Of a stretch of 64,000 nucleotides of DNA, positions 1 through 64,000 are shown piece after piece. The notes under the pieces are model-generated. The model had not been told where the DNA came from. It saw nothing but the letters and a program-made list of their open reading frames with translations, and made no database searches. The DNA is from a virus (taxonomy: Duplodnaviria > Caudoviricetes): the IMG/VR virus record IMGVR_UViG_3300020264_000005, positions 30,961 to 94,960 of that record; one strand, 5' to 3'. The translations under genes were made by a program, and so were the position numbers. The first letter of the stretch is position 1; each line of letters opens with the position of its first letter.

Positions 1-58
1 AGAGTAACACCTGTCACCAACGGTACAAGGAAAAGCGTCGTTGGGTGGTGTGTGGGCA

Positions 59-113
59 GACAGTTCGCGTAGTGTCCACAATTGTGGCACAGCACCCCCA
101 AACCGTGTATATT
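59..113 (+). promoter_or_regulatory. Early promoter cassette copy 1 (imperfect inverted repeat + -10 box)
   Basis: GACAGTT-CGCG-TAGTGTCCACA at 59-80 and TATATT at 108-113; same geometry as 10 other copies. Confidence 0.75.
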
Positions 114-136
114 AAGAGAGTCAAAGCAAGGCACCC

Positions 137-373
137 ATGCAACTCTTCACTTCCGCCACCAAGATCGACTACTATCCTGTCGGCACTGGCAAGCGTTTCG
201 TTAAGAAAGTCGTCTGGCATCCTGGCTCTGAGTCTGAGATGGTCTTCTTCTCCACTAAAGTCAAAACTGAGATGAAGTACGAAGTTGAGAACTACATTGC
301 CAACGGTGCTGTAGTTACTGCCATCAACACTGAAGAGTATCAGGGCAAGGATTACTCTCCCGCTGCCTGCTGA
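137..373 (+). CDS. hypothetical early protein
   Basis: 78-aa ORF directly after the promoter cassette; phage-like codon usage. Confidence 0.75.
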   Translation: MQLFTSATKIDYYPVGTGKRFVKKVVWHPGSESEMVFFSTKVKTEMKYEVENYIANGAVVTAINTEEYQGKDYSPAAC

Positions 374-456
374 TCACACGTGGCTGCACAGGACTGGGAG
401 ACTGGTTCACAGCGTAAGACCACACCCCCTACAAACACATTCATCGAGGATTACCC

Positions 457-1143
457 ATGGATCTTAACACTTTCAAGCAACAGTATGCCACGATCAAAGC
501 ACGTGGTTACATCAAAACCCATCGCAAAGGTAACACTGGCGTTGGTCACTCTCTCGAACAAGAACTAGGATTGACAGAGAACTGTATCTCTGGTCCTGAT
601 CTTGAAGGATATGAACTGAAAGCAGCACGTAAAGGTGCTGGTGGTAAGCAAACACTGTTCACCAAAGAGGGTGATTGGGTAGTACCCCAAAGAGATTATA
701 TTGAAACGTATGGTTTCCCTCACACCACAAAGCAAGGTGAGTTGAGTGGACAATCTACTGTAACTAAAACTGTCAACAAGCGTGGTCTCCAGATTGTTAC
801 CACTGATGACTATTGTGCTGTGTGTCATGGCAACGTTGTCATCGTTATGTGGGACTGGGACACTCTGTTGAACGTGTTCGCAAACAAGTTCCCTGCATGT
901 GTGAAGGTATTTGCTGATGTTGAGAAGCGTGATGGTGTGGAATACTTCCACTACAATGAAGCATACCGTCTCATCAGCACTGATAAGAACCTGTTCCGCA
1001 CTGCAATAGAGAACGATGTGATCGCTATTGACATTCGTATGCGTACACAGAAGAAAATTGGCAAATCTATTCGTAATCGTGGTACTGCATTCCGCATGAA
1101 TCATGGTAGAATGGAAGAACTATTCATTAAAGAGGAACTTTGA
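457..1143 (+). CDS. MvaI/BcnI-family restriction endonuclease
   Basis: GNTGVGHSLEQELGLTEN...PDLEGYELKA and C-terminal RNRGTAFR motifs typical of the family; GAGG SD upstream; coupled to a methyltransferase. Confidence 0.8.
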   Translation: MDLNTFKQQYATIKARGYIKTHRKGNTGVGHSLEQELGLTENCISGPDLEGYELKAARKGAGGKQTLFTKEGDWVVPQRDYIETYGFPHTTKQGELSGQSTVTKTVNKRGLQIVTTDDYCAVCHGNVVIVMWDWDTLLNVFANKFPACVKVFADVEKRDGVEYFHYNEAYRLISTDKNLFRTAIENDVIAIDIRMRTQKKIGKSIRNRGTAFRMNHGRMEELFIKEEL

Positions 1144-2030
1144 AGGACACTATTCTGTATGGAGACTGTAGAGAGACGCTGCAACAGTTCGCAGCGTCTG
1201 GTGTACGCGCTCGTATGTGTGTGACATCACCACCATACTACGGTCTCCGTGATTATGGCAATGAAGATGCTCAGATTGGTCTGGAAGAGTCACCCGAAGA
1301 GTTCATTCAACAATTAGTTGAAGTGTTTCGTGGAGTGCGCGATTGTCTCACTGATGATGGCACACTCTGGGTGAACATTGGTGATAGTTATTACAACTAT
1401 CGATCTGGCAAGGGTCAGGCGCTGCCCAAGCAGTCTATGGCATCCAGCAATCAAGATCTGCCACAAATACGTAATCCACGTCGTGGCAACAAACTTAAGG
1501 GTCTTAAGGATAAAGATCTCATTGGTATTCCGTGGATGCTAGCATTTGCATTACGTGCTGATGGTTGGTATCTACGTCAGGATATTATTTGGAACAAACC
1601 AAATCCTATGCCTGAGAGTATGAAGGATCGCTGTACCAAATCACATGAGTATGTCTTCCTCTTGAGTAAGAACCCACGATACTATTTTGACGTGGAGTCT
1701 ATCAAAGAACCAACAGTTGATGGTTCTAAGATGAAGAGAAAGAAGAGTGTGTGGACAGTACAACCAAAACCATACAAGGGAGCACACTGTGCAGTGTATC
1801 CACGTGAATTGATTGAACCTGCCATCCTAGCAGGCAGTCAAGAGGGTGACATCATCCTTGATCCTTTCATGGGCAGTGGCACGACAGCAGCAGTTGCAAA
1901 ATCGATGCAGAGGCACTATATTGGGTGTGAATTGCATCAGGACTATGCTGATCTGATTCACAAGCGGTTGGAAGAACTCCCTGAGACCCCTCCAGCAGCG
2001 TCCACAAGCGTCCTCAACCACTTATCATGA
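1140..2030 (+). CDS. DNA amino-methyltransferase, beta class (probably N4-cytosine; M.SmaI/M.Cfr9I-like)
   Basis: Motif IV TSPPY precedes motif I DPFMGSGTT; LIGIPWMLAFAL..DGWYLRQDIIWNKPNPMPES; TTG start overlaps the endonuclease stop. Confidence 0.9.
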   Translation: MKDTILYGDCRETLQQFAASGVRARMCVTSPPYYGLRDYGNEDAQIGLEESPEEFIQQLVEVFRGVRDCLTDDGTLWVNIGDSYYNYRSGKGQALPKQSMASSNQDLPQIRNPRRGNKLKGLKDKDLIGIPWMLAFALRADGWYLRQDIIWNKPNPMPESMKDRCTKSHEYVFLLSKNPRYYFDVESIKEPTVDGSKMKRKKSVWTVQPKPYKGAHCAVYPRELIEPAILAGSQEGDIILDPFMGSGTTAAVAKSMQRHYIGCELHQDYADLIHKRLEELPETPPAASTSVLNHLS

Positions 2031-2212
2031 CTGAGACTACCAACGTACCACTAACCACCTCACAGATCCGTTTTCTGATGGACGTGCTGATGGGAGCATC
2101 ATTGGGCATCACCAAACTCCATGCTATACAGAATAATGTCAACGACAGTGAGGTGTACAACCAGTTAGCAAGGTGTCTACCCAACCCACCAGACCCTACA
2201 GAGGACTGGTAA
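2027..2212 (+). CDS. hypothetical protein
   Basis: ATGA overlap with the methyltransferase stop. Confidence 0.6.
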   Translation: MTETTNVPLTTSQIRFLMDVLMGASLGITKLHAIQNNVNDSEVYNQLARCLPNPPDPTEDW

Positions 2213-2238
2213 GATTACAAAGTAATCGAGAGACACCC

Positions 2239-2397
2239 ATGACCACGATCTATCGGATCTCTGCCATCACTCCCGAAGAGGGTAACCACTGCTATGAGGT
2301 GCTGGATGAGCAAGAGGCACGTAAGATCCACTCTGATCTGATGCAGCGTCAACTCAACGGTGACGGCACCCACTCTGTTAAAGTTCGCACAGTTTGA
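2239..2397 (+). CDS. hypothetical protein (MTTIYRIS...)
   Basis: ATG 2239 after GAGAGACACCC leader, within track ORF 2173..2397. Confidence 0.6.
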   Translation: MTTIYRISAITPEEGNHCYEVLDEQEARKIHSDLMQRQLNGDGTHSVKVRTV

Positions 2398-2399
2398 TT

Positions 2400-2573
2400 A
2401 TGTTCACTAAAGAAGACAACGATTTCCTTGACTTTCTCTTCAGCAAACTCACTACACATGTAGACATGGAAGAGATTGATCTCCACGATGATGACACATG
2501 CTGTGATCATCTTGAACTCAAAGCGGCAGAACTTGAAATGACTGTCGATGAAATGCTCCACGCTGACCTCTGA
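2400..2573 (+). CDS. hypothetical acidic protein, 57 aa (MFTKEDNDFLDFLF...)
   Basis: Manually translated ORF filling the gap between + strand genes. Confidence 0.6.
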   Translation: MFTKEDNDFLDFLFSKLTTHVDMEEIDLHDDDTCCDHLELKAAELEMTVDEMLHADL

Positions 2574-2586
2574 TTTAACTAAAACA

Positions 2587-2718
2587 ATGAATGAAGTAAT
2601 GCTCGACCGCTGGTTGCTCGAACAACTGGATGCCATGGATGATGACATGGTAAGGCAGATTGAGAAGGACATGCCAACCGAGGAACTGTCACAGGAGGCA
2701 TTGGAACTGCTCCCATAA
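2587..2718 (+). CDS. hypothetical acidic protein, 43 aa (MNEVMLDRWLLEQ...)
   Basis: Manually translated; tightly packed. Confidence 0.5.
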   Translation: MNEVMLDRWLLEQLDAMDDDMVRQIEKDMPTEELSQEALELLP

Positions 2719-2728
2719 GCCCTATACT
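2671..2728 (+). promoter_or_regulatory. Early promoter cassette copy 2
   Basis: ATGCCAACC-GAGG-AACTGTCACA at 2671-2693; TATACT at 2723-2728. Confidence 0.7.
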
Positions 2729-2754
2729 ATGTTCATCAGCAAGGGACACCACCC

Positions 2755-3006
2755 ATGACCACCACCATCGTCAAGCACTCCTTCTACAAGATCGAGATCG
2801 ACACCGTGGATGCTCCACAGCAACCCATCGTGTACTTCCGTAAGGAAGGCAAGTGCAAGACTGCCAAGGGCATGGATCGTCAGCACAACCGCATCGTGAA
2901 CGAGACTGTAGAGGCATGGCGTCCATTCTCCCAGCAGATCCGCCGCTACACCATCTCACGTGTGCCAGCTGACGTAGTGGTACGTGGGGACATCCGCAAG
3001 GCATGA
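2755..3006 (+). CDS. hypothetical early protein
   Basis: 83-aa ORF after cassette 2. Confidence 0.75.
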   Translation: MTTTIVKHSFYKIEIDTVDAPQQPIVYFRKEGKCKTAKGMDRQHNRIVNETVEAWRPFSQQIRRYTISRVPADVVVRGDIRKA

Positions 3007-3019
3007 TCCTTGCTATACT
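2961..3019 (+). promoter_or_regulatory. Early promoter cassette copy 3
   Basis: TGTGCCAGCT-GACG-TAGTGGTAC at 2961-2983; TATACT at 3014-3019. Confidence 0.75.
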
Positions 3020-3041
3020 AAGTTCATCAACACAAGACACC

Positions 3042-3503
3042 ATGACCACCGCCACCTTCTCTGAATTCTGTGCCACTGCTGAAGCACGTGAGCAAATCGC
3101 TGCTAATGCTCTCAAGTATACTCAAATGCTCTGTGAAGCACTAGAGCAAGACTTTGTTGAGACTAGCATCAAACGTGCTCAGTTCCTGATGCCTAGCAGT
3201 GACAATCCCAAATACTGGGAAGAGCGCATTGCTGAGTACAAAGCAGGCAAAGATGTGTACAAGTTCAGCATTGTGACTGGACGTAAGTATCACAAGATTG
3301 TTCAGACATGCTCTGATGGTAGTAAGTCTGTCCACGCATTTGTTGACAAGAACACTGGTGAACTGTACAAGGCAGCGTCTTGGAAAGCACCTGCTAAGGA
3401 TGTTCGTTTCGATCTCCGTATCATCAAAGAGCGTGAGTTTGTTCTGGAGAACTGTGACTGGGCAGGCGGTTATCTCTACAAGAATGCATATTACGAGGGT
3501 TGA
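3042..3503 (+). CDS. conserved cyanophage hypothetical protein
   Basis: GRKYHKIV..SVHAFVDKNTGELYKAASWKAPAK motif; start moved to ATG 3042, downstream of the promoter. Confidence 0.8.
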   Translation: MTTATFSEFCATAEAREQIAANALKYTQMLCEALEQDFVETSIKRAQFLMPSSDNPKYWEERIAEYKAGKDVYKFSIVTGRKYHKIVQTCSDGSKSVHAFVDKNTGELYKAASWKAPAKDVRFDLRIIKEREFVLENCDWAGGYLYKNAYYEG

Positions 3504-3528
3504 CACCCTGCCCCATACATAGTACACT
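3500..3528 (+). promoter_or_regulatory. Canonical sigma70-type promoter
   Basis: TTGACA-N17-TACACT. Confidence 0.75.
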
Positions 3529-3554
3529 ATAGTTTCACGCTTCTCTTCTCAATC

Positions 3555-3785
3555 ATGACTGCTCCAACTTTCTATATCGTTGCTGATGGCAATGCGTATG
3601 CGATGGATGATGATGGTTATATGTTCGGCGCACCAGTATTTGAAGATAACACAGTAGACTGGGAATGTTCTTACGAGTTCACTCCTGACGAAGAAGATGT
3701 AGAGTATGTTGCACATATGTGTAAGATGCTCCAAGATGTAAAAGCACTCACCACTGAACACACCCAAGAGGTATTCATCAAATGA
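3555..3785 (+). CDS. hypothetical protein
   Basis: First ORF after the sigma70 promoter. Confidence 0.75.
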   Translation: MTAPTFYIVADGNAYAMDDDGYMFGAPVFEDNTVDWECSYEFTPDEEDVEYVAHMCKMLQDVKALTTEHTQEVFIK

Positions 3786-4030
3786 ACATGCTTCAAGAGC
3801 ATATCCGCGAGTACATCAATCCATTCCCTAATAGATACACTCGTGGAGATTGGGAAGTGCGCGTCTTGCCGCACGAAGATTTAGATGATGAGGGTATTGA
3901 GAAGTATTGGCGCATGTTCAAGAAGTTTCCTAACGACTTCGCGGCAGCAGCAGTATCTCTCCTCCCTGATGATGTAGAATTCATCGAGTACGACCACCTT
4001 GCTAACGTTCTCTTCGCCAAAAAACTATGA
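3782..4030 (+). CDS. hypothetical protein
   Basis: ATGA-coupled on both sides. Confidence 0.75.
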   Translation: MNMLQEHIREYINPFPNRYTRGDWEVRVLPHEDLDDEGIEKYWRMFKKFPNDFAAAAVSLLPDDVEFIEYDHLANVLFAKKL

Positions 4031-4251
4031 GCAACTACAACTTCACCACCGATCCTGAAACTACTGAGCGTATCAGTGCTCAACGTGATGACATTTATGA
4101 GTGGGCAGTAGACCGTTTCCGTTATCATATGTCCAATGATGACATGGATAGCGCAATGGCACTTGCTGATGAGTTCTTTGAGTGGATGGATCCCAATCAA
4201 CTAGAGCAAGAAGACACATTGTTTAGTAACTATGACCAACTCAGAGAGTAA
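4027..4251 (+). CDS. hypothetical protein
   Basis: ATGA-coupled. Confidence 0.7.
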   Translation: MSNYNFTTDPETTERISAQRDDIYEWAVDRFRYHMSNDDMDSAMALADEFFEWMDPNQLEQEDTLFSNYDQLRE

Positions 4252-4393
4252 TTACGTAATCTCTGATGAGATGCGTGCTCTAATCATTGAATACATGACT
4301 GCATGTAACAATCAAGAGCACGCAAAAGCAGAGGGATTGCTACAACGAATCAAAGAACAAGGAGCAATTGATCATGAAGAACGTACTAATTAG
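4232..4393 (+). CDS. hypothetical protein, 53 aa (MTNSESNYVISDEMRAL...)
   Basis: Manually translated; fills gap. Confidence 0.5.
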   Translation: MTNSESNYVISDEMRALIIEYMTACNNQEHAKAEGLLQRIKEQGAIDHEERTN

Positions 4394-5048
4394 TATGTTG
4401 ATGGGTGCATCACTCACAACAGCAGGTATTGCACTTGCTGGTGAGGATAAGATCACCAAAGGTTATTACAGCATGGATGCCATGGGTTGTATGCTACTCA
4501 AAGAGTGTACAAAAGATGTAGAACGCATCTATTCATCTGGTGATCTTCGTGCAGCATATCCTGATGCAAATTGGGATGTAGTTGCTGATGAGTTTGACCA
4601 GATCATGGTTGCATTTGGACAGATTGGTGTACATGTACATCTTGCTGATGAACGATACTTCCCAGTATCACATCGTGGTGTGTACCATACTGTATCCAAT
4701 CATTTCTATCTCAATCGTGCATACATGTATCAACCACATGTATTGATGAGTGTTGTACGTCATGAAGGATGGCATGCTGCACAAGATTGTATGGCAGGCA
4801 CTATTGAAAATAGTATGATTGCCATCATCAAACCAGAGGAAGATGTGCCACCTATCTGGCAAGAGTTAGTCAAGCGCACATATCCAAAGGCAGCACAACC
4901 ATGGGAAGCAGAAGCGACATGGGCAGGAAAGACTGAGGACATGACCATGGAAGCACTAGAATCGTGTGCTAGGGGTACTATGTGGACAGATTATGATCCG
5001 ACCCCACTCACTCGTCAATGGTTAGAGGAGAATGGATACATCGAATAG
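4368..5048 (+). CDS. putative exported zinc-metallopeptidase-like protein
   Basis: N-terminal signal peptide (..GIALA/GE), HEGWH (HExxH) motif and downstream EAEA. Confidence 0.6.
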   Translation: MIMKNVLISMLMGASLTTAGIALAGEDKITKGYYSMDAMGCMLLKECTKDVERIYSSGDLRAAYPDANWDVVADEFDQIMVAFGQIGVHVHLADERYFPVSHRGVYHTVSNHFYLNRAYMYQPHVLMSVVRHEGWHAAQDCMAGTIENSMIAIIKPEEDVPPIWQELVKRTYPKAAQPWEAEATWAGKTEDMTMEALESCARGTMWTDYDPTPLTRQWLEENGYIE

Positions 5049-5202
5049 GCACATTGTTACAGTACAACAGTGTACTGATAGTGATGATATGTTCATTGAA
5101 ATCCCTGAGGAGATCACTACTGAACTAAACTGGAAAGATGGAGACACCATTGATTGGACACTTGATAATGATTGTATAACTATTACCAAAGTCAATGATT
5201 AA
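5032..5202 (+). CDS. AbrB/MazE-like small DNA-binding protein, 56 aa
   Basis: Manual translation MDTSNRHIVTVQQ...MFIEIPEEITTELNWKDGDTIDWTL; GAGGAG SD. Confidence 0.6.
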   Translation: MDTSNRHIVTVQQCTDSDDMFIEIPEEITTELNWKDGDTIDWTLDNDCITITKVND

Positions 5203-5482
5203 TTTCAACAACGATCCTAATGGCATCCAAATCACGTGGGACGAAAAAGACCCAATCGAAAGCGTCTTCAACGACTGGTCAGAAGACGACTTCATCAACG
5301 CAATCCGCAAAGACTGCTTCTACACTCTCCAAGAATGTGGAGAACTTGAGTTCTGGGATCCGCAAAGAATCAACAAAGAACTCGACAAAGAAGACTACGA
5401 CTACAACACCCGTCTCAAAGTCATCGCGCAAGAAGAAGCAGAAGGAAGAAGAAATAAAGGTAATGAACTCAAGGAAACTTGA
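5195..5482 (+). CDS. hypothetical acidic protein (overlaps the next ORF in another frame)
   Basis: 95-aa ORF with globular-looking sequence, starting 8 nt inside the upstream gene's end. Confidence 0.55.
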   Translation: MINFNNDPNGIQITWDEKDPIESVFNDWSEDDFINAIRKDCFYTLQECGELEFWDPQRINKELDKEDYDYNTRLKVIAQEEAEGRRNKGNELKET

Positions 5483-5630
5483 GTTATTCCCTCATCTTAA
5501 TACTTTCCCTTATCACTTACATGATCTAACAGAAGATAAGAAGTGCTGGTTTCAATGTGAAGAACATGCTGCTAAGTACATCCGTCGTTATAACTGTAAG
5601 TACAAACTCTATCACTACACAGGCAAATGA
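5220..5630 (+). CDS. hypothetical protein with basic low-complexity N-terminus (alternative start ATG 5463)
   Basis: C-terminal FPYHLHDLTEDKKCWFQCEEHAAKYIRRY domain resembles cyanophage hypotheticals. Confidence 0.6.
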   Translation: MASKSRGTKKTQSKASSTTGQKTTSSTQSAKTASTLSKNVENLSSGIRKESTKNSTKKTTTTTPVSKSSRKKKQKEEEIKVMNSRKLELFPHLNTFPYHLHDLTEDKKCWFQCEEHAAKYIRRYNCKYKLYHYTGK

Positions 5631-5758
5631 CAGAAGAAGTAAAAGAACTTCTAAACAAAGCAGCAGAACAACTCAATGGACAACTCTCCATCACCTCAAC
5701 CCTCAACAGTAGAGGAGAAGAAACCACACGTTACATCATTACCGTCGCCCATACCTAA
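5627..5758 (+). CDS. hypothetical protein, 43 aa (MTEEVKELLNKAAEQLNGQ...)
   Basis: ATGA-coupled to the previous stop. Confidence 0.5.
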   Translation: MTEEVKELLNKAAEQLNGQLSITSTLNSRGEETTRYIITVAHT

Positions 5759-5867
5759 TATCCTGTCACTAGTAGTATTATTCATACTAACACTACTAAC
5801 AATATACGCAGGATACGTACATGGCAACATGCATCTCCTCACGACATTGAAGAATGCAAGATCGTAA
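5676..5867 (+). CDS. small membrane protein
   Basis: One hydrophobic helix ILSLVVLFILTLLTIYAGY. Confidence 0.55.
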   Translation: MDNSPSPQPSTVEEKKPHVTSLPSPIPNILSLVVLFILTLLTIYAGYVHGNMHLLTTLKNARS

Positions 5868-6063
5868 TTTCTACACTCATGGTGGACTGCTCCCTATACA
5901 ATCAGTTAACATACTTCGCCTAATCAGTGAACTAGAAGGATCGTATCAACTACTCAAGTATCATGCATTTGATGATGACATGAATACTATTGATGAGATG
6001 AAGAAACGATACTACAAACTATACTTCAAGACAGCAAAGCAAGAACGTGAAAACCTTCACTGA
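5854..6063 (+). CDS. conserved cyanophage hypothetical protein
   Basis: VNILRLISELEGSYQLLKY motif. Confidence 0.7.
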   Translation: MQDRNFYTHGGLLPIQSVNILRLISELEGSYQLLKYHAFDDDMNTIDEMKKRYYKLYFKTAKQERENLH

Positions 6064-6268
6064 AACATCCACCCTACCATATGATAGACATTTCTATCAA
6101 GTTAAACTACCTAACCACCATGAATACGCATTCAACTCATACGAAGAACTTAAACACTGGTGGTGGACTACTAACCCTAAAGGAGCAGTAGTAGATGTCA
6201 TCGATCACGCCTCTTTTCACAACTCTACTACAAACACTAAACTATCCTCCCCCAAAGGATTTGCTTGA
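6047..6268 (+). CDS. conserved cyanophage hypothetical protein
   Basis: PYDRHFY...YEELKHWWW...PKGF. Confidence 0.7.
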   Translation: MKTFTETSTLPYDRHFYQVKLPNHHEYAFNSYEELKHWWWTTNPKGAVVDVIDHASFHNSTTNTKLSSPKGFA

Positions 6269-6761
6269 TTATGTACATGAACTAAACCCACTACTATCAG
6301 TAGAACGTTCAAATAGATTAGGTTATCAATCAAAATCACATAAGATCACTCAATTAACACCTGTATTAGAATTCATCGACCAAAACGTATACACTAAAGA
6401 ACTACGTCATGGTGAAGCATGGGTAAATATCAACCCAACAGGTGCATACAATGTATCACACATACATCCTAACTCTGATTACACATTCGTATACTACCTA
6501 ACAGATGATAACTCAACCATCTATCTAACACACCCACACCTATACGAACAACATAATCATCTACTATCAGTACAACCAGAGGTAAGACAAACATACTCAT
6601 TAGAGCATTATCATACAATATCACCCAATAAAGGTGACATACTAGTCTTCCCATCATACGTACCACACCATGTAGAAAGCAACAACAAATACACAGATAG
6701 AATATCAATCTCATGGAATAGTGATAGCACACGTGTACCACGAGTTTGGAGGACTGTATAA
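6195..6761 (+). CDS. 2OG-Fe(II) oxygenase-like protein (TIGR02466-like)
   Basis: WVNINPTGAYNVSHIHPNS..VYYL, GDILVFPSYVPHHV, RISISWN. Confidence 0.8.
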   Translation: MSSITPLFTTLLQTLNYPPPKDLLDYVHELNPLLSVERSNRLGYQSKSHKITQLTPVLEFIDQNVYTKELRHGEAWVNINPTGAYNVSHIHPNSDYTFVYYLTDDNSTIYLTHPHLYEQHNHLLSVQPEVRQTYSLEHYHTISPNKGDILVFPSYVPHHVESNNKYTDRISISWNSDSTRVPRVWRTV

Positions 6762-6901
6762 CATACTACCGCGTCTGTCTATGACTACGTTCTTGAACCA
6801 TTCTCCCCCCTTGGTGAACATTTTAATTAATCATTAAAAAAATATACCTAGTACGCTGTGTAGTAGCTCTGAAGTATCTCTAAAGGCACTCCAGAGACGT
6901 T

Positions 6902-6930
6902 GGCTTAGCACCCCAGCACTCGAAAGTCAA
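6902..6930 (-). promoter_or_regulatory. Leftward sigma70-like promoter with no downstream minus-strand gene
   Basis: Minus strand reads TTGACT-N17-TAAGCC with extended -10 TG. Confidence 0.45.
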
Positions 6931-6937
6931 CAAAGCA

Positions 6938-6997
6938 TGTGCCAGACCTCAAAGTGGCACAGCGCCCCCTCCAAAACCCTCAGAATCGCGTTATACT
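6938..6997 (+). promoter_or_regulatory. Early promoter cassette copy 4
   Basis: TGTGCCAGAC-CTCA-AAGTGGCACA at 6938-6961; TATACT at 6992-6997. Confidence 0.8.
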
Positions 6998-7031
6998 ACA
7001 TTCATGGATTCAGAGGACTTCTCAAAATCCT

Positions 7032-7098
7032 AAAAAGTCAAAAAAACGACTTTTTTAAAAACTTAAAAAACTGAGAAAGTTTAATTTCTTAAGTTTTT
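7032..7098. repeat. Two adjacent A/T-tract inverted repeats
   Basis: AAAAAGTC(7032-39)/GACTTTTT(7048-55) and AAAAACTTAA(7057-66)/TTAAGTTTTT(7089-98). Confidence 0.8.
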
Positions 7099-7136
7099 GC
7101 TTTTTTTCCTTTTTAAAACTTCTTATTTAACTCCAA

Positions 7137-7382
7137 ATGTCTAAAATGTATGACAATTTGATCAGTTCAGCTATTAAAAGCATTAATATCGTTGATAATA
7201 GTGTTAAAGTAGTGTATAATAGTAATAAAGACAAAGAATATACATTTAACTGTAAAGAAATCGAAGAATTTGAACAAAACCTCTGTAAAGAGTTGATTTC
7301 AGTTGAAATGAAGACTGGAGGCAGTGTTGGTAAGTTTCTCCACAATCAAATTAAAGAGGGAGTTATTGTAGAATCTAAATAA
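7137..7382 (+). CDS. KTSC-like small protein
   Basis: SSAIKSI..VKVVY...YTF...SVGKFLHNQI resembles the KTSC pattern. Confidence 0.5.
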   Translation: MSKMYDNLISSAIKSINIVDNSVKVVYNSNKDKEYTFNCKEIEEFEQNLCKELISVEMKTGGSVGKFLHNQIKEGVIVESK

Positions 7383-7416
7383 TCGTTCATTAGTAGATAT
7401 TAATATCAAAGAGATC

Positions 7417-7575
7417 ATGGGCAAACGTTCATCGAATGATCGCAACAACAAGTACAATCAAATAGACGACGATTTTGAAGACTTTGGATACAATGTGAAG
7501 AATATTAGGAGGCAGACTAAAAAGAAGGTAACGAAATTCAAACGAGAAGTCAATGAGTATGATGACACTTATTGA
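7417..7575 (+). CDS. hypothetical charged protein, 52 aa (MGKRSSNDRNNKY...)
   Basis: Manual translation; follows CTAAATA late-promoter-like site near 7376. Confidence 0.55.
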   Translation: MGKRSSNDRNNKYNQIDDDFEDFGYNVKNIRRQTKKKVTKFKREVNEYDDTY

Positions 7576-7618
7576 ACTGTCCACATAATCCCCCATTCGT
7601 CCCGTTAGCGTGTATTGT
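7562..7618 (+). promoter_or_regulatory. Early promoter cassette copy 5
   Basis: ATGACACTT-ATTG-AACTGTCCACA; TATTGT at 7613-7618. Confidence 0.7.
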
Positions 7619-7641
7619 ATACACATTGACGGGATTTTTTC

Positions 7642-7806
7642 ATGTTCATGCACAGACTGCCCAACGGTAACATCATCATGCACGAAGGATTGCCCCGTGA
7701 ACTTGCTATCAAACGCATGGAAGATCATGAGCGTTGGTGTCAAGAACACAGGGAAGAATTAGAGCGTGATTCTCAACAGTTATTCGATGACATGTTCGGT
7801 GGATGA
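7642..7806 (+). CDS. hypothetical protein, 54 aa (MFMHRLPNGNIIMHEG...)
   Basis: Manual translation; follows cassette 5. Confidence 0.6.
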   Translation: MFMHRLPNGNIIMHEGLPRELAIKRMEDHERWCQEHREELERDSQQLFDDMFGG

Positions 7807-7849
7807 ACTGTCCACCATTTCCCCCATTGCACACCTCACCCCTTATAAT
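7793..7849 (+). promoter_or_regulatory. Early promoter cassette copy 6
   Basis: AACTGTCCAC at 7806-7815; TATAAT at 7844-7849. Confidence 0.7.
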
Positions 7850-7855
7850 AGAAGC

Positions 7856-8104
7856 ATGAACAATTTCACAGACTTCATTGACTACGTTTTCACATTTTAT
7901 GGAGACGGTGGTCTCTATGATCAAAAAAGGACTAAGGAACAAATTGCACTTGCCCTTGTCACTTATCTTGATGAGTGCAATGATCCCTGCATTGACATGG
8001 AATGGGGGCACGGTGACAGTCTAGACCGTGAGAGGGTGAGAGACTACATGAACGACATGTACGGACCAATCCCCGTAGTGGCACAACCAGGATTGAATTG
8101 CTGA
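7856..8104 (+). CDS. hypothetical early protein (probably leaderless)
   Basis: GDSLDRERVRD motif; ATG 6 nt after the -10 box. Confidence 0.75.
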   Translation: MNNFTDFIDYVFTFYGDGGLYDQKRTKEQIALALVTYLDECNDPCIDMEWGHGDSLDRERVRDYMNDMYGPIPVVAQPGLNC

Positions 8105-8120
8105 CCTGATCCTGTATTGT
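8062..8120 (+). promoter_or_regulatory. Early promoter cassette copy 7
   Basis: GGACCAAT-CCCCG-TAGTGGCACA; TATTGT at 8115-8120. Confidence 0.7.
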
Positions 8121-8126
8121 ATACAC

Positions 8127-8342
8127 ATGAACGAAATCACACAGCAACGACCTGCCATGTTCACTATCGAATGTCCCGAGACTGGTGAGACTGAGATGAC
8201 CAGCAACGAAGAGAGAGCATTTGATCTCTGCTACGCAATGAGCGAAGAGGAGACCATGTATGCATGCATACGCGATCAGTTCGGAAATCTGATCGGTGAG
8301 TATGGTAACATCATGGATGCCGTTGATCGCGGTCTGGTCTGA
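8127..8342 (+). CDS. hypothetical early protein (probably leaderless)
   Basis: 71-aa ORF; ATG 6 nt after the -10 box. Confidence 0.75.
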   Translation: MNEITQQRPAMFTIECPETGETEMTSNEERAFDLCYAMSEEETMYACIRDQFGNLIGEYGNIMDAVDRGLV

Positions 8343-8398
8343 CCAGTTGACAAGGTGGCACACAGGGGGTTGCAACTCTCCCCCATGTGCTCTATATT
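8339..8398 (+). promoter_or_regulatory. Early promoter cassette copy 8
   Basis: GACCAGTT-GACA-AGGTGGCACA followed by TTGCAA-N17-TATATT. Confidence 0.8.
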
Positions 8399-8434
8399 AA
8401 AAGAGTCAAACAAATTCACTTCATTTTTCACCAC

Positions 8435-8761
8435 ATGCGTAAGATCGAAGCACTCATGAACACCGCCATCAAGAACAACACTGATTGGCGCATGAGCAAC
8501 ACCCGAGTTGATAACAACGAAGGTGTGTCCACTGTGTACCTGCACAACAACAAAATTGCAGAGATCGGTGATGACTTCGTGAAAATCTTTGATGGCGGTT
8601 GGCAGTCCAACACCACCAAATCTCGCCTCAATGCTATCATTAATGAGTTCTGCAATGGATTCACTGATGGTGTATTTCAAAAGAACTTTGAGTGGTTCGT
8701 CATGGATAACAAAGTTGTGCATGATTTCGTGAATGGTTACACTTTCGCTGAATTCGCTTGA
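8435..8761 (+). CDS. conserved cyanophage early protein (MRKIE...)
   Basis: VYLHNNKIAEIG...DGGWQSNTTKSRLNA..GVFQKNFEWFV; start moved downstream of the promoter. Confidence 0.8.
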   Translation: MRKIEALMNTAIKNNTDWRMSNTRVDNNEGVSTVYLHNNKIAEIGDDFVKIFDGGWQSNTTKSRLNAIINEFCNGFTDGVFQKNFEWFVMDNKVVHDFVNGYTFAEFA

Positions 8762-8768
8762 GTTCACC

Positions 8769-8791
8769 AAGGGGGGCAGATTGTCCCCCTT
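8769..8791 (+). terminator. GC-rich stem-loop after stop codon (probable terminator)
   Basis: AAGGGGGGCA-GAT-TGTCCCCCTT; weak U-tract; second hairpin CCCCACC/GGTGGGG at 8837-8857. Confidence 0.55.
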
Positions 8792-8860
8792 AACTATTAC
8801 AAACCATTCGGCTACTCAATGGCACATTATACCATGCCCCACCTTGAAGTGGTGGGGGAG

Positions 8861-8919
8861 GGGTCTCTTAGTGAAGTGTCACTATTAGACCTGTCATGGA
8901 AGGCAGCTGCCCTTATAAT
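8861..8919 (+). promoter_or_regulatory. Early promoter cassette copy 9
   Basis: AAGTGTCAC at 8874-8882; TATAAT at 8914-8919. Confidence 0.7.
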
Positions 8920-8942
8920 TAGATCAGTTCACACCACAAAGC

Positions 8943-9131
8943 ATGTTCGCAGTTCAACCCGCCATCTTCGCTAACTTTGACGAACACGGGGCAGACTATG
9001 CATCCACCATCGATGATGCATATGCCATCGCCCGTGATATGGGGGAAGACGCCATGATCTGGAAGCTAGGCACACAGAAAGCAATGAAGTGGATTCGTGT
9101 GTCAGTTGACGAAGTGGTCACCACTGCCTAG
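8943..9131 (+). CDS. hypothetical early protein
   Basis: 62-aa ORF after cassette 9. Confidence 0.75.
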   Translation: MFAVQPAIFANFDEHGADYASTIDDAYAIARDMGEDAMIWKLGTQKAMKWIRVSVDEVVTTA

Positions 9132-9157
9132 GCACTGCCCCATTCATCCCCTATAAT
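9097..9157 (+). promoter_or_regulatory. Early promoter cassette copy 10
   Basis: GTGTCAGTT-GACG-AAGTGGTCAC; TATAAT at 9152-9157. Confidence 0.8.
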
Positions 9158-9163
9158 AAGGAC

Positions 9164-9361
9164 ATGAACAACAAACTCACCACATCTGCTGACGGCATCT
9201 TCATGCACAGCGCCAATCCCTCCCCTGTCATGCAGGCAGCAATGGACAGCATCAGAAAACAGATGGCAGCAGAGACAGCATACCGTGAGCGTGTGCGTCA
9301 GGGACTGGAACCCGCCCATGGTGGACAGTGGGGATACTGGAACATCAGTGATCGCCACTGA
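9164..9361 (+). CDS. hypothetical early protein (probably leaderless)
   Basis: Ends WNISDRH; ATG 6 nt after the -10 box. Confidence 0.75.
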   Translation: MNNKLTTSADGIFMHSANPSPVMQAAMDSIRKQMAAETAYRERVRQGLEPAHGGQWGYWNISDRH

Positions 9362-9380
9362 CCCATTCACCCCTTATAAT
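9321..9380 (+). promoter_or_regulatory. Early promoter cassette copy 11
   Basis: GTGGACAGTG-GGA-TACTGGAACA; TATAAT at 9375-9380. Confidence 0.7.
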
Positions 9381-9407
9381 AAACACATACACAACACAGC
9401 AACACAC

Positions 9408-9677
9408 ATGACAGCATCCACCATGACCGAGACCACCACATACAACGGTTGGGCAAACTATGAGACATGGAATGCATCACTCTGGATTGGCAATGATGAG
9501 TTTCTGTATAACACTGCCAAGGCATGTGTAGAGTATGCAGAACTCAACGAATCACCCTATGAGAAGTTCATCCGTTGCATGTTCAACTGTGAGAACTATA
9601 CAACAGGCGATGGCATTCGTTGGGATAATGATAACATCGACCAGACAGAAATGATCGAGATGATGGCAGAACTGTGA
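9408..9677 (+). CDS. conserved phage hypothetical protein (YNGWANYETWN family)
   Basis: YNGWANYETWNASLWIGNDEFLY motif. Confidence 0.8.
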   Translation: MTASTMTETTTYNGWANYETWNASLWIGNDEFLYNTAKACVEYAELNESPYEKFIRCMFNCENYTTGDGIRWDNDNIDQTEMIEMMAEL

Positions 9678-9696
9678 AGCACAGTTAATAACACTT

Positions 9697-9720
9697 AGGG
9701 GCAGTAATATGCCCCTTTTT
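9697..9720 (+). terminator. Rho-independent terminator closing the early cluster
   Basis: AGGGGCA-GTAATA-TGCCCCT followed by TTTT. Confidence 0.8.
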
Positions 9721-9843
9721 ATGTTGGTTAAGGGTCGCCAAGCGGGTTTCTCAAAAAAGTACCTTCTTTCAAACCTACAAACGTTTCCCAGACGGGGCTA
9801 GTTATTGTGTTATAATAAATTTCAGAAACTAAAAAAAATCGCC

Positions 9844-10419
9844 ATGAAAATTTCTCCAACAAAATTCCCGAGGTACACAGTTGACGATGAAGGGAACGTG
9901 TATAGGGATGGGAAGTATTTGAAGAGTCATGATAGGGGGTTACTCACGCAGAACGGTACGAGGTATCAGGCAGTGAATATCAGCATCTATGATGACAACG
10001 GTAAGTTCGTGAGACAGATCAAGTATTATGTGCATCGCTTGGTTGCCGAGGCATTCATCGAGAATCCAGAGGGACTGCCAGAGGTAGACCATATTGATGA
10101 GAATAAGGAGAATAATAATGTAAGTAATCTGAGATGGATTACGAGGAAGGGTAATATGGAAAGGACTGGAAAACCCGAAGGGACTATTATCGAGAAAGCA
10201 GGAAAGGGAGAGGGTAGAAACCCGTCGAGGTACATTAAGAAGGATGGAGAGTGGGTATTGATACCTAGTGATCGCCCAGCATGGAACAAGGGGATGAGGA
10301 GTGGTGCTCCGAATGGGACGTTAAAGCAATTAAAGAATGGACATTGGAAAGTAAAGAAGGATCATGTATGGGTACATGTGAAACAAGCAGAGTATGCCGA
10401 CTACGGTATCAATAAATAA
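9844..10419 (+). mobile_element. Free-standing HNH homing endonuclease gene
   Basis: YVHRLVAEAFIENPEGLPEVDHIDENKENNNVSNLRW (HNH_3 type); own TGnTATAAT promoter at 9808-9816, so ATG 9844 is the likely start. Confidence 0.85.
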
Positions 10420-10475
10420 ATTTGAAAATGGTTTTTTCAAAACCTTGAAACGGAAAAAAATTTCCCAGCAAAAAA

Positions 10476-10727
10476 ATGCCTGAAAAAGTCGATTTTAAAA
10501 ACTACGATGATATCCTTGCAAACTTCGATGCATTCTGTGACGAGTTTGAATCGAAGGCATCGGAAGCATATATGAGAGGTGATCAAAATGATGGAAGAGT
10601 CACGCAAGCAACAGCAGAACATGGAGAAGGTACTCCTGAAGTTGTCAGAGAGATTAGAGAGCCTGGAACAGAGGGTAACCCAGTTGGAGCGCCCTACATT
10701 GATGTACAGGCGTCCAGCATCGAGTGA
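10476..10727 (+). CDS. hypothetical protein (overlaps next ORF)
   Basis: ILANFDAFCDEFESKASEAY helix; first ORF after an ATAAATA late-like site near 10412. Confidence 0.6.
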   Translation: MPEKVDFKNYDDILANFDAFCDEFESKASEAYMRGDQNDGRVTQATAEHGEGTPEVVREIREPGTEGNPVGAPYIDVQASSIE

Positions 10728-10818
10728 TTATGAATCTCTCTCAGATACGTTAGACTATTTGCATAACAACGTGGAAGGCATCAAGAAGGACCTAGCACAC
10801 GTCGCAAGGGTAGTTTAA
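10579..10818 (+). CDS. hypothetical coiled-coil protein
   Basis: LSERLESLEQRVTQLERPTLMYRRP; stop overlaps next start. Confidence 0.7.
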   Translation: MIKMMEESRKQQQNMEKVLLKLSERLESLEQRVTQLERPTLMYRRPASSDYESLSDTLDYLHNNVEGIKKDLAHVARVV

Positions 10819-11741
10819 TGCCAGTAGCACTAGTTGCCACACCAGAGGTCATCACAGGTCCTGCGGGACCGTTTCTGCTGCAGCCTGCGCCACAGGTGCC
10901 ATTGTATCAGGACTCAGTGAGGACTGCACCGAATCCGATCTTGTATGAGAATATTTCTCCTAGTATGACGATCACTGTGCAGGCAACGGGAGGTTGTCCT
11001 TTGCCAGTGTTACCCGAGTTAATCACAAGTGTGTCAATCTTTCCTGGTCAAGCAACCAACAGTGGTACTGGTTGTAATATTACGAAGTTAGTCGATATTG
11101 CTGACAAACCTGTACCGAACTTACCAGACTTTCTGTTACCTAAGTTTGTTGAACCTTACATTCAGTATGGAGCAATTGCAGGACCACCTGCACCTACGAT
11201 GTCCTTAGTAGCGCCTCTGAGGGGTCTGTATGGGGAGAAGTATTTCTATGACTCTGAATACATCTATGCGTCTTACTACCGCAATACGCCGACGTTCGAC
11301 CCCGTAGACGGGAAAGCGCCGATATCTATCAATAAACAAAACAGACTAACATCTATTAACTTGTTAAAAGGCAAGCAGCGAATGCCTTTTGATACGATAC
11401 CAAAAGATATTAGTGAAATTACAACAGATCTATTCACTGGTGAAGCAGAACCGATTAATATTGAGAAGTTAGAACCATTAACAATTGGTCAAGCGATTAC
11501 GACTGGTAGTGATTACATCTATAGTAGTGTACCTGAAGTATCATCATGGGTTAAGTGGCGTCCATCATTTATTGAAGTGATGACGTATTATTACCATGTT
11601 GTGGTAACACATACATGTCCACCATTTGTAACAATATTCCAAGGTAGTATGTTAGTACAGAATAACTGGACACCTGCTGCAAATCGCTTAAGTTACTACA
11701 TAGCATTACAGAACGGATTTTTGGACGATGAAAACCCTTAA
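10818..11741 (+). CDS. hypothetical (probably virion/baseplate-associated) protein
   Basis: 307-aa Pro-rich ORF immediately before PAAR. Confidence 0.7.
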   Translation: MPVALVATPEVITGPAGPFLLQPAPQVPLYQDSVRTAPNPILYENISPSMTITVQATGGCPLPVLPELITSVSIFPGQATNSGTGCNITKLVDIADKPVPNLPDFLLPKFVEPYIQYGAIAGPPAPTMSLVAPLRGLYGEKYFYDSEYIYASYYRNTPTFDPVDGKAPISINKQNRLTSINLLKGKQRMPFDTIPKDISEITTDLFTGEAEPINIEKLEPLTIGQAITTGSDYIYSSVPEVSSWVKWRPSFIEVMTYYYHVVVTHTCPPFVTIFQGSMLVQNNWTPAANRLSYYIALQNGFLDDENP

Positions 11742-12021
11742 ACCAATGAGTCGTTTAGGTGACATTACGACAGGTCACGGTTGTTACGCCCCTAGTGTTG
11801 GTGTAACAGCATCTCCAAATGTAATGGTAAACGGTCTACCTGCTCATAAGGTAGGTGATCCATTCACGCCACACACCTGTGGTAAGGATGTCCACTCAGA
11901 TGTCGCTGCAATCGGTTCTCCAAAGGTCATCATTAATGGATCACCTGCGATGCGTTTAGGGGATGCTCTAGCGCCTCCTGCATTGATGGCAGAGGCATCT
12001 TGGACAGTATTTGCAGCATAA
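11728..12021 (+). CDS. PAAR-domain spike tip protein (T4 gp5.4-like)
   Basis: RLGDITTGHGC..SPNVMVNGLPAHKVGD..H.C...H..INGSPAMRLGD. Confidence 0.9.
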   Translation: MKTLKPMSRLGDITTGHGCYAPSVGVTASPNVMVNGLPAHKVGDPFTPHTCGKDVHSDVAAIGSPKVIINGSPAMRLGDALAPPALMAEASWTVFAA

Positions 12022-12062
12022 GGATTTTGTGGTATAATATAAGAGTCAATTTTGATTAAACA

Positions 12063-12209
12063 ATGGCAAAAGCAAAGGTTGGTATTAGTGGTGGTGCTTT
12101 CGTAGAGAGCAAACCCAAGAAGACTCGTCAAGGAGCGGGTCAGCACACGAAATATGCATCCACGAGTCGTAATAATGCTAGGAAGCGTTATCGTGGTCAG
12201 GGACGATGA
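12063..12209 (+). CDS. small basic conserved protein, 48 aa (MAKAKVG...KRYRGQGR)
   Basis: Manual translation; PKKTRQG..KRYRGQG motif; TATAAT at 12035-12040. Confidence 0.75.
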   Translation: MAKAKVGISGGAFVESKPKKTRQGAGQHTKYASTSRNNARKRYRGQGR

Positions 12210-12889
12210 ATTTAATCTGTAACCTTCCTGCACAAAAAGTATGGGTTCGTAAAGAATACTTGCGAGACCATCAGGACGGTCACGGTGAATTTGTTGAGGG
12301 CGTCTGGGTATCGGCAAAATCGATACCTGGTCGCGCTTTTTATTTTGAGACCTTCCTACCGACATATGGTGCAATGTATGATAAATTGCCCATTAGTGCG
12401 TTTGTATCATCCCCTGAGATCCCTGTCCCTGACTTGGATTTGACGAATTTGCAATTTTGGAATTGCATGGATTATGGTGTGATGTGTATCAACAAAGGTT
12501 TTGTAACTGGTATGGACTGTGAAGTGTATACTAGAGATCATGGTCTAATGAAAGGTCAGTATATCTGCACATTAGACAACTATCATGCAAACCCTGATGT
12601 GATAGATAATAATGTTAGTGAGACTCCTCAGGAGCACAAATCACATAATTGTATTGTTTTGGAGAACGGTCAGTTTGTTTTGTACCCTAATAATAGGACA
12701 CGATTCTACGACTTATCTCTTACGCCCGAAGAACCCTTGACACCCGACTTCAAAGTGAGTACAATAGTGTACCAAGTTGAAAACGGCACTGACTGGGGTC
12801 GTCTTGGGGACACTGATGATTATTTTTGGGAAACTAATGCTGAACGAAAACAACGGACGGAGACCACAAATGGGAAACAGCAGAGTTGA
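12206..12889 (+). CDS. conserved hypothetical protein of T4-like cyanophages
   Basis: WVRKEYL..GAMYDKLPISAF..LQFWNC..EHKSHN..GQFVLYPNNR. Confidence 0.85.
   Translation: MNLICNLPAQKVWVRKEYLRDHQDGHGEFVEGVWVSAKSIPGRAFYFETFLPTYGAMYDKLPISAFVSSPEIPVPDLDLTNLQFWNCMDYGVMCINKGFVTGMDCEVYTRDHGLMKGQYICTLDNYHANPDVIDNNVSETPQEHKSHNCIVLENGQFVLYPNNRTRFYDLSLTPEEPLTPDFKVSTIVYQVENGTDWGRLGDTDDYFWETNAERKQRTETTNGKQQS
12737..12765 (+). promoter_or_regulatory. sigma70-type promoter inside a CDS
   Basis: TTGACA-N17-TACAAT. Confidence 0.6.
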
Positions 12890-13043
12890 CAAGAGCGAAG
12901 ACTTTAGGAAGTCAGGTATGACACTCATCACTGAGGTAGAGAGTGACAAGTATTTGCGTAAAGCAGGTAAGCGGAAAGAGGTACAAGAAGGAGAAATCTT
13001 CGACAACCAAGCGGAGTGGGCGGACGGATTCTGTGGCAAGTGA
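12870..13043 (+). CDS. hypothetical protein, 57 aa (MGNSRVDKS...)
   Basis: GGAG SD before ATG 12870. Confidence 0.65.
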   Translation: MGNSRVDKSEDFRKSGMTLITEVESDKYLRKAGKRKEVQEGEIFDNQAEWADGFCGK

Positions 13044-13072
13044 TAAATAGAAACAGCCAATGCTGTGTCTAG

Positions 13073-13465
13073 ATGCCTTCCTTTCAGACATTTAAAGATC
13101 TGAGCATCACGTTCAAAAAACACCCTGTATCAGACGATCTGGTACAGGTGAAAGATAAGGCAGCTATCATTCAATCGATAACTGCCTTACTTTTGACGAA
13201 TAGGGGAGAAAGACCATTCAAACCAAACCTAGGGTCAGGCATTAGAGAGTCGTTATTTGAACCATTGGATTATGCCACTGGAGGTTTAATCAGAGGACAG
13301 GTTATTGATTGTATCAATAGATACGAACCAAGAATCGAATTAGATAATGTATCAGTTGAACCTGATGAATTAAACAATGGATACAACGTAGAAATCTTCT
13401 TTACTATTGTAGGAAGAGATGACGTACCAGAGGCAGTAGAATTCTTCTTAGAGCGTACACGATAA
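13073..13465 (+). CDS. g25: baseplate wedge subunit gp25
   Basis: LLTNRGERPFKPNLGS..INRYEPRI; late promoter ATAAATA at 13043-13049. Confidence 0.95.
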   Translation: MPSFQTFKDLSITFKKHPVSDDLVQVKDKAAIIQSITALLLTNRGERPFKPNLGSGIRESLFEPLDYATGGLIRGQVIDCINRYEPRIELDNVSVEPDELNNGYNVEIFFTIVGRDDVPEAVEFFLERTR

Positions 13466-15261
13466 TGCCTTATACTCAGGTTGCCAACTTAGATTTTGAA
13501 CAAATCAAAACAGCTCTTAAAGATTACTTAAGAGCACAGTCGGATTTTACTGACTATGACTTCGAGGGTTCTGCATTAGCGACCATCTTAGACACACTCG
13601 CTTATAATACCTATTATACGGCGTTTAACACTAATATGGTAGTCAATGAACTATTCATTGATTCTGCCACCTTGAGAGACAACGTAGTAGCGATTGCGAA
13701 GCAACTAGGGTACAGACCCAAGTCGAAGACCGCACCTACTGCTTATATCTCTTTTGATGTAAATTATAATCAACAAACAACAGACACAGAACTCCTGCTG
13801 AAGAAAGGAACTGGTTTTGTTGCTAACTATGACAATACTTTGTATCGTTATGTTGTATTGAACGATGCAAAGGCACAAGTATCAAATGGTGTTGCATCAT
13901 TCACTGACCTTCCTGTAAAAGAAGGTGCATTGATTACTGACACTTATACTATTAACGGTGCATCGAAGAACCAGAGATTTGTTCTCGATAACCCAAACAT
14001 CGATGCTAATACTGTTTCAGTAAAAGTATTCCCTACTGGTGGTTCATTCAACGAACCATATTTGGTTGCAGATAACATCTTGAATGTAGATGGCAACTCA
14101 AAAATCTTCTTCCTTGACGAGATCGAGGATGACAGATACGAAATCATCATGGGTGATGGCATTCTAGGTAAGAAACTAGAGAATGGTGCTGTCATGGAGG
14201 TGACTTATCTGGTCACTAATGGTCCTGCATCCAATAGTGTACGTACATTTGTCTTCAGCGGTGTCCTAGAGAACACACAAGGCATCACTCCTGCTGGTTT
14301 TAGCACTTCTATCACAAATGTAACACCTGCTGCTGGAGGCGAAGATCAGGAGACTACAGCGAAGATCAAGTTTAATGCTCCTAAGTCATACGGTGCTCAG
14401 GACAGAGCAGTGACTGTAGATGACTACGGTGCTATTGTACGTAATGTATATCCTGCTACTAGTGACATCATTGTATTTGGTGGTGAGGATCAAGAACCAC
14501 CAATGTATGGTAAGGTATTCATTTCATTGAAACCAAAGGATGCAGCGTACCTAACGTCTGTTACTAAGAAGCAAATCATTGCAGATTTGAAGAAGTATGT
14601 TGTTGCATCAGTAGAACCAGTCCTAATCGACCCTTCTATTCTGATCATCGAACTAAATAGCAAGATTTATTACAACAGTTTAATTACAGACAAGACACCT
14701 GCACAGATTAGAGATGCAGTAATTGGTTCTGTACAGTCATACCTTGACACATCTGACACAGAAAAGTTCAACGGTAAGTTTAGACATAGTAAAGTTGCTG
14801 GTGTTATTGACGATACAGATCGTTCAATCAACTCCAACCTTACTGATGTTACAATGAGAAAGGATTTCTATCCTCAACTCAATTCAACTTTCTATTATGA
14901 GATCTGTTTCCAGAATGCATTCGACCTAGAGTGTGATGAATCAGTCCTGTCGTCTACTGGTTTTAGAGTTACTGAGTACCCTAATTTCGATGTTTATATC
15001 GAAGACAGGGGTGGTAAAATTGTCCTATATAGACTAGACTCTTCTACTGGCGAAAAAGTAGTCCTAGACGATAATGTTGGGGATATTGATTATGAAAAAG
15101 GTGAACTTCAAATGTATGATTTGACTATCATTAAAGGTACATATTTCGATAATCGTATTTCAGTAAGAGTAAAGCCTAGGTCTAAAGACGTTAAGGCACT
15201 TCGTGAAGTTTACTTAGATGTAGACGTTGCCAATTCATCGTTCACTGCATACAAAGAGTAG
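13465..15261 (+). CDS. g6: baseplate wedge subunit gp6
   Basis: LDFEQIK..FTDYDFEGS..LAYNTYY; QDRAVTVDDY. Confidence 0.95.
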   Translation: MPYTQVANLDFEQIKTALKDYLRAQSDFTDYDFEGSALATILDTLAYNTYYTAFNTNMVVNELFIDSATLRDNVVAIAKQLGYRPKSKTAPTAYISFDVNYNQQTTDTELLLKKGTGFVANYDNTLYRYVVLNDAKAQVSNGVASFTDLPVKEGALITDTYTINGASKNQRFVLDNPNIDANTVSVKVFPTGGSFNEPYLVADNILNVDGNSKIFFLDEIEDDRYEIIMGDGILGKKLENGAVMEVTYLVTNGPASNSVRTFVFSGVLENTQGITPAGFSTSITNVTPAAGGEDQETTAKIKFNAPKSYGAQDRAVTVDDYGAIVRNVYPATSDIIVFGGEDQEPPMYGKVFISLKPKDAAYLTSVTKKQIIADLKKYVVASVEPVLIDPSILIIELNSKIYYNSLITDKTPAQIRDAVIGSVQSYLDTSDTEKFNGKFRHSKVAGVIDDTDRSINSNLTDVTMRKDFYPQLNSTFYYEICFQNAFDLECDESVLSSTGFRVTEYPNFDVYIEDRGGKIVLYRLDSSTGEKVVLDDNVGDIDYEKGELQMYDLTIIKGTYFDNRISVRVKPRSKDVKALREVYLDVDVANSSFTAYKE

Positions 15262-15265
15262 TTAA

Positions 15266-18200
15266 ATGACCGTCAAGACGAAGAGAATTTCAACTCTTAT
15301 TGAGACACAACTCCCAGAATTTATTACTACTGAGTATGAACTTTTCAGTAAGTTCCTACAGAAGTATTATGAAGCTCAGGAGGTACAGGGCGGTCCTTTA
15401 GATGTAATCAGCAATCTTCAGAAGTATGCTGATATTGACTACTATGAGAAGAATCTTCTCAAGCAAAATGATATTCTAGTATCTAATATTTCAGATACTG
15501 ACACGACCATTGTCCTGCAGGACGCTACTTCATTCCCTGCACAGAATGGTTATGTCAAAATTGATGATGAGATCATCTTTTATGACACTCGCACTGATAC
15601 AACTCTAGAAGGTTGTGTAAGAGGCGTTAGTGGTAATACTTCCCTAGGAGACCTATACGAAGGTTCTACCTTTGTCAGCACCAGTGCGGCAGCACATAGC
15701 GGCGGTAAGAAGGTACATAACATTAGTAACCTCTTCCTCTATGCATTCGTCAAGAATTTTGAGAGTCAGTATCTAGGTTCATTCCCCCAGAAGTACCTTA
15801 AGGGTGAAGTAGACAAGAGAACCCTGATCAAGAACATCCAGAAGTTCTACAAATCAAAGGGTACTACTGCTTCAATCAAGTTTATCTTCAATACTATTGT
15901 TGCCAAGGAGATTGACAACAAACCTGAAGTATTCAAACCAAGAGATTTTACATACAAGGCATCTGAGTCTGACTGGATCAACATCTATTCACTCAAGTGT
16001 AAGGTCATCTCTGGTGATCCAAAGAGTTTGATTGGTAAGGTTATCAGTCAGAGCATGCCTTTTGTTCAGGCAACTGTAGATAACGTCTTTGAAGATAGCA
16101 ATGCTGACGGCGAAAGAATTTACAATATTGTACTTGCACCAGAGACTGTAACTGGTAAGTTCGATATTTCCACTAAAACAAAACTAACTGCACCTCTATC
16201 TGATGCTGCTGGTGCTGGCGCTAGAATCAATGTTGCTTCCACCATGGGGTGGGACAAGTTAGGTTCTGTTCTTATTGGTGATGAAGTCATTGAATTCACT
16301 GACAAGAACGTATCTCAGTTTGTTATCTCTAAGAGAGGACCAGTTCCAGTAACTTTCCTAGCAGGTAAAGAGGTATACAAACCTTCCCTAATCATTGGTG
16401 AGGGTGTTACTCTACTTACTTTGGGTCTGGTGTACAACGTTGCACCTACGATGCAAGCACCACACTCAGCTGTTGGTGACAAAGTACAAGAGTCTGTTGC
16501 TGGTTTCCAAACTGCTGACCCACGTATTGTTGATATTAATACGAATCAGGTACGTTGGAACCTCAATAACTTAGGTCCAGTATCTGCAACCACCAATGCT
16601 AACATTCAATCTGCACTGAGTGGTGTATCGACTAACGTCTCTGCTATTCTAGAAGACGAGCAGTATTACTACATTGCTAGTTCTTCTTATCCTTCTTACA
16701 ACATTCTAGACATTCTAGAAGTTGACAAACCAGTACAGGATCAGAAGCAACTCAGAATTATTCGTAAAGAACCAATCTCAACGACTGAGATTTATAAGAC
16801 ACCCAACAGAGACGTTGGTATCCTCGTAAACGGTGTTCCCATCTTCGGTTACAAGGATCCTGAATCCATTCGTTTTGGTGTACTTGAGACTATCAAGGTT
16901 ACTGACAAAGGAAGAAACTACGCCAATCCACCTTTTGTGTTGATTGATGGTCTACCTGAAAGAGCAAGAGCATTCTTGATTGGTAATGTTGTTGATCGTA
17001 TCGAGGTAGCTACTACTGACATCTTCCCACAAACTCCAACAATTGAGATCACCTCTGGTAAAGGTGGTAAAGCAACTGCTGTTGTTACTGGTGGTGAAGT
17101 CACTAGTATTGTCATTGATGATGCAGGTAAGTATTATTCAACTCCTCCCAGAGTCGTAATTAGAGACTTGGCAGGTAAAGGACGCTTTGCTGAGTACACT
17201 ACTGAAGTTAACACCGCTGGTCAGATTACTGCTATCAACAAAGTTGCTGGTGGTACACTCTATACACAGAGCAACATTCAAGTTGACATCGTTGCTGTCG
17301 GTTCAGATGCTAAAGCAACACCTCTTCTCAAAGAATGGGTGAAGAACAGGTTTGAGAAGTACAAGGGTGTCATGGATACCCAGTATGGTTTCCTATTCCG
17401 TAATTACAACATTGTATTGGACAATGGTTACGGTCAACTAGGCAATCCAAAGAAACTTAGAGTTGCACTGGGTGATAACTTAGACAGTGCTGATTCAGAA
17501 CCAGCAACTAAGACTCACTCACCTATCATTGGTTTTGCTTATGATGGCAACCCAATCTATGGTCCATTTGGTTACAATGATCCTTTAGATGCAACATCAA
17601 CTCCTGTTAGAATGACATCTAGTTATTCTCTAGTTGGTGACAGGGATCGTGGTCCCAGTATTACAGAATATCCGTTAGGTGCATTCATCGACGACTATAA
17701 GTATAGTCATAGAAGTGGTTCATTGGATGAAAACAACGGACGATTTTGCGTTACCCCCGAATTTCCAAAGGGAACTTATGCTTATTTCCTTACTATTGAT
17801 AGCAATCAAGTACCGAAATTCCCGTATGTTCTAGGAGACAAATTCTACTCTCTACCTGTAGACAGTAACTATAACTCAAACATCAGTCAAGACGATATTC
17901 CTAAGAAGTCCAAGCGACTCAATGTTGCTGGCATGCAGGGTAACGGCGAAGGTCTAATTGCAGAAATTGGTGCAGTTGGCGCTGGTATCCTTGATAGTGT
18001 CGAGATTCAAGACTCACACGACAACTTCTCTATTAACAACAAACTATACTTTGATAACGTAGGAACCGAAGGAACCAGTGCAGAGGCATTAGTCTCATCT
18101 GTTACTGGTGAGAACGTTCAGTATCTTGAGTGTAAAGAAGATAGAGTTGTTAAACTGACAACTATCCAAAGTGCATACCTATTTGCTGATGACACTTTAA

Positions 18201-21200
18201 GACAACCACAATCAGGTGCTTCTGGTAGTATTGTTGGTACTGTCAAGGGAGATACTGTTATTGTTCTACGTAACGTCAATGGCACGTTCGACAATACAGG
18301 TACTTTCTCTGCAGACATCAAAACCTTTACTATCACTGTGGATCAGGATAGTAACTACACGATTGGTGCAGTTCTAAGACTGACTGATGGTGTCAATCCA
18401 CCATATGCAACTGGTGAAGTTCTAGAGTCTACCAGCAAGCAGAATACTGTTAAGATCAAGGTTCTCACTGGAGAATGGGTTGTCAATGAAGATTACTTCA
18501 TCCAGTCCAGCAATCTGTTCAACACGTCTGGTTCAAAAGTAGTCTCACTCGTATCAATGAGTGATGGACTAGAACCATTTGATGTAAACCAAAGTGTTGC
18601 TTTGGTTGAGACTGATGTGAATCATGGTCTTGCTATTGGTGACGAAGTAACTATTGATATCCGTCCTAACGACACAACTAAGACTAAGAACTATTATATC
18701 AGACAAAGACTGTATCAAACTGCAGTTGTTAGAGAACCAAACAATAAGAGTAGCATTTCATACAATGGTATTGGTAGATTTACCATTCTAAATGGTGGTG
18801 CTGACTATACAGAAGGAACATACACCAATGTTCCTCTTAAGAATGGATCAGGTACAGGAGCAACAGCAAATATCACTGTATCTGCAGAAGGCATTGTATC
18901 AAATGTCCAAATCACTTCTGGTGGAACAGATTATCAAAGAGGAGACTACCTCACTGTAGAAGATGACGAACTAGCAAGATCTGGTGCTTCTCAGAGCACT
19001 GCTAGATTGACGATGTATGTCGATCACTCTGGTGTATCGTTCAGTGCTGACTCTATTAGAGTTGCAGATCCAAAAGGTTTCTCTGTAAACGACAAACTGC
19101 AAGTTGGTAGTGAGATTATGCAGATCACTGCTATCAATGGCAATGATCTATCTGTAACTAGAGCACTAGAAGGAACAAAGAGAGTAGACCACTACAATGG
19201 TGGTATTATTACACTATACAAACCAAGTTATAACTTCGATGCTGGTTTCAAGGTTAGCAATACAACAGGTGGTGGAACCATTCTATCATATGATCGTGAT
19301 ACTCAAACTATCACTGTAATCTATGATTATGGTATTGACAAGATTGCTGCTGATGAACTTATCAACAGCACAACGTTCTTTGATTCTGGTGATCCAAGCA
19401 GACTAGTAACACTTGAGAGAGTATCTGATCTAGAATTTAAGTTTGAGTTCTCTGAAGATAATGAGAACTTCACTCCTAACCCAAATCTAGATTTACAGGA
19501 GTTCTACAGATATACATTTGATACATCACACCCTTCACTACTAGGAACTAACTTTGATCTAAGTCCAAGTAAGAGTTATAACCTCCTAACCTTAGAAAAA
19601 CTGAACAGTGCTGCATTGCCTGGTCAAGTTGGATCATTTACTGAGGTTAAATTTGGTTTTGGTCCTAGATTGGAAGAAAACAACTATGACAATAAAGTAG
19701 GCACGAATTTCACATACTTTTACTACTTTGATAGGAATAACAAGGTAAATTCTGAAGGTTCTTTCTTCAAAATTGTAAATGACCCTCTGCAGGGTACAAA
19801 GACGCTTTCTTACGTCACCCCTAATCGATTTGTATATGATGTACCTACAGAACCACTGTGGGATGGATCAGGTCAAATTACATATACTACCAGAGGACAA
19901 TTTGCTACTGGTAAAATTCATGAAATTGCCGTAACTAATTTTGGTGAGAACTACAAGAAGACTCCAAGAGTAATTGGTGTTGATCCAGCACAAGAATTCA
20001 GAGCAGAAGCAACTGTTCTCTATGATTCAGAAATTGGTGCTATTACTACAGTAAGACTTGACAACGTTGGTTCTAATTTCTCCAAACCTGCAGCTGTCAT
20101 CGTAGATGGTGATGGACAAGGTGCTCTATTTGATGTAACACAGAGAAATGGTAAGATCTTCTCTGTTACCATCAGAAGTATTGGTAAGAACTATTCTTAT
20201 GCACCTAAGATTAAGATTATTGAGACAGATACTAAACTGTTCCCAATGAGTTCTTCTATTGGTGTACCACAGAGTATCAATATTATTAGAAATGGTGGTG
20301 CATACCATTTAGATAAGACTGTTGCATCTAAACTGTCTTCTCAGACTGTTGTATCAATTGAAGTATCTGATAATATCAAATTCCAGACTGGTGAGAAAGT
20401 CACACAGACTGTAAATGGTGTAGAAGTTTTAAATGCTAAGATTTCAGAATTCAGACAAGGTTCAAACCTTGTAAAACTAAAAGATATTAATGGTATCGTT
20501 AGAGAAGGTGTAGAACTAAAAGGATTTGTATCTAAATCTACCGCAAAGGTAAAAGTAGTATTCGTTTCCAAGTTCAACGAAGAAATTACAACCTTCTTTG
20601 ATAATCTAGGTTACTATAACTCAGATAGAGGTAGACTTGGTACTGCTAATCAGAGATTGCTTGATAGTTACTTCTATCAGGACTATTCTTATGTTGTTAA
20701 GTCCAAGACTTCTATTGAAGAGTGGAGAGACCTTATTAAGTCTACCACACACCCTGCTGGTTTCCAACTATTCGGTCAGGTTGATATTGAGACTGATGCT
20801 CCAGTCGAAATGCCTAAGGAGCAGAACAAGTCTGACTCGTTCAGTATCATTCAACTATGGGATCCTGCGAAGAACAAGATTACAGTTGAAAGCACCAAGC
20901 AAGTAACAACTCAGTCAATCCAATCTGTTAGTGATTACAAACTGAGAACTGGTTCTGGTTCTGTTGCAACATCCGAATTCAACTTCAACGAAAGTCGTGC
21001 GTTTGAATTCAGGATCTACAACATGACGCCTGGTTTCTATGATGCAACTATCAATGCAGGAAATCCATGGTGGATGAAGAATCCATTCGATGGTTATTTT
21101 GATAACGATGGAAGATTGAAGGGTTCCGTTCAGTTCCAGATCAGGGACATGTTTGATAATCCATTCAATCCAGTAAATGCAGAGAGTTGCTTTGTTACTC

Positions 21201-24200
21201 TCGATGGTATTATTCAAGAACCACTCAGAGCATATACTATCAGTGGCGATAAACTTGTCTTTGCTCAACCACCTCTGGGTGATAATGAGAAACTAACTGG
21301 TCAAAATGTCAATGCTACGAGTTCTTACAATGGTGTTAAGTTCATTGGTAGAACCTTCTTCTTTAAGGATTCTCAGTACAATAACAGATACCTAAAAAAA
21401 GCGAGAAATATTTTCCAGCGTGGGGGTCTATGGATAGACGCTGCAAATCAAATCGAACAAAATAAAGAGTTTATTATTCAAGAATCTGTAGGGTATGGTA
21501 AGGAGACTTATCCATCCTTGGATTGGAGTACAAAACTCGATGATTACAGTTTAGACATCGGATATGCACTCGATGCATATGCACATGACATCAGATTTGG
21601 TGGAAATACCAAGACTGTTGATTATGCAAAGATTTTCCAGAAGTCAAAATATATTGCTGACTATAAAACTGAGTCCATCAACATCTTTGAGTATGCTAGA
21701 AAACTAGCAAACCTTGCTGTTAGAAATTGGGACCTGTCTCTACAGTCAGTTCAATATATTACTGGTTCTAAAGAGATGACTGTCGAAGATTCTTCTCGAT
21801 TGGTTGTCGGCATGCATGTCAGCTCTGGTCGTGGTTTCGCAATGGGAACCAAGATTGTATCGATTGACTCTTCGACAAAAATCACTCTTTCTGCACCTGC
21901 ACTTCAAAACTCTGGTGTAGGTGCTGGCGGTGCTCCAGATGGAACCACTAATCTAACTGGCACAACCAACGGAACTTTAAACCTACCAACAAACACTGGT
22001 GTTGTACCACTAGGAGATCAATTCTCTGTACAACCAGGCGATAGTTTGATTGTACCACTATCTTTCTCTGGTATTGAAAGTGCTACCTTCTACATGAGTG
22101 CAATCAACACTGGTACGTTTGTTGATGCTTCTAACCTCATCTTTGGTAATAAGCAATACATTCAAGAAGAGACTGTTGGTTGGGCAAAAGCAACGTACCC
22201 TAGTGTACCATGGAATGAGAATGAAGGCAAGTGCGTTAGAGACCTTGGATTCCTCATCGACAGAATTGTTTATCACCTCCGTTATGGTGGTAACGAAAAA
22301 GTAATTGAGTTTGCACAACTATATTGGACAAAGGCATCTTACCCTAACCAAGAACTATTGACTGGTATTGGTGACGAGAAAGATGAAACTCTAGCAGCAT
22401 TTAACTATGCTAAGGATCTCATGGTCCAAGCAATGAGAAATGTTCTTGGCGCTGGCACTTATACATCAGTTTCTCCATTCATTGATCCTGATGTTGCTGC
22501 TGACAGTGAGTTCCCATATTGTGTCGAAGTTGAGACTACACTCAACACTTATATTGATATTGTAGAAGACATCTTCAACAAAGGTGTTGGTGTTGTTGAA
22601 GTTACCAGAGAAAATCAGAATAAGGCAGGTAACTGGACTCCAATCACCACTTATTCCAATTACAATATTCTCCCTGATAGTCAACTACCATTCTACGAGT
22701 GTAACACTGTTGTATCTGCTATCGACAATCTCCATAGCAATCTCGAAGATACTATCAATGGTAGTGATGTTGATAAGACAATCCCCGACTTCATTGATGG
22801 TGAGAACAGAGAGTTCGATCTACTCTGGGATGATGGATCACCAGTTATTACCGAAGAAGATGAGAGATTCTTTGTAACTAGTAATGCTGTACTACAGCAG
22901 ACTAAGTTCAATGCTGATCATCCTGGCGGTGATTCATATCACATCGATAGAACAGTTGTACCAAACAGAATTGTATTCGATGTTGCACCTATCTGGGATC
23001 AAGATGCTGGTGCTAAGACTCTAGGTGAACCAACTGCAGTTGAGAAAGTCGCTATTCTTGGTGTTGGTAACTACAAGAGACTATCTATTGATAGCAATCT
23101 AGTTAACAACCAAAGAAGTGGTCCATTCATCATCTTGGATCTAGAAGATAACACTGTACAGAATATTGAGTCCAGAGATAACCTCTTGGTCTTTGTTGAT
23201 GGTGTTCTACAGAAGTATGGTACATCATATACTATCTCAGGTCCAAACATTTCATTTGAATTCCCAATTACGGAACAAATGAAGGTTGATATGAGATATC
23301 TCTATGGTAGAGATGTCGGACAGATCCTCAATCTTTATAATTACAACCCAGATCTGTATTATGCACAGGCAGTTGCATCATTTAGATGCACCAGCAATGT
23401 TGCTGAGTTTGTAAAAGGCGCATGGCAAGATATCTACACTGGTTATCCACTTCAGGTCTATCAAACCAGACCTAATAATACCAAGATGTGGATTGGTAAT
23501 GTTAACAATCTTCTCGTTGATGACTTGGGTGGTGGAGAAGCAGACATCACATTTGAAGTTAATGGTAACAAATCAGAATTGATGGATGCACCTGTTACTT
23601 TCTGTATTGCTAGAAAGTATGCATATGAGATCACACTAGACCTTGATTATGACAACTCATCTCTCGTTTATGAAAAGGATGAGTATGGTGGTTTGACTCT
23701 AAGAGGTAATGATCAAGCATGGAGAGGGACTATCATCAGAAAGTCCTACAAGAATCCATTTATTAACCTTTCTAACAACTCTAGAATCAAAGTAGATGGT
23801 GAAGATGGTTTCAGAAGAATCAAAGAACTTCCTTCTGTACTTAATTCTTCTGAAGAGAGAATTGGTGAGCAGGTTTCCAACTCCTACTATGGTTACGTTA
23901 ATGTAGAAGCATATAATGGTATAACAAGAGGCGAAGGTCTTGCAGTTGTTGCTAAAATTGAGAATGGTTCTGTTGTATCTCTAGAATGGAACCAGCGTAG
24001 TTATGATCCTATCACCCAACCAACAGCATATCAATATTATACACCACCTATTCTAAACTTTGTACCAAAGAATGGTCAAGGTGGCGGTGCAAGAGGTAAA
24101 GTTGTTGTCAGTAAGGGTCAAGTTCTCAGTGTAGAACTGACTGATGGTGGATCTGGTTACACTGAAGCACCTGACATTATTGTTGCTAGACAGTATCAGA

Positions 24201-26062
24201 TTCAGAAAGAGAATGACATTGGTGTATCTCTAATTGATCTAAGAGTTCAGCAGGAAGTAAAAGTACAGGGTCTTATCTCTAGTTCTACCATTGACTTGCT
24301 TGCTAATCAGGTTTCTGGTATCAATACTCTGTCTTCTATTCTATTCAGAAGTCCAGTTGACGAAGTTAAGGATATCACTTGCCACATCTGGCCTGCTGAT
24401 CAGCAAGTCAGTGAGGATCTAACTGGAGGAATTGTTGCTCCTCTACTTAAGATTGCTGAAGCAGCACAAGAGAATGTACCTGTTATCAACACATTCCACA
24501 ACTTCACTGAAATCAATGGATACATTGATATGGGTGAGATTGTTGACATCAGAACTGGTTCTAGTATCTACTACTTGGATGTTGATAGAGTTATCACATC
24601 TACTGTACAGTCTGAGATTCCTAATAATGCAATCAGCAACATCAACCACTATCAGAATGCTGCATTCCTCAACGTTCCTCTGGACATTGGCGATACCATT
24701 GCATACATTCCAGATACTGAGAAGTTCACTTCAAACGGATTCCTCCTCATTGGTGATGAAATTGTTAGATATCTCCGCAAGGGTTCTGATCGTTTCTTCA
24801 GTCTCCAGAGAGCACAGCAAGGAACTACCGAGAAGAACTGGAATGCTGGTACGTATCTAAGACAGATTCCTGATCCATCTGTATCTGTTGCATACGGTGG
24901 TATTGCTAAGGTTGAGTCTCAAGCAGTATCCGTTGAGATGGGTGGTATCGCAAGCGGTTTGGGCGATGGTGAACTCGGACAAGATAGAGTAAGACAGTCA
25001 CAAGTTCTTACTCCATCTGTAGCAAAACAGCGTGTTGAGCAACAAATCGAAGTTTCCGTAAGCAGAGACATCGCAGTTGACTCAATTTCCGCGCTTGAGA
25101 CTCAGGTTAAGTACAAACTTGAGACATTTGCGGTTAATGTTGTTCCAACTACACTACAGTATAACGCTACTGTCGCTACACAGCAAGTTCAGATACAATC
25201 CCTCAACACAATCCAAACTGTTACTACTAAGGTAGAAGCAGACATTCAGATCAGTGTTGATGTTGACTCACTCAAGAGTCTAGAATTCATCAGAAAGGTA
25301 ACTGTTCCTTCGGAATACACTGCTACCACTGAAGAAATCAAGCATAATGCAACTGTTGTTAGTGGCGAACTACAGAAGATTATTACCGAGATCTCTGTAT
25401 CACGTGAGGCACTAGAGTTACTGATTGTTCCACCTCCTTCTGGAGCAATCGATGGTTATGAAGAATCAGTATTCTTGACTGATCCTGTTGAGACAAGACT
25501 AAATGGATTCGTAGATCTTGATCCTAACACATATCCAGTCATCAAACGTGATGGTACTATCATCTACCCACTCAACTCTGTTGCTGGTGTAGGAACTGGA
25601 TACATCGGTAACTATGTTAAGACTAATGCTGGTCCTACTATCGGATCTTGGAACTATGTTGCATTTGACGATGGTACAGCAAATGTCTCTGGATTTACTC
25701 TGGAAGACTTGAATAGATTATATCCTGCTCTGACTATCAATGACTTTGTTGAAAGAGCAGACTCAAGCTTCACAAAAGCAGGTGATTACTTCAATCTTTC
25801 AGTACCATCCATTCAGAATCCACTAGCACTTTCTTCCTCCACACAACCAATTGGTACTGCTGGAGTAAATGCGCTAGATATTACAGTCAATAGTACCGTA
25901 AACTTCCCTGACGCTGGATACCTGTTCCACGCTGATGGAACGGACTCAGGAGTGATTGAGTACACTGGCAAGACTGCAACTACGTTTACTGGTTGTGTTC
26001 AATACAGGGGAAGCACTCAGGTTGGCAATGGTGCGGAAATCGTGCCGTTCACAATTGACTAA
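15266..26062 (+). CDS. g7: baseplate wedge initiator gp7-like giant protein (YHYH-like and phycobiliprotein-like inserted domains)
   Basis: Between g6 and g8; QLPEFI..FLQKYYE, LIKNIQKFYKSKGT, DSYFYQDYSYVVKS..HPAGFQLFG motifs. Confidence 0.85.
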   Translation: MTVKTKRISTLIETQLPEFITTEYELFSKFLQKYYEAQEVQGGPLDVISNLQKYADIDYYEKNLLKQNDILVSNISDTDTTIVLQDATSFPAQNGYVKIDDEIIFYDTRTDTTLEGCVRGVSGNTSLGDLYEGSTFVSTSAAAHSGGKKVHNISNLFLYAFVKNFESQYLGSFPQKYLKGEVDKRTLIKNIQKFYKSKGTTASIKFIFNTIVAKEIDNKPEVFKPRDFTYKASESDWINIYSLKCKVISGDPKSLIGKVISQSMPFVQATVDNVFEDSNADGERIYNIVLAPETVTGKFDISTKTKLTAPLSDAAGAGARINVASTMGWDKLGSVLIGDEVIEFTDKNVSQFVISKRGPVPVTFLAGKEVYKPSLIIGEGVTLLTLGLVYNVAPTMQAPHSAVGDKVQESVAGFQTADPRIVDINTNQVRWNLNNLGPVSATTNANIQSALSGVSTNVSAILEDEQYYYIASSSYPSYNILDILEVDKPVQDQKQLRIIRKEPISTTEIYKTPNRDVGILVNGVPIFGYKDPESIRFGVLETIKVTDKGRNYANPPFVLIDGLPERARAFLIGNVVDRIEVATTDIFPQTPTIEITSGKGGKATAVVTGGEVTSIVIDDAGKYYSTPPRVVIRDLAGKGRFAEYTTEVNTAGQITAINKVAGGTLYTQSNIQVDIVAVGSDAKATPLLKEWVKNRFEKYKGVMDTQYGFLFRNYNIVLDNGYGQLGNPKKLRVALGDNLDSADSEPATKTHSPIIGFAYDGNPIYGPFGYNDPLDATSTPVRMTSSYSLVGDRDRGPSITEYPLGAFIDDYKYSHRSGSLDENNGRFCVTPEFPKGTYAYFLTIDSNQVPKFPYVLGDKFYSLPVDSNYNSNISQDDIPKKSKRLNVAGMQGNGEGLIAEIGAVGAGILDSVEIQDSHDNFSINNKLYFDNVGTEGTSAEALVSSVTGENVQYLECKEDRVVKLTTIQSAYLFADDTLRQPQSGASGSIVGTVKGDTVIVLRNVNGTFDNTGTFSADIKTFTITVDQDSNYTIGAVLRLTDGVNPPYATGEVLESTSKQNTVKIKVLTGEWVVNEDYFIQSSNLFNTSGSKVVSLVSMSDGLEPFDVNQSVALVETDVNHGLAIGDEVTIDIRPNDTTKTKNYYIRQRLYQTAVVREPNNKSSISYNGIGRFTILNGGADYTEGTYTNVPLKNGSGTGATANITVSAEGIVSNVQITSGGTDYQRGDYLTVEDDELARSGASQSTARLTMYVDHSGVSFSADSIRVADPKGFSVNDKLQVGSEIMQITAINGNDLSVTRALEGTKRVDHYNGGIITLYKPSYNFDAGFKVSNTTGGGTILSYDRDTQTITVIYDYGIDKIAADELINSTTFFDSGDPSRLVTLERVSDLEFKFEFSEDNENFTPNPNLDLQEFYRYTFDTSHPSLLGTNFDLSPSKSYNLLTLEKLNSAALPGQVGSFTEVKFGFGPRLEENNYDNKVGTNFTYFYYFDRNNKVNSEGSFFKIVNDPLQGTKTLSYVTPNRFVYDVPTEPLWDGSGQITYTTRGQFATGKIHEIAVTNFGENYKKTPRVIGVDPAQEFRAEATVLYDSEIGAITTVRLDNVGSNFSKPAAVIVDGDGQGALFDVTQRNGKIFSVTIRSIGKNYSYAPKIKIIETDTKLFPMSSSIGVPQSINIIRNGGAYHLDKTVASKLSSQTVVSIEVSDNIKFQTGEKVTQTVNGVEVLNAKISEFRQGSNLVKLKDINGIVREGVELKGFVSKSTAKVKVVFVSKFNEEITTFFDNLGYYNSDRGRLGTANQRLLDSYFYQDYSYVVKSKTSIEEWRDLIKSTTHPAGFQLFGQVDIETDAPVEMPKEQNKSDSFSIIQLWDPAKNKITVESTKQVTTQSIQSVSDYKLRTGSGSVATSEFNFNESRAFEFRIYNMTPGFYDATINAGNPWWMKNPFDGYFDNDGRLKGSVQFQIRDMFDNPFNPVNAESCFVTLDGIIQEPLRAYTISGDKLVFAQPPLGDNEKLTGQNVNATSSYNGVKFIGRTFFFKDSQYNNRYLKKARNIFQRGGLWIDAANQIEQNKEFIIQESVGYGKETYPSLDWSTKLDDYSLDIGYALDAYAHDIRFGGNTKTVDYAKIFQKSKYIADYKTESINIFEYARKLANLAVRNWDLSLQSVQYITGSKEMTVEDSSRLVVGMHVSSGRGFAMGTKIVSIDSSTKITLSAPALQNSGVGAGGAPDGTTNLTGTTNGTLNLPTNTGVVPLGDQFSVQPGDSLIVPLSFSGIESATFYMSAINTGTFVDASNLIFGNKQYIQEETVGWAKATYPSVPWNENEGKCVRDLGFLIDRIVYHLRYGGNEKVIEFAQLYWTKASYPNQELLTGIGDEKDETLAAFNYAKDLMVQAMRNVLGAGTYTSVSPFIDPDVAADSEFPYCVEVETTLNTYIDIVEDIFNKGVGVVEVTRENQNKAGNWTPITTYSNYNILPDSQLPFYECNTVVSAIDNLHSNLEDTINGSDVDKTIPDFIDGENREFDLLWDDGSPVITEEDERFFVTSNAVLQQTKFNADHPGGDSYHIDRTVVPNRIVFDVAPIWDQDAGAKTLGEPTAVEKVAILGVGNYKRLSIDSNLVNNQRSGPFIILDLEDNTVQNIESRDNLLVFVDGVLQKYGTSYTISGPNISFEFPITEQMKVDMRYLYGRDVGQILNLYNYNPDLYYAQAVASFRCTSNVAEFVKGAWQDIYTGYPLQVYQTRPNNTKMWIGNVNNLLVDDLGGGEADITFEVNGNKSELMDAPVTFCIARKYAYEITLDLDYDNSSLVYEKDEYGGLTLRGNDQAWRGTIIRKSYKNPFINLSNNSRIKVDGEDGFRRIKELPSVLNSSEERIGEQVSNSYYGYVNVEAYNGITRGEGLAVVAKIENGSVVSLEWNQRSYDPITQPTAYQYYTPPILNFVPKNGQGGGARGKVVVSKGQVLSVELTDGGSGYTEAPDIIVARQYQIQKENDIGVSLIDLRVQQEVKVQGLISSSTIDLLANQVSGINTLSSILFRSPVDEVKDITCHIWPADQQVSEDLTGGIVAPLLKIAEAAQENVPVINTFHNFTEINGYIDMGEIVDIRTGSSIYYLDVDRVITSTVQSEIPNNAISNINHYQNAAFLNVPLDIGDTIAYIPDTEKFTSNGFLLIGDEIVRYLRKGSDRFFSLQRAQQGTTEKNWNAGTYLRQIPDPSVSVAYGGIAKVESQAVSVEMGGIASGLGDGELGQDRVRQSQVLTPSVAKQRVEQQIEVSVSRDIAVDSISALETQVKYKLETFAVNVVPTTLQYNATVATQQVQIQSLNTIQTVTTKVEADIQISVDVDSLKSLEFIRKVTVPSEYTATTEEIKHNATVVSGELQKIITEISVSREALELLIVPPPSGAIDGYEESVFLTDPVETRLNGFVDLDPNTYPVIKRDGTIIYPLNSVAGVGTGYIGNYVKTNAGPTIGSWNYVAFDDGTANVSGFTLEDLNRLYPALTINDFVERADSSFTKAGDYFNLSVPSIQNPLALSSSTQPIGTAGVNALDITVNSTVNFPDAGYLFHADGTDSGVIEYTGKTATTFTGCVQYRGSTQVGNGAEIVPFTID

Positions 26063-26069
26063 ATAAACG

Positions 26070-26077
26070 TATAAATA
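26070..26077 (+). promoter_or_regulatory. T4-type late promoter
   Basis: TATAAATA upstream of g8; related sites near 27979, 36283, 41661, 53368, 54220, 55632, 55872, 59035. Confidence 0.8.
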
Positions 26078-26113
26078 AATCAGGCACAAACACTACGTCG
26101 GAACAGAAAACCC

Positions 26114-27922
26114 ATGGCTGCTATTATCTCAGATAAATTTAGAATTTTTAATGCGAAGCAATTCCTTGAATCGCTAACTGAAGGCGCTACCGATACTAGC
26201 GCCGAAAGAACAAGAATGTACTTCTTTGTGGGTCGCCCACAACCTTGGAAGGCATATCTCGAACTCTACGGACAAGCTGGAGGAAACTTCACAGTAGGCA
26301 ACGAAATTTACGTTGGTACTTATGGATCCACAGCATTCCGTGCCACTATTGCTGGAGTCCTAGATACCGCTCTTCTTCTTTCCGACGTTTTCCCAAATAC
26401 CACCTCTACTCCTTCTCTCGGTAGCACCATTCAGGAGACTGCTGACGGTGGTTCAACTACGACTGGTGTCACTGCCTCAACTGGTGTCTACCGTTATGCA
26501 ACTGAAGAGATTCCACCTCTTCCACTAGACAACCAGACTGAGAAACTAAACGTTTACGACGAGATCATCGCAGCAAAGCGTATCGGCAATGCATTCGCAA
26601 GAACTGTAATCCGCCGTTACAACTGGGACACTGTTGCTAACCCAAGATTCGACATGTGGAAGCCTGACTACTCCGCAACCCCTGCTGGTGGCGGTCAAGT
26701 CGGTAAGCAGACCGCAACTGGCGCTGACGCTATTGCTAATGCTAAGTTCTACGTAATGAACTCTGACTACGAAGTATTCAAGTGCCTCTATAATGGTGAA
26801 GGTCCTGGCAACCTTTCTGGTCAGGATGCTACCGAAGAACCAAAGACCTCACTTGGTAACTATAACTCATCAACTGGTCTCTACACTGAGACTTCTGGTG
26901 CTGGTTACATCTGGAAGTTCATGTACCAGATGCCAACCGATGACGTTCTGAGATTCCTTTCTTCAGACTTCATGCCAATCACCCTGTCAACCGCAGGTTC
27001 TACCCGTCAGGCAGTAGAAGGTATTGCAGTTGCTGGTTCACTTGACGTTGCTCTAATCGAGAACGCTGGTGCTAACCTACCTGCTTCACAGACTTTCTAC
27101 ACCAGTGTAAAGGGTGACGGTACAGGTGCTGTTGTTGCTATCACCACTGATGGTTCTGGCACCATGACCGCTGCATCGATGCAAGCACGTGGTTCAGGTT
27201 ATACCTATGCTAACGTACTACTCGGTAACGGCAACCTCTTCTCTGATGCTGGTTTGACGACTCCAGTTGGTACTCCTGCTAACGCAGTTGGTGCTATCGA
27301 GATCGTTCTTCCTCCTCAAGGTGGTCACGGTTCCGACCACGAACTAGAACTCAATGGTAAGCGTGTGATGACTAACATCCGCCTAACCTACGCAGAAGGT
27401 TCTGGTGACTTCCCTGTTGATAACGACTTCCGTAGAATCGGTATTATCAAGGATCCTCTTAACTACGGTACTACCACTCCTTGTACTGCTGACACCCGTT
27501 CAGGTCTCAAGGCAGTTAAGATCACTGGTGCAACCGCAGATTACATCCCTGACGAAGTAATCACCCAGACCGTAACTAACGGTACTGCAAAAGGCACCGT
27601 TGTTTCTTGGACCTTGGATCAGGGTTCATCAACCGCAGGTGTACTTAAGTACATCCAAACCGTTGATGCACACACCGATCAGGGTGTTGTAAGAGACTTC
27701 GAGAGCAATGGTTCTAACGCTATCTCTGGTGAGTCTTCCGCAGCAGCAGGTAACGTCGAAACTGGTTACGGCGGTACGCTTCTCGGTTCTACCTTCTCAT
27801 CAGGTCTTGCAAATCCTGAGATCGAACCTAACTCTGGTGACATCATCTATGTTGAGAACAGAAGACTAATCACCCGTGCTCCTGACCAGATTGAAGATAT
27901 CAAACTAGTCATCGAATTCTGA
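26114..27922 (+). CDS. g8: baseplate wedge subunit gp8
   Basis: MAAIISDKFRIFNA..FYVMNSDYEVFKCLYN..GYIWKFMY..QIEDIKLVIEF. Confidence 0.95.
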   Translation: MAAIISDKFRIFNAKQFLESLTEGATDTSAERTRMYFFVGRPQPWKAYLELYGQAGGNFTVGNEIYVGTYGSTAFRATIAGVLDTALLLSDVFPNTTSTPSLGSTIQETADGGSTTTGVTASTGVYRYATEEIPPLPLDNQTEKLNVYDEIIAAKRIGNAFARTVIRRYNWDTVANPRFDMWKPDYSATPAGGGQVGKQTATGADAIANAKFYVMNSDYEVFKCLYNGEGPGNLSGQDATEEPKTSLGNYNSSTGLYTETSGAGYIWKFMYQMPTDDVLRFLSSDFMPITLSTAGSTRQAVEGIAVAGSLDVALIENAGANLPASQTFYTSVKGDGTGAVVAITTDGSGTMTAASMQARGSGYTYANVLLGNGNLFSDAGLTTPVGTPANAVGAIEIVLPPQGGHGSDHELELNGKRVMTNIRLTYAEGSGDFPVDNDFRRIGIIKDPLNYGTTTPCTADTRSGLKAVKITGATADYIPDEVITQTVTNGTAKGTVVSWTLDQGSSTAGVLKYIQTVDAHTDQGVVRDFESNGSNAISGESSAAAGNVETGYGGTLLGSTFSSGLANPEIEPNSGDIIYVENRRLITRAPDQIEDIKLVIEF

Positions 27923-27940
27923 TTAATAATTCATAACTTT

Positions 27941-27971
27941 AAGTCCCCCGAGAGATCGGGGGATTTTTTTT
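27941..27971 (+). terminator. Rho-independent terminator
   Basis: AAGTCCCCCGA-GAGA-TCGGGGGATTT followed by a T-run. Confidence 0.9.
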
Positions 27972-28019
27972 ATCTCTGCTAAATATTAGAGACAAGATGC
28001 TAGTGTTTGGCGGAGTACG

Positions 28020-31000
28020 ATGCCACAAAAAACTAATCTAAATGTAAATCCCTATTACGAGGATTTCGACGCGGGTAAAAATTTTTATAAGATTCTCTTC
28101 CGTCCAGGATACTCTATCCAGACAAGAGAACTGACACAACTACAATCTATTCTACAGAATCAGATTGAAAGTTTTGGTAAGTATGCCTTCAAGCAAGGCG
28201 ACTTAGTTGTACCTGGCGAAGTCGGTCTTAATACCAAATTAGATTACGTCAAGTTATCTTCTGTTTCAGAAGTTGCTGTCAATGATGGGCAGGACATCGT
28301 ATATAAGAAGTATGATATCTCACAACTAGTAGGATCTAGACTGAGAGGTCTATCTTCTGGTGTTATTGGTATTGTCTTAGATACTAAGGTTCTAACAGAA
28401 ACATCTGCAGACACACTCTATGTCAATTATCTAAACAGTGGTGATTCTAATTCAGACACTACTTTTAGACAGGGTGAAACCCTAGAAGTTATTGATGGTG
28501 TTAACACACCTCTACTAGTTGTTGGTACTGATGGTAGCGTACTCCCCACCAGTATTCAACTAACTAATCCTGACACTGGCGATGTAACTTCCATCGAAAG
28601 TCCAGCAATGGGTTATGCTTCTGCTGTCAAGGTAGAAGAAGGCATCTATTTCGTCAATGGTTTCTTCGTTCGTAACGAGAAGCAACTTCTTGTCATCGAT
28701 GATTATTATGATGTACCTTCTGCTAAAGTTGGTTTCTCAATCGCTGAAAAGATTGTAACTCCAGAAGAAGACGCTAGCTTATATGATAATTCTATTGGTT
28801 CTTCCAATTATACTGCGCCAGGCGCACACAGATTAAATATCTCACTAACTCTTAAGAAGTTTGCTCTAAGTGAGACAACTGATAAGAACTTTATTCAACT
28901 TATCACCACTTATAAAGGTGCTGTACAGAAGAAAGTCAGTCCTACTAACTACAGTCTGATTGAACAGACTCTTGCTAGAAGAACGTTTGACGAGAGTGGT
29001 GATTATGTTGTCGATAACTTCTCTGTTGATATCAGAGAATATGCACAGAAAGATCGCAACGGTGGACTCTATAAAGAAGATGAGTTCGGTCTATTCAATG
29101 GTCTGTCTGAAGCAGAAGCAGACAGAAAGATGATTGCTAGCCTCGGTTCAGGTAAAGCATACATCAGAGGTTACGAAATTGTTAACAAGGAAACTAAGTA
29201 CCTTGAAATCAACAAAGCAAGAGAGAGTCTGAGTAGCGAGAACATCAGAATCAAAACTAAATCTCTTCCAACATACGCCGTTACTAACGTATATGGTAGT
29301 GTACCTCTAAACAAGGAAGGCGCAGATCTTACTGCATATCCATATCTAAACCTTTATGCTCTTGCCAATGACGGTAGTATTGGTGACAACGGTACTGAGT
29401 CTGCCTCTGCACATCGTCAGACTGTTAGCAGAAGAGGTAAAATCTTCTCATCTGATGATGCTGTAAAAACTATCACTTTGAATATTGACAATACTGTCAA
29501 TACTCTTGCTGGTCTCACCGACGCTAATTTTGAGACTCTTCTTGGGACTCTGTATTTTGTGAAGACCAGAAACAATGCTGGTGCTGCAACATCTGTTGGT
29601 ACAGTTCAGTCACTGGCATATGCTAAGGTAAACAAACCACTACTAAACTCAAGTGAGAGTTTCCAGTTCCTAGAACTAACCATTACTGGTAAGAAAGATG
29701 ATCTAGAACTCCTAATGGTTGAATTCGACCTTGGAGATGGTGGTAAGCAAAGAAGACTATTCCTCACTGATGCAGATGCATCTGCTGATACGAATTCATA
29801 TGGTTATATTGTTGACTATGGCGAAACTGTCACACCTCTGATTGGTAGAGCAAAACCAAATAACTTCTCTCTTAAGAAGAGACCAACTGGTTTTAATTCA
29901 GACAGAGACATCATTCTATCACGTGGTCGCCTTGCTGGTGGTCAAGATGCATATAATGGTATCTTCGGTCTATCGTATTTTGATCCAGAATTCTTCACTA
30001 AGCTTATTCTAGATGGAGCACCACAAGCAGGATCTTTTGGTGTTGGTAAATATGTCTTTGGTCTAGAAAGTGGTGCATATGGTGTAGTCGAAGGTGGTCC
30101 TCAGGGTGTATATTCTGTTGGTAAACTACTCTTCGTCAAGACTCTATCTGGAAGATTTAAGGATGGTGAGACGATCAGAGATGAAGATTCGGTAACTGCA
30201 AAGATTGCCAAAGACAATACCATCTCTCACTTCATTGTTCACAATCCTGGCTTGGCATATCCAGACAACTGCACCTTACTTATTAATGGTGTTGAGTTTG
30301 ATACTTCAGTTGTTGAACTATTCAAGGCAAACAGTGGAGCATTCTACAGATGTCTAGTCAATAATAAGAGTGCGCTTTCTGCAACTGAATATGCAGAACC
30401 ACCTGCAATTACTGTTAAGACTCCTGATGGTGCAGCAGCTCCTTCTATTGGTGCTGTTATTCTACCTATCATGGTTAGAAATGCAGTAACGACTTATGTA
30501 CCACAAAACGTCAAGTCACTTGGTGCTGAGTATGGTTCTGGTAACGAGAATGTCTTTACTGCTGATGTTGTTACCAATGATCAAGCGTTTGCAGAAATTA
30601 AGTCTGTTACTGAGTTTACATTCTTCGGATCAAAGGGATATAACTTCATTGAATCTACGAGTTTCAATGCTGATGCAAGTCTTCTACTACAACAGGGAGA
30701 CGTTGTACAATTTGCTACTTCAACTAACCAGATTGTACGTTCTGTTGTTCAATATGCAACAATCAAAGAAGGTGTATCTAAGACGAGAGTTTATCTAGAT
30801 AGCGTACTACCTGGCGATGTTGTTAATACTAGTATCACCAGATTGCGTCCTAGAGTTGAGAACTCCAACCAAGGAACACTTCTCTTCCCAACAGGCAGTC
30901 GCCAGATCAAGCAGATTTCTAAGAATGCTGATCAAACAGGTATTAAGTATTACTTCCGTAGAGACTTTGTAACTACTGCTGCATCTTCTGGTGGTCTTAT

Positions 31001-34000
31001 TACCTTTGCTGCACAATTAGCATTTGGTACTCAAAGATTCGCTACGTTTACTGAAGAAAACTATATTGTTACTGTTCTAGATCCAGGCGATGCACCAAAC
31101 GTACACACTGGTGACATTGTATACATTGACAGAGATGCAGTAACTATTGCATCTTCTACTGATACTGCTAGTGGTCTAACTGCTGGATCTATTAGTCTAA
31201 ATCTACCATCAACTTACTTCGGAACTATTCCTTCTAATGGAACATTCCCCAAACTTAAGTTGACTGCAACTTTGGAAGTTACGGATGCAAAACCAAGAAT
31301 TAAAACTTCTGTAGAAAAGAGAAGAATTGTTGTTACTTCTTCTGGTGATAGAGTTATCCCATTCAGAGGAACAAACTATGATTCTGAAGTTGTAGAAGTT
31401 CTATCTTATTCTGATGCATACAAACTACTTTATGTTTATGAGGGTAGTGCAACCAGACCACCTACTGTTGATACTGCAGGTAATCTAATTGAAGGTACTG
31501 ATGTATCTGATAGATTCACATTTGATAATGGTCAAAGAGACACTGTTTATGATGTTTCCAGATTGGTTCTCAAGCCAGGTGCTGAGCAAACTACTGGTCA
31601 ATTGGTAATTGCATTCGATTACTTCGAGCACTCACAGGGTGATTTCTGTACTATTGATAGTTACATTCACGAAGCAGGTGTTACTGAGTCCGAAATTGGT
31701 TCGTTTGATTCATCTGTACTAGGAAGAGTTAACCTCAAGAACGTTCTCGACTTTAGACCAAAAGTAGACACTAATACTACTGTCTCTGGTTTCCAAGATA
31801 AGTCTTCACTTTCAATCACCACTAGTTCTTTCGCTGCTTCTGGTGCTATCATTGCTGCATCACCAGCGTCTGATTCTAACCTTGAGTGGACACTATCATT
31901 CAGTCAGATTCAATACCTCGATAGAATCGACGGTGTATTCTTGAATAAGAATGGTAAGTTTATTGTCAAGGAAGGTAATTCCTCACTCAACCCATCGAAA
32001 CCAGATCCTGTTGATGATGCAATTCCTCTCTTCTATGCTTACATCCCAGCATTTACTAGTGATAGTAAGGATGTAAGAATTACTCCAGTAGACAACCGTC
32101 GTTACACGATGCGTGACATCGGTAAACTAGAGAAGCGTATTGAGAGACTAGAGTATTATACTACTCTTAGCATTCTAGAGCAACAAGCTCTCAACATGCA
32201 AGTTAAGGATGATATCGGTCTAGATCGATTCAAGTCTGGATTCTTGGTTGATAACTTTGAAGCACACAAGACTGGTAACCTAGGATCACTAGATTATCAG
32301 TGCTCTGTTGACTCACAGCAATCAGTTCTCAGACCACAGTCCAGAGAAGATTCGCTAATTCTTAAGGAAGTCAATGTCAGAGATGACCAAAGATTCGTTT
32401 CTGGATATACAAAGTCTAATGGTGTTGTCACACTACCATACACCAGTTTGAATCTGTTGGGTAATGCCGCGGCCTCCAAGACACTAAATCCAAATCCATT
32501 TGTTGTTCTTCAGTATGTTGGTGATGCTGATATCACCCCAAGTATTGATCAATGGTATGATCAGCATACAGAACCTCTGGTTGTTGATACCAACACCGAT
32601 CTGTATAAGATCTTCCTAGCAAAAACTGAGATCAAGGAAAGTTTCTCTTCTCTACACAATTCATTCATTGTAAACTGGGTAGGTTCTTCTCCATCATTCA
32701 CATCAATCAATTCACTTGGTGATGAGAACAGAGAAGCAGCAAAGACTTCTGTTGTTGGTGCATCTGTCAATAGTTCTTCTAACATCAGTCCACAAAACAA
32801 TGATGTTGCTAAGGGCGTTCAATCTAAGACTGTAAGAGGTAACAGTGTTTCTTCTGCACTACAGTTCTTTGCTAGAAGCGTTCCTGTCAAGTTCATTGTC
32901 AGAAGAATGAAACCAAATACTACCATCTCGGTATTCCTAGAAGGTAGAGATATTAGTCGTTGGGTTAACCCTGACCTCCGTTTTACTGGAGTTGCAGGTA
33001 ATTCACCTTCTGCATTCAATGGCAAAGTAACTACCGACTCTGATGGTAATGCTAGTGGTACAATTATACTACCAGCAGGTCTACCACCACTAGAGAATGC
33101 AACTTGGACTGGTGATGTAAACACCGTAAACTATGATGACACTGCAGAAGAACTAAGAGTTTCTACTGGTGTCAAGACCTTTAGATTTACTTCCAGTGCA
33201 ACTGACGAAGATAAACTAACTGTTGATACTTATGCTGAGGTTAAGTATTATGCAACTGGTGTTCTTCCTGAGAACCCTGTCAGCATTATTTCAACGAAAC
33301 CATCATTCTTCAAAGCAAACGAAGGTGTACAGTTTGTTGATAGCAATACCGATAACCCAGTAAGACCTAATCCTCTTGCTCAGACATTTAAGATTGAGAA
33401 CTATGATGGCGGTGTATTCACCACTGGTGTTGATCTCTATCTTAACAAGAAGAGTAGCAGTATTCCTATTAAAGTATACCTAACAAACGTAGAGTCTGAC
33501 AAGCCTGGCAAGAACATTATTCCTGGCACTGAGAAAGTTCTTTCTCCATCAACATTCCTTAAGTTCTACTCAAACGGTAACGTATATGTAACTAAGGGTG
33601 AAATGGTAACTGGTGCAACGTCTGCTGCTAGTGGTCCTGTTGATAGAATTATCGATAAGAATGGTGTTGATCTAGTAGCATCTTCTTCTGGTAAGTTCCT
33701 TCTTACTAACGAGCAAGTTTACACCCTTGTACTAAGTAACCACAATGGTCGTGCATTCAAGCAAAATGAAGGTTTGATTGTACCATCTATCACTCTAGCA
33801 AATAATACCGAAGGTACTGCAGGAGCACTGACTATTGCTAAAGATAGTGGTAAAGTTTCTGCTATCAATATCGCAAATGTAGGTGCTAACTACGACAACG
33901 CAATTGTTACTATCGAGAGTCCACAGTTACCTGGCGGTTCTGTTGCAACAACTAGAGTCGAAGTTTCTGGTGGTAAGATTTACAATGCAGAAATCTCACT

Positions 34001-36143
34001 TGCTGGTTTTGGATACACCGAACCACCTTCTGTAGTTATCAAGGGAATTGGTAATGGTAGTGGTGGTGCTGTTCTCGAAACTGAAATCGAAATTGATACA
34101 CCTGCTGTAAGAATGGGTGTTGCTATCGATCAAGAGGGCGTAACTGATTCTACCACACCAACACACTTTGACTTTGCACATCCTGTATATCTACAGAATG
34201 ATACTGAGTATGCACTTGCAGTTGAAACTGATTCAACTGATTATGAACTATGGGCATCAAAACTTGGTGAAGTTGATATCTCAACCAGCACTGTAATTAC
34301 TACACAACCTTCACTTGGTTCTGTATACAGATCACAGAATGTTGATAACTGGACCGAAGATAACTTTGAAGATCTTAAGTTCACTCTATATCGTGCAGAG
34401 TTTGATATCAGCAGAACTGCAACTCTAGAACTAACCAACGAATCACTTGGTTATGAACTTCTAGGTAGAAATCCATTCGAGACTAACGCTAGTGCTAATA
34501 CCCAAGCAACTTCTAAGTTGTTCGGTAATAACAATTCAATCGTTAATGTTTCTCACAGAGACCATGGATTTGAAACTTCTGGTAAGTCTTATGTATTCTT
34601 CAAGCAAGCATTACCAACGGGTGGAGTTACATCCGATGTTCTGAATAGTTCACTATTCCAGATCAGTAACTCTGGTATTGACACTTACAATATTATTTCA
34701 TCTATCCCATCCTCAGGTTCTGGATTTGGTGGTGGTACACTAGCATATGCTTCATACAACAGAAAGTTTGAAACTCTGTATCCACAAGTTCAATATCTAA
34801 CGTTTACTGCTACAAAACTACTTTCGGAAGTTAAGACTACGAATGTACAACCAGTTGACTCAACTGATACCACATTCCCATCATATAGTCAGACTGAGTT
34901 TGAGAGAACGTTCCTCAACGAACCTCATTACTTCACCAACCAGAAGATGATTGCTTCTGATATCAACGAAACTCTGAATAACATCGACAATTCGTTGGTT
35001 TACAAACTGTCTCTTTCTTCTGAAGTATCTCACCTATCACCAGTTGTTGACCTAGGAACTACTAGTGTTAAGACTGTAACTAATAGAGTTGAGTATGCAG
35101 ATGGTCAAGAAGATAGATTTGGTAGAAGAGATCAGGTTGTTGAATTCTTCCCTGTATACAGATTCCAAGTAACTAACATGGGTGGTACACAGATTCAGAA
35201 TGATCAAGCAGTCGAGGGATATAATTCCAAGGCAGTTGGTACTATCGCTAAAGTTGATGGATCTACCGTCTATGTAAGAGTCAAGACATCTCAACTATTC
35301 CAAAGAGGAGAAAGAATCTCACTCGGTAATCAACCTACCGTTGTTGAAACAGTAAATGGTGTTGAGGTTCCTGCAGCAACTGTTGATACAAACCCAATTC
35401 AAGAGTTTGTTGATATCCCAGATGCATCTACTATTGAAGCAAGAAACCCATCAACAATTACTGAAGTATATACTAACACAATTACAGGTAAAGCAGTTAT
35501 CTGGAATAACAAGACTCAGAAACTAACCCTGAGAACTGATATCCATCCTATCAATGATTCCTTCACTGATAGAATTGTTGATGGACTAGTTTACAATAGA
35601 AACTCAGCGGTTGAAGATCAACTACCTGACATCTTCAGAGTTGGTGACTTTATCAAGTATCCTAATCAACCAGATGATGAAGCTCTCTACTGGGAGATTG
35701 GAAGAGTTGAATATGCAAATGGTATTAAGTTTGTACCAGAGAATACTTCCAAGAATACTTCTGGTGTTGCCAAGTATGTAACTAAGGAAGTATCGATCAG
35801 CAGTCCAGCAACTGCAATCAATGTTCATCTCACGATGAATACTAAGGATCTTGCAAATGCTAAAGTTCTGTTCAAGTACAAGAAAGCATCGACTCAAGAA
35901 AACTTCTCTGATATTGATTGGGAATACTTTAACGGTAATGGACATCCAGATGCTAGTGATATTGCTACTCCAGAGAACACTATCTCTAGTGTTGTCGAGA
36001 AACAAACCTCTTATCAGGACATCACATATTCCGCATCAGGTCTTCCTGAATTCTCTTCATTCGCTATCAAAATTGTAATGAGAAGTAACGATCCAGCGTA
36101 TGTACCTAAGATTCAGGACATCCGAGCAGTAGCATCCTTCTAA
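28020..36143 (+). CDS. large virion structural protein (VrlC/DUF4815-like)
   Basis: MPQKTNLNVNPYYEDFD..LFRPGYSIQTRELTQLQSILQNQ; RYTMRDIGKLEKRI; PLAQTF. Confidence 0.85.
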   Translation: MPQKTNLNVNPYYEDFDAGKNFYKILFRPGYSIQTRELTQLQSILQNQIESFGKYAFKQGDLVVPGEVGLNTKLDYVKLSSVSEVAVNDGQDIVYKKYDISQLVGSRLRGLSSGVIGIVLDTKVLTETSADTLYVNYLNSGDSNSDTTFRQGETLEVIDGVNTPLLVVGTDGSVLPTSIQLTNPDTGDVTSIESPAMGYASAVKVEEGIYFVNGFFVRNEKQLLVIDDYYDVPSAKVGFSIAEKIVTPEEDASLYDNSIGSSNYTAPGAHRLNISLTLKKFALSETTDKNFIQLITTYKGAVQKKVSPTNYSLIEQTLARRTFDESGDYVVDNFSVDIREYAQKDRNGGLYKEDEFGLFNGLSEAEADRKMIASLGSGKAYIRGYEIVNKETKYLEINKARESLSSENIRIKTKSLPTYAVTNVYGSVPLNKEGADLTAYPYLNLYALANDGSIGDNGTESASAHRQTVSRRGKIFSSDDAVKTITLNIDNTVNTLAGLTDANFETLLGTLYFVKTRNNAGAATSVGTVQSLAYAKVNKPLLNSSESFQFLELTITGKKDDLELLMVEFDLGDGGKQRRLFLTDADASADTNSYGYIVDYGETVTPLIGRAKPNNFSLKKRPTGFNSDRDIILSRGRLAGGQDAYNGIFGLSYFDPEFFTKLILDGAPQAGSFGVGKYVFGLESGAYGVVEGGPQGVYSVGKLLFVKTLSGRFKDGETIRDEDSVTAKIAKDNTISHFIVHNPGLAYPDNCTLLINGVEFDTSVVELFKANSGAFYRCLVNNKSALSATEYAEPPAITVKTPDGAAAPSIGAVILPIMVRNAVTTYVPQNVKSLGAEYGSGNENVFTADVVTNDQAFAEIKSVTEFTFFGSKGYNFIESTSFNADASLLLQQGDVVQFATSTNQIVRSVVQYATIKEGVSKTRVYLDSVLPGDVVNTSITRLRPRVENSNQGTLLFPTGSRQIKQISKNADQTGIKYYFRRDFVTTAASSGGLITFAAQLAFGTQRFATFTEENYIVTVLDPGDAPNVHTGDIVYIDRDAVTIASSTDTASGLTAGSISLNLPSTYFGTIPSNGTFPKLKLTATLEVTDAKPRIKTSVEKRRIVVTSSGDRVIPFRGTNYDSEVVEVLSYSDAYKLLYVYEGSATRPPTVDTAGNLIEGTDVSDRFTFDNGQRDTVYDVSRLVLKPGAEQTTGQLVIAFDYFEHSQGDFCTIDSYIHEAGVTESEIGSFDSSVLGRVNLKNVLDFRPKVDTNTTVSGFQDKSSLSITTSSFAASGAIIAASPASDSNLEWTLSFSQIQYLDRIDGVFLNKNGKFIVKEGNSSLNPSKPDPVDDAIPLFYAYIPAFTSDSKDVRITPVDNRRYTMRDIGKLEKRIERLEYYTTLSILEQQALNMQVKDDIGLDRFKSGFLVDNFEAHKTGNLGSLDYQCSVDSQQSVLRPQSREDSLILKEVNVRDDQRFVSGYTKSNGVVTLPYTSLNLLGNAAASKTLNPNPFVVLQYVGDADITPSIDQWYDQHTEPLVVDTNTDLYKIFLAKTEIKESFSSLHNSFIVNWVGSSPSFTSINSLGDENREAAKTSVVGASVNSSSNISPQNNDVAKGVQSKTVRGNSVSSALQFFARSVPVKFIVRRMKPNTTISVFLEGRDISRWVNPDLRFTGVAGNSPSAFNGKVTTDSDGNASGTIILPAGLPPLENATWTGDVNTVNYDDTAEELRVSTGVKTFRFTSSATDEDKLTVDTYAEVKYYATGVLPENPVSIISTKPSFFKANEGVQFVDSNTDNPVRPNPLAQTFKIENYDGGVFTTGVDLYLNKKSSSIPIKVYLTNVESDKPGKNIIPGTEKVLSPSTFLKFYSNGNVYVTKGEMVTGATSAASGPVDRIIDKNGVDLVASSSGKFLLTNEQVYTLVLSNHNGRAFKQNEGLIVPSITLANNTEGTAGALTIAKDSGKVSAINIANVGANYDNAIVTIESPQLPGGSVATTRVEVSGGKIYNAEISLAGFGYTEPPSVVIKGIGNGSGGAVLETEIEIDTPAVRMGVAIDQEGVTDSTTPTHFDFAHPVYLQNDTEYALAVETDSTDYELWASKLGEVDISTSTVITTQPSLGSVYRSQNVDNWTEDNFEDLKFTLYRAEFDISRTATLELTNESLGYELLGRNPFETNASANTQATSKLFGNNNSIVNVSHRDHGFETSGKSYVFFKQALPTGGVTSDVLNSSLFQISNSGIDTYNIISSIPSSGSGFGGGTLAYASYNRKFETLYPQVQYLTFTATKLLSEVKTTNVQPVDSTDTTFPSYSQTEFERTFLNEPHYFTNQKMIASDINETLNNIDNSLVYKLSLSSEVSHLSPVVDLGTTSVKTVTNRVEYADGQEDRFGRRDQVVEFFPVYRFQVTNMGGTQIQNDQAVEGYNSKAVGTIAKVDGSTVYVRVKTSQLFQRGERISLGNQPTVVETVNGVEVPAATVDTNPIQEFVDIPDASTIEARNPSTITEVYTNTITGKAVIWNNKTQKLTLRTDIHPINDSFTDRIVDGLVYNRNSAVEDQLPDIFRVGDFIKYPNQPDDEALYWEIGRVEYANGIKFVPENTSKNTSGVAKYVTKEVSISSPATAINVHLTMNTKDLANAKVLFKYKKASTQENFSDIDWEYFNGNGHPDASDIATPENTISSVVEKQTSYQDITYSASGLPEFSSFAIKIVMRSNDPAYVPKIQDIRAVASF

Positions 36144-36151
36144 TTCCGCAT

Positions 36152-36358
36152 ATGGACTTTATCAAGGTCGAGGGACATGACGGTCTCGTAAGGGACGAAA
36201 ACACAGGTGCCATCATCAATTTGGACCAATCGGCTATAGACGCCAGACGTAAGGCGCGGGGATTAAGTTCCGCGCTTGACGACATAAATATGTTGAAGAA
36301 TGAAATCTCTGAAATTAAGTCCCTACTGAGAGAGCTACTCAAAAATGCCAGCAGTTAA
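36152..36358 (+). CDS. conserved small coiled-coil protein
   Basis: KVEGHDGLVRDENTGAIIN...EISEIKSLL. Confidence 0.85.
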   Translation: MDFIKVEGHDGLVRDENTGAIINLDQSAIDARRKARGLSSALDDINMLKNEISEIKSLLRELLKNASS

Positions 36359-39300
36359 CGTCGCACGTACTGATACCTTTGAACAACAAAGGATCAAAAT
36401 CAATACTATCGCAACACAAATTTTCGCAATCTCTGCTGGTGGGTCTGACCTATCAACAGGTATTCTTAAACTTGGTGATGGTAGTCTAACTACACCTTCA
36501 CTAGCATTCTCCAATGAAGCTGGTCTTGGTTTCTTTAGACCAGCAAACAAGACCTTAGGTATCACATCCTCAGGCAAAAAGTTAGTAAACTTTACTAACG
36601 AGGGACTGATCTCCTTCAAGGATATCATTGTACAAAAGAATATTATTTCAGATCTTGTTACCAGTGATCCTGGTTCTCTCTACGATGCAGGATCTTTCCA
36701 AGATGTACAACTATTAGGTGGTACTGGTGAAAACGCAACTGCAAACATCACCGTTACTGAGTATGTCTTTACTCAAAATTCTAATGGTGCTGGATATGAG
36801 TATGGCAACTACAGTGAAGCAGGTCTAGAAGGTGGCAATGGTAACGACGATGCTACCATTGACTTTGAAGTTAAAGGCATCGAAGCAACTATTACTAACG
36901 CAGGTAGTGGATATCTGCCTGGTACGTACTCTGATGTCCCTGTACAGAACGTAAGTTCTTCTGGTAGCGGTGAGACTGCTACCGTTACTGTAGGTGGTAC
37001 AGTCGATTACGGTGGCAGTATATCGAATGCTGGTACTGGATATGCAACAGAAGTCTATTCTGACCTTGTAGTTGTTGCAGCAAACCCAGCAGCAACCTAT
37101 GTCGTTACTTCTGTAAGTAATCCTGGCACTCCTCCACCAAACAACATCTATCAGTTGAATGGTTCAGACAACCCTGCACTAACTCTAGATAGAGGAAACA
37201 CATACAGATTTGATATTTCTGATTCATCAATGAGTGGTCACCCACTTATTTTTGAAGACACAAATGCTGGTACTCTTGATCCACAATACTTCCAAGTAGT
37301 AGAACCTGCTAGTGGTAACTTCATTGATTTGGTTATCAAAGAAGATGCTCCTTTGGGTGATATTGTTTATGCATGCCAACTTCATCCTGGCATGGGTAAT
37401 ACTATCACTGTACAGAATGGCACAACTGGAATCTATGGTCATGGAATGACCGCTGATGCTGAAGTTGATTCAAATGAAGTAGTAATTTCATTCGAGATCA
37501 AATCCATTGGTTCAGATTACAATACTAATGATCTTGTATCTGCAGATATTCCTAGTGGTAGTGGATTTGAATATCAGTTAGGAACTCCTGTATATCAAGG
37601 TACTGTAGATGCTATCTCATTCAATGATGATGGTACTGGATACAATAAAAATGATACACTAACTGTTAATGATTCAGATCTTGGTAACAAGGGTGGATCT
37701 AATTTCCAATGTAGCGTTTCAACGCAACCAGGCGCTGTTGATAACTTCAGTTTTGTATCTAAAGGTACTGGATATCAAACAGGAGACGTACTAAAACTAC
37801 CAGATGAAACAACTGGTGTCAACTGTGTAGTTAACGGTACGATTGCTCTAGAAATTAACTATACATCTGGAAACGCAACAATCTCTGTCTCTGATTCATC
37901 CAACCTGAGTGTTGGCATGAGCATGAGTGGTTCTGCTGACTTTGAAGGAACTGAAACTATTGTTTCTATTAACAGCGCCACATCTCTTACTATGTCTGCT
38001 GCACCAACTGCAGACGGTACTTCTGTTGTTGACTTCGCAACCATTGACCCTGCTGACCAACTTGAGGTAAGCAGCACTGTTGGTATCTACGCGGGAATGA
38101 TTATTACATTCACCTCTGGTACTGCATCACTAGGAACTGGTACGACTACTGTATCTGAAGTTGACAGAGTAAACAACATCGTTACGATGTCTGAGGACTC
38201 AGGAGAGCCAGGCACCGCAGTTGCATCATTTACTCCAGAATATGGTGCAAATCCACCCACAGATTGGGAGATTGAAGTTGGTGTCCTTGGTGTTATCGAA
38301 GCTGCTACTATCAGTAATCCAGGTAACGGTTACGAATTCCAAGATGTTCTATCTGTAAACCCAGTTTCTCTGGTTGCTCCACAAGTATATACAGTAACTA
38401 ATATCGATACTCAGAAGATCGACTTTAGTTCAACTATTGCTGATGCTGCAATGGTTGTTGGTGATACTCTAACTGATGGTGGTGAGAAGTCAGCAGTAAT
38501 TATCTTCAAGAACAGTATTGGTGGTAACGTTGATTATGTTCTAGTTCGGGAAGGTGAGTTTGCAACAACTGATACTATTACTAACTCAAGAACATCAGTT
38601 GATTATACACCAAACACAATCAAAGATGGTTACAGATATCTAATCGATGATCAACTAGAACCAAGTATTACCATGTACAGTGGTGATACTTATGATTGGG
38701 ATGTATCTAACGATAGTAACGATGGTCACATCTTAGCATTTAGTGCATTCCCAGATGGTCCTTATGGTCCTAGTAGAATCGAAGATGTTGCTGTAACTAC
38801 CGCTCAGTCTTCATTCTCTATTAATGTTCCTAGCACAACTGGTATCCTAGCAGGAATGGAAGTTGTCTTGACAGCAGGTCAAGGTATTGTTGCTGGAACT
38901 AAAGTTGCATCTGTTGATAGTGCAACATCTATCACAATGGACACTGCTGCTCTTATTTCTGGTACTTGTACTTGTACTTTCCGTGGTGTTGAGTACACCA
39001 ACGGTGTTGAAAGACTTAGTGGCATTGTTAGATTCAGACCATCTGCTGATACTCCAAGTCCACTTTACTACTACTGTAAAGCAGTTAGTGCTGGTCACGA
39101 TGATGAGGGTGGAACCGATGGTCATGAAGTAGCAATGACGGTTGACCAGAACAACCCTAGGGTATTTGGTTCTGGTGCAGAATTTATTGTTGCTCAGGTT
39201 CAGCAGGTTGATACTCTGGTTAGTGATGTTGAGACAGGAACTCTTACGTTATCTGATACACAATCAACAGCAGCAACGATTGGAACTCTAAATTACTCAA

Positions 39301-41156
39301 CAGCAGATGGTAGCACTTTAACACTAACCAATCGTGTAAAGACTCCTATCATTGAGGGAACTAGTGACATTGGTGGTATGACCATCGCTAGTTCTTCGAC
39401 AATCTTCCAAGGTGCTATCAATGTTAACGATGTGATTCAGATGAGTCATGTCAGTGGTAACATTGTTTCTTCTGGTGAAATTAAAACTACCACCAGATTC
39501 AGTGTTAACGATAAGATCAGACTTGCAGAAAATGTCATCTCAACAACATCAACTGATGACCTTGAGTTGAGAGCATTTACTGGAAGACTTGTTAAGTGTA
39601 CAAACACCACTGCACTGGTCATTCCTTCAGGTAGTGATGCTGAAAGACCTACGACTTATGCACAAAATGGTGCTATCAGATTCAACACTGATACACAACA
39701 GTACGAGGGATATAGCGAAGATACTTCTACTTGGTCTTCTCTTGGTGGCGTTAGAGACTTGGATGGTAATACCACCATTCTAGCAGAAGAATCCATTGGT
39801 GCAAATGATAACACCCTATGGTTCATCAACGATGGTGATAATTCTGTTAAGTTCACCAAGAACCACCTATCATTTGAAAGTGCTAAGACAATCAGATCTT
39901 CAAACACTGCTGCTCCCAATTATCAGAATTGGGTTGCTAACGTAGCAGTTACTGTTGGACTATACCTCAAGTATGAGAACAACATCTTTGAAGTAATGGT
40001 TGCTGGTACTACTGCTACCAGTGGTAACCCACCACTAGATGATAGTGGTACTCAGTTTGTTAATGGTACTGCAGAACTTAAGTGGACCCATCTTGCAGTT
40101 GGACCACTCGTCTTCAATGAAATTGAGGAGATGAGAATTGGACCTACTGGTAACCTTCCTCTGTCAATCAATGGTGATCTACGACTCGCTGATAACAAAA
40201 TTTCAACAGACATCAATGATCTAGTCATTCAACCTAACTCAGGTAAGAAAGTTGTTATTGATGCTGTCACTTCACTCGCAGTTCCTGTTGGTACTGATAA
40301 TGACAGAGGTGTTTCAGTTCGTGGTTCTGTAAGATTTAATACAGATTCTCTCCAGTTTGAAGGATATGACGGAAATAACTGGGGTTCACTTGGTGGTGTC
40401 AAAGACGTTGACCAGAATACTTACATCATTCCAGAAACTGCACCTGGCGCTAATGAAAATATTCTATACTTCTTCAATGATAACAACAACACTCTGAGAC
40501 TCACTACGACTCATCTTGATTTTGACACAATTGATACAGTAAGATCTGTAACTAGTGATGAGTTTGAACTGACCGCATCTCTTCTTACTATTGATGGTGC
40601 AGCGACTACGTTAGATAACACTTCATCAACCAATACTTTCCTACATTCTGCAAAGCAGTTCTTTGACATTGGTATTTCTGCTGGTCTGACTGTTGACCCA
40701 ATTCTTCGCATGGATAACCAAGGCGATCTTACTTTCAACGTAGGATTTGGTTCTGGTGTATTTAATGGTATCAAACTATACGATAATGAACTGAAGAGCA
40801 CTGAGATGACAGATATCAGAGTAACATCTAAAGATCTGAATCTAGTCAAAGGAACCACAGATAATACGGGAACAAACATCTATGTAACTGCCACTGAACT
40901 TTCAGCAAAAGTTGTCGTTACTGCATTTAATCCAACCGATGGTGCTAAAGAGTTCATTGAGTTTGGAGTTCTTGACGACGGAACTGATGTTATCTTCACT
41001 GAGTATGGCAACATCAGAACAGATGGTGTTTTGATTGTTCCATCCTTCGTATACACCGCAAACAATGAAGTCCGTCTAAATATTGCTGTAGGTAGTGGTG
41101 TGGCAGATACCGAAACTGTCAATATCACGGTAGTTTCACACGTTACTAAGAAATAA
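36345..41156 (+). CDS. large virion structural/fibre protein with cupredoxin-like inserts
   Basis: VARTDTFEQQRIKIN N-terminus; GxGY repeats; GAIRFNTD..EGY modules. Confidence 0.8.
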   Translation: MPAVNVARTDTFEQQRIKINTIATQIFAISAGGSDLSTGILKLGDGSLTTPSLAFSNEAGLGFFRPANKTLGITSSGKKLVNFTNEGLISFKDIIVQKNIISDLVTSDPGSLYDAGSFQDVQLLGGTGENATANITVTEYVFTQNSNGAGYEYGNYSEAGLEGGNGNDDATIDFEVKGIEATITNAGSGYLPGTYSDVPVQNVSSSGSGETATVTVGGTVDYGGSISNAGTGYATEVYSDLVVVAANPAATYVVTSVSNPGTPPPNNIYQLNGSDNPALTLDRGNTYRFDISDSSMSGHPLIFEDTNAGTLDPQYFQVVEPASGNFIDLVIKEDAPLGDIVYACQLHPGMGNTITVQNGTTGIYGHGMTADAEVDSNEVVISFEIKSIGSDYNTNDLVSADIPSGSGFEYQLGTPVYQGTVDAISFNDDGTGYNKNDTLTVNDSDLGNKGGSNFQCSVSTQPGAVDNFSFVSKGTGYQTGDVLKLPDETTGVNCVVNGTIALEINYTSGNATISVSDSSNLSVGMSMSGSADFEGTETIVSINSATSLTMSAAPTADGTSVVDFATIDPADQLEVSSTVGIYAGMIITFTSGTASLGTGTTTVSEVDRVNNIVTMSEDSGEPGTAVASFTPEYGANPPTDWEIEVGVLGVIEAATISNPGNGYEFQDVLSVNPVSLVAPQVYTVTNIDTQKIDFSSTIADAAMVVGDTLTDGGEKSAVIIFKNSIGGNVDYVLVREGEFATTDTITNSRTSVDYTPNTIKDGYRYLIDDQLEPSITMYSGDTYDWDVSNDSNDGHILAFSAFPDGPYGPSRIEDVAVTTAQSSFSINVPSTTGILAGMEVVLTAGQGIVAGTKVASVDSATSITMDTAALISGTCTCTFRGVEYTNGVERLSGIVRFRPSADTPSPLYYYCKAVSAGHDDEGGTDGHEVAMTVDQNNPRVFGSGAEFIVAQVQQVDTLVSDVETGTLTLSDTQSTAATIGTLNYSTADGSTLTLTNRVKTPIIEGTSDIGGMTIASSSTIFQGAINVNDVIQMSHVSGNIVSSGEIKTTTRFSVNDKIRLAENVISTTSTDDLELRAFTGRLVKCTNTTALVIPSGSDAERPTTYAQNGAIRFNTDTQQYEGYSEDTSTWSSLGGVRDLDGNTTILAEESIGANDNTLWFINDGDNSVKFTKNHLSFESAKTIRSSNTAAPNYQNWVANVAVTVGLYLKYENNIFEVMVAGTTATSGNPPLDDSGTQFVNGTAELKWTHLAVGPLVFNEIEEMRIGPTGNLPLSINGDLRLADNKISTDINDLVIQPNSGKKVVIDAVTSLAVPVGTDNDRGVSVRGSVRFNTDSLQFEGYDGNNWGSLGGVKDVDQNTYIIPETAPGANENILYFFNDNNNTLRLTTTHLDFDTIDTVRSVTSDEFELTASLLTIDGAATTLDNTSSTNTFLHSAKQFFDIGISAGLTVDPILRMDNQGDLTFNVGFGSGVFNGIKLYDNELKSTEMTDIRVTSKDLNLVKGTTDNTGTNIYVTATELSAKVVVTAFNPTDGAKEFIEFGVLDDGTDVIFTEYGNIRTDGVLIVPSFVYTANNEVRLNIAVGSGVADTETVNITVVSHVTKK

Positions 41157-41158
41157 AC

Positions 41159-41659
41159 ATGGCATCTATTAAGGAGAAGCTCGACTCAACTGGTGGATTT
41201 TCTATTGATAAAACAGTTGTAGTCGATGAGAATAGAAACGGTAAGGATTTTAACACTCTTGAAATAAGAAATCGTCATTTCTCTGATAGTAAAATCCACA
41301 CGTTTATTCTCAGAGGTACTAATACCGCTGTACTAGCACTTGATGATGTTGGAACTCAAATTACCATTGAACCAAACACTGTAAACTTTATTACTGGAAA
41401 TATCCTTGGGGTAAATCCTCAAGGTGTTGTTTATTCAGCAAAGATTGAATCCACTGTACATGCAAACGCAGGCGGTGTTGTTACATGTTTGTCTTCAATG
41501 ACAACTGTAATTAAAGATGATGTTCCTGCTGGACAAACGTGGTCTATCGCCCCTATTGGATCTCTAAACAGATTTAGCTACTCTACAACCAGAGCGGGTA
41601 CAACTAACAACATTAAGTGGGTTGTATGCACTCAAGTTATTGCTATTGAATGGCAGTAA
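41159..41659 (+). CDS. virion structural protein
   Basis: 166-aa beta-rich ORF in the structural operon. Confidence 0.75.
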   Translation: MASIKEKLDSTGGFSIDKTVVVDENRNGKDFNTLEIRNRHFSDSKIHTFILRGTNTAVLALDDVGTQITIEPNTVNFITGNILGVNPQGVVYSAKIESTVHANAGGVVTCLSSMTTVIKDDVPAGQTWSIAPIGSLNRFSYSTTRAGTTNNIKWVVCTQVIAIEWQ

Positions 41660-41702
41660 GCTAAATAAAACAGAGGAAAAATAGGCGGAGCTAGACAGCA
41701 CC

Positions 41703-44700
41703 ATGAGTTTTAATATCAATTCCGACAAAGAGTTTATCAGGGGTGGCGATCCCAAACTCATCGGTGATAATGAACTTACAATCAGAGGTGGTACTGGATC
41801 ATCTGAGCGCGAAATCTTGCGTACTCAGCTTGACGAGACCACTGGATTACCACGTGTCGGTATTAACCGAACTGGTCAAAGAGTTAACAACATTAGCATC
41901 ACTACGCCAGGTGCTGGTTTCACCACACCACCTAGTGTTATTATTGGACCACCTAACGTAGCAGGTGGCATCCAAGCACTTGCGTCTGCCTTCATCTTTA
42001 ACGGTGAAGTCGTTAACATCGCTATCAATAATCCTGGCTCAGGATATACTGTCGCTCCCTCTGTAACAATTACTAGTGAAAGTGGTGTTGGTGCAACCGC
42101 AGAAGCATTCCTCGATACTGTTGACTTTGAACTTGACATCAACGGTGCTATTAGAACCTCTACGTCTATCATTTCTGACACGGCGAGAATTCTAAACCTC
42201 GACATTGACAACTTCATTACGCCTGACGCCAACTTCAGAGCACCATATCTGAAGAACTTCATGAACAACACTGGTATCCCTTGGGATGGCAATGTTATTA
42301 TTCAGGAAAATTCCTACAGATACTTTGGTGCTAACCTCTATCAGGCACTGAATACTGGTAAGACTGACGCAGACAAAGCTCCTACACACACTGATGGTAT
42401 TGAACTAAACGGAGAAGTTCAGTTCAGACACATCGGTTTCCGCGTTGTTGACGAGAATTCATTCGCTTATAATCAAACTGGCGATGATGGTATCTTCCCT
42501 CGCTCAGTAACTCCTCTACTTGGTGATAGATCAAACAAAATTGCAACTACAGAATACGTTCTGAATCTAGCAACGAATGACGTTGGTGGTCGTATTTACG
42601 TTTCACAGCAGATTGGTAGTGACGAGAACGATGGTCGCTCTGCTGTAAACCCAGTTAGAACAATTAAAAAAGCATGTCAGTTGGCATGGCAGACACCTGG
42701 CGTCAAAGAAACTGTTATTGTTTCTGGTGGTGATTATGTAGAAGATAACCCAATCTCTATCCCACCTGATGCATCCATTGTTGGTGATAACTTGCGTCTG
42801 GTAATTATCAGACCTGCCAACCCTGGCAAACACATCATGAAGTTCGGTGATAAGAACTACATCATTGGTGTTACTTATAGAGATAAAGTTGACTCCATTG
42901 GAGATCCAGTCTCCACGTGGGACTTTGCTATGGTCTTCGACGACAAGCAAAGAATTATTATCGACCAAGACACCAATGGAGACTTTGGTGTTAACTTCCC
43001 AGTTGGTCACCAAATCTTTGGTCCTGATCAGTTCCGTGTTGACTTCCAAGAGAACACTGGTCTCTCATCACTACAAACTGGTCTAGAAGTAGTTGGTGTT
43101 AACACTGGTTCTAGAGCAAAAATTATTGGTGTTAAATTTGACACTGAACTTGGTGCAAGTGCATACACAACTGGTGAACTCGACGTTACCCTGACTAGTG
43201 GTTCTTTCCTAGAGGGTGAGAGTTTCAACTATATTGTTACAGGTTCAGCAGGAACAGATCTTGGACTTACTGTAACTGAAACTGCTGGTGAGAACAAGAT
43301 TAAACTAACGGATAATCCATCTTCGGATATTCCACCAGGTACATATATCTACCTTGATGATACAGATGATATTGACTTCACTCAAGGTTTCTACGAAGTC
43401 AAAGAAATTGATGATGACAATGCTCCTAACTATTGGATCGTAGAAGTTGTACCTATTCTGAATGCTAGTACATGGGATTCAACCAGAACAGCAAATATCG
43501 ATCTTCTGTCAGCAAACATTGTTACAGAAACAGTTGATACTACTTCACTATCTTCAATTAGAGCAGAAGGTGAAGTTGTAAGTGTCGATGAAGATATTGT
43601 ATCACAACTACCTATTCAAAAGATTGATTTCTCTCTACAGGGAGATCCAAGCATTGCAACTGGTGGTTTCCAGAATGAGCAGTTTGGTAATGCAGAAGAT
43701 CTTGGTGGTATTGTAATCTTCACCAACGAACTGGTTGGTAGAGATAACTTCCACGACTTCAAAGAAGGTCAAGAAATTGAGATCTCTGGTCTTCCAACCT
43801 CTGCACCTGACCTATCATTCCTTAATGGTAAGCAAAGAATTTATAAAGTTCTAGAAGATGCTGATGGTCGTGCAAGACGTTTTGTTATTCCTAAGAAGTT
43901 TCCTGCTCTAACACAGGCAGACTTTGATCCTGGTCAAAATGCAACAGTAACTTCTTACTCCAAGTCAGTTACTCTATCACTACTCAACTCACCAAACACC
44001 TTCCCACTATCTACTCCTGTAGAAAGAAGGTTCCAAGATGCTTGTACTTTCTTACGTAACAACAGAGACTTCATTGCTGATGAAGTTGTAGGAAGAATCA
44101 ATGATGAATTTAAGACCACTCATTACTCAGTATATGATATTGGTGGTACTCCAACTGCATCATACACTCCATCTGATGTAGGATATGACCCAGCATCTGG
44201 TCTAGTTACATTCACTGTCAACAATCATGGATTGAATGATGGTGACGGTATCAGAATTGCTGATAATGGTATTGTGTTCACTTGTGCCATGGATGGTTAC
44301 AAGACTGAACACCCTGCACCACAACCACATCATTTCTCCAGTGGTAAGTCACTACCTATTCTGTCATCAACTACTAATACATTCACAGTTAATGTAGGAC
44401 AGACTCAACCAAACCAAACTTTCACTCCTTCTAACGCAGTATATGATCCATCAACTGGTGATTTAACTCTGGAGATTGGCACTCACAGTTTGTCTACTGG
44501 TGAGGGTATTGTATTTGAACCAAATTCACTGAAGTTCACTTGCAACATGGACGGTAACCAATCCGTCAAGTCATATCCACGTCCTGGCATTGACCCATAC
44601 GCTGGAAAGTCAGTACCTCTAACTGGAGTTACTGATACATCGATCACCATGAATGTTGGTGTATCGAGACCTAATCAATATTTCACTCCAACTGATGCAC

Positions 44701-47700
44701 AGTATAATGCTGCTACTGGTGACCTAACCCTTACTGTCGGACAGCATGGTTTGGGAGTTGGTAGAAGCGTTGTTATTAACGACAACTCTCTAACGTTTAC
44801 CTGTGATCAGGACGGCAATGCTACCCAGCATACCTATCCTCGTTCTGGTTCTGACCCATATTCAGGTAAGTCTATTGAGATTACTGCTGTTGGAGCATCA
44901 ACTCACACCCCAACTGATGCTGATTATGACGCATCAACTGGTGTTATTGTATTCACTGTCAACAGTCACGGATTCTCTAATGGTGATTATGTCAAGATTG
45001 ACGATAATGCACTAACTTATACTTGTGATCTAGATGGTGATGCTACTCAGCATACCTATCCTAGAACAAATCACGATATTGCAAGCGGTCGCTGGTTTGA
45101 GATCAATAACAAAACTGCCAACACCTTTGAGATTAATGTTGGTGGTTCTTCTTACACTGGTACTCACACATTCGTAAGTGCTGCTAGCAATTCACTACAG
45201 AGACAAGACGGAACCTTCACTGTCAATGTTGGCGCAGCAGGTTCTGCATCTGGTTCTACTCACACGTTTGTTACCGCTGCATCTGGTGCAGTTAAGCATG
45301 AACCACAGTCACCACACACCTTCGCTGGTGCTGTAACTGGTGCTGTTAAGCACCTACCAAGATCTGCTCACCAGTTCAAGAGAGCAGTCGCTGACTCAAT
45401 TACTGTTGGTGGTTCTGACTTCAAGATCTTCCTCGGAACGACTAGTGATGTACACACTTATGTAAGTGGTGGTACTGTCAAGTTTGGTGGACAAACTTAT
45501 AATATCAGTGCATTTACTTATGATAACGTTGCTTCTGGTACTGCAACTATCACTACCTCTGCTCCAATTCCTGGCTTAGCAGAAGATTCGATGGTCGAAC
45601 TAGATGGTATTCTTCTATCATGTAGTTCAGGACAGAAAGAATATCCAGCATTCAATATCAAGGGTAGTGATGATCAGTGTCGTCAAGACGTTGTTCACTT
45701 CATCAACGCTCTAATTAGAGACCTAGAATTTGGTTCTAACTTCAATATTATTGAAGCAGCTAAGAAGTACATTGTTGGTGCGAAGATTGGATTCGTTGAG
45801 AACGAAATTATCCAAACAGTTCGTGGTATTGAGTATGCTAGACAACTAGCAATTCTCGCAATGAGAAACTGGAGAGAGGATAATGGTACTCCTAGTGATC
45901 CTATCTACACTCCAAAGTATTCTGCACTACCAAGATACTTCGATGACACTGTAATTACATCAACTGCTACCAATGCACAAGGTGTTGCTTGTGATGATGT
46001 AAGATCTGCTATCGATACTCTAGCATACCTTTGGGTAGATGTTCTAGCAAACAATGCATCTGGTACTTACTTGGATGCAGCATACTTGATCGCAAGAAAC
46101 AAGGATGCTATTGCTGATCAGGCACTTGCTGATACCGAAGCAAGATATCCATCATTGAGACTCAGTGATGTCAACCAGAGAAAGTGCCGTAGAGACGTTA
46201 GATTTATTCTTGCTTCTCTAATCAGAGACCTTGTGCTTGGTGGCAACTCTGGTATCATCACCAACGCTGAACTATATTACACGGGTTCTGCACTGACTGG
46301 TGTTGATGCATCTGTACTACCACAGACAAGATATGCATATGAGAGAGTTGAATTCTACGCCAAGGCGGCGATGCGTAACTGGTCTGGTGGTGACGTTATC
46401 CAGACTACTCCATCATTTGCAACATACGATTCAACCAATGGAACTGTAGTTGTTAACTTCCCAGATCCAACTCAGTCAATCACGACGAATGACAGAATTG
46501 CATTCCAAGAGGGTGCTCTAACATTCCAGTGTGACATGGGTTCTGGTGCTGCTAACCATGCAAGCCCAACTGATAACGATAGAAACTATGGTAAGAGTCT
46601 CGCAATTACTAACGTTACATCCAGCAGTGGAGTTACTAGTGTAACATGTAATGTTGGTGATGCAGGAACTGCTGCTGGTGTAGCACATACATTTGTAAGT
46701 GCTCTGACAAATGCAACTCTTATCATCTACAACCCAATTGATATCAGCACCCCAGTTCCTAAGTTTGAGGATTGGAACACCCTAGTTGATGCTAGTGGTT
46801 CTGCTGCTATTGCGGTTCATACCCCAACTGATGCTACTTACGATCCTTCTAATGGTGACTTTACAGTTACTGTTAACAATCATGGATTGTCTACATCAAA
46901 TACAATCCGTATTGCACCAGAATCGTTTGTATTCACCTGTGCAATGGACGGCAATAAGACCGAACATGCTCTACCAGGCATCGGTCAGAATGCATACGGA
47001 AACTCACTACAAATTACTGGAACTACCACAAACACTTACACAGTAAACGTTGGTGCTTCTGGTCCAGGTCGTGGGTGGACTCCATCTGCAGCTGATTATA
47101 ACCCAGCGACTGGTGATCTGACTTTGACCGTTGGCGAAAGTCACACCCTGTCTGTAGGCGAAGGAATTATCATTGAAGATAATTCACTGAACTTCACCTG
47201 CGACATGGATAACAATGACTCTGTTAAGTCATATCCACGTCCTGGCATCGATCCATTTGCAGGAAGATCAATGCCTGTTACGGCAGTGACTGCAGATACG
47301 ATCACTGTTAATGCTGGTATATCGAGACCTAACCAATACTTCACTCCAAGTGCAGTTACCTATGATGCTAACAATGGTGACATGACTGTTACCGTGGGTC
47401 AGCATGGTCTAGGTGTTGGACGCAATGTTGTACTTGAGAATAATTCGTTCACCTTCACCTGTGATCAAGACGGTAACGCAACTCAGCACACCTATCCACG
47501 TCCTGGCAGTGACCCTCAAGCAGGTAAGTCAATCGCTATCACTGCTGTTGGTGCTACTCAGCATACAGTTACAGATGCTGATTATAATGCAGCAACTGGC
47601 AACTTGCAACTAACCGTCTCAAGTCACGGTTTTGCAAATGGCGATTACATTAAGGTTGCAGATGGTTCTCTAACCTTTACATGCGATCTAGATGGCAATA

Positions 47701-50700
47701 CAGCACAGAAATCATATCCTCGTGCTGGATATGATCGTCCATCTGGTCGCTGGATGCAAATCAGCAATGTAACTACAAATACATTCGATATCAACGTTGG
47801 TCCTTCTTCTTACACAGGTGCTCATACTTTTGTAAGTGCTACATCTAATGGCGTTGATCGTCAAGATGGTACATTCACTATCAACGTAGGTAATGCTGGT
47901 TCTGCATCTGGTTCTACTCACCAGTTTGTATCAGCAACTACTAATGCTATTAAGCACGAACCTCAGTCAGCACATACTTTTGTAAATGCAACCTCGAATG
48001 CAGTCAAGCATCTCCCACAATCTGCACATACATTTGTAAGAACTACACAAGATTCTATCAACGTATATGCACCAGGATCTGCTCCTCTATGTGCAAACGT
48101 AGAGTCTAGCATCTCTACTGAGATGGAAATTCTAGATGGCATTCTTGAGTATGCTTCTAACCCAGATTCATCCACAGCAATTGAGCCTGGCTCACTTACC
48201 AAGAATACTGGAACTCTCTTTGATACCTCAGATATTATTACATATCCTGATAACTTCATCTATGACCAGAACAATGTCAGGATGGCGATTCGTGGTAACT
48301 ACGATGACTATCCAATCATTGAGGCATCTCCATATACCCAGAACTCTTCTGTTATCTCCTTCCTAGGTGGTGGCGGTGCTCTGGTTGATGGTTCTAAAGT
48401 TAAGCAACCTAACTGTCCTTTCCCTGGCTTGGAACTTGACGGTACTGCGACATTCCCTAATCAGGGTAAGTCGATGGTTGCATCCGCATTCACCATCGTC
48501 TCCTTTGGTGGTACAGGATATAAGGTTATCGAAGATGGTTATACCCAGTTGGTTTCTGTCTTCGTTATCTTCTGTGCTGACGGTGTTCTTGCTGAGTCTG
48601 GTGGTTATTGCTCCATCACGAACTCTGCTACTAACTTCGGTATCTTCGCTCTACGTGGTAGAGGATTCAGAAGAGAAGCATACACATTTGACGTTGGTAC
48701 AATTACCAATGTTTCTTCTACTCCTACTGGTAGAACTATCTTCACCGTTGGTGGACTTGGTAGAGAACCACTAGAGCACTATGTTGTCAAGATCGACAAC
48801 CACTATAACACCAACCCAGACATCGAATTCTTCATCGATTCTGTTGGTGCTGTTACGGTTGGTCCTCCTTTCTCTGCACAACTTACTATTGACAATGGTA
48901 CTGGCGATGCTGTTGATGTAACCAACGTTACTAGTGGTCAGCAGATCTCACCTGGCTCACTGGTTGGTGAGACTATCAGACTACACAGACCATCTATTGT
49001 TAACTCCTCCTCCCACACTTGGGAATTCGCAGGTTCTGGTACTAACTATCTTGCACTACCTGAAAACGGTGGTACTAAGGTTGTTGCTAACGAGCAGGTA
49101 TCTGAAGACTACGGTAGAGTCTACTGTTCAGGTACTGACGAACTTGGTGACTTCAAGGTTGGTACTTTCGCACAGATCGAGAACAGAACTGGTGCTATTA
49201 CCTTCACGGGTACTGTTACCATCTCTGAAGTTGAATTCTTGAAACTGAAAGGTGGTGACACGGTTGTTACTGGTTTCGACGCATCCAACACTCTTGGTGG
49301 TGCTAACTCCAGTGACTCCAAACTACCTACTCAGAAGGCAGTTAGAGATTATATCACTAACAACCTTGGACCTTACATCAACAAACCATACTCCACGAAC
49401 GCTGTTCCTAGAGCACTGGTTGAACTTACTGACTCTGGTAAGATTTCCGTTGACCAGATCCCAGCACTCAGACCATTTGAAGTTTACACTGTTGCTAACC
49501 AACAGGAAAGACTTGCAATTGAAGGCGCACTTGCTGGTGACATCGCGATTGAACAGGATACATCAACGTCATTCATTCTTAACAATGACCTTGATAGTCA
49601 GTTCCTCTCCTTCAGTGTTGATACTTCACTACAGTTTACTCTCGGTGATATCTTCACTGGTAGCGTATCTGGTGGTCGTATGCAGGCTACCGAATACAGA
49701 CAGGGTGTTGTATTCTCAATCAATATTAGTGACGGTGGTTCTGGTTACTCATCTCCTCCTAACATCACCATTACTGGTGGTAACCCACAGTCTGGTTCAG
49801 TCGAGGCAAAGGCAGAAGCAGTCATTGCAAACGGTGAAGTTGTTGCAATCGATATCATTGCATTCAACGGATTCAAGGGTGGTAAAGGATACACCATTCC
49901 ACCTACTGTAACCATTGCTGCTCCAGCAGGATCTGGTTTACAGGCACAAGCAAATGCACTAATTGAATCCAGACTGTATGGTGACATTGTAAACAGAATC
50001 AAACTAGAAGATACCGATCAATTCGATTCTAGTGATGTTCCTTCAGTTACTATTGATATTGACAGAGCAGTCAATACATCCTCTAATGATGCTAACAACT
50101 GGGTATCACTATCCTCTAACCAGATTTCTGCAACTGACATCGTATCTGGTGTTATTGAATCTGACAGATTGGCATCTGGTGGTGCTGCAAACTCCTTCAC
50201 GTTCCTACGTGGTGACCAGAACTTCGCACTAGCAGTTCAGTCTATCAAGGGTGCTGAGAAGAGATACTTTGCAAAACTAACTCAGAACTTCAATAGTGGT
50301 TCTAGTGAGATGGTATTCGCCACTCTACCTGAAGCACTAATCGGTCACGAGATTCTAAACAACGTTGTTGGTATCCAACCTAACACTAATATTACTGGTG
50401 TTCTTACAACTGGTGGATCAACAACAATCTCACTAAACAACCCAGCAACTGCATCAATCTCTGCTGGTACTGTTATCGAATTTGAGCGTGGTGCTTCACC
50501 TCTCATCTTTGATTCTACTTACACTCAGGGTAACTTCGTTGATACGATTGTTATTTCTAACGGTGGTACTGGATTCACCAACGGTCAGTTCTTCGATGTT
50601 GATCTAACTGGTGGTACTGGTACTGGACTCAAGTGTAACCTAACCATTGCTGGTGGTGCTATCAATGAACTAACCGTAACTGACGGTGGTACTGGATTCG

Positions 50701-53372
50701 ATGCTGACTTCAATATCACTCAGGCACCAACTGAAATTGGCGCTGGTTCTGGTCTAGTTCTACTTGCTAAGGTCAGCACTGTCAACAGACAGTATGCAAA
50801 CGTTGCAATGGACGTTCAGAGAGTTTCTGATCTTACCATTTCATCCGACCTTTACGGTACTATTGGTGTTGCAAGATTCAAGAAATCTCAGTTCACCATT
50901 GGTGCATCAGGTAATGGTTCAGTTGACCTAAACGTTGGTGCTGACTCTGGTCTTGACGCTGACCTTCTGGACGGTGCTCAGGGTGCATTCTACCTCAACT
51001 CTGGAAACCAGAATGCTGGTACTCTACCAACTGACCGACTCGCTGGTACGTATAACATCAGCGTATCTGGTTCTGCTGGTAACGCACTGAGACTACAAAC
51101 TGGTACTAACAACCCAACGTCCAACCCAACTCCAGATAACTTCGTTGGTGGTATTGTTGCTAACACGGTTAACAACAGTTCTAACCAGTTGAGTGACGGT
51201 GGTGCTAAGAACCTAGTAATGACCATCAGAGCAGGTGGTTCTAGTTTCGATGCTTCCTTCGGTGGTGTAAGACAACTTGCATTTACTGATAACGATAACA
51301 TGTGGCTCCGTGGTTCTGGAACTGGTGTTACCAGCTTCGGTTCATGGGCACTCATGTGGAACTCCCTGAACGATGGTATCGGATCAGGTCTAGACGCTGA
51401 CAAACTTGATAACAAGCAAGGCACTTGGTATCAGAATGCTCTGAACATTAACCTAGGAACTCTATCTGATAACAGACTACCTGACTGGATCGACGAAACT
51501 GCATTTAAGGATAAGATCGAAATCAGATCTTACAATGGTGATACTCGTTACAAGATCTACATTTCTGGTCAGATCCTAAATGCTACCCCATTCACGCCAG
51601 GCAACACAGTCAACCTGTACAATGCTAATGGTCAGGGTACTGGTGTTATTGATATTGACAACATCATTATTAACAATGACACGCAAGATAATGCAAATGA
51701 TTATACCATCATTATTGGTAGACTGACAACTGGTAACTTTGTTGGTGCTGAAACGATTGGTACAGCATCAGATAGAAAAGAATTCCAAGACTTTACTATT
51801 GATATTGGTAACACTATTCCTGTTGCTACTCTTGAGAGTGACGGATCTACCGCAAACCTCAGACTTGGTAGAAAGGATGGTATTGCTTCCTCACCAGGCA
51901 TCTACTTCAGTTCTTCTGCACTGACTGCAAACTACAATGCTGCAATTGTATCATCTGGTGGTACTGCAACCGATGGTTCTGGTTCACTAAACGTTCAGGT
52001 AGAAAACGCAGATGCATTCACTCAGAATGGATCCGTTATCTGGAACGCAGGTAACATTGAATTCCAGTCAGCAAACATTGCAGACACTGGAGTCAAGCGT
52101 GATGGCAACGGTGGATTCTCCGCTGGAACTATCACCCTAGATGTTGCTGGTGGTGCTGAACTGATTGGTGCTGCTTCACTCAACGTCCTGAAAGAAGGCG
52201 ACACAATGACTGGTGGTCTAACCATCGGTACTGGTTCTGCTGCTACACAGGGTCTATCGGTTTCGGGTGATGTTGACTTCCTCGCTACCTTAGATGTTAC
52301 TGGAGATCTGAATGTTGATAGTGGCACACTCTTCGTTGATGTATCACAGAACAACATTGGTATTAACACAGGAACTACTCTGATTGCTGGTCTAACTGTA
52401 GACATCCAAGGTGGAACAGTTGGTGCTCTACGCCTACAAGGACATGATGGAGCAAGTCATCACATGTACTTCGATGGCAGTAAGAGTGAATACTTCGATG
52501 ATGCAAATCATGCGATGATGTTCCTCTCCTCTGGATCACCATCAAGTACACATCCTGGTCAAGGCGCACACTGGATCTTCAACGGTAGAGCATCTGATAG
52601 AGATTTCATCTTCCGCAACAACTCTAATAACAAACTAACCATTCAAGGTGACGGTGGTCTCAATATCACAAACAGTGGTACTAACAGAGCAATCCAAGCA
52701 GATAATGATATCGCAACGAATTCAAACTTCGTTGCTGGTAATGCTGGTGATAACGGTGGTGCTGGTCTATCACTACTTGGTGCGACTGGATTCAGAAACT
52801 ACAGAGTCGGCAGCAACTTTGTTGCTAATAACATGTTCGCTGTTGAATACTCTAGTGGAGTTGGTGGTAACTCCTTCTCTGGTGGAACTATTATCGCAGG
52901 TCTGTTTGATGGTTCAAACGCAAGAGTTGGTATTAACACTACTACCCTCCAAGGTAATGACCCAGAAGCAAATAACCAACTAAGGGAATACATCCTGAAC
53001 GTTGGTGGTGACATGAACATCAATGGTCAACTATTCCAGAACAACTCTGAATTCGTTACCTCCAGATGGACAGAATCACCTAACGGCAATGATATCTACA
53101 GAGCATCTAAAGTTGGTATTGGTTTCACTACCGATAAAGATCCTGGCTATGCACTAGATGTTGAGGGAGACTTCAACGTTGTTGGCGCTACTTACATTGG
53201 TGGAGTCAAACAGTATCAAGACTCACAGGGTATCATCAAAGCATACAATGACACCATTCTGTATGATGTTGACTTGGATGCTAACAGCAACAGTTTCTCC
53301 AACGGACCAATTATTGTTGCCTCTGGTGTTGACATTGTATTTGGCAATAATGCCAAGTGGACCATCTTATAA
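41703..53372 (+). CDS. giant tail fibre/virion protein (beta-helix core with inserted repeats)
   Basis: YVSQQIGSDENDG..RTIKKA beta-helix cap; GLDADLLDG and VGINT fibre motifs; internal repeats. Confidence 0.85.
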   Translation: MSFNINSDKEFIRGGDPKLIGDNELTIRGGTGSSEREILRTQLDETTGLPRVGINRTGQRVNNISITTPGAGFTTPPSVIIGPPNVAGGIQALASAFIFNGEVVNIAINNPGSGYTVAPSVTITSESGVGATAEAFLDTVDFELDINGAIRTSTSIISDTARILNLDIDNFITPDANFRAPYLKNFMNNTGIPWDGNVIIQENSYRYFGANLYQALNTGKTDADKAPTHTDGIELNGEVQFRHIGFRVVDENSFAYNQTGDDGIFPRSVTPLLGDRSNKIATTEYVLNLATNDVGGRIYVSQQIGSDENDGRSAVNPVRTIKKACQLAWQTPGVKETVIVSGGDYVEDNPISIPPDASIVGDNLRLVIIRPANPGKHIMKFGDKNYIIGVTYRDKVDSIGDPVSTWDFAMVFDDKQRIIIDQDTNGDFGVNFPVGHQIFGPDQFRVDFQENTGLSSLQTGLEVVGVNTGSRAKIIGVKFDTELGASAYTTGELDVTLTSGSFLEGESFNYIVTGSAGTDLGLTVTETAGENKIKLTDNPSSDIPPGTYIYLDDTDDIDFTQGFYEVKEIDDDNAPNYWIVEVVPILNASTWDSTRTANIDLLSANIVTETVDTTSLSSIRAEGEVVSVDEDIVSQLPIQKIDFSLQGDPSIATGGFQNEQFGNAEDLGGIVIFTNELVGRDNFHDFKEGQEIEISGLPTSAPDLSFLNGKQRIYKVLEDADGRARRFVIPKKFPALTQADFDPGQNATVTSYSKSVTLSLLNSPNTFPLSTPVERRFQDACTFLRNNRDFIADEVVGRINDEFKTTHYSVYDIGGTPTASYTPSDVGYDPASGLVTFTVNNHGLNDGDGIRIADNGIVFTCAMDGYKTEHPAPQPHHFSSGKSLPILSSTTNTFTVNVGQTQPNQTFTPSNAVYDPSTGDLTLEIGTHSLSTGEGIVFEPNSLKFTCNMDGNQSVKSYPRPGIDPYAGKSVPLTGVTDTSITMNVGVSRPNQYFTPTDAQYNAATGDLTLTVGQHGLGVGRSVVINDNSLTFTCDQDGNATQHTYPRSGSDPYSGKSIEITAVGASTHTPTDADYDASTGVIVFTVNSHGFSNGDYVKIDDNALTYTCDLDGDATQHTYPRTNHDIASGRWFEINNKTANTFEINVGGSSYTGTHTFVSAASNSLQRQDGTFTVNVGAAGSASGSTHTFVTAASGAVKHEPQSPHTFAGAVTGAVKHLPRSAHQFKRAVADSITVGGSDFKIFLGTTSDVHTYVSGGTVKFGGQTYNISAFTYDNVASGTATITTSAPIPGLAEDSMVELDGILLSCSSGQKEYPAFNIKGSDDQCRQDVVHFINALIRDLEFGSNFNIIEAAKKYIVGAKIGFVENEIIQTVRGIEYARQLAILAMRNWREDNGTPSDPIYTPKYSALPRYFDDTVITSTATNAQGVACDDVRSAIDTLAYLWVDVLANNASGTYLDAAYLIARNKDAIADQALADTEARYPSLRLSDVNQRKCRRDVRFILASLIRDLVLGGNSGIITNAELYYTGSALTGVDASVLPQTRYAYERVEFYAKAAMRNWSGGDVIQTTPSFATYDSTNGTVVVNFPDPTQSITTNDRIAFQEGALTFQCDMGSGAANHASPTDNDRNYGKSLAITNVTSSSGVTSVTCNVGDAGTAAGVAHTFVSALTNATLIIYNPIDISTPVPKFEDWNTLVDASGSAAIAVHTPTDATYDPSNGDFTVTVNNHGLSTSNTIRIAPESFVFTCAMDGNKTEHALPGIGQNAYGNSLQITGTTTNTYTVNVGASGPGRGWTPSAADYNPATGDLTLTVGESHTLSVGEGIIIEDNSLNFTCDMDNNDSVKSYPRPGIDPFAGRSMPVTAVTADTITVNAGISRPNQYFTPSAVTYDANNGDMTVTVGQHGLGVGRNVVLENNSFTFTCDQDGNATQHTYPRPGSDPQAGKSIAITAVGATQHTVTDADYNAATGNLQLTVSSHGFANGDYIKVADGSLTFTCDLDGNTAQKSYPRAGYDRPSGRWMQISNVTTNTFDINVGPSSYTGAHTFVSATSNGVDRQDGTFTINVGNAGSASGSTHQFVSATTNAIKHEPQSAHTFVNATSNAVKHLPQSAHTFVRTTQDSINVYAPGSAPLCANVESSISTEMEILDGILEYASNPDSSTAIEPGSLTKNTGTLFDTSDIITYPDNFIYDQNNVRMAIRGNYDDYPIIEASPYTQNSSVISFLGGGGALVDGSKVKQPNCPFPGLELDGTATFPNQGKSMVASAFTIVSFGGTGYKVIEDGYTQLVSVFVIFCADGVLAESGGYCSITNSATNFGIFALRGRGFRREAYTFDVGTITNVSSTPTGRTIFTVGGLGREPLEHYVVKIDNHYNTNPDIEFFIDSVGAVTVGPPFSAQLTIDNGTGDAVDVTNVTSGQQISPGSLVGETIRLHRPSIVNSSSHTWEFAGSGTNYLALPENGGTKVVANEQVSEDYGRVYCSGTDELGDFKVGTFAQIENRTGAITFTGTVTISEVEFLKLKGGDTVVTGFDASNTLGGANSSDSKLPTQKAVRDYITNNLGPYINKPYSTNAVPRALVELTDSGKISVDQIPALRPFEVYTVANQQERLAIEGALAGDIAIEQDTSTSFILNNDLDSQFLSFSVDTSLQFTLGDIFTGSVSGGRMQATEYRQGVVFSINISDGGSGYSSPPNITITGGNPQSGSVEAKAEAVIANGEVVAIDIIAFNGFKGGKGYTIPPTVTIAAPAGSGLQAQANALIESRLYGDIVNRIKLEDTDQFDSSDVPSVTIDIDRAVNTSSNDANNWVSLSSNQISATDIVSGVIESDRLASGGAANSFTFLRGDQNFALAVQSIKGAEKRYFAKLTQNFNSGSSEMVFATLPEALIGHEILNNVVGIQPNTNITGVLTTGGSTTISLNNPATASISAGTVIEFERGASPLIFDSTYTQGNFVDTIVISNGGTGFTNGQFFDVDLTGGTGTGLKCNLTIAGGAINELTVTDGGTGFDADFNITQAPTEIGAGSGLVLLAKVSTVNRQYANVAMDVQRVSDLTISSDLYGTIGVARFKKSQFTIGASGNGSVDLNVGADSGLDADLLDGAQGAFYLNSGNQNAGTLPTDRLAGTYNISVSGSAGNALRLQTGTNNPTSNPTPDNFVGGIVANTVNNSSNQLSDGGAKNLVMTIRAGGSSFDASFGGVRQLAFTDNDNMWLRGSGTGVTSFGSWALMWNSLNDGIGSGLDADKLDNKQGTWYQNALNINLGTLSDNRLPDWIDETAFKDKIEIRSYNGDTRYKIYISGQILNATPFTPGNTVNLYNANGQGTGVIDIDNIIINNDTQDNANDYTIIIGRLTTGNFVGAETIGTASDRKEFQDFTIDIGNTIPVATLESDGSTANLRLGRKDGIASSPGIYFSSSALTANYNAAIVSSGGTATDGSGSLNVQVENADAFTQNGSVIWNAGNIEFQSANIADTGVKRDGNGGFSAGTITLDVAGGAELIGAASLNVLKEGDTMTGGLTIGTGSAATQGLSVSGDVDFLATLDVTGDLNVDSGTLFVDVSQNNIGINTGTTLIAGLTVDIQGGTVGALRLQGHDGASHHMYFDGSKSEYFDDANHAMMFLSSGSPSSTHPGQGAHWIFNGRASDRDFIFRNNSNNKLTIQGDGGLNITNSGTNRAIQADNDIATNSNFVAGNAGDNGGAGLSLLGATGFRNYRVGSNFVANNMFAVEYSSGVGGNSFSGGTIIAGLFDGSNARVGINTTTLQGNDPEANNQLREYILNVGGDMNINGQLFQNNSEFVTSRWTESPNGNDIYRASKVGIGFTTDKDPGYALDVEGDFNVVGATYIGGVKQYQDSQGIIKAYNDTILYDVDLDANSNSFSNGPIIVASGVDIVFGNNAKWTIL
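44161..48065 (+). repeat. Duplicated ~1.25-kb intragenic block, each holding four nested repeat domains
   Basis: About 44161-45400 vs 46815-48065; similar at DNA level, e.g. TCATATCCACGTCCTGGCAT in both; lone intact domain at about 46401-46720. Confidence 0.9.
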
Positions 53373-53399
53373 ATACCGTTGAAGATATAATATATCAAG

Positions 53400-53615
53400 A
53401 TGTCAGCAGGTTCAGAACTTATTGTTGATCAACTCAATCTAACTGGTGGTCTTGTCATTAAGATGATGACCACCAGTGAAAGAGATGCATATTTTAATTC
53501 ACCCGACCCGACTGGTAAAGGTGCATTGATTTACAATACAACCACTGGTTATATGGAATTTTATGATGGTGTTGAATGGACACCAACCAAAGCTGGTTAT
53601 CAGGTACAATTCTAA
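53400..53615 (+). CDS. small fibre-associated module protein
   Basis: TTSERDA..GALIYNTTTGYMEFYDGVEW; late promoter TATAAATA at 53368-53375. Confidence 0.75.
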   Translation: MSAGSELIVDQLNLTGGLVIKMMTTSERDAYFNSPDPTGKGALIYNTTTGYMEFYDGVEWTPTKAGYQVQF

Positions 53616-53630
53616 TATTTAAGGACGACA

Positions 53631-54221
53631 ATGAACAAAATTATTGCAACTAAAGATGTTGGCACTAACACTTGGACAGTAACTAAAGAAGTTTCTGCCT
53701 CAAGAGATCTTCACGTGTCGTTCGCTTTTGTTCGTGGAGGCGAGACTGAATTTGATTTCGAGAAGTTAAATTTCGGAATTAAAATTTATAGAGCTTCTGG
53801 TGAAAAAGAATGCCTGTTAAATTATAACTGGCCTCTCTCAGAAGCACTACGTCATAAGTCAAACAAAGCTCCATACTTGGAAGAGTTTGATTTTGTTTGG
53901 GATGTAGATGAGGCATATAAAATTGTCATTACTGGTGGTGAGGAAATGCAGCAATCATCTCACGAAAGTATGTTTGCTGTTCCTAGACCACCTTCACCTT
54001 ATAATTCATGGGTATGGGATGGTACTGAGTGGAAAGCACCAGTAGGACCATATTCACACACTTCGGAACTATCCGATTATCAAGTCTCTGGTTCATCTAA
54101 GGACACGTTCTCTTGGGATGAAACTGCAAAAGAATGGAAATTGGATGTTGATGAACCAAACCCAAGAGACGCATTATCAAGACCAGACAGAGTTGTTGAT
54201 CCTAACAATCCTGTTGGTTGA
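53631..54221 (+). CDS. hypothetical protein (possible fibre assembly factor)
   Basis: PPSPYNSWVWDGTEWKAPV..WDETAKEW motif. Confidence 0.7.
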   Translation: MNKIIATKDVGTNTWTVTKEVSASRDLHVSFAFVRGGETEFDFEKLNFGIKIYRASGEKECLLNYNWPLSEALRHKSNKAPYLEEFDFVWDVDEAYKIVITGGEEMQQSSHESMFAVPRPPSPYNSWVWDGTEWKAPVGPYSHTSELSDYQVSGSSKDTFSWDETAKEWKLDVDEPNPRDALSRPDRVVDPNNPVG

Positions 54222-54260
54222 TAAATAAAATTAACATCGTAATAGTAATCAAGGAATAGT

Positions 54261-55430
54261 ATGTCTTCCATTACAGTAGAAAAAATCAGATTGACTGGAG
54301 CACTACAAATTCCAGTTCTGACCCAAGCACAAATCGATGCTCTGTCTCCTGAACAGGGTCAGATTGTGTACAACTCTGATATCAACTATATCCAGATCTA
54401 TGGTCCATTTGATAACTGGGGACTAACTGATATTGGTACTGGTAATGACCTATGGGACATGGAGAACCAGTCCAATAACGGAACTAACTCACAACTCTTC
54501 AAGAGTCTAGTTGCTCGTGGTGATAACGAGGGTCCAGATGCATTCCAAATGGCTGCTTCATACTCGAATGACTCGGGTGCATGGGCAGGAAATACTCGTT
54601 TCTTGTATCAGTCTGGATTCCAAGGATACCAAACTGTTGCTATTCCTAAAGATGGTTTATACAGATTTGAAATTGGTGGAGCAAGAGGAGGAAAATGTTC
54701 TAACAGAGGTGTTACCATCATGTATGGTGCATCAGCAACTGGTGACTTCTATCTAACGAAAGACCAGAGAATCACCATGGCAGTTGGTGTAGGTGGTGGT
54801 GACTATTCTTCGCCTCATGGAAATGAGGCTGGTGGCGGGGGAGCAACGTGGGTCTTTGACTCCACAAACAATAATTTGTTGATGGCAGCTGGTGGTGCTG
54901 GCGGTAGTGCTGGTAACACTTGGGGCACGTCATGTACTAGAGATACAAATAAAGGTAGAGGACAATCTTCTCAGGGTGTACAAAGTTTCAGTTGCGCTTA
55001 CAACGTTTCTGCACCATCTACTGGTCAAGGCGGAAATGCTAACGGTAACTATCACGGCGGTGCTGGTGGCGGTTTCCAAGGCGATGGCGCTAATGGTGGA
55101 ACCCACTGTGGTAACGCTAGAGGTGGCGGCGGATATGGTTCTGGACTAGTTGGTGGTACAGGAAATACATGTTATACTACTGGTGGTTTTGCTAACTCTG
55201 GTGGATTTGGCGGAGGCGGCGGTGGTCAGTTATCTGGTCCTGGCGCTGGCGGTGGATACACTGGAGGATGTACGGCAGGACAGTGGTCCTCTTACAGCAC
55301 CCACGGTGGTGGCGGTGGATCATACAATGCAGCAACCACGAACAACTCAATCAGTGCTGGTGGAAACACTGGTGGCACTGGTGGTTATGCTGGTGCTGGT
55401 TATGTTATTATGACTTGGTTGAGCGAATGA
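54261..55430 (+). CDS. glycine-rich adhesin-like protein (polyglycine-II, ALK/LTK Gly-rich-like)
   Basis: GARGG..AGGGGAT..AAGGAGGS..GGFGGGGGG..GAGGGYTGG..GGGGGSY. Confidence 0.75.
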   Translation: MSSITVEKIRLTGALQIPVLTQAQIDALSPEQGQIVYNSDINYIQIYGPFDNWGLTDIGTGNDLWDMENQSNNGTNSQLFKSLVARGDNEGPDAFQMAASYSNDSGAWAGNTRFLYQSGFQGYQTVAIPKDGLYRFEIGGARGGKCSNRGVTIMYGASATGDFYLTKDQRITMAVGVGGGDYSSPHGNEAGGGGATWVFDSTNNNLLMAAGGAGGSAGNTWGTSCTRDTNKGRGQSSQGVQSFSCAYNVSAPSTGQGGNANGNYHGGAGGGFQGDGANGGTHCGNARGGGGYGSGLVGGTGNTCYTTGGFANSGGFGGGGGGQLSGPGAGGGYTGGCTAGQWSSYSTHGGGGGSYNAATTNNSISAGGNTGGTGGYAGAGYVIMTWLSE

Positions 55431-55639
55431 CATCTGATGAACATGTTCCTTTCCTTATGGTCCCTAGAAGGGTAAGTAAGGAAAGGTTTGATACTTGTCT
55501 TGAATGTGAACACTTTCGTCAATCATTAAAACAATGCAAAATTTGTAATTGTTTTATGCAAGCGAAGGTACAATTCCAAGATGCAAAATGTCCAGACGGA
55601 CGGTGGGGAACATGGAAACCCCGTAGGACTACTAAATAA
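55427..55639 (+). CDS. small Cys-rich protein (DUF6171-like)
   Basis: RFDTCLECEH..QCKICNCFMQAK..CPDGRW; ATGA-coupled start at 55427. Confidence 0.75.
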   Translation: MTSDEHVPFLMVPRRVSKERFDTCLECEHFRQSLKQCKICNCFMQAKVQFQDAKCPDGRWGTWKPRRTTK

Positions 55640-55665
55640 TACACACACTATTTCACGTGATTACA

Positions 55666-55854
55666 ATGGCACAAACACCTGAACAACTAAAAGCAAATTT
55701 TGAAGAACAACTCGGCAATGCAGAAAAACAGATTGCTGAATTGAAAGAGAATCTAGCGAAAGCAGAAGAATACAGACTGAAACTTATTGGTGGTATTGAG
55801 ACCCTAGCACTACTGAATCCACCAGAAGAAGCAGCAGAAGCACCAGCAGAATAG
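55666..55854 (+). CDS. small coiled-coil protein
   Basis: QLKANFEEQL..EYRLKLIGGIETL; after CTAAATA. Confidence 0.8.
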   Translation: MAQTPEQLKANFEEQLGNAEKQIAELKENLAKAEEYRLKLIGGIETLALLNPPEEAAEAPAE

Positions 55855-55860
55855 TCCCAG

Positions 55861-55894
55861 ATCCCTTCTTCCTAAATAGGTAAGAAGGGATTTT
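55861..55894 (+). terminator. Terminator hairpin with a late promoter in its loop
   Basis: ATCCCTTCTT-CCTAAATAGGT-AAGAAGGGAT followed by TTT. Confidence 0.75.
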
Positions 55895-55902
55895 TGTGTG
55901 TA

Positions 55903-56703
55903 ATGGCATCTCCAAATTCAAGAGCTGAACTCATCACTTATTGTAAGAGGCAGCTTGGTGAGCCTGTCTTACAAGTCAATATCGACGACGAACAGGTAAA
56001 CAACGTTATTGATGATACGTATCAGTTCTTTCAAGAGAACTGCTATAACGGCATGGAGAGGTGCTACCTTACCCATTCACTGACTGCTGATGACATCACT
56101 AGATTTAAAGCAACAGTAACGACCAGCAATGGAAGTTCTGATTGGAATGAAGCAACAAACTACATTCCTATCCCAGCTCATGTCACTGGTATTAGTAAAG
56201 TTTTTGGATTAGTAAGTAACTCTATTCGTTCTAATCTCTTCGGTGTTGAGTATCAACTATATCTAAATGATCTCTATGCATTCGGATCACTTGATATTCT
56301 CAATTATTTTATGACTAAGCAGTATCTAGAAACTCTAGATATGGTTCTGAACAATGGTTCATTCCAACAGTTCAGATTTACAGCGCGTCGTGATCGTTTA
56401 TATCTTGACGTGGATGCTGACTTCCTTGCAGAAGATAAGTATCTGTTGATTGAGGCACACAGGATGATCGATCCTACAGATGCCACAGAAATGAATAATG
56501 ATCCTTTTGTTAAAAAGTATGCTACTGCTCTTATGAAGAAGCAGTGGGGTATGAACTTGATTAAGTATAACAACGTCCAACTTCCTGGCGGTGTTACACT
56601 CAATGGTAGAGAGATCTACACAGACGCACTAGCAGAAATTGAGAAAATCGAAAGCGAAGTTCTCAGTAAGTATGCAATTCCACCTATGGATATGATCGGA
56701 TAA
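55903..56703 (+). CDS. g13: neck protein gp13
   Basis: YCKRQLGEPVLQVNIDDEQ..KKQWGMNLIKY..LPGGVTLNG. Confidence 0.95.
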   Translation: MASPNSRAELITYCKRQLGEPVLQVNIDDEQVNNVIDDTYQFFQENCYNGMERCYLTHSLTADDITRFKATVTTSNGSSDWNEATNYIPIPAHVTGISKVFGLVSNSIRSNLFGVEYQLYLNDLYAFGSLDILNYFMTKQYLETLDMVLNNGSFQQFRFTARRDRLYLDVDADFLAEDKYLLIEAHRMIDPTDATEMNNDPFVKKYATALMKKQWGMNLIKYNNVQLPGGVTLNGREIYTDALAEIEKIESEVLSKYAIPPMDMIG

Positions 56704-56704
56704 A

Positions 56705-57826
56705 ATGCCTACCAGTCCCTATTTTCCAACATACTATCAAGGTCACAGTGGCGAACAAGGTCTCGTACAGGATCTTGTGGATGAACAAATCAAGTTGTTT
56801 GGTACAGATATATATTATATCCCTAGAGTCGTCTTAACAGACAGCACTTTAGATGAGGTAAGATATTCTAAGTATCAGGAGCAGTTTCAGATTGAGATGC
56901 TTCTGCAGAATGTCACAGGTTTTGGAGACAACGCAGAGTTCATCAGCAAGTTCGGTCTTCGTATCACAGACGAAGTAATTTTTCGTGTGTCCACTAGAAG
57001 GTGGGATGAAGAAGTAGCAGAACATAATCCTAATCTCACACTCGATAGTAGACCTAACGAGGGAGACTTATTATACTTCCCTCTAACAAAAGATATTTAC
57101 GAAATTAAATTTGTAGGAAAGGAAGAACCATTCTTCCAGTTTGGTAAGATTCAATTCTATGCTATCACTGCTGAGATCTATGAGGTTGGCAGCGATGACT
57201 TCGAGACTGGTGTTGAGGAGATTGATAGTATCGAACAACTAGTTGATAACGCCATCAAACTATTCATGGATCCTGGCGGCACAGGAGACTTTGCTGTGGG
57301 TGAAGAAATTGTTGGCGACGAGTTCCTTGCTAAAGCAACTGCAACTCTCACGGGAGATGCTGTTACTGGTATTACAATCACAGACGGTGGATCGCATTAT
57401 AAGGTTGCTACACCACCATCAGTAACTATTACAGGAGACGGGACAGGTGCGACAGCTACTGCTACGGTTAGTTCTACTGGCATTGTTAACGGCATTACTA
57501 TCACCAGTGGTGGGAGCGGTTATAGTTCTGCACCTACTGTCACAATTGATTACTCCCCCAAAGATAACAGAGCAGAAGTCAAGTCTTGGGACAGCGCAAC
57601 TAGAGCTCTCGAAGTCATCAACAGAACAGGAACGTTTACTACTGCTGAAGTAGTCACTGGTCTAACTTCAGGTGCTAAGTGGAGTCCTGAAACATTTGAC
57701 ACTCTAAATAATGTCAGCAGCAACTACGATCAAAATAGACAGATCGAAGATAGTGCGGATGACATTATCGATTGGACTGAAGGCAATCCATTCGGTGAAT
57801 ATGGTAATCAGACAGGTAGCTTCTAA
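56705..57826 (+). CDS. g14: neck protein gp14
   Basis: EQIKLFGTDIYYIPR..SKFGL..RPNEGDLLYFP; carries an inserted GGSGY repeat module. Confidence 0.95.
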   Translation: MPTSPYFPTYYQGHSGEQGLVQDLVDEQIKLFGTDIYYIPRVVLTDSTLDEVRYSKYQEQFQIEMLLQNVTGFGDNAEFISKFGLRITDEVIFRVSTRRWDEEVAEHNPNLTLDSRPNEGDLLYFPLTKDIYEIKFVGKEEPFFQFGKIQFYAITAEIYEVGSDDFETGVEEIDSIEQLVDNAIKLFMDPGGTGDFAVGEEIVGDEFLAKATATLTGDAVTGITITDGGSHYKVATPPSVTITGDGTGATATATVSSTGIVNGITITSGGSGYSSAPTVTIDYSPKDNRAEVKSWDSATRALEVINRTGTFTTAEVVTGLTSGAKWSPETFDTLNNVSSNYDQNRQIEDSADDIIDWTEGNPFGEYGNQTGSF

Positions 57827-58626
57827 TGTTAGGATCACATTTTTATAATTCAATCGTTCGTAAGAACATCATTGCGTTTGGTACGCTCTTCAATAATCTA
57901 ACGATGAAGAGTACGGATCCTAGCGACGGTACTGTACTGGAAGAAATTAAAGTTCCTCTAGCATATGGTCCTAAGCAGAAGTTTCTAGTTCGTCTAGAAG
58001 AGAACCAGTCTAACAGAAAAGTTGCAATCACCCTACCACGTCTCTACTTTGAGATGACAGGAATTGAATACGATTCTTCCCGTAAAACGTCACCAATTCA
58101 AAAATACAAAACGATCATTGCTGATAATGGTAATGAGGTCAGAACTCAGTATGTTCCTGTTCCTTATAATCTAAACTTTGAATTGGGAGTTATTGCTAAA
58201 TCTCAGGATGATGCATTGCAAATTACTGAGCAGATCTTACCATATTTTCAACCGTCATTTTCAGTGACTCTTAATATGATTCCTGATATGAATGAGAAAA
58301 GAGATGTTGCTATTGTATTAAACAATATTTCTCATGAGGATGAGTGGGACGATAGTTTTTATGAGCGTAGATATATCATCTATACTTTACGCTTCACTAT
58401 GAAGTCCTATCTATACGGTCCATATAACACATCTGATGTTATTAAGAAAGCAATCATTCATGAAACTCTTGGTGATCTTTCTGTCAACCGTAGAACAATT
58501 ACAAGAACATATACACCTAAAGCAAAAACAGATATCAATACAGATGGTAGCATCGATGTAAACGATGATGCACTATTAGATGCTGGTGATGACTTTGGAT
58601 TTAATGAAGGAATCGAATTCTTATGA
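57826..58626 (+). CDS. g15: tail sheath stabiliser/terminator gp15
   Basis: FGTLFNN..KVPLAYGPKQKFL..EQILPYFQP. Confidence 0.95.
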   Translation: MLGSHFYNSIVRKNIIAFGTLFNNLTMKSTDPSDGTVLEEIKVPLAYGPKQKFLVRLEENQSNRKVAITLPRLYFEMTGIEYDSSRKTSPIQKYKTIIADNGNEVRTQYVPVPYNLNFELGVIAKSQDDALQITEQILPYFQPSFSVTLNMIPDMNEKRDVAIVLNNISHEDEWDDSFYERRYIIYTLRFTMKSYLYGPYNTSDVIKKAIIHETLGDLSVNRRTITRTYTPKAKTDINTDGSIDVNDDALLDAGDDFGFNEGIEFL

Positions 58627-59039
58627 GTAGCCTAGAAGAAAACATGGAAGATATGCTCAACATCAGTGCTGAGGTTGTTGAGGAATCTAAACCATCCAAA
58701 CCAGTGCCACCCACTGTTGACAAGGAAGATAAGCAAAAAGACTACGAATATACACGTGGAGAACTATACAGCCTCATAGACAAGGGTCAGGAGGCGGTAC
58801 AAGGCGCTTTAGAGGTCGCACAGGAGTCAGGGCACCCTAGAGCATACGAGGTCGCTGTAGCGGCAATGAAGCACGTCGCAGACATGACTGATAAATTGGT
58901 GGATCTTCAGAAGAAGATGAAAGATCTCGATGCCGAGCAGAAGAAAGGTCCAAGTTCCGTAACTAATAATGCAATGTTCGTAGGTTCTACCGCAGAATTA
59001 CAGAAGATGCTTAAGGAAATGGGTGGAGGAAAAAGATAA
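58623..59039 (+). CDS. g16: terminase small subunit gp16
   Basis: DYEYTR..ESGHPRAYEV..FVGSTAELQKML. Confidence 0.95.
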   Translation: MSSLEENMEDMLNISAEVVEESKPSKPVPPTVDKEDKQKDYEYTRGELYSLIDKGQEAVQGALEVAQESGHPRAYEVAVAAMKHVADMTDKLVDLQKKMKDLDAEQKKGPSSVTNNAMFVGSTAELQKMLKEMGGGKR

Positions 59040-59067
59040 ATATATCCGTAAACCCTCGTCGGTTATC

Positions 59068-59490
59068 ATGAGAGATTATAAAGAATTTAAAGAACTCTGT
59101 GAGGCAAAGCGCGGTCTCTACGCAAATATCCACGCTAAACGAAAGAGAGGAGAAGCACCAGCGAAACCAGGTAGTAAGGACTACCCCGCTAAGGATGCTT
59201 TCAAAAAGGCGGCGAGGACTGCCAAAGAAAGTTTTGAACTCGAAGAAGCAGCCTGGACCAGAAAGGAAGGCAAGAAAAAGTCTGGAGGTCTTAATGAGAA
59301 GGGACGTAAATCTTACGAAAGAGAGAATCCTGGAAGCGACCTTAAAGCACCAAGCAAGAAGGTTGGAAATCCCCGTAGGGCATCATTCTGCGCTCGAATG
59401 AAAGGGATGAAAAAGAAACTAACTTCCAAAAAGACCGCTAACGATAAAGACAGTCGTATCAACAAATCTCTACGTGCGTGGAATTGCTGA
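59068..59490 (+). CDS. basic protein (DUF6321-like), probable internal head protein
   Basis: GGLNEKGRKSY..RRASFCARMKG..SRINKSLRAWNC; ATG 59068 after late promoter GATAAATA. Confidence 0.7.
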   Translation: MRDYKEFKELCEAKRGLYANIHAKRKRGEAPAKPGSKDYPAKDAFKKAARTAKESFELEEAAWTRKEGKKKSGGLNEKGRKSYERENPGSDLKAPSKKVGNPRRASFCARMKGMKKKLTSKKTANDKDSRINKSLRAWNC

Positions 59491-59550
59491 CATACTTATA
59501 AAAACATTGTTAAGATAACGAATAATTACCTACTGAAACTATAATTAGTT

Positions 59551-59775
59551 ATGAGTTTTGAACTGAAAATGCGTTTAAACGACACTGACATCTCACGCCT
59601 TATCACTGCCTGTAAACTCTACCAAGATAAGACAGGAAGCGAATACATGTGGGAACAATATGATGACTTGATTAACAAACTCAGAGCGTATCAAGATAAC
59701 TATTCGGCGGACAATGAAGATTCTATTCGCATTTCTAGCAACACTATTCCTAGCAGCTCCAGCGTGGGCAGTTGA
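59551..59775 (+). CDS. conserved cyanophage hypothetical protein
   Basis: ACKLYQDKTGSEYMWEQYDDLINKL. Confidence 0.7.
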   Translation: MSFELKMRLNDTDISRLITACKLYQDKTGSEYMWEQYDDLINKLRAYQDNYSADNEDSIRISSNTIPSSSSVGS

Positions 59776-60037
59776 TGTAATTATGGGTTCTAACGGGAAC
59801 CTAGTTTTTGATCCAGCAGAGATTACAATTTCTGCAGGAGATACAGTTCACTTTGAAAACAACATGCTGCCACCACACAATATTATTGTGGAGGGTCGCC
59901 CTGATCTATCCAGAGAGTCACTAATGTTTGCTCCTGGTGAGTCACAAGACATCACATTTGCAGATGCAGGTGACTATGAATACTGGTGTGGTCCTCATAA
60001 AGGTGCAGGCATGATCGGCACGGTACATGTAGAATGA
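59714..60037 (+). CDS. petE: plastocyanin
   Basis: Signal peptide AWA/V; PHN and YWCGPHKGAGM copper ligands. Confidence 0.95.
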   Translation: MKILFAFLATLFLAAPAWAVDVIMGSNGNLVFDPAEITISAGDTVHFENNMLPPHNIIVEGRPDLSRESLMFAPGESQDITFADAGDYEYWCGPHKGAGMIGTVHVE

Positions 60038-60540
60038 AACAATTTAACACAGTTGTCTTAGACATCACTGTGGCAGTTCTCGACTTCTTATACAGAGGTC
60101 GAGACTATCCTAGATTCTGGGTGCTTGAGGAAATTGCTCGGGCACCATATTTTGCGTTCCTTAGTGTACTGCATTTCAGAGAAAGCATGGGACTACGAGG
60201 ACCAGAACATCTATATTTGATGAAACAGCACTTCGAGCAGTCAGTCAATGAAACAGAACATCTGGAATATATGGAAAGTCGGGGTGGTAACCGTTATTTT
60301 ATTGACCGCTTTGTTGCCAAGCATCTCGTTCTTATCTACTATTGGGTTAACGTGGTTTATTATTGGTTGGCTCCTGTGTCTGCTTACCATCTCTCCTATG
60401 AGGTAGAGATTCATGCAGCAGAAACTTATGCCAAGTTCCTCGCTCTAAATGGGCAGGACGCCAAGATCCTTGAGATCTTGAATGATGAGTTGGACCACTC
60501 CAGAGAACTACAACTTGCTATGGAGAAAATCAATGTTTAA
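60034..60540 (+). CDS. plastoquinol terminal oxidase (PTOX)
   Basis: LEEIARAPYF, NETEHL, EIHAAETY, DELDH di-iron motifs. Confidence 0.92.
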   Translation: MKQFNTVVLDITVAVLDFLYRGRDYPRFWVLEEIARAPYFAFLSVLHFRESMGLRGPEHLYLMKQHFEQSVNETEHLEYMESRGGNRYFIDRFVAKHLVLIYYWVNVVYYWLAPVSAYHLSYEVEIHAAETYAKFLALNGQDAKILEILNDELDHSRELQLAMEKINV

Positions 60541-60754
60541 AAACTGGGGTAATGGTATAGAACCACCTAACCATGTAACAAAAGAAGAAGTACAGGAGAT
60601 GATCGATGATGCCATACGAAAGCATAATCGTAATGCTGGAATTATCAGTATGTGTGTTGGTTGGGTTGTTCTCGCACTTTTTGCTGAGGGTCTTCTTCGA
60701 CTCATTGGAGTGATACCACCACTCTTTGACTGGCTAAATTTAACTATCAAGTAA
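60533..60754 (+). CDS. conserved small membrane protein
   Basis: QEMIDDAIRKHNRNA followed by a hydrophobic segment. Confidence 0.75.
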   Translation: MFKNWGNGIEPPNHVTKEEVQEMIDDAIRKHNRNAGIISMCVGWVVLALFAEGLLRLIGVIPPLFDWLNLTIK

Positions 60755-60762
60755 AAAACAAA

Positions 60763-61797
60763 ATGAAAGTAGGAATGATCGGACTAGGACGGATGGGTGA
60801 AGGAATGTCCCGTCGTCTAATTGCAGCAGGACATGAAGTACATGGATATCGTAACAATTATAAGAAAGCAGAAGAACAATTTGAAGCGGGTTATATCAGT
60901 GGATGTACCACTTCTCTGGAAAATCTTGTTCAAGTAGTACATCAAAACAAAACAACTGGAAAGACGCCAGGCGTCTTTTGTATGGTTGTACCAGCAGAAA
61001 CAGTAGAGGACACACTCAATGAGCTATTACAGTTTTGTGTGGAAGGAGATATTATTATTGATCATGGCAATAGCAATTTTAAAGACTCTCGCAGAAGGGC
61101 AGAGAGACTTGAAAAATTGGGCATCCAATATATTGACTGTGGTACTAGTGGTGGTGTTTACGGCTTGGAGCGTGGATACTGTCTTATGGTTGGCGGCAGA
61201 GGTGGCGCAGTCGCCGCTTGTGCGCCTATCTTCAATGCCCTCAGTTCAGGAATATCTGCCGCAGATAGGACCCGCCCTGGAGACTACGTTACACCTGCTG
61301 AGTTAGGTTGGTTACACTGTGGTGACGCTGGTGCAGGTCACTTTGTAAAAATGGTTCACAACGGTATCGAATATGGAATCATGCAAGCATACGCAGAAGG
61401 ATTTAATATCCTGCATGAAGCTAATGCTGGCGCAGCATACGTTGCTGCAGGTGATGCAGAAGTTGCTCCTATGGCTTGTCCAGAAGATTATCAGTATGAC
61501 ATCAACGTTGCTGAAGTGGCTGAGTGTTGGCGTCGTGGTAGCGTGGTTGGTTCTTGGTTACTTGACCTTACCGCTGATGTTCTACGCGGCGATAGAGAAC
61601 TTAGCAAGTTCGATGGAGGAGTATCAGACTCTGGTGAGGGTCGTTGGACTGTTCACAGTGCTGTGGATCTCGGTGTTCCAGCCCCTGTTATTACTACTGC
61701 TCTCTACTCAAGATTTGAAAGCAGAAGACTTGGACGATTTGCGAACAAAGTCTTAAATGGAATGCGGGCAATGTTTGGAGGTCACGATGTTAGGTAA
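60763..61797 (+). CDS. gnd: 6-phosphogluconate dehydrogenase (short form)
   Basis: GMIGLGRMG, IDHGNS, GTSGG, GHFVKMVHNGIEY, DSGEGRW, FGGH. Confidence 0.97.
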   Translation: MKVGMIGLGRMGEGMSRRLIAAGHEVHGYRNNYKKAEEQFEAGYISGCTTSLENLVQVVHQNKTTGKTPGVFCMVVPAETVEDTLNELLQFCVEGDIIIDHGNSNFKDSRRRAERLEKLGIQYIDCGTSGGVYGLERGYCLMVGGRGGAVAACAPIFNALSSGISAADRTRPGDYVTPAELGWLHCGDAGAGHFVKMVHNGIEYGIMQAYAEGFNILHEANAGAAYVAAGDAEVAPMACPEDYQYDINVAEVAECWRRGSVVGSWLLDLTADVLRGDRELSKFDGGVSDSGEGRWTVHSAVDLGVPAPVITTALYSRFESRRLGRFANKVLNGMRAMFGGHDVR

Positions 61798-61915
61798 TGT
61801 ACTATTATGGATATCAATACCCTTTGTATGTGCCACCATCACATTTGGACGACTTAAAGGCGAAAATAATTACTACGAATCTGAGAACTATAATGGAAAC
61901 GGAACCGCTCACTAA
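61787..61915 (+). CDS. ndhP: NDH-1 small subunit NdhP homologue, 42 aa
   Basis: Manual translation MLGNVLLWISIPFVCATITFGRLKGENNYYESENYNGNGTAH: one TM helix plus an NdhP-type tail; GGAGG SD. Confidence 0.75.
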   Translation: MLGNVLLWISIPFVCATITFGRLKGENNYYESENYNGNGTAH

Positions 61916-63230
61916 AGGCATTGTTATATTTGGTGCAACAGGAGATCTATGTAAGAAGAAACTAATTCCTGCTTTACATAAACTCTGGCAGAAAGGACTT
62001 CTCCCAGATAATTTTTTAGTTACTGGTTGTGCTAGGAGAGATCCTGGCGCTCAGATTTGGAAAGAATCTTTAGGTGATTATCCTGAAGACTTTTTGCACC
62101 ATTTAGATTATGTCTGTGCAGATCTGGATAATGTAGATTCACTGCATAATATTCCATCATACTTAGACGACATTACATATTTTTTATCTGTTCCACCAGA
62201 GAGGTATGCAAATGCAATTGCCAATCTTAAAGAAGCTGGAAAACTGGATGACCCAGATCACTCCAGAGTGGTTATCGAAAAACCCTTTGGACACGACTAT
62301 AAATCTGCTGATCATTTACAGTCAGTGGTGGAGCGACATCTACGCGAGAAACAAGTCTATCGCATTGACCATTATCTTGGTAAAGATACTGTTAATAACA
62401 TCCTTACCACTCGCTTTAGCAATATTCTGCTGGAACCTTTATGGAACCGCAATTTTATAGAAGAGATTCAGATCTTTGCATCAGAGACTATCGGATGTGA
62501 AGGTCGCTCACAATACTATGAGACTGCTGGTGCTGTACGCGACATGCTACAGAATCATATTCTACAAGTCCTTGCTCTAATAGCAATGGATGCTCCTAGT
62601 AAAATGAATGCTAGGGAAATCAGACGTGAGAAGACAAAAGTCCTCGCGGCAACTAGACTATCACAGAACATTATACTAGGACAATACGATGGCTACCGTT
62701 CTGAAGAGGGTGTTGATACTCACAGTGGTACTCCTACCTATTTCGCTGGCACTTTATTCGTCGATAACTGGCGTTGGGAGGGAGTTCCTTTTAACGTCAT
62801 GACTGGCAAGAAACTACCATATCAATGTGTAGAGGTAGTTATCAAGTTGAAGACACCACCACTTCATCTGTATGAAGGAGAAACTGGAGATCGTATTGTT
62901 ATACGTTTACAACCTGATCCTCATCTAGATATTAGGATCGACATGAAAACGCCAGGTCTTGGTGATGGAGTTGAGTTAGCAACTCTAACACATTCATATC
63001 CACAGGAGAGAGCGATTGATGGATACGAGAAACTTCTCTATGATGCTATCGAGGGAGACCAGTCTCACTTCGTACATGCTGAAGAAGTTATGGAAAGTTG
63101 GAGGATTGTAGATGACCTTCTGTGTACTGGTGATAGTTGCCCAATTCGCACTGTCCCTTATCTCTACTGTGGCGGGTGGGGTCCACACCACAAAACAGAT
63201 TTCATAACTAAGTGGGATTATCCATCATGA
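61893..63230 (+). CDS. zwf: glucose-6-phosphate dehydrogenase
   Basis: GATGDL, EKPFG, RIDHYLGK, RDMLQNH, RWEGVPF; start moved to ATG 61893. Confidence 0.95.
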   Translation: METEPLTKGIVIFGATGDLCKKKLIPALHKLWQKGLLPDNFLVTGCARRDPGAQIWKESLGDYPEDFLHHLDYVCADLDNVDSLHNIPSYLDDITYFLSVPPERYANAIANLKEAGKLDDPDHSRVVIEKPFGHDYKSADHLQSVVERHLREKQVYRIDHYLGKDTVNNILTTRFSNILLEPLWNRNFIEEIQIFASETIGCEGRSQYYETAGAVRDMLQNHILQVLALIAMDAPSKMNAREIRREKTKVLAATRLSQNIILGQYDGYRSEEGVDTHSGTPTYFAGTLFVDNWRWEGVPFNVMTGKKLPYQCVEVVIKLKTPPLHLYEGETGDRIVIRLQPDPHLDIRIDMKTPGLGDGVELATLTHSYPQERAIDGYEKLLYDAIEGDQSHFVHAEEVMESWRIVDDLLCTGDSCPIRTVPYLYCGGWGPHHKTDFITKWDYPS

Positions 63231-63382
63231 GTTTAGACAGACGCCATGGTCCACTCAGTAAAAAAGAAGTGGAAGAACACAAAGAACTACGAAAGAAGTT
63301 ATACGAACGTATTAAACAACTTCGTATGACGGAGTATATTGATGATGATGAAGAACCAGAAATATTCTTGGACGTAGCATGA
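63227..63382 (+). CDS. hypothetical protein, 51 aa (MSLDRRHGPLSKKE...)
   Basis: ATGA-coupled on both sides. Confidence 0.65.
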   Translation: MSLDRRHGPLSKKEVEEHKELRKKLYERIKQLRMTEYIDDDEEPEIFLDVA

Positions 63383-63567
63383 TACTAGAGTTTGCTAGAT
63401 TTTGTGGAAGAACATTGAACAATCCATGGGCATGTGGTTTCATGGCATGGTGTCTTGTGTTCGTTCCCATACTTGGTATGTGGGCAGTTCATAAATATGG
63501 ATGGGAACACTGGGAACCATTCGGTAAAAAACATGTACCGAGAACCACACCTGCAGAAAAAGAGTGA
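63379..63567 (+). CDS. small membrane protein
   Basis: LVFVPILGMWAVHKYGWEHWEPF. Confidence 0.75.
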   Translation: MILEFARFCGRTLNNPWACGFMAWCLVFVPILGMWAVHKYGWEHWEPFGKKHVPRTTPAEKE

Positions 63568-63759
63568 TGAATGTGCTCGCCTATGGAGGGAGTGGCATAG
63601 CTTGTGGCGAAAAAAGCATTAGGTGCGCCAGAAGCTAGAAGAGCATGGTGCGATTGTTGTGATGAGTTCAGTATAATGTGTCATCACGAGGCAAAGACCA
63701 ACCCTAGATATAAAGACTTGAAAATGTATTGGAATGAACCTCCTCCTCCGCCCCCTTGA
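63533..63759 (+). CDS. small protein probably made by -1 frameshift (29-aa short form, 75-aa long form)
   Basis: 0-frame 63533-63622; A_AAA_AAG at 63610-63616; -1 frame open to TGA 63757-63759. Confidence 0.55.
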
Positions 63760-63901
63760 GAATAATAACGACCCCGTTTGGAGTGTGATCTTCTCGATCA
63801 TGCTACTCCTAGCGGGGGTTTTTTATGTCGTCTACTATATACTTGGTATTGACGCAAGAGAGGCGCAAGAACATGGGAGCGATGACACCCCCGAGTCGTA
63901 A
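63734..63901 (+). CDS. small membrane protein, 55 aa (MNLLLRPLENNNDPVWSV...)
   Basis: Manual translation; single TM helix. Confidence 0.7.
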   Translation: MNLLLRPLENNNDPVWSVIFSIMLLLAGVFYVVYYILGIDAREAQEHGSDDTPES

Positions 63902-64000
63902 GAGTTGTTACAACTTTCGCGTAGTATCGATAGATAAAGTGTTGGACGGAGATACCATCGATGTCACAATTGATCTCGGTTTTGACCTTTATAAAAAAGA
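63873..64000 (+). CDS. SNase/thermonuclease-like protein (truncated by window end)
   Basis: MGAMTPPSRKSCYNFRVVSIDKVLDGDTIDVTIDLGFD; DGDT motif. Confidence 0.8.
   Translation, partial: MGAMTPPSRKSCYNFRVVSIDKVLDGDTIDVTIDLGFDLYKK

Follow-up and report, generated by a model that had tools for sequence, protein, structure and literature searches.

Two nested, putatively bilin-binding domains of the phycobiliprotein superfamily in a gp7-position baseplate protein

A giant baseplate protein between gp6 and gp8

The window analysed here, a stretch of 64,000 nucleotides (positions 30,961 to 94,960) of the IMG/VR virus record IMGVR_UViG_3300020264_000005 (95 kb, 49% complete), contains a T4-like baseplate block in which homologues of gp25 (13073-13465) and gp6 (13465-15261) lie upstream of an ORF of 3598 aa, and a gp8 homologue (26114-27922) lies downstream of it. 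The gene layout agrees with that of Synechococcus phage ACG-2014e, and the order gp6, ORF, gp8 places the 3598-aa protein in the gp7 position. It matches phrog_4406 (“virion structural protein,” E 0) and PHROG families annotated as “baseplate wedge subunit” (E 3e-208 and 1.7e-52). A Pfam search with the whole ORF returned YHYH and a weak Baseplate_wedge match (PF23786, E 0.062, under the cut-off) and no match to phycobiliproteins (PBPs). T4 gp7 has the same gene slot between gp6 and gp8, but the phage ORF is 3.5 times as long and, to our knowledge, T4 gp7 carries no PBP-like domain.

Inside this ORF, in frame +1 at 21431-22760, an earlier note had described two copies of a helical module with PBP-like bilin-site cysteines. 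All peptides that it quoted for the two copies are found in this frame, and the Cys codons that it placed at 22232, 22520 and 22700 are those of C2323, C2419 and C2479. The features discussed below are as follows (“model” denotes residues of the predicted structure, PC phycocyanin and PE phycoerythrin):

15266 to 26062, plus strand: giant virion structural protein of 3598 aa, gp7 position in a T4-like baseplate block
21428 to 21721, plus strand: copy A, four N-terminal helices of a predicted PBP-type globin domain (model helices 17-114)
21731 to 22093, plus strand: beta-rich insert and Gly/Thr-rich linker in the predicted G-H loop of copy A (model strands 118-238)
22109 to 22582, plus strand: copy B, lying within copy A: a predicted PBP-type globin domain with its full set of helices (B, E, F', F/G, H)
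22232 to 22243, plus strand: C-V-R-D, Cys84-type triad of copy B (C2323, R2325, D2326), aligned with Cys84-Arg86-Asp87 of PBPs
22520 to 22522, plus strand: Cys2419, N-terminus of the last helix of copy B, falling on beta-Cys153 (PC) or beta-Cys158 (PE)
22700 to 22756, plus strand: last helix (H) of copy A, placed after copy B (model helix 441-459)
45636 to 46448, plus strand: two further module copies, found with the module HMM, in a fibre-like ORF of 3889 aa (41703-53372)

Two copies, one inside the other

The duplication claimed for the protein is real, with copy A and copy B sharing 35% identity over 108 aa (E 8e-22), and the module HMM recovers copy A at 21425-21763 (E 1e-29). When the two are compared by BLASTP, the helix-E motif of copy A is degenerate, with the Cys and Arg of C-x-R-D, present in copy B, replaced by Tyr and Leu, and the Cys84-type site is therefore retained in this phage only in copy B. 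The bilin-site cysteine at this position thus holds for the C-V-R-D of copy B and falls for copy A. In the most divergent gp7 orthologue (L018) copy A still reads K-C-x-R-D.

That the last helix of copy A comes only after copy B is backed by a 487-aa AlphaFold2 model (m31b68531fc15) and by its alignment ranges with PC-beta. Residues 34 to 172 of PC-beta correspond to model residues 15 to 460, with just 129 residues aligned over this distance (rmsd 1.8-2.1 Å), which means that the core of copy A consists of helices 17-114, aligning to PC-beta from residue 34 on, and of helix 441-459. A separate set of alignments spans copy B (model residues 244 to 400). The beta-rich insert segment between the parts of copy A is conserved among the orthologues.

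In copy B, model residues 244-401 align with residues 34 to 172 or 177 of PE and PC beta chains (Z 15-16, rmsd 2.1 Å, 130-135 aa). In the model Cys2419 has number 381, the alignment ends with residue 400 paired to 172 (R-PC beta) or to 177 (PE beta), and Cys153 of CpcB stands nineteen residues ahead of the CpcB end. Cys2479 is the first residue of the displaced H helix of copy A and sits at the beta-Cys153 position. Judged by their place in the last helix, the terminal cysteines of both copies thus fall on beta-Cys153/158 as had been proposed, a mapping that presumes a gapless helix. In a global hhalign comparison of copy B with a mixed beta/APC alignment the last helix was not usefully aligned, so this mapping rests on the ranges of the structural alignments and on residue counting.

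Across 38 gp7 orthologues Cys and Arg of the copy B triad are each conserved in at least 90% and Asp in 100%. Cys2419 is invariant in these orthologues and present in 40% of the 250 copies of the wider family that reach the last helix. The Glu-Cys pair at the start of the copy A H helix (with C2479) is likewise invariant in the 38. Among these orthologues the cysteines are conserved, as the earlier note's proposal would require.

The two further modules in the fibre-like ORF lie at 45636-46055 (E 3e-21) and 46059-46448 (E 1e-27), and partial HMM matches occur in the same ORF at 44028-44129 and 48012-48305.

A predicted phycobiliprotein-type globin fold

Template-free AlphaFold2 models were built for the nested pair and for copy B on its own, both with pLDDT 82 and pTM 0.73. 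Both copies are predicted to hold a globin-like helix core (B, E, F', F, G, H). In Foldseek the top ~50 matches were all PBPs (E-values 0.02-0.09), and VIA-align against 48,161 chains ranked phycoerythrin (Z 15.2), allophycocyanin (13.6) and the bilin domain of ApcE (12.9) above other globins; the best structural match of the stand-alone copy B model was phycoerythrin 5aqd_M (Z 15.2). Compared with PBP beta chains, the predicted models of both copies reach Z 15-16.6 at rmsd 1.8-2.7 Å over 129-146 residues, to be read against the fact that helical models often reach Z ~13 by chance. It may also be that AlphaFold was steered by the shared motif. The predicted fold is the PBP-type globin that the earlier note had proposed.

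The structural matches begin at PBP residue 31-34, from which it follows that the X-Y hairpin of PBPs is absent from the module, and the Arg93 that is invariant in PBPs corresponds to Asp52 (~80%). In PBPs the Asp13-Arg93 pair and the X-Y hairpin serve the formation of the alpha-beta monomer. In its 108-aa tandem form the module falls short of the 129 residues aligned with the PBP core, and many copies may thus lack helix H. A strict one-to-one “Russian-doll” nesting of the 108-aa arrays was considered and rejected, as the count of trailing helix-like units differs from the repeat count.

These features bear on an alternative in which the PBP-derived fold was exapted as a purely structural bead, a rigid helical spacer with no bilin bound: an ancestral cyanophage would have captured a PBP or BBAG gene (for BBAGs see below), and C-x-R-D would have been kept through recruitment to a packing or inter-module contact. 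The lost hairpin and the change of Arg93 to Asp would mean that PBP-type assembly is gone, up to ~35 repeats per protein with a periodicity of 108-150 aa resemble a rod-building repeat, and copy A is conserved here despite the loss of Cys and Arg. We consider such a bead unlikely, though it is the most serious of the alternatives weighed here.

Homology to phycobiliproteins

Searches with single sequences gave little: hmmscan against Pfam returned nothing for the 443-aa stretch, and phmmer with the same raw stretch against PDB found C-phycocyanin alpha as its best match, unprompted and aligned on Cys84, at E 0.79. Searching 177,635 PDB sequences with a profile of 82 module copies gave 19 matches, 16 of them phycocyanin alpha chains (best E 0.0076, again Cys84-aligned). 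When the 82 modules were compared by hhalign with 26 PBPs, collected from three cyanobacterial genomes with a 60-aa phycocyanin fragment, the probability was 92.5% (E 4.8e-7, 104 columns). Module positions 5-109 corresponded to PBP positions 38-150, in a register that pairs C43 with Cys84, R45 with Arg86, D46 with Asp87 and N15 with Asn47.

The Pfam phycobiliprotein family PF00502 matched a multi-copy relative (P0014) with E 4.4e-7 and 30.4 bits (cut-off 22.2) over profile positions 33-138 of 155, and by this profile the module family as a whole can be assigned to PF00502. In six-frame scans the window's own copies scored E 0.003-0.0065, and a weak match lay at ~46068-46211 in the fibre-like ORF. 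PF00502 found no match in another relative (P0003) and missed P0003-type arrays as well as those of G304 and G306. Since it overlooks true arrays, its silence on Pelagibacter phage Mosig and other module-negative records (see below) is uninformative.

Could the resemblance be convergent or an artefact, that is, a generic four- to six-helix repeat with a chance motif, for which AlphaFold copied the PBP fold? The weak single-sequence scores, the Foldseek E-values above 0.01 and the high Z that helical models can attain by chance all point in this direction. Against it, independent profile methods concur over ~105 columns, well beyond the motif alone, helices B through H are matched at rmsd ~2 Å over 129-146 residues, PBPs outrank all other globins among the 48,161 chains, and both copies have a second Cys at the beta-153 position. 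We therefore hold an artefact to be very improbable and the module to be, with high probability, a homologue of the PBPs. The likeness to PBPs that the earlier note described exceeds what chance would give, and the profile comparisons linking the module to PF00502 and to real PBPs are significant.

Conservation of the C-x-R-D triad

The Cys84-type cysteine singled out in the earlier note proved to be part of a conserved triad. An HMM that had its motif columns masked, and was hence blind to them, detected 1523 family copies; 1399 of these (~92%) have C-x-R-D, with C in 94.7%, R in 93.7% and D in 97.7% of the copies. In 150 family proteins (425,392 residues) the motif holds 49% of all cysteines, and Cys amounts to 0.35% in the family virion proteins outside the motif. 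In fibre ORFs of phages with bilin genes, 24 of 27, 12 of 12, 13 of 16 and 15 of 19 cysteines lie in C-x-R-D. In PBPs and BBAGs this triad bears the bilin and forms hydrogen bonds to it. Rockwell et al. (2023; PMC10151467) name CXRD as the motif through which PBPs and BBAG-1/3 bind bilins, and in PBPs its Arg and Asp contact only the bilin (PMC10151467).

A purely structural role finds some support in two further invariant residues of the module, D57 (97%) and Y73 (98%), which are foreign to known PBPs and suggest new constraints. It is hard, however, to ascribe to packing an unpaired Cys in ~95% of ~1,500 copies that share 20-30% identity, in proteins in which Cys is otherwise so scarce, and equally hard to do so for the neighbouring Arg and Asp, whose counterparts in PBPs touch the bilin alone (PMC10151467).

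Another alternative is that the Cys/Arg/Asp site serves to bind, instead of a bilin, for instance a metal ion or a ligand on the host surface, or that the Cys cross-links fibres by inter-chain disulfides. In its favour, Cys43, Asp46 and Asp57 lie on the same face of helix E (i, i+3, i+14), and virion proteins are exposed to an oxidising medium. But the triad is exactly the bilin motif of PBPs and BBAGs on the homologous helix and in the same register, one Cys per module leaves no partner within the module, and the co-occurrence with heme oxygenase (HO) and bilin reductase genes described below would go unexplained. We regard this alternative as improbable.

Distribution and bilin-gene context

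In three tblastn searches over 50,697 cultured phage genomes, every record with the module (259, 118 and 203 of them) was a cyanophage, and the module was not found in the 301 cyanobacterial genomes searched. It belongs to a large phage-only family with 1 to ~35 copies per protein. T4-like cyanophages have it in proteins of the baseplate and fibres and in “short tail fibre” proteins, and it recurs in large uncultured aquatic phages without psbA, where arrays of 7-25 copies occur. Neighbour genes give an ambiguous picture of the hosts of such multi-copy contigs: those of L019 are nearest to Microcystis phage Mel-JY01 and Flavobacterium phages, those of L021 to Caulobacter phage tail domains, and those of L020 to Methylophilales and Prochlorococcus phages.

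The proposed co-occurrence with bilin genes stood in part. All three complete array-bearing IMG/VR records, and one of two partial ones, carry an adjacent pair of HO (PF01126) and bilin reductase (FDBR, PF05996) genes and no psbA. Conversely, five of six nearly complete records with the same type of bilin reductase have 13-25 module copies; G377 (92% complete) is FDBR-positive and module-negative. In four positive records the HO-FDBR cassette lies ~120 kb from the fibre gene; among 45 fragmentary array-bearing records, of which no fragment extends ~120 kb from the fibre gene, FDBR had no match, a result that is uninformative for this reason. CpeT was found in one of five complete array-bearing phages. 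On the other side, the module was undetected in P-SSM2, which has bilin genes, and in Mosig, which has a ferrochelatase, HO and FDBR cassette. The link between module and bilin genes is thus neither strict nor exclusive, and the co-occurrence is confounded by shared ancestry, with few independent lineages. These two phages favour the structural bead, while the complete heme-to-bilin pathway of the array-bearing phages without psbA speaks against it. The 95-kb source record, being 49% complete, shows neither an HO nor a bilin reductase nor a lyase gene.

Several cyanomyoviruses adsorb only in the light, and for P-HM2 there is no adsorption in darkness (PMC6628666). P-HM2 has five modules and P-SSM2, which adsorbs in the dark, has none; among the three phages that can be compared, module presence parallels the light-dependent adsorption phenotype.

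Comparison with known bilin-binding proteins

The phage module shares with PBP subunits (PF00502) the helix core B to H, the C-x-R-D register in helix E and the equivalents of Asn47 and Gly102, and its helix H begins with a Cys, at the site that holds the second bilin in beta subunits. It differs from them in its low identity (12-20%) as well as in the missing hairpin and the Asp in place of Arg93. PBPs are free subunits of 160-180 aa assembled into the (alpha-beta)3 discs of the phycobilisome, whereas the module is no such free subunit and occurs singly, nested or in tandem within virion proteins of 2-6 kaa.

The BBAGs (bilin biosynthesis-associated globins; Rockwell, Martin and Lagarias, 2023), compared by description only, resemble the phage modules in being remote paralogues of PBPs that lie outside the phycobilisome. 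BBAG-1/3 have the CXRD motif, their genes are associated with those for HO and FDBR, and they attach bilin themselves without a lyase (PMC10151467); the phage arrays likewise co-occur with HO and FDBR, mostly without a lyase. BBAGs, however, are small proteins of the cell whose genes cluster with those of V4R, Fe-S or B12 proteins, whereas the modules are parts of virion proteins and the phage HO-FDBR cassette is ~120 kb away rather than adjacent. ApcE (LCM; 4xxi_A, Z 12.9) resembles the phage protein in having a PBP-type domain within a large multidomain structural protein and differs from it in having one such domain followed by linker REP domains, in the core of the phycobilisome. Bilin attachment to ApcE is autocatalytic, and its attachment Cys lies outside the CXRD position.

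The array-bearing uncultured phages, which lack psbA, carry the adjacent HO and FDBR pair of the phage hemO-pcyX/pcyA (and alaS) cassettes, whose enzymes were reportedly characterised by Ledermann et al. in 2016. The purpose of such HO and bilin reductase cassettes in phages has been called “still enigmatic,” and the studies on them left the acceptor protein open (PMC11480375).

A putative bilin-binding baseplate

We interpret the stretch, with a probability of roughly 0.55, as two domains, one nested in the other, from the bilin-binding-globin (phycobiliprotein) superfamily, in a gp7-position baseplate protein that would have bilin attached. Each domain would correspond to the PBP globin core (helices B to H), lacking the X-Y hairpin at the N-terminus, and copy B and the beta-rich insert would be set into the G-H loop of copy A. 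Bilin binding by the module itself, judged from sequence and gene context, appears somewhat favoured. While virions are being assembled in the infected cell, a linear tetrapyrrole (PEB, PCB or biliverdin) would become thioether-linked to the triad Cys of copy B, and the beta-153-type Cys of both copies might carry a bilin as well. Attachment might be self-catalysed, as in BBAGs and ApcE, or mediated by a host or phage lyase, and would leave a covalent pigment on the periphery of the baseplate and on the fibres.

The baseplate may accordingly be pigmented or light-sensing, as the earlier note had suggested from its cysteines; motif conservation and the co-occurrence with HO and bilin reductase genes are consistent with this. 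The likeliest uses would be that the fibres or the baseplate change conformation in response to light, which could account for light-dependent adsorption, or that the bound bilin stabilises the extracellular helical domain. We know of no report of coloured cyanophage preparations. BBAGs are photo-inert in vitro (PMC10151467), which argues against a simple photoswitch. More speculative, and in our view doubtful, is the wider proposal that virions of T4-like cyanophages and of large aquatic phages without psbA bear bilin-carrying baseplate and fibre modules as a light sensor gating adsorption, and that these are the missing acceptor for phage HO, PebS/PcyA/PcyX and CpeT.

The module provides a phage-encoded candidate for the bilin acceptor, and a bilin-binding baseplate or fibre domain would be a concrete candidate on the phage side for light-dependent adsorption. 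HO and bilin reductase genes are carried by phages that probably do not infect hosts with phycobilisomes, and complete genomes of phages with bilin genes encode fibres with 13-25 PBP-like modules in which nearly every Cys lies in the motif. Should bilin binding be refuted, the module would still be a clear case of a PBP-type fold reused as a structural repeat. If it does bind bilin, this would be, as far as we know, the first pigmented structural protein of a virion, and might provide modular fluorescent tags; it would represent a new branch of bilin-binding globins, in which a light-harvesting fold of the host was rebuilt as phage hardware.

Module copies in a gp7-position protein

The module lies in a giant structural protein encoded among baseplate genes.

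15266-26062, + strand: ORF of 3598 aa, giant virion structural protein, in the gp7 position of T4-like cyanophages
17504-17815 (ORF residues 747-850): YHYH domain (PF14240, E 4.4e-30) within this protein

The ORF follows gp25 and gp6 homologues, precedes a gp8 homologue and matches phrog_4406 ('virion structural protein', E 0). The source IMG/VR record comprises 94,960 bases and is estimated to be 49% complete; among cultured phages, Synechococcus phage ACG-2014e (Kyanoviridae) is closest to it, with ~65% nucleotide identity and an identical gene layout. The earlier note had described two copies, A and B, of a helical module in this protein, and this observation is confirmed: all quoted peptide strings are present, the Cys codons lie at 22232, 22520 and 22700, and the two copies share 35% identity across 108 residues (E 8e-22). 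Further copies occur in a 3889-aa ORF at 41703-53372. Separately, the window carries a gene for a plastocyanin-type copper protein (petE, 59786-60034; PF00127, E 5e-20). A search of 185,579 species genomes with its peptide patterns confirmed no relative, and we therefore regard it as a diverged phage form.

Relationship to phycobiliproteins

Homology of the module to phycobiliproteins (PBPs) is well supported, and we consider it highly probable. The raw 443-aa stretch has C-phycocyanin alpha as its top match among 177,635 PDB sequences (phmmer), at a non-significant E of 0.79, in an alignment that falls exactly on Cys84. Searching 1.84 billion representative proteins with copy B yielded 896 matches at E<1e-3, many of them proteins of 2-6 kaa with up to ~35 copies each. 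A multi-copy relative (P0014) scores 30.4 bits with the Pfam family PF00502 (Phycobilisome; curated threshold 22.2, E 4.4e-7), its best stretch covering profile positions 33-138 of 155, and a profile of 82 diverse copies returned phycocyanin alpha in 16 of 19 PDB matches (best E 0.0076). Compared with 26 genuine PBPs drawn from three cyanobacterial genomes, the same profile reached an hhalign probability of 92.5% (E 4.8e-7, 104 columns), in a register that places C43, R45, D46 and N15 of the module on Cys84, Arg86, Asp87 and Asn47 of PBPs.

The predicted structures agree with the fold that the earlier note had proposed. Copy B alone and the whole 487-aa region were modelled with AlphaFold2 without templates (pLDDT 82, pTM 0.73 for both). 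The top ~50 Foldseek PDB matches are all PBPs, at E values of only 0.02-0.09, and an exhaustive VIA-align comparison with 48,161 chains ranks phycoerythrin first (Z 15.2, rmsd 2.5 Å over 146 aa), followed by allophycocyanin (Z 13.6) and the ApcE bilin domain (Z 12.9), the remaining globin-fold sensors lying below the PBPs at Z 10-12. PBP beta chains fit the 487-aa model in two ways, the first on copy A (model residues 15 to 460, just 129 of them aligned, rmsd 1.8-2.1 Å) and the second on copy B (residues 244 to 400). Copy A consists in the model of helices 17-114 and helix 441-459, and a beta-rich insert (118-238) together with the entire copy B is predicted to sit in its G-H loop, as suspected from the position of its last helix behind copy B. 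In CpcB, Cys153 stands nineteen residues ahead of the last residue, 172, and the final aligned pairs are 460=172 and 400=172 (400=177 for phycoerythrin beta); judged from these alignment ranges, and given a gapless final helix, the terminal cysteines of copy A (C2479) and copy B (C2419) would occupy the position of beta-Cys153 (phycoerythrin beta-Cys158), the correspondence suggested before.

PBP matches begin at residue 31-34, hence the X-Y hairpin is absent from the module. Where PBPs have Arg93, the partner of Asp13 at the alpha-beta interface, the module has Asp. Lacking the hairpin, a free subunit and a phycobilisome context, the module falls outside the strict definition of a phycobiliprotein.

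Distribution of the module

Three tblastn searches of 50,697 phage genomes with diverged module queries matched 259, 118 and 203 records, in gp7-like, tail-fibre and 'short tail fibre' genes. Apart from one named only 'Marine', all are Synechococcus or Prochlorococcus phages; the module profile gave nothing credible in 301 cyanobacterial genomes. Tandem arrays of a 108-aa form are found on many IMG/VR contigs. In one array protein (P0003, residues ~1090-1360 and ~1800-2090), each block of 3-7 tandem modules is followed by ~45-aa units, differing in number from the preceding modules and composed of a short strand and a S-F-x-x-V-x-x-I-I-x-x-G-type helix that resembles the module's last helix without its Cys. 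Upstream of a 22-copy array protein, a gene at 108-1250 of locus L021 has an N-terminal half 38% identical to tail proteins of Caulobacter/Brevundimonas jumbo phages, so array-bearing phages may not all be T4-like or cyanophages.

Conservation of the bilin-attachment triad

According to Rockwell et al. (PMC10151467), the C-x-R-D motif of PBPs holds the bilin through its Cys, with hydrogen bonds to the pigment from Arg and Asp; the distantly related PBP paralogues BBAG-1/3 share this motif and attach bilin without a lyase. Among 1375 module copies the triad is conserved at 97% (C), 96% (R) and 99% (D). With motif columns masked in a rebuilt HMM, against ascertainment bias, the values are 94.7%, 93.7% and 97.7%, the complete triad being present in 1399 of 1523 copies. 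In the 150 best family proteins one cysteine in two belongs to the triad (1406/2883), and Cys outside the triad is scarce (0.35%). The cysteines are likewise kept in gp7 orthologues, of which viral metagenomes supplied 38 non-redundant ones: Cys and Arg of the copy B triad are conserved at 90% or above, Asp at 100%, and both terminal cysteines are invariant. The main rival reading, a structural exaptation of the module without pigment, seems to us less likely than a bilin-bearing module. Copy A of this phage has Tyr and Leu in place of the Cys and Arg of copy B's motif, and K-C-x-R-D is retained in copy A of the most divergent orthologue found (L018); across the family the terminal Cys is less widespread, at 40% of 250 copies reaching the last helix.

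Asp57 (97%), Tyr73 (98%) and Thr95 (82%; copy B numbering) are conserved like the triad and have no counterpart among invariant PBP residues; copy B itself has His at position 57.

Association with bilin synthesis genes

Array-bearing records show an unanticipated association with bilin genes, a co-occurrence that the earlier note had named as something to check. Heme oxygenase (PF01126) adjoins a ferredoxin-dependent bilin reductase (FDBR, PF05996) in all three complete and one of two partial records among the five largest array records, both matches exceeding Pfam cut-offs; psbA is absent from all five. Conversely, 12 of 49 viral records with this reductase type carry 7-25 module copies, including five of the six that are at least 90% complete. 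None of the module-bearing reductase records tested has psbA, and the triad accounts for 24/27, 12/12, 13/16 and 15/19 of fibre-ORF cysteines in such records. The link is not exclusive, it involves few independent lineages and its counts are without phylogenetic correction: Pelagibacter phage Mosig has no module at E<=0.01 despite a ferrochelatase, heme oxygenase and FDBR cassette, none was detected in the genome of P-SSM2, which has bilin genes according to the literature, and viral record G377 is FDBR-positive and module-negative. In Mosig, a phage of heterotrophic SAR11, genes for ferrochelatase, four 2OG-Fe(II) oxygenases, heme oxygenase and a PcyA-like reductase are consecutive beside neck genes (MT647606.1, 39650-43977). 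FDBR was found in 0 of 45 fragmentary array contigs, which are uninformative because the cassette lies ~120 kb from the fibre gene in positive genomes; the window's partial record has neither FDBR nor cpeT.

Co-occurrence with cpeT was seen in one of five complete array records and not in the other four, and CpeS is absent from all five; this scarcity would fit self-attachment of the bilin. A CpeT-type lyase (PF06206, E 5e-22) is encoded at G361:C1:218192-218758 by a psbA-less phage whose complete genome spans 271 kb and includes a 14-copy array. The purpose of the heme oxygenase/FDBR cassette was called 'still enigmatic' in a 2024 study, which raised BBAG-like acceptors as no more than a possibility (PMC11480375), and our literature search found no paper connecting bilin-binding globins with phage structural proteins.

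Light-dependent adsorption

Liu et al. (PMC6628666) report dark adsorption for P-SSM2 and its absence for P-HM1 and P-HM2. P-HM2 has five modules across two giant ORFs, P-HM1 has the module in its gp7-like gene, and P-SSM2 has none. S-PM2, with several copies, shows light-dependent adsorption according to Jia et al. (2010), as cited by Liu et al. (PMC6628666). Presence of the module thus correlates with light-dependent adsorption in these few phages, at the level of anecdote. On the best reading, to which we give a probability of roughly 0.55, the module represents a phage-specific branch of bilin-binding globins that is built into baseplate and fibre proteins and is probably chromophorylated at the triad Cys.

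Follow-up and report, generated by a model that had tools for sequence, protein, structure and literature searches.

Phycobiliprotein-lineage domains with conserved cysteines at the base of nested arms in a giant phage tail-fibre protein

The DNA analysed here (the window) is a 64,000-nucleotide stretch of a Caudoviricetes genome, that of a T4-like virus infecting marine cyanobacteria. One of its genes encodes a giant tail-fibre protein that matches the PHROG family phrog_5342 (tail fibre protein) with an E-value of 0. Two tandem helical domains of ~160 amino acids lie within this protein, which we call copies C and D, and a beta-rich insert of ~510-560 amino acids splits each of them. Copies A and B of the same domain are found in another giant protein. 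The features, with phycobiliprotein abbreviated as PBP, are:

41703..53372, + strand: giant tail-fibre gene holding copies C and D, a stop-free open frame of 3889 aa
44022..44117, + strand: copy C, N-terminal helices (PBP helices A-B), aa 774-805 (segment HMM E 1.3e-11)
44118..45659, + strand: copy C insert in the B-E loop, aa 806-1319, flanked by the N and E segments; beta-rich nested repeats containing the motif FTCxxDG
45660..46058, + strand: copy C, helices E to H, aa 1320-1452, with QCRQD (HMM E 4.5e-13)
46059..46406, + strand: copy D, helices A to G, aa 1453-1568, with KCRRD (HMM E 1.6e-17)
46407..48074, + strand: copy D insert, aa 1569-2124, in the G-H loop and flanked by the G and H segments; another array of nested beta repeats
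48075..48149, + strand: copy D, last helix (H), aa 2125-2149 (segment HMM E 4.6e-7)
21428..21754, + strand: copy A, helices A to G, in a gp7-like protein of 3598 aa (ORF 15266-26062), from profile searches
22097..22600, + strand: copy B, uninterrupted and complete, lying within the G-H loop of copy A, from an AlphaFold model and Foldseek
22700..22768, + strand: copy A, last helix with the terminal cysteine (ECNTVVSAIDNL), 3' of copy B (segment HMM E 7.3e-4)

An earlier note, made from the letters of this DNA, had proposed that copies C and D are phycobiliprotein-like and retain two cysteines each. All of the motifs it quoted are found in the fibre protein where it placed them, namely QDACTFLRNNRD at residue 778 (nt 44034), DQCRQDVVHF at 1324, ARQLAILAMRNW at 1379 and VACDDVRSAIDTL at 1428 in copy C, and LDAAYLIARNKD at 1457, RKCRRDVRF at 1493, AKAAMRNW at 1553 and PLCANVESSISTEM at 2128 in copy D. 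The four cysteine codons also start at the nucleotides it gave: Cys1326 (45678, in QCRQD) and the terminal Cys1430 (45990) for copy C, Cys1495 (46185) and the terminal Cys2130 (48090) for copy D. Its cysteine counts hold as well, with the terminal cysteine in 4/4 and the CxRD cysteine in 3/4 copies. In total the contig carries nine copies in three giant proteins; once the third of these proteins is added, the counts become 9/9 and 7/9. The first cysteine is missing from copy A, which has DYSLD at that position, and from one of the copies in the first giant protein; both keep the terminal one.

The inserts do lie inside the domains, as had been proposed. Copy C is broken between residues 805 and 1320, and copy D between residues 1568 and 2125. 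The N-terminal part of copy C forms two helices in the model of the orthologue L192. Among orthologues the copy C insert ranges from ~100 to ~510 amino acids, and where it is short it is all-beta, with a resemblance to domains of phage tail tips and baseplates (Z 6.5-6.8). The copy D insert is ~100 amino acids long in orthologues L188-L193 and missing from L194-L196. Excising the inserts in silico is valid because orthologues have shorter inserts or, in copy D, none. Each copy is a hub, the surface loops of which bear long nested beta-rich arms (B-E in C, G-H in D). The nested arms depart from domain loops, therefore the description of the domains as a hub at the base of arms is a fair one. 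The B-E loop, used by the copy C insert, is also the position of the PB-loop in ApcE. The earlier note's further ideas, that a beta-helix surrounds the pair and that the domains act as hinges, are conjecture.

Copies C and D truly belong to the PBP lineage, with a globin-like fold, within a virion fibre. A hidden Markov model built only from orthologues of copy B, which belongs to another gene, detects copy C (E 4.5e-13) and copy D (E 1.6e-17), so that, as judged from the sequences, the repeat relation of copies B, C and D is far above chance. A profile of 16 diverse copies was searched against all PDB sequences and gave a best E-value of 1.9e-6; the 60 matches listed are without exception PBPs or the PBP-like bacterial fluorescent protein 8u0f, with 26 distinct PBP sequences below E 1e-3. 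When compared with CpcA/B and CpeA/B by hhalign, the same profile gave a probability of 96.3% and an E-value of 1.8e-9, pairing phage C46/R48/D49/Y59/G64 with PBP C82/R84/D85/Y95/G100. A profile match to phycobiliproteins had been named beforehand as one of two points on which the proposal could fall (the other being the positions of the cysteines, treated below), and both searches give a significant one. Identity to PBPs is only 12-20%, and Pfam misses the family. The PF00502 gathering score (22.2 bits) is not reached by copy A (16.6 bits, E 0.0079), nor in a six-frame search by copy A (13.5 bits) or copy D (12.5 bits, E 0.0065, where the profile match ends at position 84), and a Pfam search of the whole fibre protein found no match.

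The predicted structures were compared with solved ones. The AlphaFold model of copy B (pLDDT 80.7) has PBPs in all of its top Foldseek rows, with 8u0f among the fold matches. According to VIA-align it superposes on phycoerythrin beta (5aqd_M) with Z 14.7 and an rmsd of 2.6 Å over 146 residues, on allophycocyanin with Z 13.2 and on ApcE with Z 13.1; other globins reach at most 11.1. The model of an orthologous copy C reaches Z 15.7 against the same phycoerythrin beta chain, and that of an orthologous copy D reaches 13.9 (the ApcE bilin domain) and 13.5. In these models the helical core A-B-E-F-G-H superposes more closely on solved PBPs than on any other globins compared.

Each copy thus consists of the six core helices of a PBP and lacks the X-Y hairpin. 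The alignments with PBPs start at PBP residues ~25-38, and the N-terminal hairpin of helices X and Y, which builds the PBP alpha/beta monomer, is absent. This argues against canonical (alpha-beta)3 ring assembly. The earlier suggestion that copies C and D pair like an alpha/beta biliprotein is thus unlikely; in addition copy D, which starts at residue 1453, abuts the last helix of copy C, which ends at residue 1452.

The conserved residues match those that attach bilin in PBPs. The first cysteine aligns exactly with PBP Cys84, as the earlier note had expected, and the fibre Cys-x-Arg-Asp falls on Cys84-Arg86-Asp87 (hhalign). The helix-E motif varies between copies (KCRRD in D, KCVRD in B and QCRQD in C), and all variants align column-for-column with PBP C82/R84/D85. 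Copy C keeps the cysteine and the aspartate and has glutamine in place of Arg86; an aspartate is found at this Arg86 position in 13/117 cysteine-bearing copies. The terminal cysteine was placed on CpcB Cys153 by three full-length hhalign runs, with moderate confidence digits (6-8). Furthermore, the VIA-align ranges end 19 residues past the terminal cysteine in the models, and likewise in CpeB (Cys165 of 184). The terminal cysteine falls on the beta-Cys153/155/165-type site, in line with the Cys155 of the earlier note.

Conservation is strict for the helix-E Cys-x-(Arg/Gln)-Asp and for the cysteine that opens the last helix. Across 24 aligned copies (23-60% identity), no residues are invariant other than A11, N18, C46, D49, G65, N66, Y76 and C142; the cysteine and aspartate of the helix-E site are also invariant in the 16-copy alignment. 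The terminal cysteine is present in 107/107 unique last helices of relatives. Both cysteines and the aspartate of copy C are kept in all orthologues with an alignment that reaches them, as is the terminal cysteine of copy D in every orthologue aligned that far. The aspartate is found in 117/117 E helices that bear the cysteine versus 18/32 that do not, nearly all of the latter coming from one orthologous lineage.

The domain matches only cyanophages. A tblastn search with two copies against 50,697 GenBank phage records matched 322 and 169 records, all of them cyanophages, and among these records neither T4 nor any phage of a heterotrophic bacterium yielded a copy. The family is large: 1474 cluster representatives match at E<=1e-3, and a single protein can have as many as 37 matched stretches.

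Some of the domain genes have a bilin-lyase gene for a neighbour. In S-PM2 cpeT is located 1.45 kb upstream of a sister PBP-domain giant gene. A PBP-domain giant gene follows cpeT in 20 of 21 cpeT loci, and the same arrangement recurs in 51 of 53 relatives of the first giant gene in the phage studied here, although these counts are not independent events because gene order is conserved in T4-like cyanophages. One of the cpeT-bearing relative contigs is 100% identical to the first giant gene over a matched N-terminal stretch of 486 amino acids. In P-HM2 cpeT lies away from the domain genes. The domain is far more widespread than cpeT, which was found in 31 of 153 cyanophage genomes (PMC10452541), therefore a phage lyase cannot be a general requirement. 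Nor does the domain alone explain phage bilin genes, since P-SSM2 has bilin reductases and no such domain.

The domain is also found in phages that need light for adsorption. This requirement has been reported for P-HM1, P-HM2 and S-PM2 (PMC6628666), in which we find 6, 5 and 12 domain matches, respectively. P-SSM2 and P-SSP7, which adsorb in darkness, have zero domain matches; this five-phage comparison amounts to ~3 independent lineages, and P-SSM2 adsorption is also poorer in the dark.

What might these domains do? We give about even weight to the proposal that they are loaded with bilin during folding, so that the particle carries pigment at the bases of its arms, with a possible role in light-dependent adsorption. 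The fibre would fold in the cyanobacterial cytoplasm, where bilins of the host or made by the phage could be attached through thioether bonds. The terminal cysteine corresponds to the site served by T-type lyases in PBPs, which makes it a candidate for loading by phage CpeT or host CpcT/CpeT. The CxRD cysteine could be loaded by a host lyase of the S/U or E/F type, or autocatalytically. ApcE attaches its bilin without a lyase, a precedent for this site. The resulting particle would bear pigment at the base of the arms and, more speculatively, light absorbed there might alter how the arms are set and so contribute to the light-dependent adsorption of some cyanomyoviruses. To our knowledge, pigmented cyanophage particles have not been reported. 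The sub-threshold PF00502 scores, the glutamine for Arg86 in copy C and the aspartate there in some other copies count against this proposal.

A rather less probable but serious explanation is that the domain is a pigment-free structural hub, an ancestral PBP/globin-like domain recruited as an insertion-tolerant helical platform for fibre arms. The conserved cysteines, aspartate and Gly-Gly-Asn would then serve folding or packing, and the virion would be without bilin. The domains do occur in structural proteins and tolerate huge nested inserts, they lack the X-Y helices and phycobilisome assembly features, and the two copies without the first cysteine (copy A and one in the first giant protein) have persisted despite its loss. 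A family of this size, with so many stretches per protein, is what one expects of a building block, and most domain-bearing phages have no lyase of their own (PMC10452541). However, the exact PBP chromophore-contact triad is kept over 23-60% identity, which is hard to attribute to folding alone, and once the cysteine is lost the aspartate drifts to asparagine while the fold persists. The terminal cysteine is invariant even though, in a PBP fold, its place would be on the surface where a loop meets a helix. The cyanophage restriction and the cpeT neighbourhood would both have to be coincidences.

It is improbable that the cysteines instead form cross-links (disulfide or other, within a domain or between fibre subunits) that stabilize the extracellular particle, the likeness to a bilin site being inherited and functionless. 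Two invariant cysteines per domain in an extracellular protein, and the oxidizing sea around virions, are what this explanation has to offer. If the modelled fold is right, however, the cysteines occupy the positions of Cys82 and Cys153/165, which lie on opposite sides of the PBP subunit, too distant for an intradomain disulfide. The coupling of cysteine and aspartate would be left unexplained. The copies that have the terminal cysteine without the first also count against it, and the earlier note had rightly read copy A as evidence against a simple disulfide pair.

We find it very improbable that the domain is a receptor-recognition or sensing module unrelated to bilins that holds another ligand non-covalently (for instance a haem-like tetrapyrrole, as globin sensors do, or a molecule of the host surface): the next-best structures are indeed globin-coupled sensor, RsbR and photocobilin globin domains (Z 10-11.6 versus ~13-15.7 for PBPs), but PBPs stand 3-4 Z units above other globins, the 60 sequence matches listed include no haem globin sensors or RsbR-type globins, and conservation falls on the PBP thioether site instead of on a proximal histidine.

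Returning to the bilin-loaded fibre, its strongest form is that the virion itself is a biliprotein, its domains chromophorylated in assembly, with CpeT acting on the invariant terminal cysteine, and acting as a photoreceptor that deploys the arms in light. We consider this doubtful. If true, it would explain why cyanomyoviruses adsorb in a light-dependent way, and the substrate of cpeT and of part of the phage bilin pathway would be on the virus rather than in the host antenna.

These matters bear on two questions about marine cyanophages that are 15-20 years old: why some adsorb only in light, independently of host photosynthesis, and what CpeT and the bilin-synthesis genes are for. Light-sensitive receptors or tail fibres have been named as options for the former (PMC6628666) and the advantage of the latter has been called unclear (PMC2984593). 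Both would be touched by PBP homologues that sit in the adsorption apparatus with their attachment sites intact. The cyanophage-only occurrence, the proximity to cpeT and the presence in the light-requiring phages compared provide a concrete, testable hypothesis. A virus would here have recruited a light-harvesting fold of its host for its own particle, and we found no paper that describes a PBP-domain family in cyanophage fibres. That the PBP fold accommodates whole domains in its B-E and G-H loops may also interest protein engineers.

Among known systems, the beta subunits of phycobiliproteins (CpcB, CpeB; PF00502) are the closest. They give the highest structural scores (Z 14.7-15.7) and have the globin-like helical core in common with the phage domain, with the Cys-x-Arg-Asp of helix E at the Cys82/84 position, followed by tyrosine and Gly-Gly, and a second cysteine just before the last helix, at the beta-153/155/165 position. 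In phycoerythrin beta the G-H loop is likewise the variable one. Unlike these subunits, the phage domain has no X-Y hairpin and hence no canonical alpha/beta monomer, is embedded in virion proteins of 3600-4500 amino acids with nested domains of up to ~560 amino acids, and falls under the Pfam threshold, its bilin sites being predicted from sequence and models.

The PB domain of ApcE (LCM) is also a PBP fold within a large multidomain protein that is interrupted by a loop insertion; copy C, split between helices B and E, resembles such an embedded domain. The structural match to the phage copies is strong (Z 12.4-13.9), over ranges that span ApcE's own loop. However, ApcE belongs to the host phycobilisome and carries REP linker domains, it is interrupted by a loop where the phage insertions are whole nested domains, and it has no beta-155-type cysteine. 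8u0f and the photocobilin globin domain (8j2y/8j2w) are examples of a PBP/globin bilin-binding fold outside phycobilisomes, and 8u0f is among both the sequence and the fold matches of the phage domain, yet these are soluble cellular proteins, not virion parts, and are no closer in sequence than classical PBPs. A last comparison is with the T4-type baseplate wedge gp7 and the long or short tail fibres of cyanomyoviruses: in GenBank relatives the carrier proteins go under the names gp7, tail fibre or virion structural protein, but in the tblastn search of phage records the domain matched cyanophages only and T4 gave no copy.

The giant fibre protein of this phage carries two domains, copies C and D, whose homology to phycobiliproteins (PBPs) holds, as judged from profile comparisons and predicted models. 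The phage is a T4-like cyanomyovirus represented by an IMG/VR contig of 94,960 bases (completeness estimate 49%), and its closest GenBank relatives are Synechococcus phages, e.g. Sf-CH11 and ACG-2014i. A Pfam search of the whole fibre protein returned a sole match, Head_binding, which at an E-value of 0.26 is not useful. The relevant features are as follows (positions in the window, except for the last line).

41703-53372, + strand: giant fibre gene, 3889 aa, matching the PHROG tail-fibre family phrog_5342
44118-45659: insert of copy C, nested beta-domain repeats (FTCxxDG ... HTF(V/I)SA)
46407-48074: insert of copy D, nested beta-domain repeats (FTCxxDG ... HTF(V/I)SA)
56705-57826: neck protein (T4 type), 3' of the fibre gene
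57826-58626: gp15 tail sheath stabiliser, 3' of the fibre gene
within 53631-63230: DUF6321 protein, 3' of the fibre gene
60034-60540: PTOX/alternative oxidase, 3' of the fibre gene
60763-61797: gnd, 3' of the fibre gene
61797-63230: zwf, 3' of the fibre gene
G000:C1:294-13856 (contig coordinates, upstream of the window, locus L234): third giant protein, 4520 aa, with five mutually nested PBP-like domains (5 N, 5 E and 5 H segments)

The ORFs at 53631-54221, 54261-55430 and 55894-56703 have no Pfam match. Copies of the phage zwf that are 80-81% identical occur on short contigs (L100 and L101) in a 'Methanobacteriota archaeon' and a 'Rhodopirellula sp.' metagenome-assembled genome; these are most likely mis-binned cyanophage contigs. 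In a scan of genome contigs, the best 80 matches to the phage zwf included no cyanobacterial zwf.

An earlier note had proposed, from sequence alone, a family of four copies spread over two genes. The motifs and the Cys codons that it quoted (45678, 45990, 46185 and 48090) all lie where it placed them in the fibre, and the family is real. Copy B (22097-22600) belongs to the gp7-like ORF at 15266-26062; an HMM trained on copy B orthologues alone finds copy C (E 4.5e-13) and copy D (E 1.6e-17), and BLAST recovers both as well. HMMs of the individual segments show how the copies are interrupted: the two opening helices of copy C (aa 774-805) are parted from its remainder (aa 1320-1452), and in copy D it is the final helix (aa 2125-2149) that stands apart from the preceding part (aa 1453-1568). 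In the gp7-like protein copy B sits inside the G-H loop of copy A, the same loop that holds the insert of copy D. Insert lengths among fibre orthologues range from 0 to ~560 aa; four of 14 orthologues from IMG/VR have inserts of ~100 aa and three have an unbroken copy D, for example the one at L194:6409-6924, so the excision that had been suggested as an in silico exercise already occurs in nature. The short inserts, as modelled in the orthologue L192, are all-beta with a weak likeness to phage tail-tip, baseplate and N4 tail domains (Z 6.4-7.2).

The match to PBPs depends on the diversity of the profile. Against PF00502 we obtained only sub-threshold Pfam matches, namely copy A at 16.6 bits and copy D at 12.5 bits, the latter match stopping at profile position 84. 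When only copy B orthologues entered the profile, nearly all PDB matches were chains of phycocyanin or phycoerythrin, at a sub-threshold E-value of 0.028; significance was reached only once paralogues were added. The resulting profile, A4, comprises 16 diverse contiguous copies from this phage, S-PM2, P-HM2 and IMG/VR (24-57% identity). With it the significant PBP match that had been set beforehand as a test was obtained: the best E-value was 1.9e-6, and all 60 matches listed are PBPs or 8u0f, a bacterial fluorescent protein that resembles PBPs. An hhalign comparison of the phage-domain alignment with CpcA/B and CpeA/B (eight sequences from cyanobacterial plasmids) gave a probability of 96.3% and an E-value of 1.8e-9. 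Chance resemblance and AlphaFold bias are rejected as causes of this match, because model-independent sequence profiles pick PBPs alone, among the matches listed, from 177,635 PDB sequences.

The predicted structures point the same way. The AlphaFold model of copy B has six helices (pLDDT 80.7), and the top rows of its Foldseek search are all PBPs. VIA-align ranked a phycoerythrin beta chain first (Z 14.7, rmsd 2.6 A over 146 residues), followed by allophycocyanin and ApcE at Z 12.4-13.2, and no haem or non-haem globin scored above 11.1. The C-D unit was modelled from L192, which has short inserts (562 aa, two domains, pLDDT 71). Foldseek was uninformative on this model because the domains are discontinuous, with allophycocyanin only at rank 43, and VIA-align settled the match: copy C scored Z 15.7 against the same phycoerythrin beta chain as copy B, and copy D scored 13.9 against the ApcE bilin domain and 13.5 against an allophycocyanin-type chain. 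The N-terminal X-Y hairpin, which builds the PBP alpha/beta monomer, is absent from the phage domains, and the idea that C and D pair like an alpha/beta biliprotein unit is therefore unlikely in its canonical form.

Both cysteines fall at PBP bilin-site positions, as had been anticipated. In the hhalign columns the phage residues C46, R48, D49, Y59 and G64 correspond to PBP C82, R84, D85, Y95 and G100. The terminal Cys corresponds to CpcB Cys153 in the full-length run done three ways, with confidence digits of 6-8 in the beta-only run. The structural alignments end 19 residues past the terminal Cys in both models (142 to 161 and 251 to 270), an end point that is the C-terminus of the 184-residue C-phycoerythrin beta chain; in Rippkaea orientalis CpeB, also of 184 residues, Cys165 lies 19 residues before the end. 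hhalign and, independently, these end points, which are alignment ranges, thus agree in where they place the second Cys.

Conservation is concentrated in few residues. Among 24 copies (23-60% identity) only A11, N18, C46, D49, G65, N66, Y76 and C142 are invariant. The whole contig holds nine PBP-like copies in three giant proteins, which widens the claim of a terminal Cys kept in every copy from four to 9/9, with the first Cys in 7/9. Among the loci collected, the last helix begins with Cys in 107/107 unique sequences. An Asp stands three residues past the Cys in all 117 unique Cys-bearing E helices, and the residue two past it is Arg in 104 and Asp in 13; copy C has Gln in place of Arg86. The 32 E helices that lack the Cys carry Asp (18) or Asn (14) and come nearly all from the copy A lineage, so they represent one or a few evolutionary events. 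They do show that the fold can dispense with the Asp once the Cys is lost, which agrees with a joint functional site.

These domains are widespread among cyanophages. In tblastn searches of 50,697 phage records, copy B matched 322 and one of the copies in the first giant protein matched 169; every record is a phage of Synechococcus or Prochlorococcus or is titled 'cyanophage', apart from one labelled just 'Marine'. The A4 profile, rebuilt without its GenBank phage rows (A5) for a search of 1.84 billion representatives, matched 1474 proteins at E<=1e-3, the best 150 of which are giant proteins, the richest with 37 matched stretches. Some metagenomic proteins of 6000-6400 aa (P0003-P0004) have 35-37 stretches, far above any protein on this contig. 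In the S-PM2 RefSeq record (NC_006820.1, 168556-173383) some 16 tRNA features under one locus tag lie inside an 11-kb 'short tail fiber' CDS holding PBP-like domains; the reading frame is open across them, so this looks like an annotation coordinate error.

Adsorption in the dark is reported to fail for P-HM1, P-HM2 and S-PM2 and to take place for P-SSM2 and P-SSP7 (PMC6628666). Our domain matches number 6, 5 and 12 in the former three, with no match even at E<=1 in the latter two, a five-phage comparison that amounts to about three independent lineages.

The bilin-lyase gene cpeT (PF06206) was found in S-PM2 and P-HM2 and was not found in P-SSM2. In S-PM2 the end of cpeT and a PBP-domain gene downstream of it (3779 aa) share a strand and lie 1.45 kb apart. 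At 20 of 21 IMG/VR cpeT loci a domain-bearing giant ORF begins 0.76-2.3 kb past the cpeT start (the 21st is cut by the contig end), and cpeT accompanies relatives of this phage's first giant gene in 51 of the 53 loci whose upstream sequence extends for 2.5 kb or more, ending 0.27-2.5 kb upstream among the loci listed; such counts are inflated because gene order is conserved. One of these contigs shows 100% identity across the 486 N-terminal residues that match, with cpeT ending 987 nt upstream. With only 293 nt of our contig ahead of the first giant gene, which encodes the 4520-aa protein, a cpeT of this phage would fall just past the contig end.

The link between the domain and the bilin genes of phages is only partial, given that P-SSM2 (NC_006883.2) has a bilin reductase (PF05996) but neither cpeT nor a detectable domain, P-HM2 has reductase, cpeT and domain, and S-PM2 has cpeT and domain without reductase. 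Furthermore, cpeT is distant from the PBP-domain genes in P-HM2, and the domain is far commoner than cpeT. A purely structural hub, free of pigment, is a possible if rather doubtful reading of the PBP-like domains. The leading proposal, on which our judgement is evenly poised, is that they are hubs which would sit at the foot of the fibre arms and carry bilin. Among the papers found, none describes PBP-like domains in phage particles. In known biliproteins, T-type lyases act on the beta-153 position (PMC10452541), which is where the invariant terminal Cys falls.

What the first reader, a model, noticed from the sequence alone, without database searches (positions are those of the whole stretch)
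44161..48065. Nested 'Russian-doll' domain architecture 1[2[3[4]3]2]1, present twice
Seen: a lone intact domain at ~46401-46720 defines the unit as TP..A.YD...G..FxCxxD..H..P..G.S..I..VxxNVG..HTFVSA. Each 1.25-kb block has four N-terminal parts in a row followed by four closing strands in a row (THTFVSAASNSL, THTFVTAASGAV, PHTFAGAVTGAV, AHQFKRAVADSI). Unit 3 breaks before its TFTVNVG strand and resumes with exactly that strand after unit 4 closes. The simplest reading is serial insertion of each domain into a loop of the previous one. Inference: the chain runs out and back to form a four-domain stalk, so the virion would carry monomeric antenna-like arms whose length can change by recombination. 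The recurring Cys/Asp/His could form a metal site.
Basis: partly seen in the sequence, partly recalled or inferred. Interest (0 to 1): 0.75.

Follow-up and report, generated by a model that had tools for sequence, protein, structure and literature searches.

The report
Self-nested beta-barrels in cyanophage fibre protein
A 3,889-residue tail-fibre-type protein of a marine T4-like cyanophage carries two arms, each built from four copies of one small beta-barrel domain inserted inside one another like Russian dolls; this way of building a protein is rare, is known from cyanobacterial RNA polymerase, and I found no paper describing it for virus particles.

Summary
ORF 41703-53372 (3,889 aa, PHROG "tail fiber protein") holds nine copies of one ~100-aa domain: one contiguous copy and two blocks, each with four openings followed by four closing HTF strands.

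The nested reading is supported.
- AlphaFold2 folds block 1 at mean pLDDT 91.5 and pTM 0.83.
- A second model repeats this. It adds a fifth, divergent outer barrel (aa 807-814 plus 1237-1314) that encloses block 1.
- In 74 related ORFs a stack (nested) parse gives 3 order violations; a serial parse gives 70.
- Relatives carry one to six such blocks and nests about ten deep.

Pfam has no family for the domain, and no solved structure matches by sequence.

The closest known architecture is the recursively nested hybrid-motif array of cyanobacterial RNA polymerase Si3 (six levels).

Not tested: the monomeric "antenna" role, the metal site, and length change by recombination.

This scan has already noted the same build on other DNA (33 notes in at least 23 genomes).

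The parts
41703..53372 (+). ORF of 3,889 aa (P0001), a tail-fibre-type virion protein that holds all the parts below
   Evidence: phrog_5342 'tail fiber protein' E=0 over aa 2120-3889; it lies downstream of the gp6-, gp7- and gp8-like baseplate genes
44031..44090 (+). Helix before block 1 (aa 777-796), tentatively the first part of helical host module 1
   Evidence: aligns to aa 1456-1475 of module 2 with score 39 against a null maximum of 35; pLDDT is low in the model
44121..44144 (+). First strand of outer barrel 0 (aa 807-814)
   Evidence: strand at 38-45 in model 2; barrel hits span model 36/37..534-546
44163..44417 (+). Block 1, barrel 1, N-terminal part (aa 821-905), broken after its NVG strand
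   Evidence: barrel hits at model 7..427 and 48..467
44421..44678 (+). Block 1, barrel 2, N-terminal part (aa 907-992), broken after its NVG strand
   Evidence: barrel hits at model 91..408 and 133..450
44682..44900 (+). Block 1, barrel 3, N-terminal part (aa 994-1066), broken before its NVG strand
   Evidence: hit at model 180..366
44904..45206 (+). Block 1, barrel 4 (aa 1068-1168), complete and contiguous, the innermost doll
45207..45311 (+). Return piece of barrel 3: NVG strand plus HTF closer (aa 1169-1203)
   Evidence: giving this piece to unit 3 scores 30-45 bits better than any other assignment
45312..45365 (+). Closer of barrel 2 (aa 1204-1221)
   Evidence: strands 394-399 and 404-406 lie inside barrel hits 91..408
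45366..45410 (+). Closer of barrel 1 (aa 1222-1236)
   Evidence: strands 412-417 and 422-424 lie inside barrel hits 7..427
45411..45644 (+). Remainder of outer barrel 0 (aa 1237-1314), divergent in sequence
45633..45872 (+). Helical module 1 resumes after the barrels (aa 1311-1390, YP..C.QD motif)
   Evidence: aligns to aa 1479-1560 with score 108 against a null maximum of 47
46404..46730 (+). Lone contiguous barrel (aa 1568-1676)
   Evidence: parsed as one complete domain
46818..47072 (+). Block 2, barrel 1, N-terminal part (aa 1706-1790)
   Evidence: 53% identical to block 1 barrel 1
47076..47336 (+). Block 2, barrel 2, N-terminal part (aa 1792-1878)
   Evidence: 67% identical to block 1 barrel 2
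47340..47558 (+). Block 2, barrel 3, N-terminal part (aa 1880-1952), broken before its NVG strand
   Evidence: 74% identical to block 1 barrel 3
47562..47864 (+). Block 2, barrel 4, complete (aa 1954-2054)
   Evidence: 59% identical to block 1 barrel 4
47865..48068 (+). Block 2 return pieces: NVG plus closer of barrel 3 (aa 2055-2089), closer of barrel 2 (2090-2107), closer of barrel 1 (2108-2122)
   Evidence: block 2 was not folded, so its topology is inferred from block 1 (63% identical)

Best explanation
The region encodes nine copies of one ~100-residue, six-stranded beta-barrel domain. Its fold is nearest to the E1 FCCH barrel and the phage endosialidase barrel, and Pfam has no family for it. 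Eight copies form two self-nested arrays. In each array, barrel 2 is inserted between the NVG strand and the final HTF strand of barrel 1. Barrel 3 sits at the same place in barrel 2. Barrel 4 sits one strand earlier in barrel 3. After the complete barrel 4, the chain runs back and supplies the missing strands of barrels 3, 2 and 1 in that order. Each junction between barrels is therefore crossed twice by the chain, and both ends of the array lie at its base. Block 1 is itself plugged in after the first strand of a fifth, divergent barrel. That barrel appears to sit in a loop of a helical module. Shown by models and comparison: the topology, the fold class, and the conservation of this grammar in relatives. 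Inferred: the array is a stiff arm of four to five barrels projecting from the fibre or baseplate protein, and it works as a spacer or a weak cell-surface contact. Because it is an insert with adjacent ends, whole arms or sub-arms can be gained, lost or duplicated without disturbing the host protein. The invariant Cys and closer His (with His/Asp) may latch each returning strand, possibly through a metal; this is speculative.
For: Sequence grammar: exactly 9 openings, 9 Cys motifs and 9 closers, with a wide score gap to background. AlphaFold2 of aa 812-1240 with a 35-row alignment gives mean pLDDT 91.5 and pTM 0.83, and every closer is a strand at block-mean pLDDT 86-98. VIA-align against 48,161 PDB chains finds the same barrel class at 253..357-360, 180..366, 91..408 (seven chains, 69-84 aligned residues, rmsd 2.8-3.7) and 1-7..425-429 (for example the 90-residue chain 4pgo_A: 70 aligned, rmsd 2.7). 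A second model of aa 770-1445 repeats units 1, 2 and 4 and shows outer barrel 0 at 36/37..534-546. A BFVD model of a cyanophage homologue superposes over 323 columns at rmsd 4.2 and TMq 0.64. In 74 unique related ORFs (2,134 tokens, 453 closed domains), stack assignment gives 3 order violations and queue assignment gives 70. The profile-HMM score favours giving unit 3 the first return piece by 30-45 bits. Units are positionally orthologous between the two blocks. Relatives carry 1 block (cultured phage Sf-CH1b), 3-4 blocks or 6 blocks (P0002), and depths of 1-4 and about 10. Precedent: in the nested Si3 array of cyanobacterial RNA polymerase, AlphaFold agreed with the crystal structure at 1.08 A, and the array forms a 150 A arm.
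Confidence: 0.82

Rival explanations
1. Strand exchange between chains. The protein is a trimeric fibre, and the returning HTF strands of one chain complete the open barrels of a neighbouring chain. The nest would then be an inter-subunit zipper, not a monomeric arm.
For: The C-terminal half carries fibre-type motifs (GLDADLLDG.QG at aa 3084 and 3230) and matches a tail-fibre PHROG, and fibres are usually trimers (general knowledge). Only monomer prediction was available.
Against: The monomer model closes every barrel within one chain at pLDDT 86-98 and pTM 0.83. The reverse order of the return pieces is what an intrachain hairpin path needs. The same grammar occurs in proteins annotated as baseplate wedge gp7.
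Confidence: 0.07
2. Plain tandem array. Four incomplete or five-stranded domains lie in a row, followed by a separate small beta domain made of the four HTF hairpins.
For: Each closer has two short strands 18 residues apart, which could in principle pair into a meander. Sequence alone cannot assign the closers of units 1 and 2.
Against: Single-domain PDB barrels align to model ranges 91..408 and 7..427 with 60-85 residues at rmsd 2.5-3.7. This is impossible if the closers were a separate domain. The displaced NVG strand of unit 3 sits exactly before the second closer. In relatives, pieces resumed after an insert always match what the most recently opened domain lacks (3 against 70 violations).
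Confidence: 0.03
3. Prediction artefact. AlphaFold2 forces a repeated motif into a familiar barrel, and the real structure is different, for example an intertwined fibre shaft.
For: Both models come from one method. The alignment has only 35 related rows. No solved structure matches by sequence.
Against: Confidence is very high and all five models agree (89.9-91.5). An independent BFVD model of a 42%-identical homologue superposes. The bracket grammar is a sequence-level fact that a shaft model does not explain. AlphaFold was accurate for the analogous Si3 nest.
Confidence: 0.05

Closest known systems
Si3 insertion of cyanobacterial RNA polymerase beta' (RpoC2): recursively inserted sandwich-barrel hybrid motifs (PMC10895346, PMC10120043; surveyed in PMC13114784)
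   Same: One small beta domain family is inserted into copies of itself. Several copies are discontinuous in sequence. The result is an elongated arm (150 x 50 A) whose two ends meet at the base inside a host element. A survey of 2.7 million domains reports six nesting levels as its deepest example.
   Different: The fold and family differ: no RNA polymerase chain appeared among the listed structural matches. The host is a virion fibre or baseplate protein, not an enzyme's trigger loop. The array occurs as a four-deep cassette duplicated within the protein (twice here, up to six times in relatives). Relatives reach about ten levels.
E1 ubiquitin-activating enzyme FCCH domain (Pfam PF16190) and FCCH-like decoration domains of phage tail tube proteins (PMC13576161)
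   Different: The sequence match is far below Pfam's threshold (17.2 against 29.5 bits, over 20 residues, in one of three copies). FCCH has no conserved FxCxxD / YPR / HTF signature, and I found no report of self-nesting for it.
Beta-barrel domain of phage endosialidases (phi92, 4hiz_A)
   Different: It is a single copy hosted by a beta-propeller, with no detectable sequence relation.
Split domains of RTX adhesins that project ligand-binding domains (PMC12077191)
   Same: A host beta domain is split so that an inserted domain emerges sideways from a long fibrillar surface protein.
   Different: There is one level of insertion, and the insert is a different, ligand-binding fold, not a copy of the host.

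Membership tests
Recursive (nested) self-insertion architecture, as in RNA polymerase Si3 | Copies of one domain family are interrupted by complete copies of the same family, and the missing parts follow in reverse order | tested here: met
   Motif order in both blocks; stack parse against queue parse; structural ranges 253..358, 180..366, 91..408 and 7..427
Recursive (nested) self-insertion architecture, as in RNA polymerase Si3 | The domains are sandwich-barrel hybrid motifs (SBHM / hybrid motif) | tested here: inconclusive
   No RNA polymerase or hybrid-motif chain is among the 50 listed rows of either VIA search.
Recursive (nested) self-insertion architecture, as in RNA polymerase Si3 | Located in the trigger loop of RNA polymerase beta' | tested here: not met
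   The host is a tail-fibre-type virion protein in a baseplate gene cluster. The resemblance is therefore one of architecture only, not family membership
E1_FCCH (Pfam PF16190) | Sequence score at or above Pfam's gathering threshold | tested here: not met
   17.2 bits against a cut-off of 29.5, E 0.0054, residues 18-37 only, in one of three copies scanned. The whole protein has no Pfam hit
E1_FCCH (Pfam PF16190) | [quoted passage not shown] | tested here: inconclusive
PHROG 5342, tail fiber protein of T4-like cyanophages | Profile match over the C-terminal fibre part | tested here: met
   E = 0, 5345.9 bits, aa 2120-3889 against profile positions 1548-3319 of 3319. The cultured orthologue in Sf-CH1b is annotated as tail fiber protein
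Structural metal site (His/Cys/Asp/His) | Four ligands conserved and within bonding distance of one ion | not testable with these tools
   Conservation only. Cys is present in 384/384 domains and the closer His in 400/400, but both counts are biased by the detection matrices. The hairpin His is present in 365/400 and lies outside all matrices. Asp at C+3 is present in 327/384. There is no co-loss signal. No coordinates were available to measure distances

The most novel reading that the evidence does not exclude
This barrel family is a general building kit by which cyanomyovirus virion proteins grow as trees of domains and not as chains. The four-deep cassette seen here would be the modest end of a series that reaches ten or more levels in relatives, beyond the six-level case given in the ECOD survey. 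Each returning strand would be latched to its barrel by the invariant Cys/His pair, possibly through a metal ion. That would give mechanically locked arms whose length and number are reset by gain or loss of balanced cassettes.
Probability: 0.3. Interest if true: 0.8.

Novelty: new variant of a known kind. Interest (0 to 1): 0.6.

Why it matters
Deep self-nesting of a domain is rare. A 2026 survey of 2.7 million classified domains gives six levels in cyanobacterial RNA polymerase as its deepest example and mentions no virus. Here the same principle appears in a different fold, in the particle of abundant marine viruses. It comes as a duplicated cassette and with a simple sequence grammar that can be read like brackets.

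It matters in three ways.
- It explains part of why these baseplate and fibre genes are so large and why domain databases do not annotate them.
- It predicts side arms that cryo-EM of cultured relatives (Sf-CH1b, S-RIM44, P-SSM2) could look for.
- It offers a natural design for stiff, length-adjustable protein arms whose two ends meet, so that they can be inserted into any loop.

For this window alone the case is modest: 4 to 5 levels. The scan has seen the same build in many other cyanophage genomes.

Tried and rejected
- Pfam on the whole protein gave no hit. On single barrels it gave only sub-threshold hits.
- PDB searches by sequence, with a single sequence and with a 35-row barrel profile, returned only noise.
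- Foldseek against PDB returned only strings of FN3-like domains at TM about 0.1. This says nothing about topology.
- A first regex tokeniser was too loose; for example H.Y inside QHTYPR was counted as a closer. It was replaced by weight matrices.
- The serial (queue) reading of the closers was rejected on 70 violations against 3.
- I thought the relatives L094/L096 lacked a clean five-barrel cassette present in L089. A direct alignment shows many gaps and complex differences, so I do not claim a clean balanced indel.
- Aligning the three-deep nests of L052/L055/L058 to block 1 gave chained alignments through neighbouring single barrels. This was not informative.
- The weak closer-like motif VHTYVSGG (aa 1250) scores only 3.4 with the closer matrix. 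The outer barrel was established from the second model, not from this motif.
- The helical host domain was predicted at pLDDT below 60, so "nest inside a helical module" rests only on an internal sequence alignment.
- There is no co-variation between loss of the hairpin His and loss of Asp, so the metal idea gets no support beyond conservation.
- On divergent family members the parser misses many closers (268 domains left open and 258 orphan tokens).
Full report
WHERE IT IS

The window is the structural module of a T4-like marine cyanomyovirus. It lies at positions 30961-94960 of a 94,960-base IMG/VR virus record that CheckV estimates to be 49% complete. Genes matching baseplate wedge PHROGs (gp6-like at 13465-15261, gp8-like at 26114-27922) are interleaved with ORFs of 3,598, 2,707, 1,603 and 3,889 aa. 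The finding lies in the last of these, 41703-53372 (+), protein P0001. Its C-terminal 1,770 residues match phrog_5342 "tail fiber protein" with E = 0. The closest DNA relatives are Synechococcus phages. A tblastn search with block 1 hits 365 phage records, and all of those whose organism name is tallied are cyanophages or marine viruses.

THE OBSERVATION

- FxCxxD occurs at aa 859, 945, 1032, 1106 and at 1744, 1831, 1918, 1992.
- H[TQ]F occurs nine times in 3,889 residues, against 0.32 expected from composition. None of 2,000 shuffles reaches nine. All nine sit at the predicted places: 1155, 1187, 1205, 1223; 1662; 2041, 2073, 2091, 2109.
- Weight matrices for five sub-motifs of the unit find exactly nine openings, nine Cys motifs and nine closers. 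The five are A (TPxxAxYDxxxG), B (FxCxxD..YP), C (G[KR]xxxI), D (the NVG strand) and E (the HTF closer). The next-best scores in the protein are near zero.
- In both blocks unit 3 stops before its NVG strand, and that strand reappears directly after unit 4 closes (aa 1169 and 2055).

IS IT NESTED? STRUCTURE

I built an alignment of 35 four-unit blocks: the two from the window and 33 non-redundant ones from 79 IMG/VR loci. I then folded aa 812-1240. The model has mean pLDDT 91.5 and pTM 0.83. All five models lie between 89.9 and 91.5. Every closer is a beta strand, and the 10-residue block means over the return region are 86-98.

| Model range | Unit | Support |
|---|---|---|
| 180..366 | 3 | one row |
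| 91..408 | 2 | seven rows, 69-84 aligned residues, rmsd 2.8-3.7 |
| 1-7..425-429 | 1 | for example the 90-residue chain 4pgo_A: 70 aligned, rmsd 2.7 |

A single compact barrel cannot align 70-85 residues across a 320- or 420-residue span unless the N-terminal part and the distant closer are packed together. The refuting result, closers forming a domain of their own, is not seen.

An independent BFVD model of a 42%-identical cyanophage protein superposes over 323 columns at rmsd 4.2.

IS IT NESTED? SEQUENCE GRAMMAR

By sequence alone, any assignment that gives unit 3 the first return piece (NVG plus HTF) beats the others by 30-45 bits against a profile of contiguous barrels. The closers of units 1 and 2 cannot be told apart this way.

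I tokenised 74 unique related ORFs (180,657 aa; 2,134 tokens; 453 closed domains). If each resumed piece is given to the most recently opened unfinished domain (a stack), there are 3 order violations. If it is given to the oldest open domain (a queue), there are 70. The next barrel is inserted after the NVG strand 138 times, after the C strand 79 times, after the Cys/YPR motif 49 times, and after the first hairpin 7 times.

Caveats:
- The loci are related to one another, and the matrices were trained on them.
- On 150 more divergent cluster representatives many closers are missed, and the contrast falls to 44 against 93.

By eye the same grammar is visible in gp7 of the cultured Prochlorococcus phage P-SSM2.

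VARIATION

The units are positionally orthologous between the two blocks: 53, 67, 74 and 59% identity for like units, against 31-57% for unlike units. DNA identity between the blocks is 56%. The four-deep nest was therefore duplicated as a whole, long ago.

The number of blocks per protein varies:
- The cultured orthologue in Synechococcus phage Sf-CH1b has one block plus the lone barrel.
- Other relatives have three or four blocks.
- One 4,764-aa protein has six perfect blocks.

Depth also varies:
- Three-deep and two-deep nests occur.
- A family of ORFs longer than 7,000 aa nests about ten deep, with four different insertion sites and non-barrel modules inside the nest.

I could not show a clean balanced indel between homologues. 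Change of length by recombination therefore remains an inference from these counts.

The family is small. Only 648 of 1.84 billion cluster representatives match the barrel profile.

SURROUNDINGS

The segment after block 1 (aa 1311-1390) aligns to aa 1479-1560 with score 108 against a null maximum of 47. The helix before block 1 (aa 777-796) aligns to aa 1456-1475 with score 39 against 35. In the second copy these two parts are adjacent. In the first copy they are 515 residues apart. Barrel 0 with its nest therefore appears to be an insert in a helical module.

Earlier notes of this scan read these helical modules as phycobiliprotein-like. I did not test that, and the helices are at low confidence in my model.

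HOW IT MOST LIKELY WORKS

Shown: the chain goes out through unfinished barrels and comes back finishing them. Every junction is therefore crossed twice, and the two ends of the array meet.

Inferred:
- The array is a stiff arm of four to five barrels projecting from the fibre protein. It would act as a spacer or a low-affinity contact with the cell surface.
- An arm with adjacent ends is a cassette that can be added, lost or copied without disturbing its host.
- The solved Si3 arm of cyanobacterial RNA polymerase is built the same way, is 150 A long, and was predicted by AlphaFold to within 1.08 A.

Whether the arm is monomeric on the virion is open. The C-terminal part has fibre-type motifs, and fibres are usually trimers. 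Strand exchange between chains therefore cannot be excluded, though the monomer model closes every barrel by itself.

The metal idea rests on conservation only. Across 400 unique domains:
- Cys and the closer His are present in all, but both counts are biased by the detection matrices.
- The hairpin His is present in 91% and lies outside the matrices.
- Asp at C+3 is present in 85%.
- There is no co-loss signal.

COMPARISON WITH WHAT IS KNOWN

Architecture: the closest case is the recursive insertion of hybrid-motif domains in Si3 of cyanobacterial RpoC2. It has eight domains, four of them discontinuous. A survey of 2.7 million domains presents its six levels as the deepest example and mentions no phage.

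Fold: the nearest is the FCCH barrel, by structure and by language-model features. The Pfam threshold is not met, so I do not file the domain as FCCH.

Literature: seven full-text searches found no description of this architecture in cyanophage or other virion proteins. The library lacks many subscription papers.

WITHIN THIS SCAN

The same self-nested barrels have already been noted in 33 findings from at least 23 other genomes, with the same closest known case. I reached Si3 through the literature before reading those notes. They agree with my reading but are not independent evidence.

VERDICT

- The nested reading is supported by two models and by comparative grammar.
- The function, the oligomeric state and the metal site are untested.
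- Measured against the literature, this is a new variant of a known kind of architecture. The window's own depth is modest (4, or 5 with the outer barrel).

Noticed in passing
outside the window: G000:C1:4128-6509 (+), upstream of the window in the same virus record: A second giant open frame (at least 4,520 aa) in the same phage carries six more copies of the barrel. Four of them are spaced like another four-deep block (69% identity for its innermost barrel).
   Followed up: partly
window 44031-44090 with 45633-45872, and 46068-46382: Two helical modules share the motif YP..(6-9 residues)..C.[RQ]D and end in AMRNW. In the first module the barrel nest splits it by 515 residues. Earlier scan notes call these modules phycobiliprotein-like; I did not test that.
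   Followed up: partly
window 41910-42080 and 49737-49930: A repeated motif G.G[YF]..PP.V.I (aa 70, 112, 2679, 2727) occurs in pairs near the N-terminus and in the C-terminal half of the same protein. The second pair overlaps a weak PHROG match to 'head closure Hc2'.
   Followed up: no
window 50952-50990 and 51390-51430: The fibre-type motif SGLDAD.LD..QG..Y occurs twice (aa 3084 and 3230), which suggests a trimeric shaft in the C-terminal part.
   Followed up: no
L091, L092, L093 (IMG/VR contigs 3300020472_000016, 3300012950_000002, 3300020470_000690), whole 21.2-kb loci: One reading frame stays open over the entire 21,200-base locus, so the protein exceeds 7,066 aa. It holds 23 barrel openings, nests about ten deep, and contains a gap of about 676 aa inside a barrel that includes a LamG-like stretch and helical modules.
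   Followed up: partly
P0002 (4,764 aa, cluster representative): This protein carries six perfectly parsed four-deep blocks (24 barrels), the highest block count seen.
   Followed up: no
window 48069-49400 (aa 2123-2560): Directly after block 2 comes a Gly-rich stretch with several Cys residues (for example GGGGALVDGS) that reads like a right-handed beta-helix or lyase-like domain. It was not analysed.
   Followed up: no

Follow-up and report, generated by a model that had tools for sequence, protein, structure and literature searches.

The window, as the whole 64,000-nucleotide stretch of DNA analysed here will be called, ends in an auxiliary metabolic island of the kind carried by T4-like cyanophages, in which gnd and zwf are followed by two short genes, the small split gene that is the subject of this analysis, a 55-aa ORF and, last in the island, the start of a nuclease-like gene (Table 1). 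Window position 64000 is also the end of the 94,960-base IMG/VR record (estimated 49% complete), and genes past 63825 are cut off by that end, from which the split gene lies ~240-470 nt away.

The first part of the gene, ORFa, ends in CGA AAA AAG CAT TAG, which places the heptamer A_AAA_AAG in X_XXY_YYZ phase. The -1 frame (codons at 63610, 63613, 63616 and onwards) is open from just 5' of the heptamer to the TGA at 63757-63759, and a product read across both frames would be 75 aa long, join(63533..63616, 63616..63756). A preliminary description of this DNA had placed an in-frame A_AAA_AAG one codon before the ORFa stop, a Shine-Dalgarno (SD)-like GGAGGGAG at unusually long spacing upstream of it and a hairpin downstream of it, and had the -1 frame filling the gap to the next gene. 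All of this was recovered: the heptamer occupies 63610-63616, GGAGGGAG lies at 63585-63592, 17 nt away, a hairpin with its main stem at 63624-63630 / 63646-63652 is the predicted minimum free energy (MFE) fold of 63617-63660, and the -1 frame, open to 63759, even extends by its final 26 nt into the next ORF (63734-63901).

Table 1. Features of the split gene and its neighbours, in window coordinates.
Feature	Coordinates	Strand	Remarks
gnd	60763-61797		
zwf	61797-63230		
51-aa ORF	63227-63382		
Preceding gene, 62 aa	63379-63567	+	PHROG 1184 / T4-GC 922 (GC922)
ORFa, zero frame, 29 codons + TAG	63533..63622	+	motif M/V-YRE.HLQKKS.EC..LW.EW; N-terminal helix
SD-like GGAGGGAG, including AGGGAG	63585..63592	+	17 nt 5' of heptamer, 11 nt 5' of GTG 63604
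GTG, -1 frame	63604..63606	+	6 nt 5' of heptamer; possible start, 51-aa product
Slippery heptamer A_AAA_AAG	63610..63616	+	CGA AAA AAG (63608-63616)
-1-frame part, 47 codons (ALGAPEAR...NPRY...) + TGA	63616..63759	+	helix 2 and tail
Zero-frame stop TAG	63620..63622	+	one codon past heptamer
Predicted hairpin	63624..63652	+	7-bp stem, internal loop, 3-bp stem, 5-nt loop; starts 7 nt 3' of heptamer
55-aa ORF, 3' of the split gene	63734-63901		T4-GC 647 in Syn19; MNLLLRPL..NDPVW...

Gene neighbourhood

The ATG of ORFa lies inside the preceding gene (63379-63567), with a 35-nt overlap in a different frame. This overlap is kept wherever GC922 precedes ORFa, as in Syn19, S-CAM22, S-BM3, S-H25 and many IMG/VR contigs, which suggests translational coupling or a dual-coding constraint at this point. 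In other phages ORFa stands behind different genes and retains its own start, with at least five different upstream contexts recorded.

On the 3' side, a strong terminator-like hairpin is seen within the 55-aa ORF (63771-63826; ACCCCGTTTGGAGT ... ACTCCTAGCGGGG, then a T run). The frameshifted protein carries a Pro-rich tail (NEPPPPPP) only where this 55-aa ORF/hairpin element follows, and relatives in which petE is the next gene are without it; conservation of the tail may thus reflect the overlapping element and not the protein. In many cyanophages the gene, whether frameshifted or continuous, stands directly 5' of the plastocyanin gene (petE), often with PTOX next; the loci concerned are L046 (1501-2557), L053-L058, L047, L050, L006, L008, L009, L039 and L041. 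In S-SCSM2R PTOX comes directly after the gene, and in the lineage of the window the gene is placed after zwf. No tRNA genes were found in the window with ARAGORN, and the only tRNA of the phage record is a tRNA-Asn, so that there is no phage tRNA-Lys to consider. An Rfam search at E <= 1 gave no match across 63000-64000.

Conservation of the frame break and the heptamer

Related loci were collected with the downstream (-1) peptide as the sole query, which leaves the outcome unbiased as to ORFa and the heptamer. Matches to this peptide were obtained by tblastn in 48 isolate records, and a pattern scan of IMG/VR supplied 28 further loci. Sixteen isolate loci were retrieved, one of which, S-SCSM2R, is single-frame and was handled apart; the remaining 15, together with the window and the 28 loci from IMG/VR, form the frameshifted set of 44 loci (37 distinct sequences). 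The isolates belong to nine genera of Kyanoviridae, namely Pontusvirus, Alisovirus, Anaposvirus, Charybdisvirus, Tefnutvirus, Scyllavirus, Gibbetvirus, Nilusvirus and Yushanluvirus.

Whether related cyanophages retain the break and the heptamer had been named in the preliminary description as a point to check, and they do so without exception: the ORFa peptide, the -1 peptide, the frame break between them and an in-phase A_AAA_AAG are present in 44/44 loci. The ORFa consensus is M/V-YRE.HLQKKS.EC..LW.EW..L..KK, and the second peptide, KKALGAP.AR..WC.C..E......NPRY, is always in the -1 frame. ORFa starts with ATG in 23 and with GTG in 14 of the 37 distinct sequences. The zero-frame stop is found one codon 3' of the heptamer in 38/44 loci, and in the other six TGG occupies the stop position and the zero frame is 17-19 codons longer.

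The codons that make up the heptamer are invariant at synonymous sites (CGA 23/23, AAA 37/37, AAG 37/37), and the codon before the Lys pair may be CGA, GAA, ATA, TTA or CAA (R, E, I, L or Q), its third base being always A. Synonymous sites that flank the heptamer do vary, with Glu as GAA in 19 and GAG in 18 sequences, Ala in three codons, Leu in five and one Arg in four. From these alignments the heptamer is conserved beyond what the amino acids require, and more than by chance. Nei-Gojobori estimates for the 37 distinct sequences gave pN/pS values, for frames 0 and -1 respectively, of 0.35 and 1.32 over the 57 nt 5' of the heptamer and of 1.20 and 0.28 over the 102 nt 3' of it; the frame under purifying selection at the protein level thus changes at the heptamer, from 0 to -1.

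In some relatives a second in-phase heptamer is seen earlier in ORFa, as CAA AAA AAG (Q-K-K-S) or ATA AAA AAC (N-I-K-N), at L003:500-620 (S-CAM1), L047 (S-SCSM1) and L007 (S-IOM18), and in S-CAM1 no stop interrupts the -1 frame between the earlier heptamer and the second part. This earlier heptamer is probably a chance occurrence in an A-rich gene.

Continuous homologues

The two parts are found within a single 74-aa ORF in S-SCSM2R (L040:502-726), which is without the heptamer. When this protein was used as a query, 197 matches were obtained, the best 120 of which are continuous, at 63-77 aa and 84-100% query coverage, and the same protein occurs as one continuous ORF in at least 120 metagenomic clusters and seven isolates (S-SCSM2R and six others). 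A tblastn search with a continuous homologue matched 11 isolate records in one piece and ~41 in two pieces that lie in different frames. Translated across both frames, the products of all 37 frameshifted loci can be aligned end to end with the continuous proteins, in the case of P0096 free of gaps, and P0096 encodes the homologous Q-K-K as CAA AAG AAA, which is non-slippery. This full-length homology to a separate continuous clade shows the two parts to be a single protein.

Maximum-likelihood phylogeny placed the continuous forms in one starred clade (97/99) with all frameshifted forms outside it, the sole exception being S-PRM1, which sits on a very long branch. With this tree, the frameshift could have arisen once or been lost once. 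The pS of the frameshifted set, ~0.64-0.69, is near saturation, and, whichever state is ancestral, the frameshifted state is old, having persisted through the divergence of many genera. It had been held earlier that continuous ORFs among the homologues would speak against a programmed event; such ORFs do exist, but they form this separate, well-supported clade and are not close relatives that would expose an error.

Candidate stimulatory elements

The SD-like GGAGGGAG occurs in exact form in 29/37 distinct relatives, and it is probably functional, since its codons are invariant at synonymous sites (AGG 29/29, for an amino acid with six codons, and GAG 33/33). Within it stands AGGGAG, the SD-like hexamer of dnaX. 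GGAGGGAG ends 17 nt from the heptamer, outside the ~8-14 nt expected of an internal SD stimulator, and the stimulatory spacing in E. coli is given as 8-11 nt (PMC6321510). The S-IOM18 group is without it. Continuous homologues that carry WREW encode its Arg-Glu as CGA GAA, CGC GAG or AGG GAG, and the idea of GGAGGGAG as a clean mark of frameshifted forms was rejected, as the octamer is also found in two of four continuous WREW lineages.

The hairpin of the window (63617-63660) has an MFE of -12.6 kcal/mol and a z-score of -2.1 against shuffled sequences. When ten sequences were folded, a hairpin 7-9 nt 3' of the heptamer, built on an invariant UGGUG strand, was predicted in most of them in differing registers; their z-scores ranged from -4.7 to +0.9, and two were no more stable than shuffles (-0.17 and +0.86). 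Across the relatives pairing holds in 74% of cells, with weak covariation. The consensus given by RNAalifold, which includes a stem that begins at the final heptamer base, had a weak energy of -3.6 kcal/mol and was not adopted.

The comparison with signals of the dnaX/IS type that had been drawn from this one sequence stands for the heptamer, which is firmly supported, but less so for its companions, with the SD-like element 17 nt away and the hairpin variable and showing little covariation. A contribution of GGAGGGAG, of the nearby zero-frame stop and of the downstream hairpin to the shift is plausible.

Proposed mechanism and alternative explanations

The split is kept in 44 loci and single-frame relatives encode the same protein, from which it is most likely that ribosomes shift back by one base to make the whole protein. 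On these comparative grounds we consider it probable, at about 80%, that one small gene is expressed here through a programmed -1 ribosomal frameshift. Ribosomes would start at ATG 63533 and translate 28 codons, until two Lys-tRNAs stand on AAA AAG (63611-63616), where a fraction would slip one base back onto AAA AAA (63610-63615). The slipped ribosomes would resume at GCA 63616 and read to the TGA at 63757-63759, giving a 75-aa protein that, by homology to a modelled relative, is predicted to be a two-helix hairpin, while those that do not slip would terminate at TAG 63620-63622, which leaves a 29-aa peptide of helix 1 alone. Products of 29 and 75 aa had already been proposed for this gene, and the conserved break, the frame-switching selection and the full-length homology to continuous ORFs all argue for the frameshift that would yield them.

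A split gene with two separate peptides would offer a different account, in which the second part starts at GTG 63604, with GGAGGGAG as a ribosome-binding site 11 nt 5' of it, or by reinitiation after TAG 63620, and the two helices associate non-covalently. An ATG or GTG 6 nt 5' of the heptamer is present in 26/37 distinct relatives as well as in the window, the spacing of GGAGGGAG is workable for GTG 63604 and the motif is invariant at synonymous sites, and GenBank records that annotate the second part place its start at or 5' of this -6 codon. The -6 start is missing, however, in 11/37 distinct relatives, seven of which still keep GGAGGGAG. In three of the frameshifted loci, L018, L030 and L042 (Sf-CH1b), the -1 frame reads TGA AAA AAA GCA TTA and holds no ATG, GTG or TTG until mid-ORF, and yet their ALGAP...WC.CC segment is conserved despite the lack of any usable start. 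With three such lineages independent initiation is not the general mechanism; moreover, it would leave unexplained why A_AAA_AAG is invariant and why the codon ahead of the Lys pair has an A as its third base throughout, and the -1 frame 5' of the heptamer shows no selection at the protein level (pN/pS 1.32). The independent start at GTG 63604 that the preliminary description had allowed for could thus be used in the window, and such starts may add a minor product in some phages, but as an explanation of the gene in general it is highly unlikely.

The same 75-aa product could be reached at the level of RNA, if the host RNA polymerase were to add one A in the A6 run by transcriptional slippage, so that A7 mRNAs encode the protein in a single frame. 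A homopolymer does stand at the site (six A residues, and seven where the codon before the Lys pair is GAA or CAA), one inserted A is equivalent to a -1 ribosomal shift, and the contig-level read data are compatible with rare, low-level A7 transcripts. Efficient transcriptional slippage in bacteria takes place on runs of about 8-9 or more, and the run at this site is shorter; in the 37 sequences it never exceeds 7 A, though AAA AAA AAG would be easily reached, the sole RNA-library unitig across the site has A6, and a zero-frame stop one codon 3' (38/44 loci) with a hairpin 7-8 nt 3' suits a ribosomal signal better. Slippage by the polymerase is, in our estimation, likewise highly unlikely, and slightly more so than the split gene. 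The absence of any programming, with the break due either to faulty sequencing or to a frameshift mutation that inactivates a gene in decay, is almost certainly not the case. Homopolymers such as the one at the break are prone to errors and mutations, and there are many continuous homologues, but an identical break is found in 44 independently sequenced loci from nine genera, and both halves are under purifying selection in their own frames (pN/pS 0.35 and 0.28, at a pS of ~0.64-0.69). A homopolymer error, raised earlier as a matter for the reads, was likewise not borne out, as 63489-63632 is spanned, with no indel and the same A6, by unitigs that come from three DNA studies and from one metatranscriptome library; this read check concerns contigs (unitigs) only and says nothing on rare A7 transcripts or on the level of expression.

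Protein product and annotation

The continuous homologue P0096 was modelled with AlphaFold2 from a 68-sequence alignment as a hairpin of two helices (helix 5-26, loop 27-31, helix 32-56; mean pLDDT 84.5), and the shift site maps to the loop that connects them. The family-invariant residues, H6 and C14 on the ORFa side and W39 and C42 on the -1 side, are all retained in the frameshifted clade. The -1 part matches PHROG 8483 at E = 1.1e-30, as does the continuous S-SCSM2R protein at E = 7e-17, and ORFa alone has no match to a PHROG or Pfam family. Only sub-threshold noise was obtained from Pfam for both parts and for a continuous homologue, and matches among the PHROGs are only to families without assigned function. 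When the AlphaFold model was compared with the PDB by Foldseek, only generic helical hairpins were found (best E = 0.78), and the ESM Atlas gave no informative cluster (scores <=0.78). CP12, a small Cys protein of cyanophage metabolic islands, was considered and rejected, with no Pfam CP12 match at E <= 1.

Orthologues of the -1 part are Syn19_111 and SSM2_234 (annotated as T4-GC 972), within PHROG 8483 / T4-GC 972, a family whose existing models and annotations cover the second part only, often with a spurious N-terminal extension in the -1 frame. None of the 16 frameshift-type GenBank records carries an annotation of ORFa or a ribosomal-slippage join. In S-BM3, Sf-CH11, S-IOM18, S-H25, Sf-CH1b and QB2 (GenBank; among L004, L005, L007, L010, L042, L044 and others) no CDS is given over the second part, and in Syn19, S-CAM1, S-RSM4 and S-H9-1 it is started at upstream codons of the -1 frame. 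Since the upstream -1 frame shows no coding selection, the annotated N-terminal extensions, such as that of Syn19_111, are not coding. Recognition of the frameshift restores a full-length protein that is widely distributed in marine cyanomyoviruses and that these 16 records now give as a truncated fragment, as one with a wrong extension, or not at all.

His6, Cys14 and Cys42, together with the petE and PTOX neighbours, are hints of a metal or redox role linked to photosynthetic electron transport. A speculative and rather unlikely extension of this is that the frameshift controls the dosage of a helical hairpin with metal or redox activity that is linked to the phage plastocyanin, with the 29-aa helix 1 as its competitor or partner and the efficiency of the shift setting their ratio. 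If this were so, a single site, present in the trans-frame protein only, would be built from His6 and Cys14, which are encoded before the shift, and Cys42, which is encoded after it, shift efficiency would perhaps be sensitive to the translational state of the host during infection, and the continuous sister clade would have lost, or never gained, such control.

Relation to known frameshift systems

One well-known gene with the identical heptamer is E. coli dnaX (tau/gamma), which also has an AGGGAG-containing upstream element and a hairpin a few nt downstream, and which makes two products in a set ratio from one gene, as is proposed here. In dnaX the SD-like element stands at a spacing of 10 nt, as opposed to 17 nt in the window, and the outcome of the shift is reversed: the shifted frame of dnaX stops almost immediately and gives the shorter gamma, whereas here it is the unshifted frame that stops, after one codon, and the shift that would give the longer, full-length protein. 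The predicted cyanophage hairpin is also weaker than that of dnaX and is not conserved in detail, and the gene family and host (a marine cyanobacterium) are unrelated.

The architecture resembles that of the IS3/IS1 transposases, such as IS911 orfA-orfB, where A_AAA_AAG lies in the overlap of two ORFs and the upstream ORF stops soon after, and where the functional, full-length protein is made by fusion of the two frames, with a short N-terminal protein coming from the zero frame. These frameshifts usually have an internal SD-like element and a structure downstream as well. Unlike the IS elements, the cyanophage gene is not a mobile element; its 75-aa product is a predicted helical hairpin with no match to transposases or DNA-binding proteins, and its overlap is ~13 nt. 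The tail assembly chaperones of the lambda G/GT type are likewise a conserved phage -1 frameshift, recognised mainly by comparative genomics, that yields two proteins with a common N-terminus, but the present gene lies in a metabolic island (zwf and gnd, or petE/PTOX in relatives) and not in a tail module, its heptamer differs, and a sister clade encodes the same protein with no shift.

Judged from sequence comparison, the signal is of the dnaX/IS3 type, and it is the gene family, the host and the genomic setting that are new. No report of this frameshift was found in the full-text literature searched, nor was any cyanophage report of a natural A_AAA_AAG frameshift read by cyanobacterial ribosomes. 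The gene provides a well-supported case of recoding outside phage tail and capsid genes, and would represent a natural A_AAA_AAG frameshift on cyanobacterial ribosomes. With the frameshifted and continuous clades side by side, it also invites the question of what a frameshift may add to a protein that can be made without one, for example a fixed ratio of one-helix to two-helix product.
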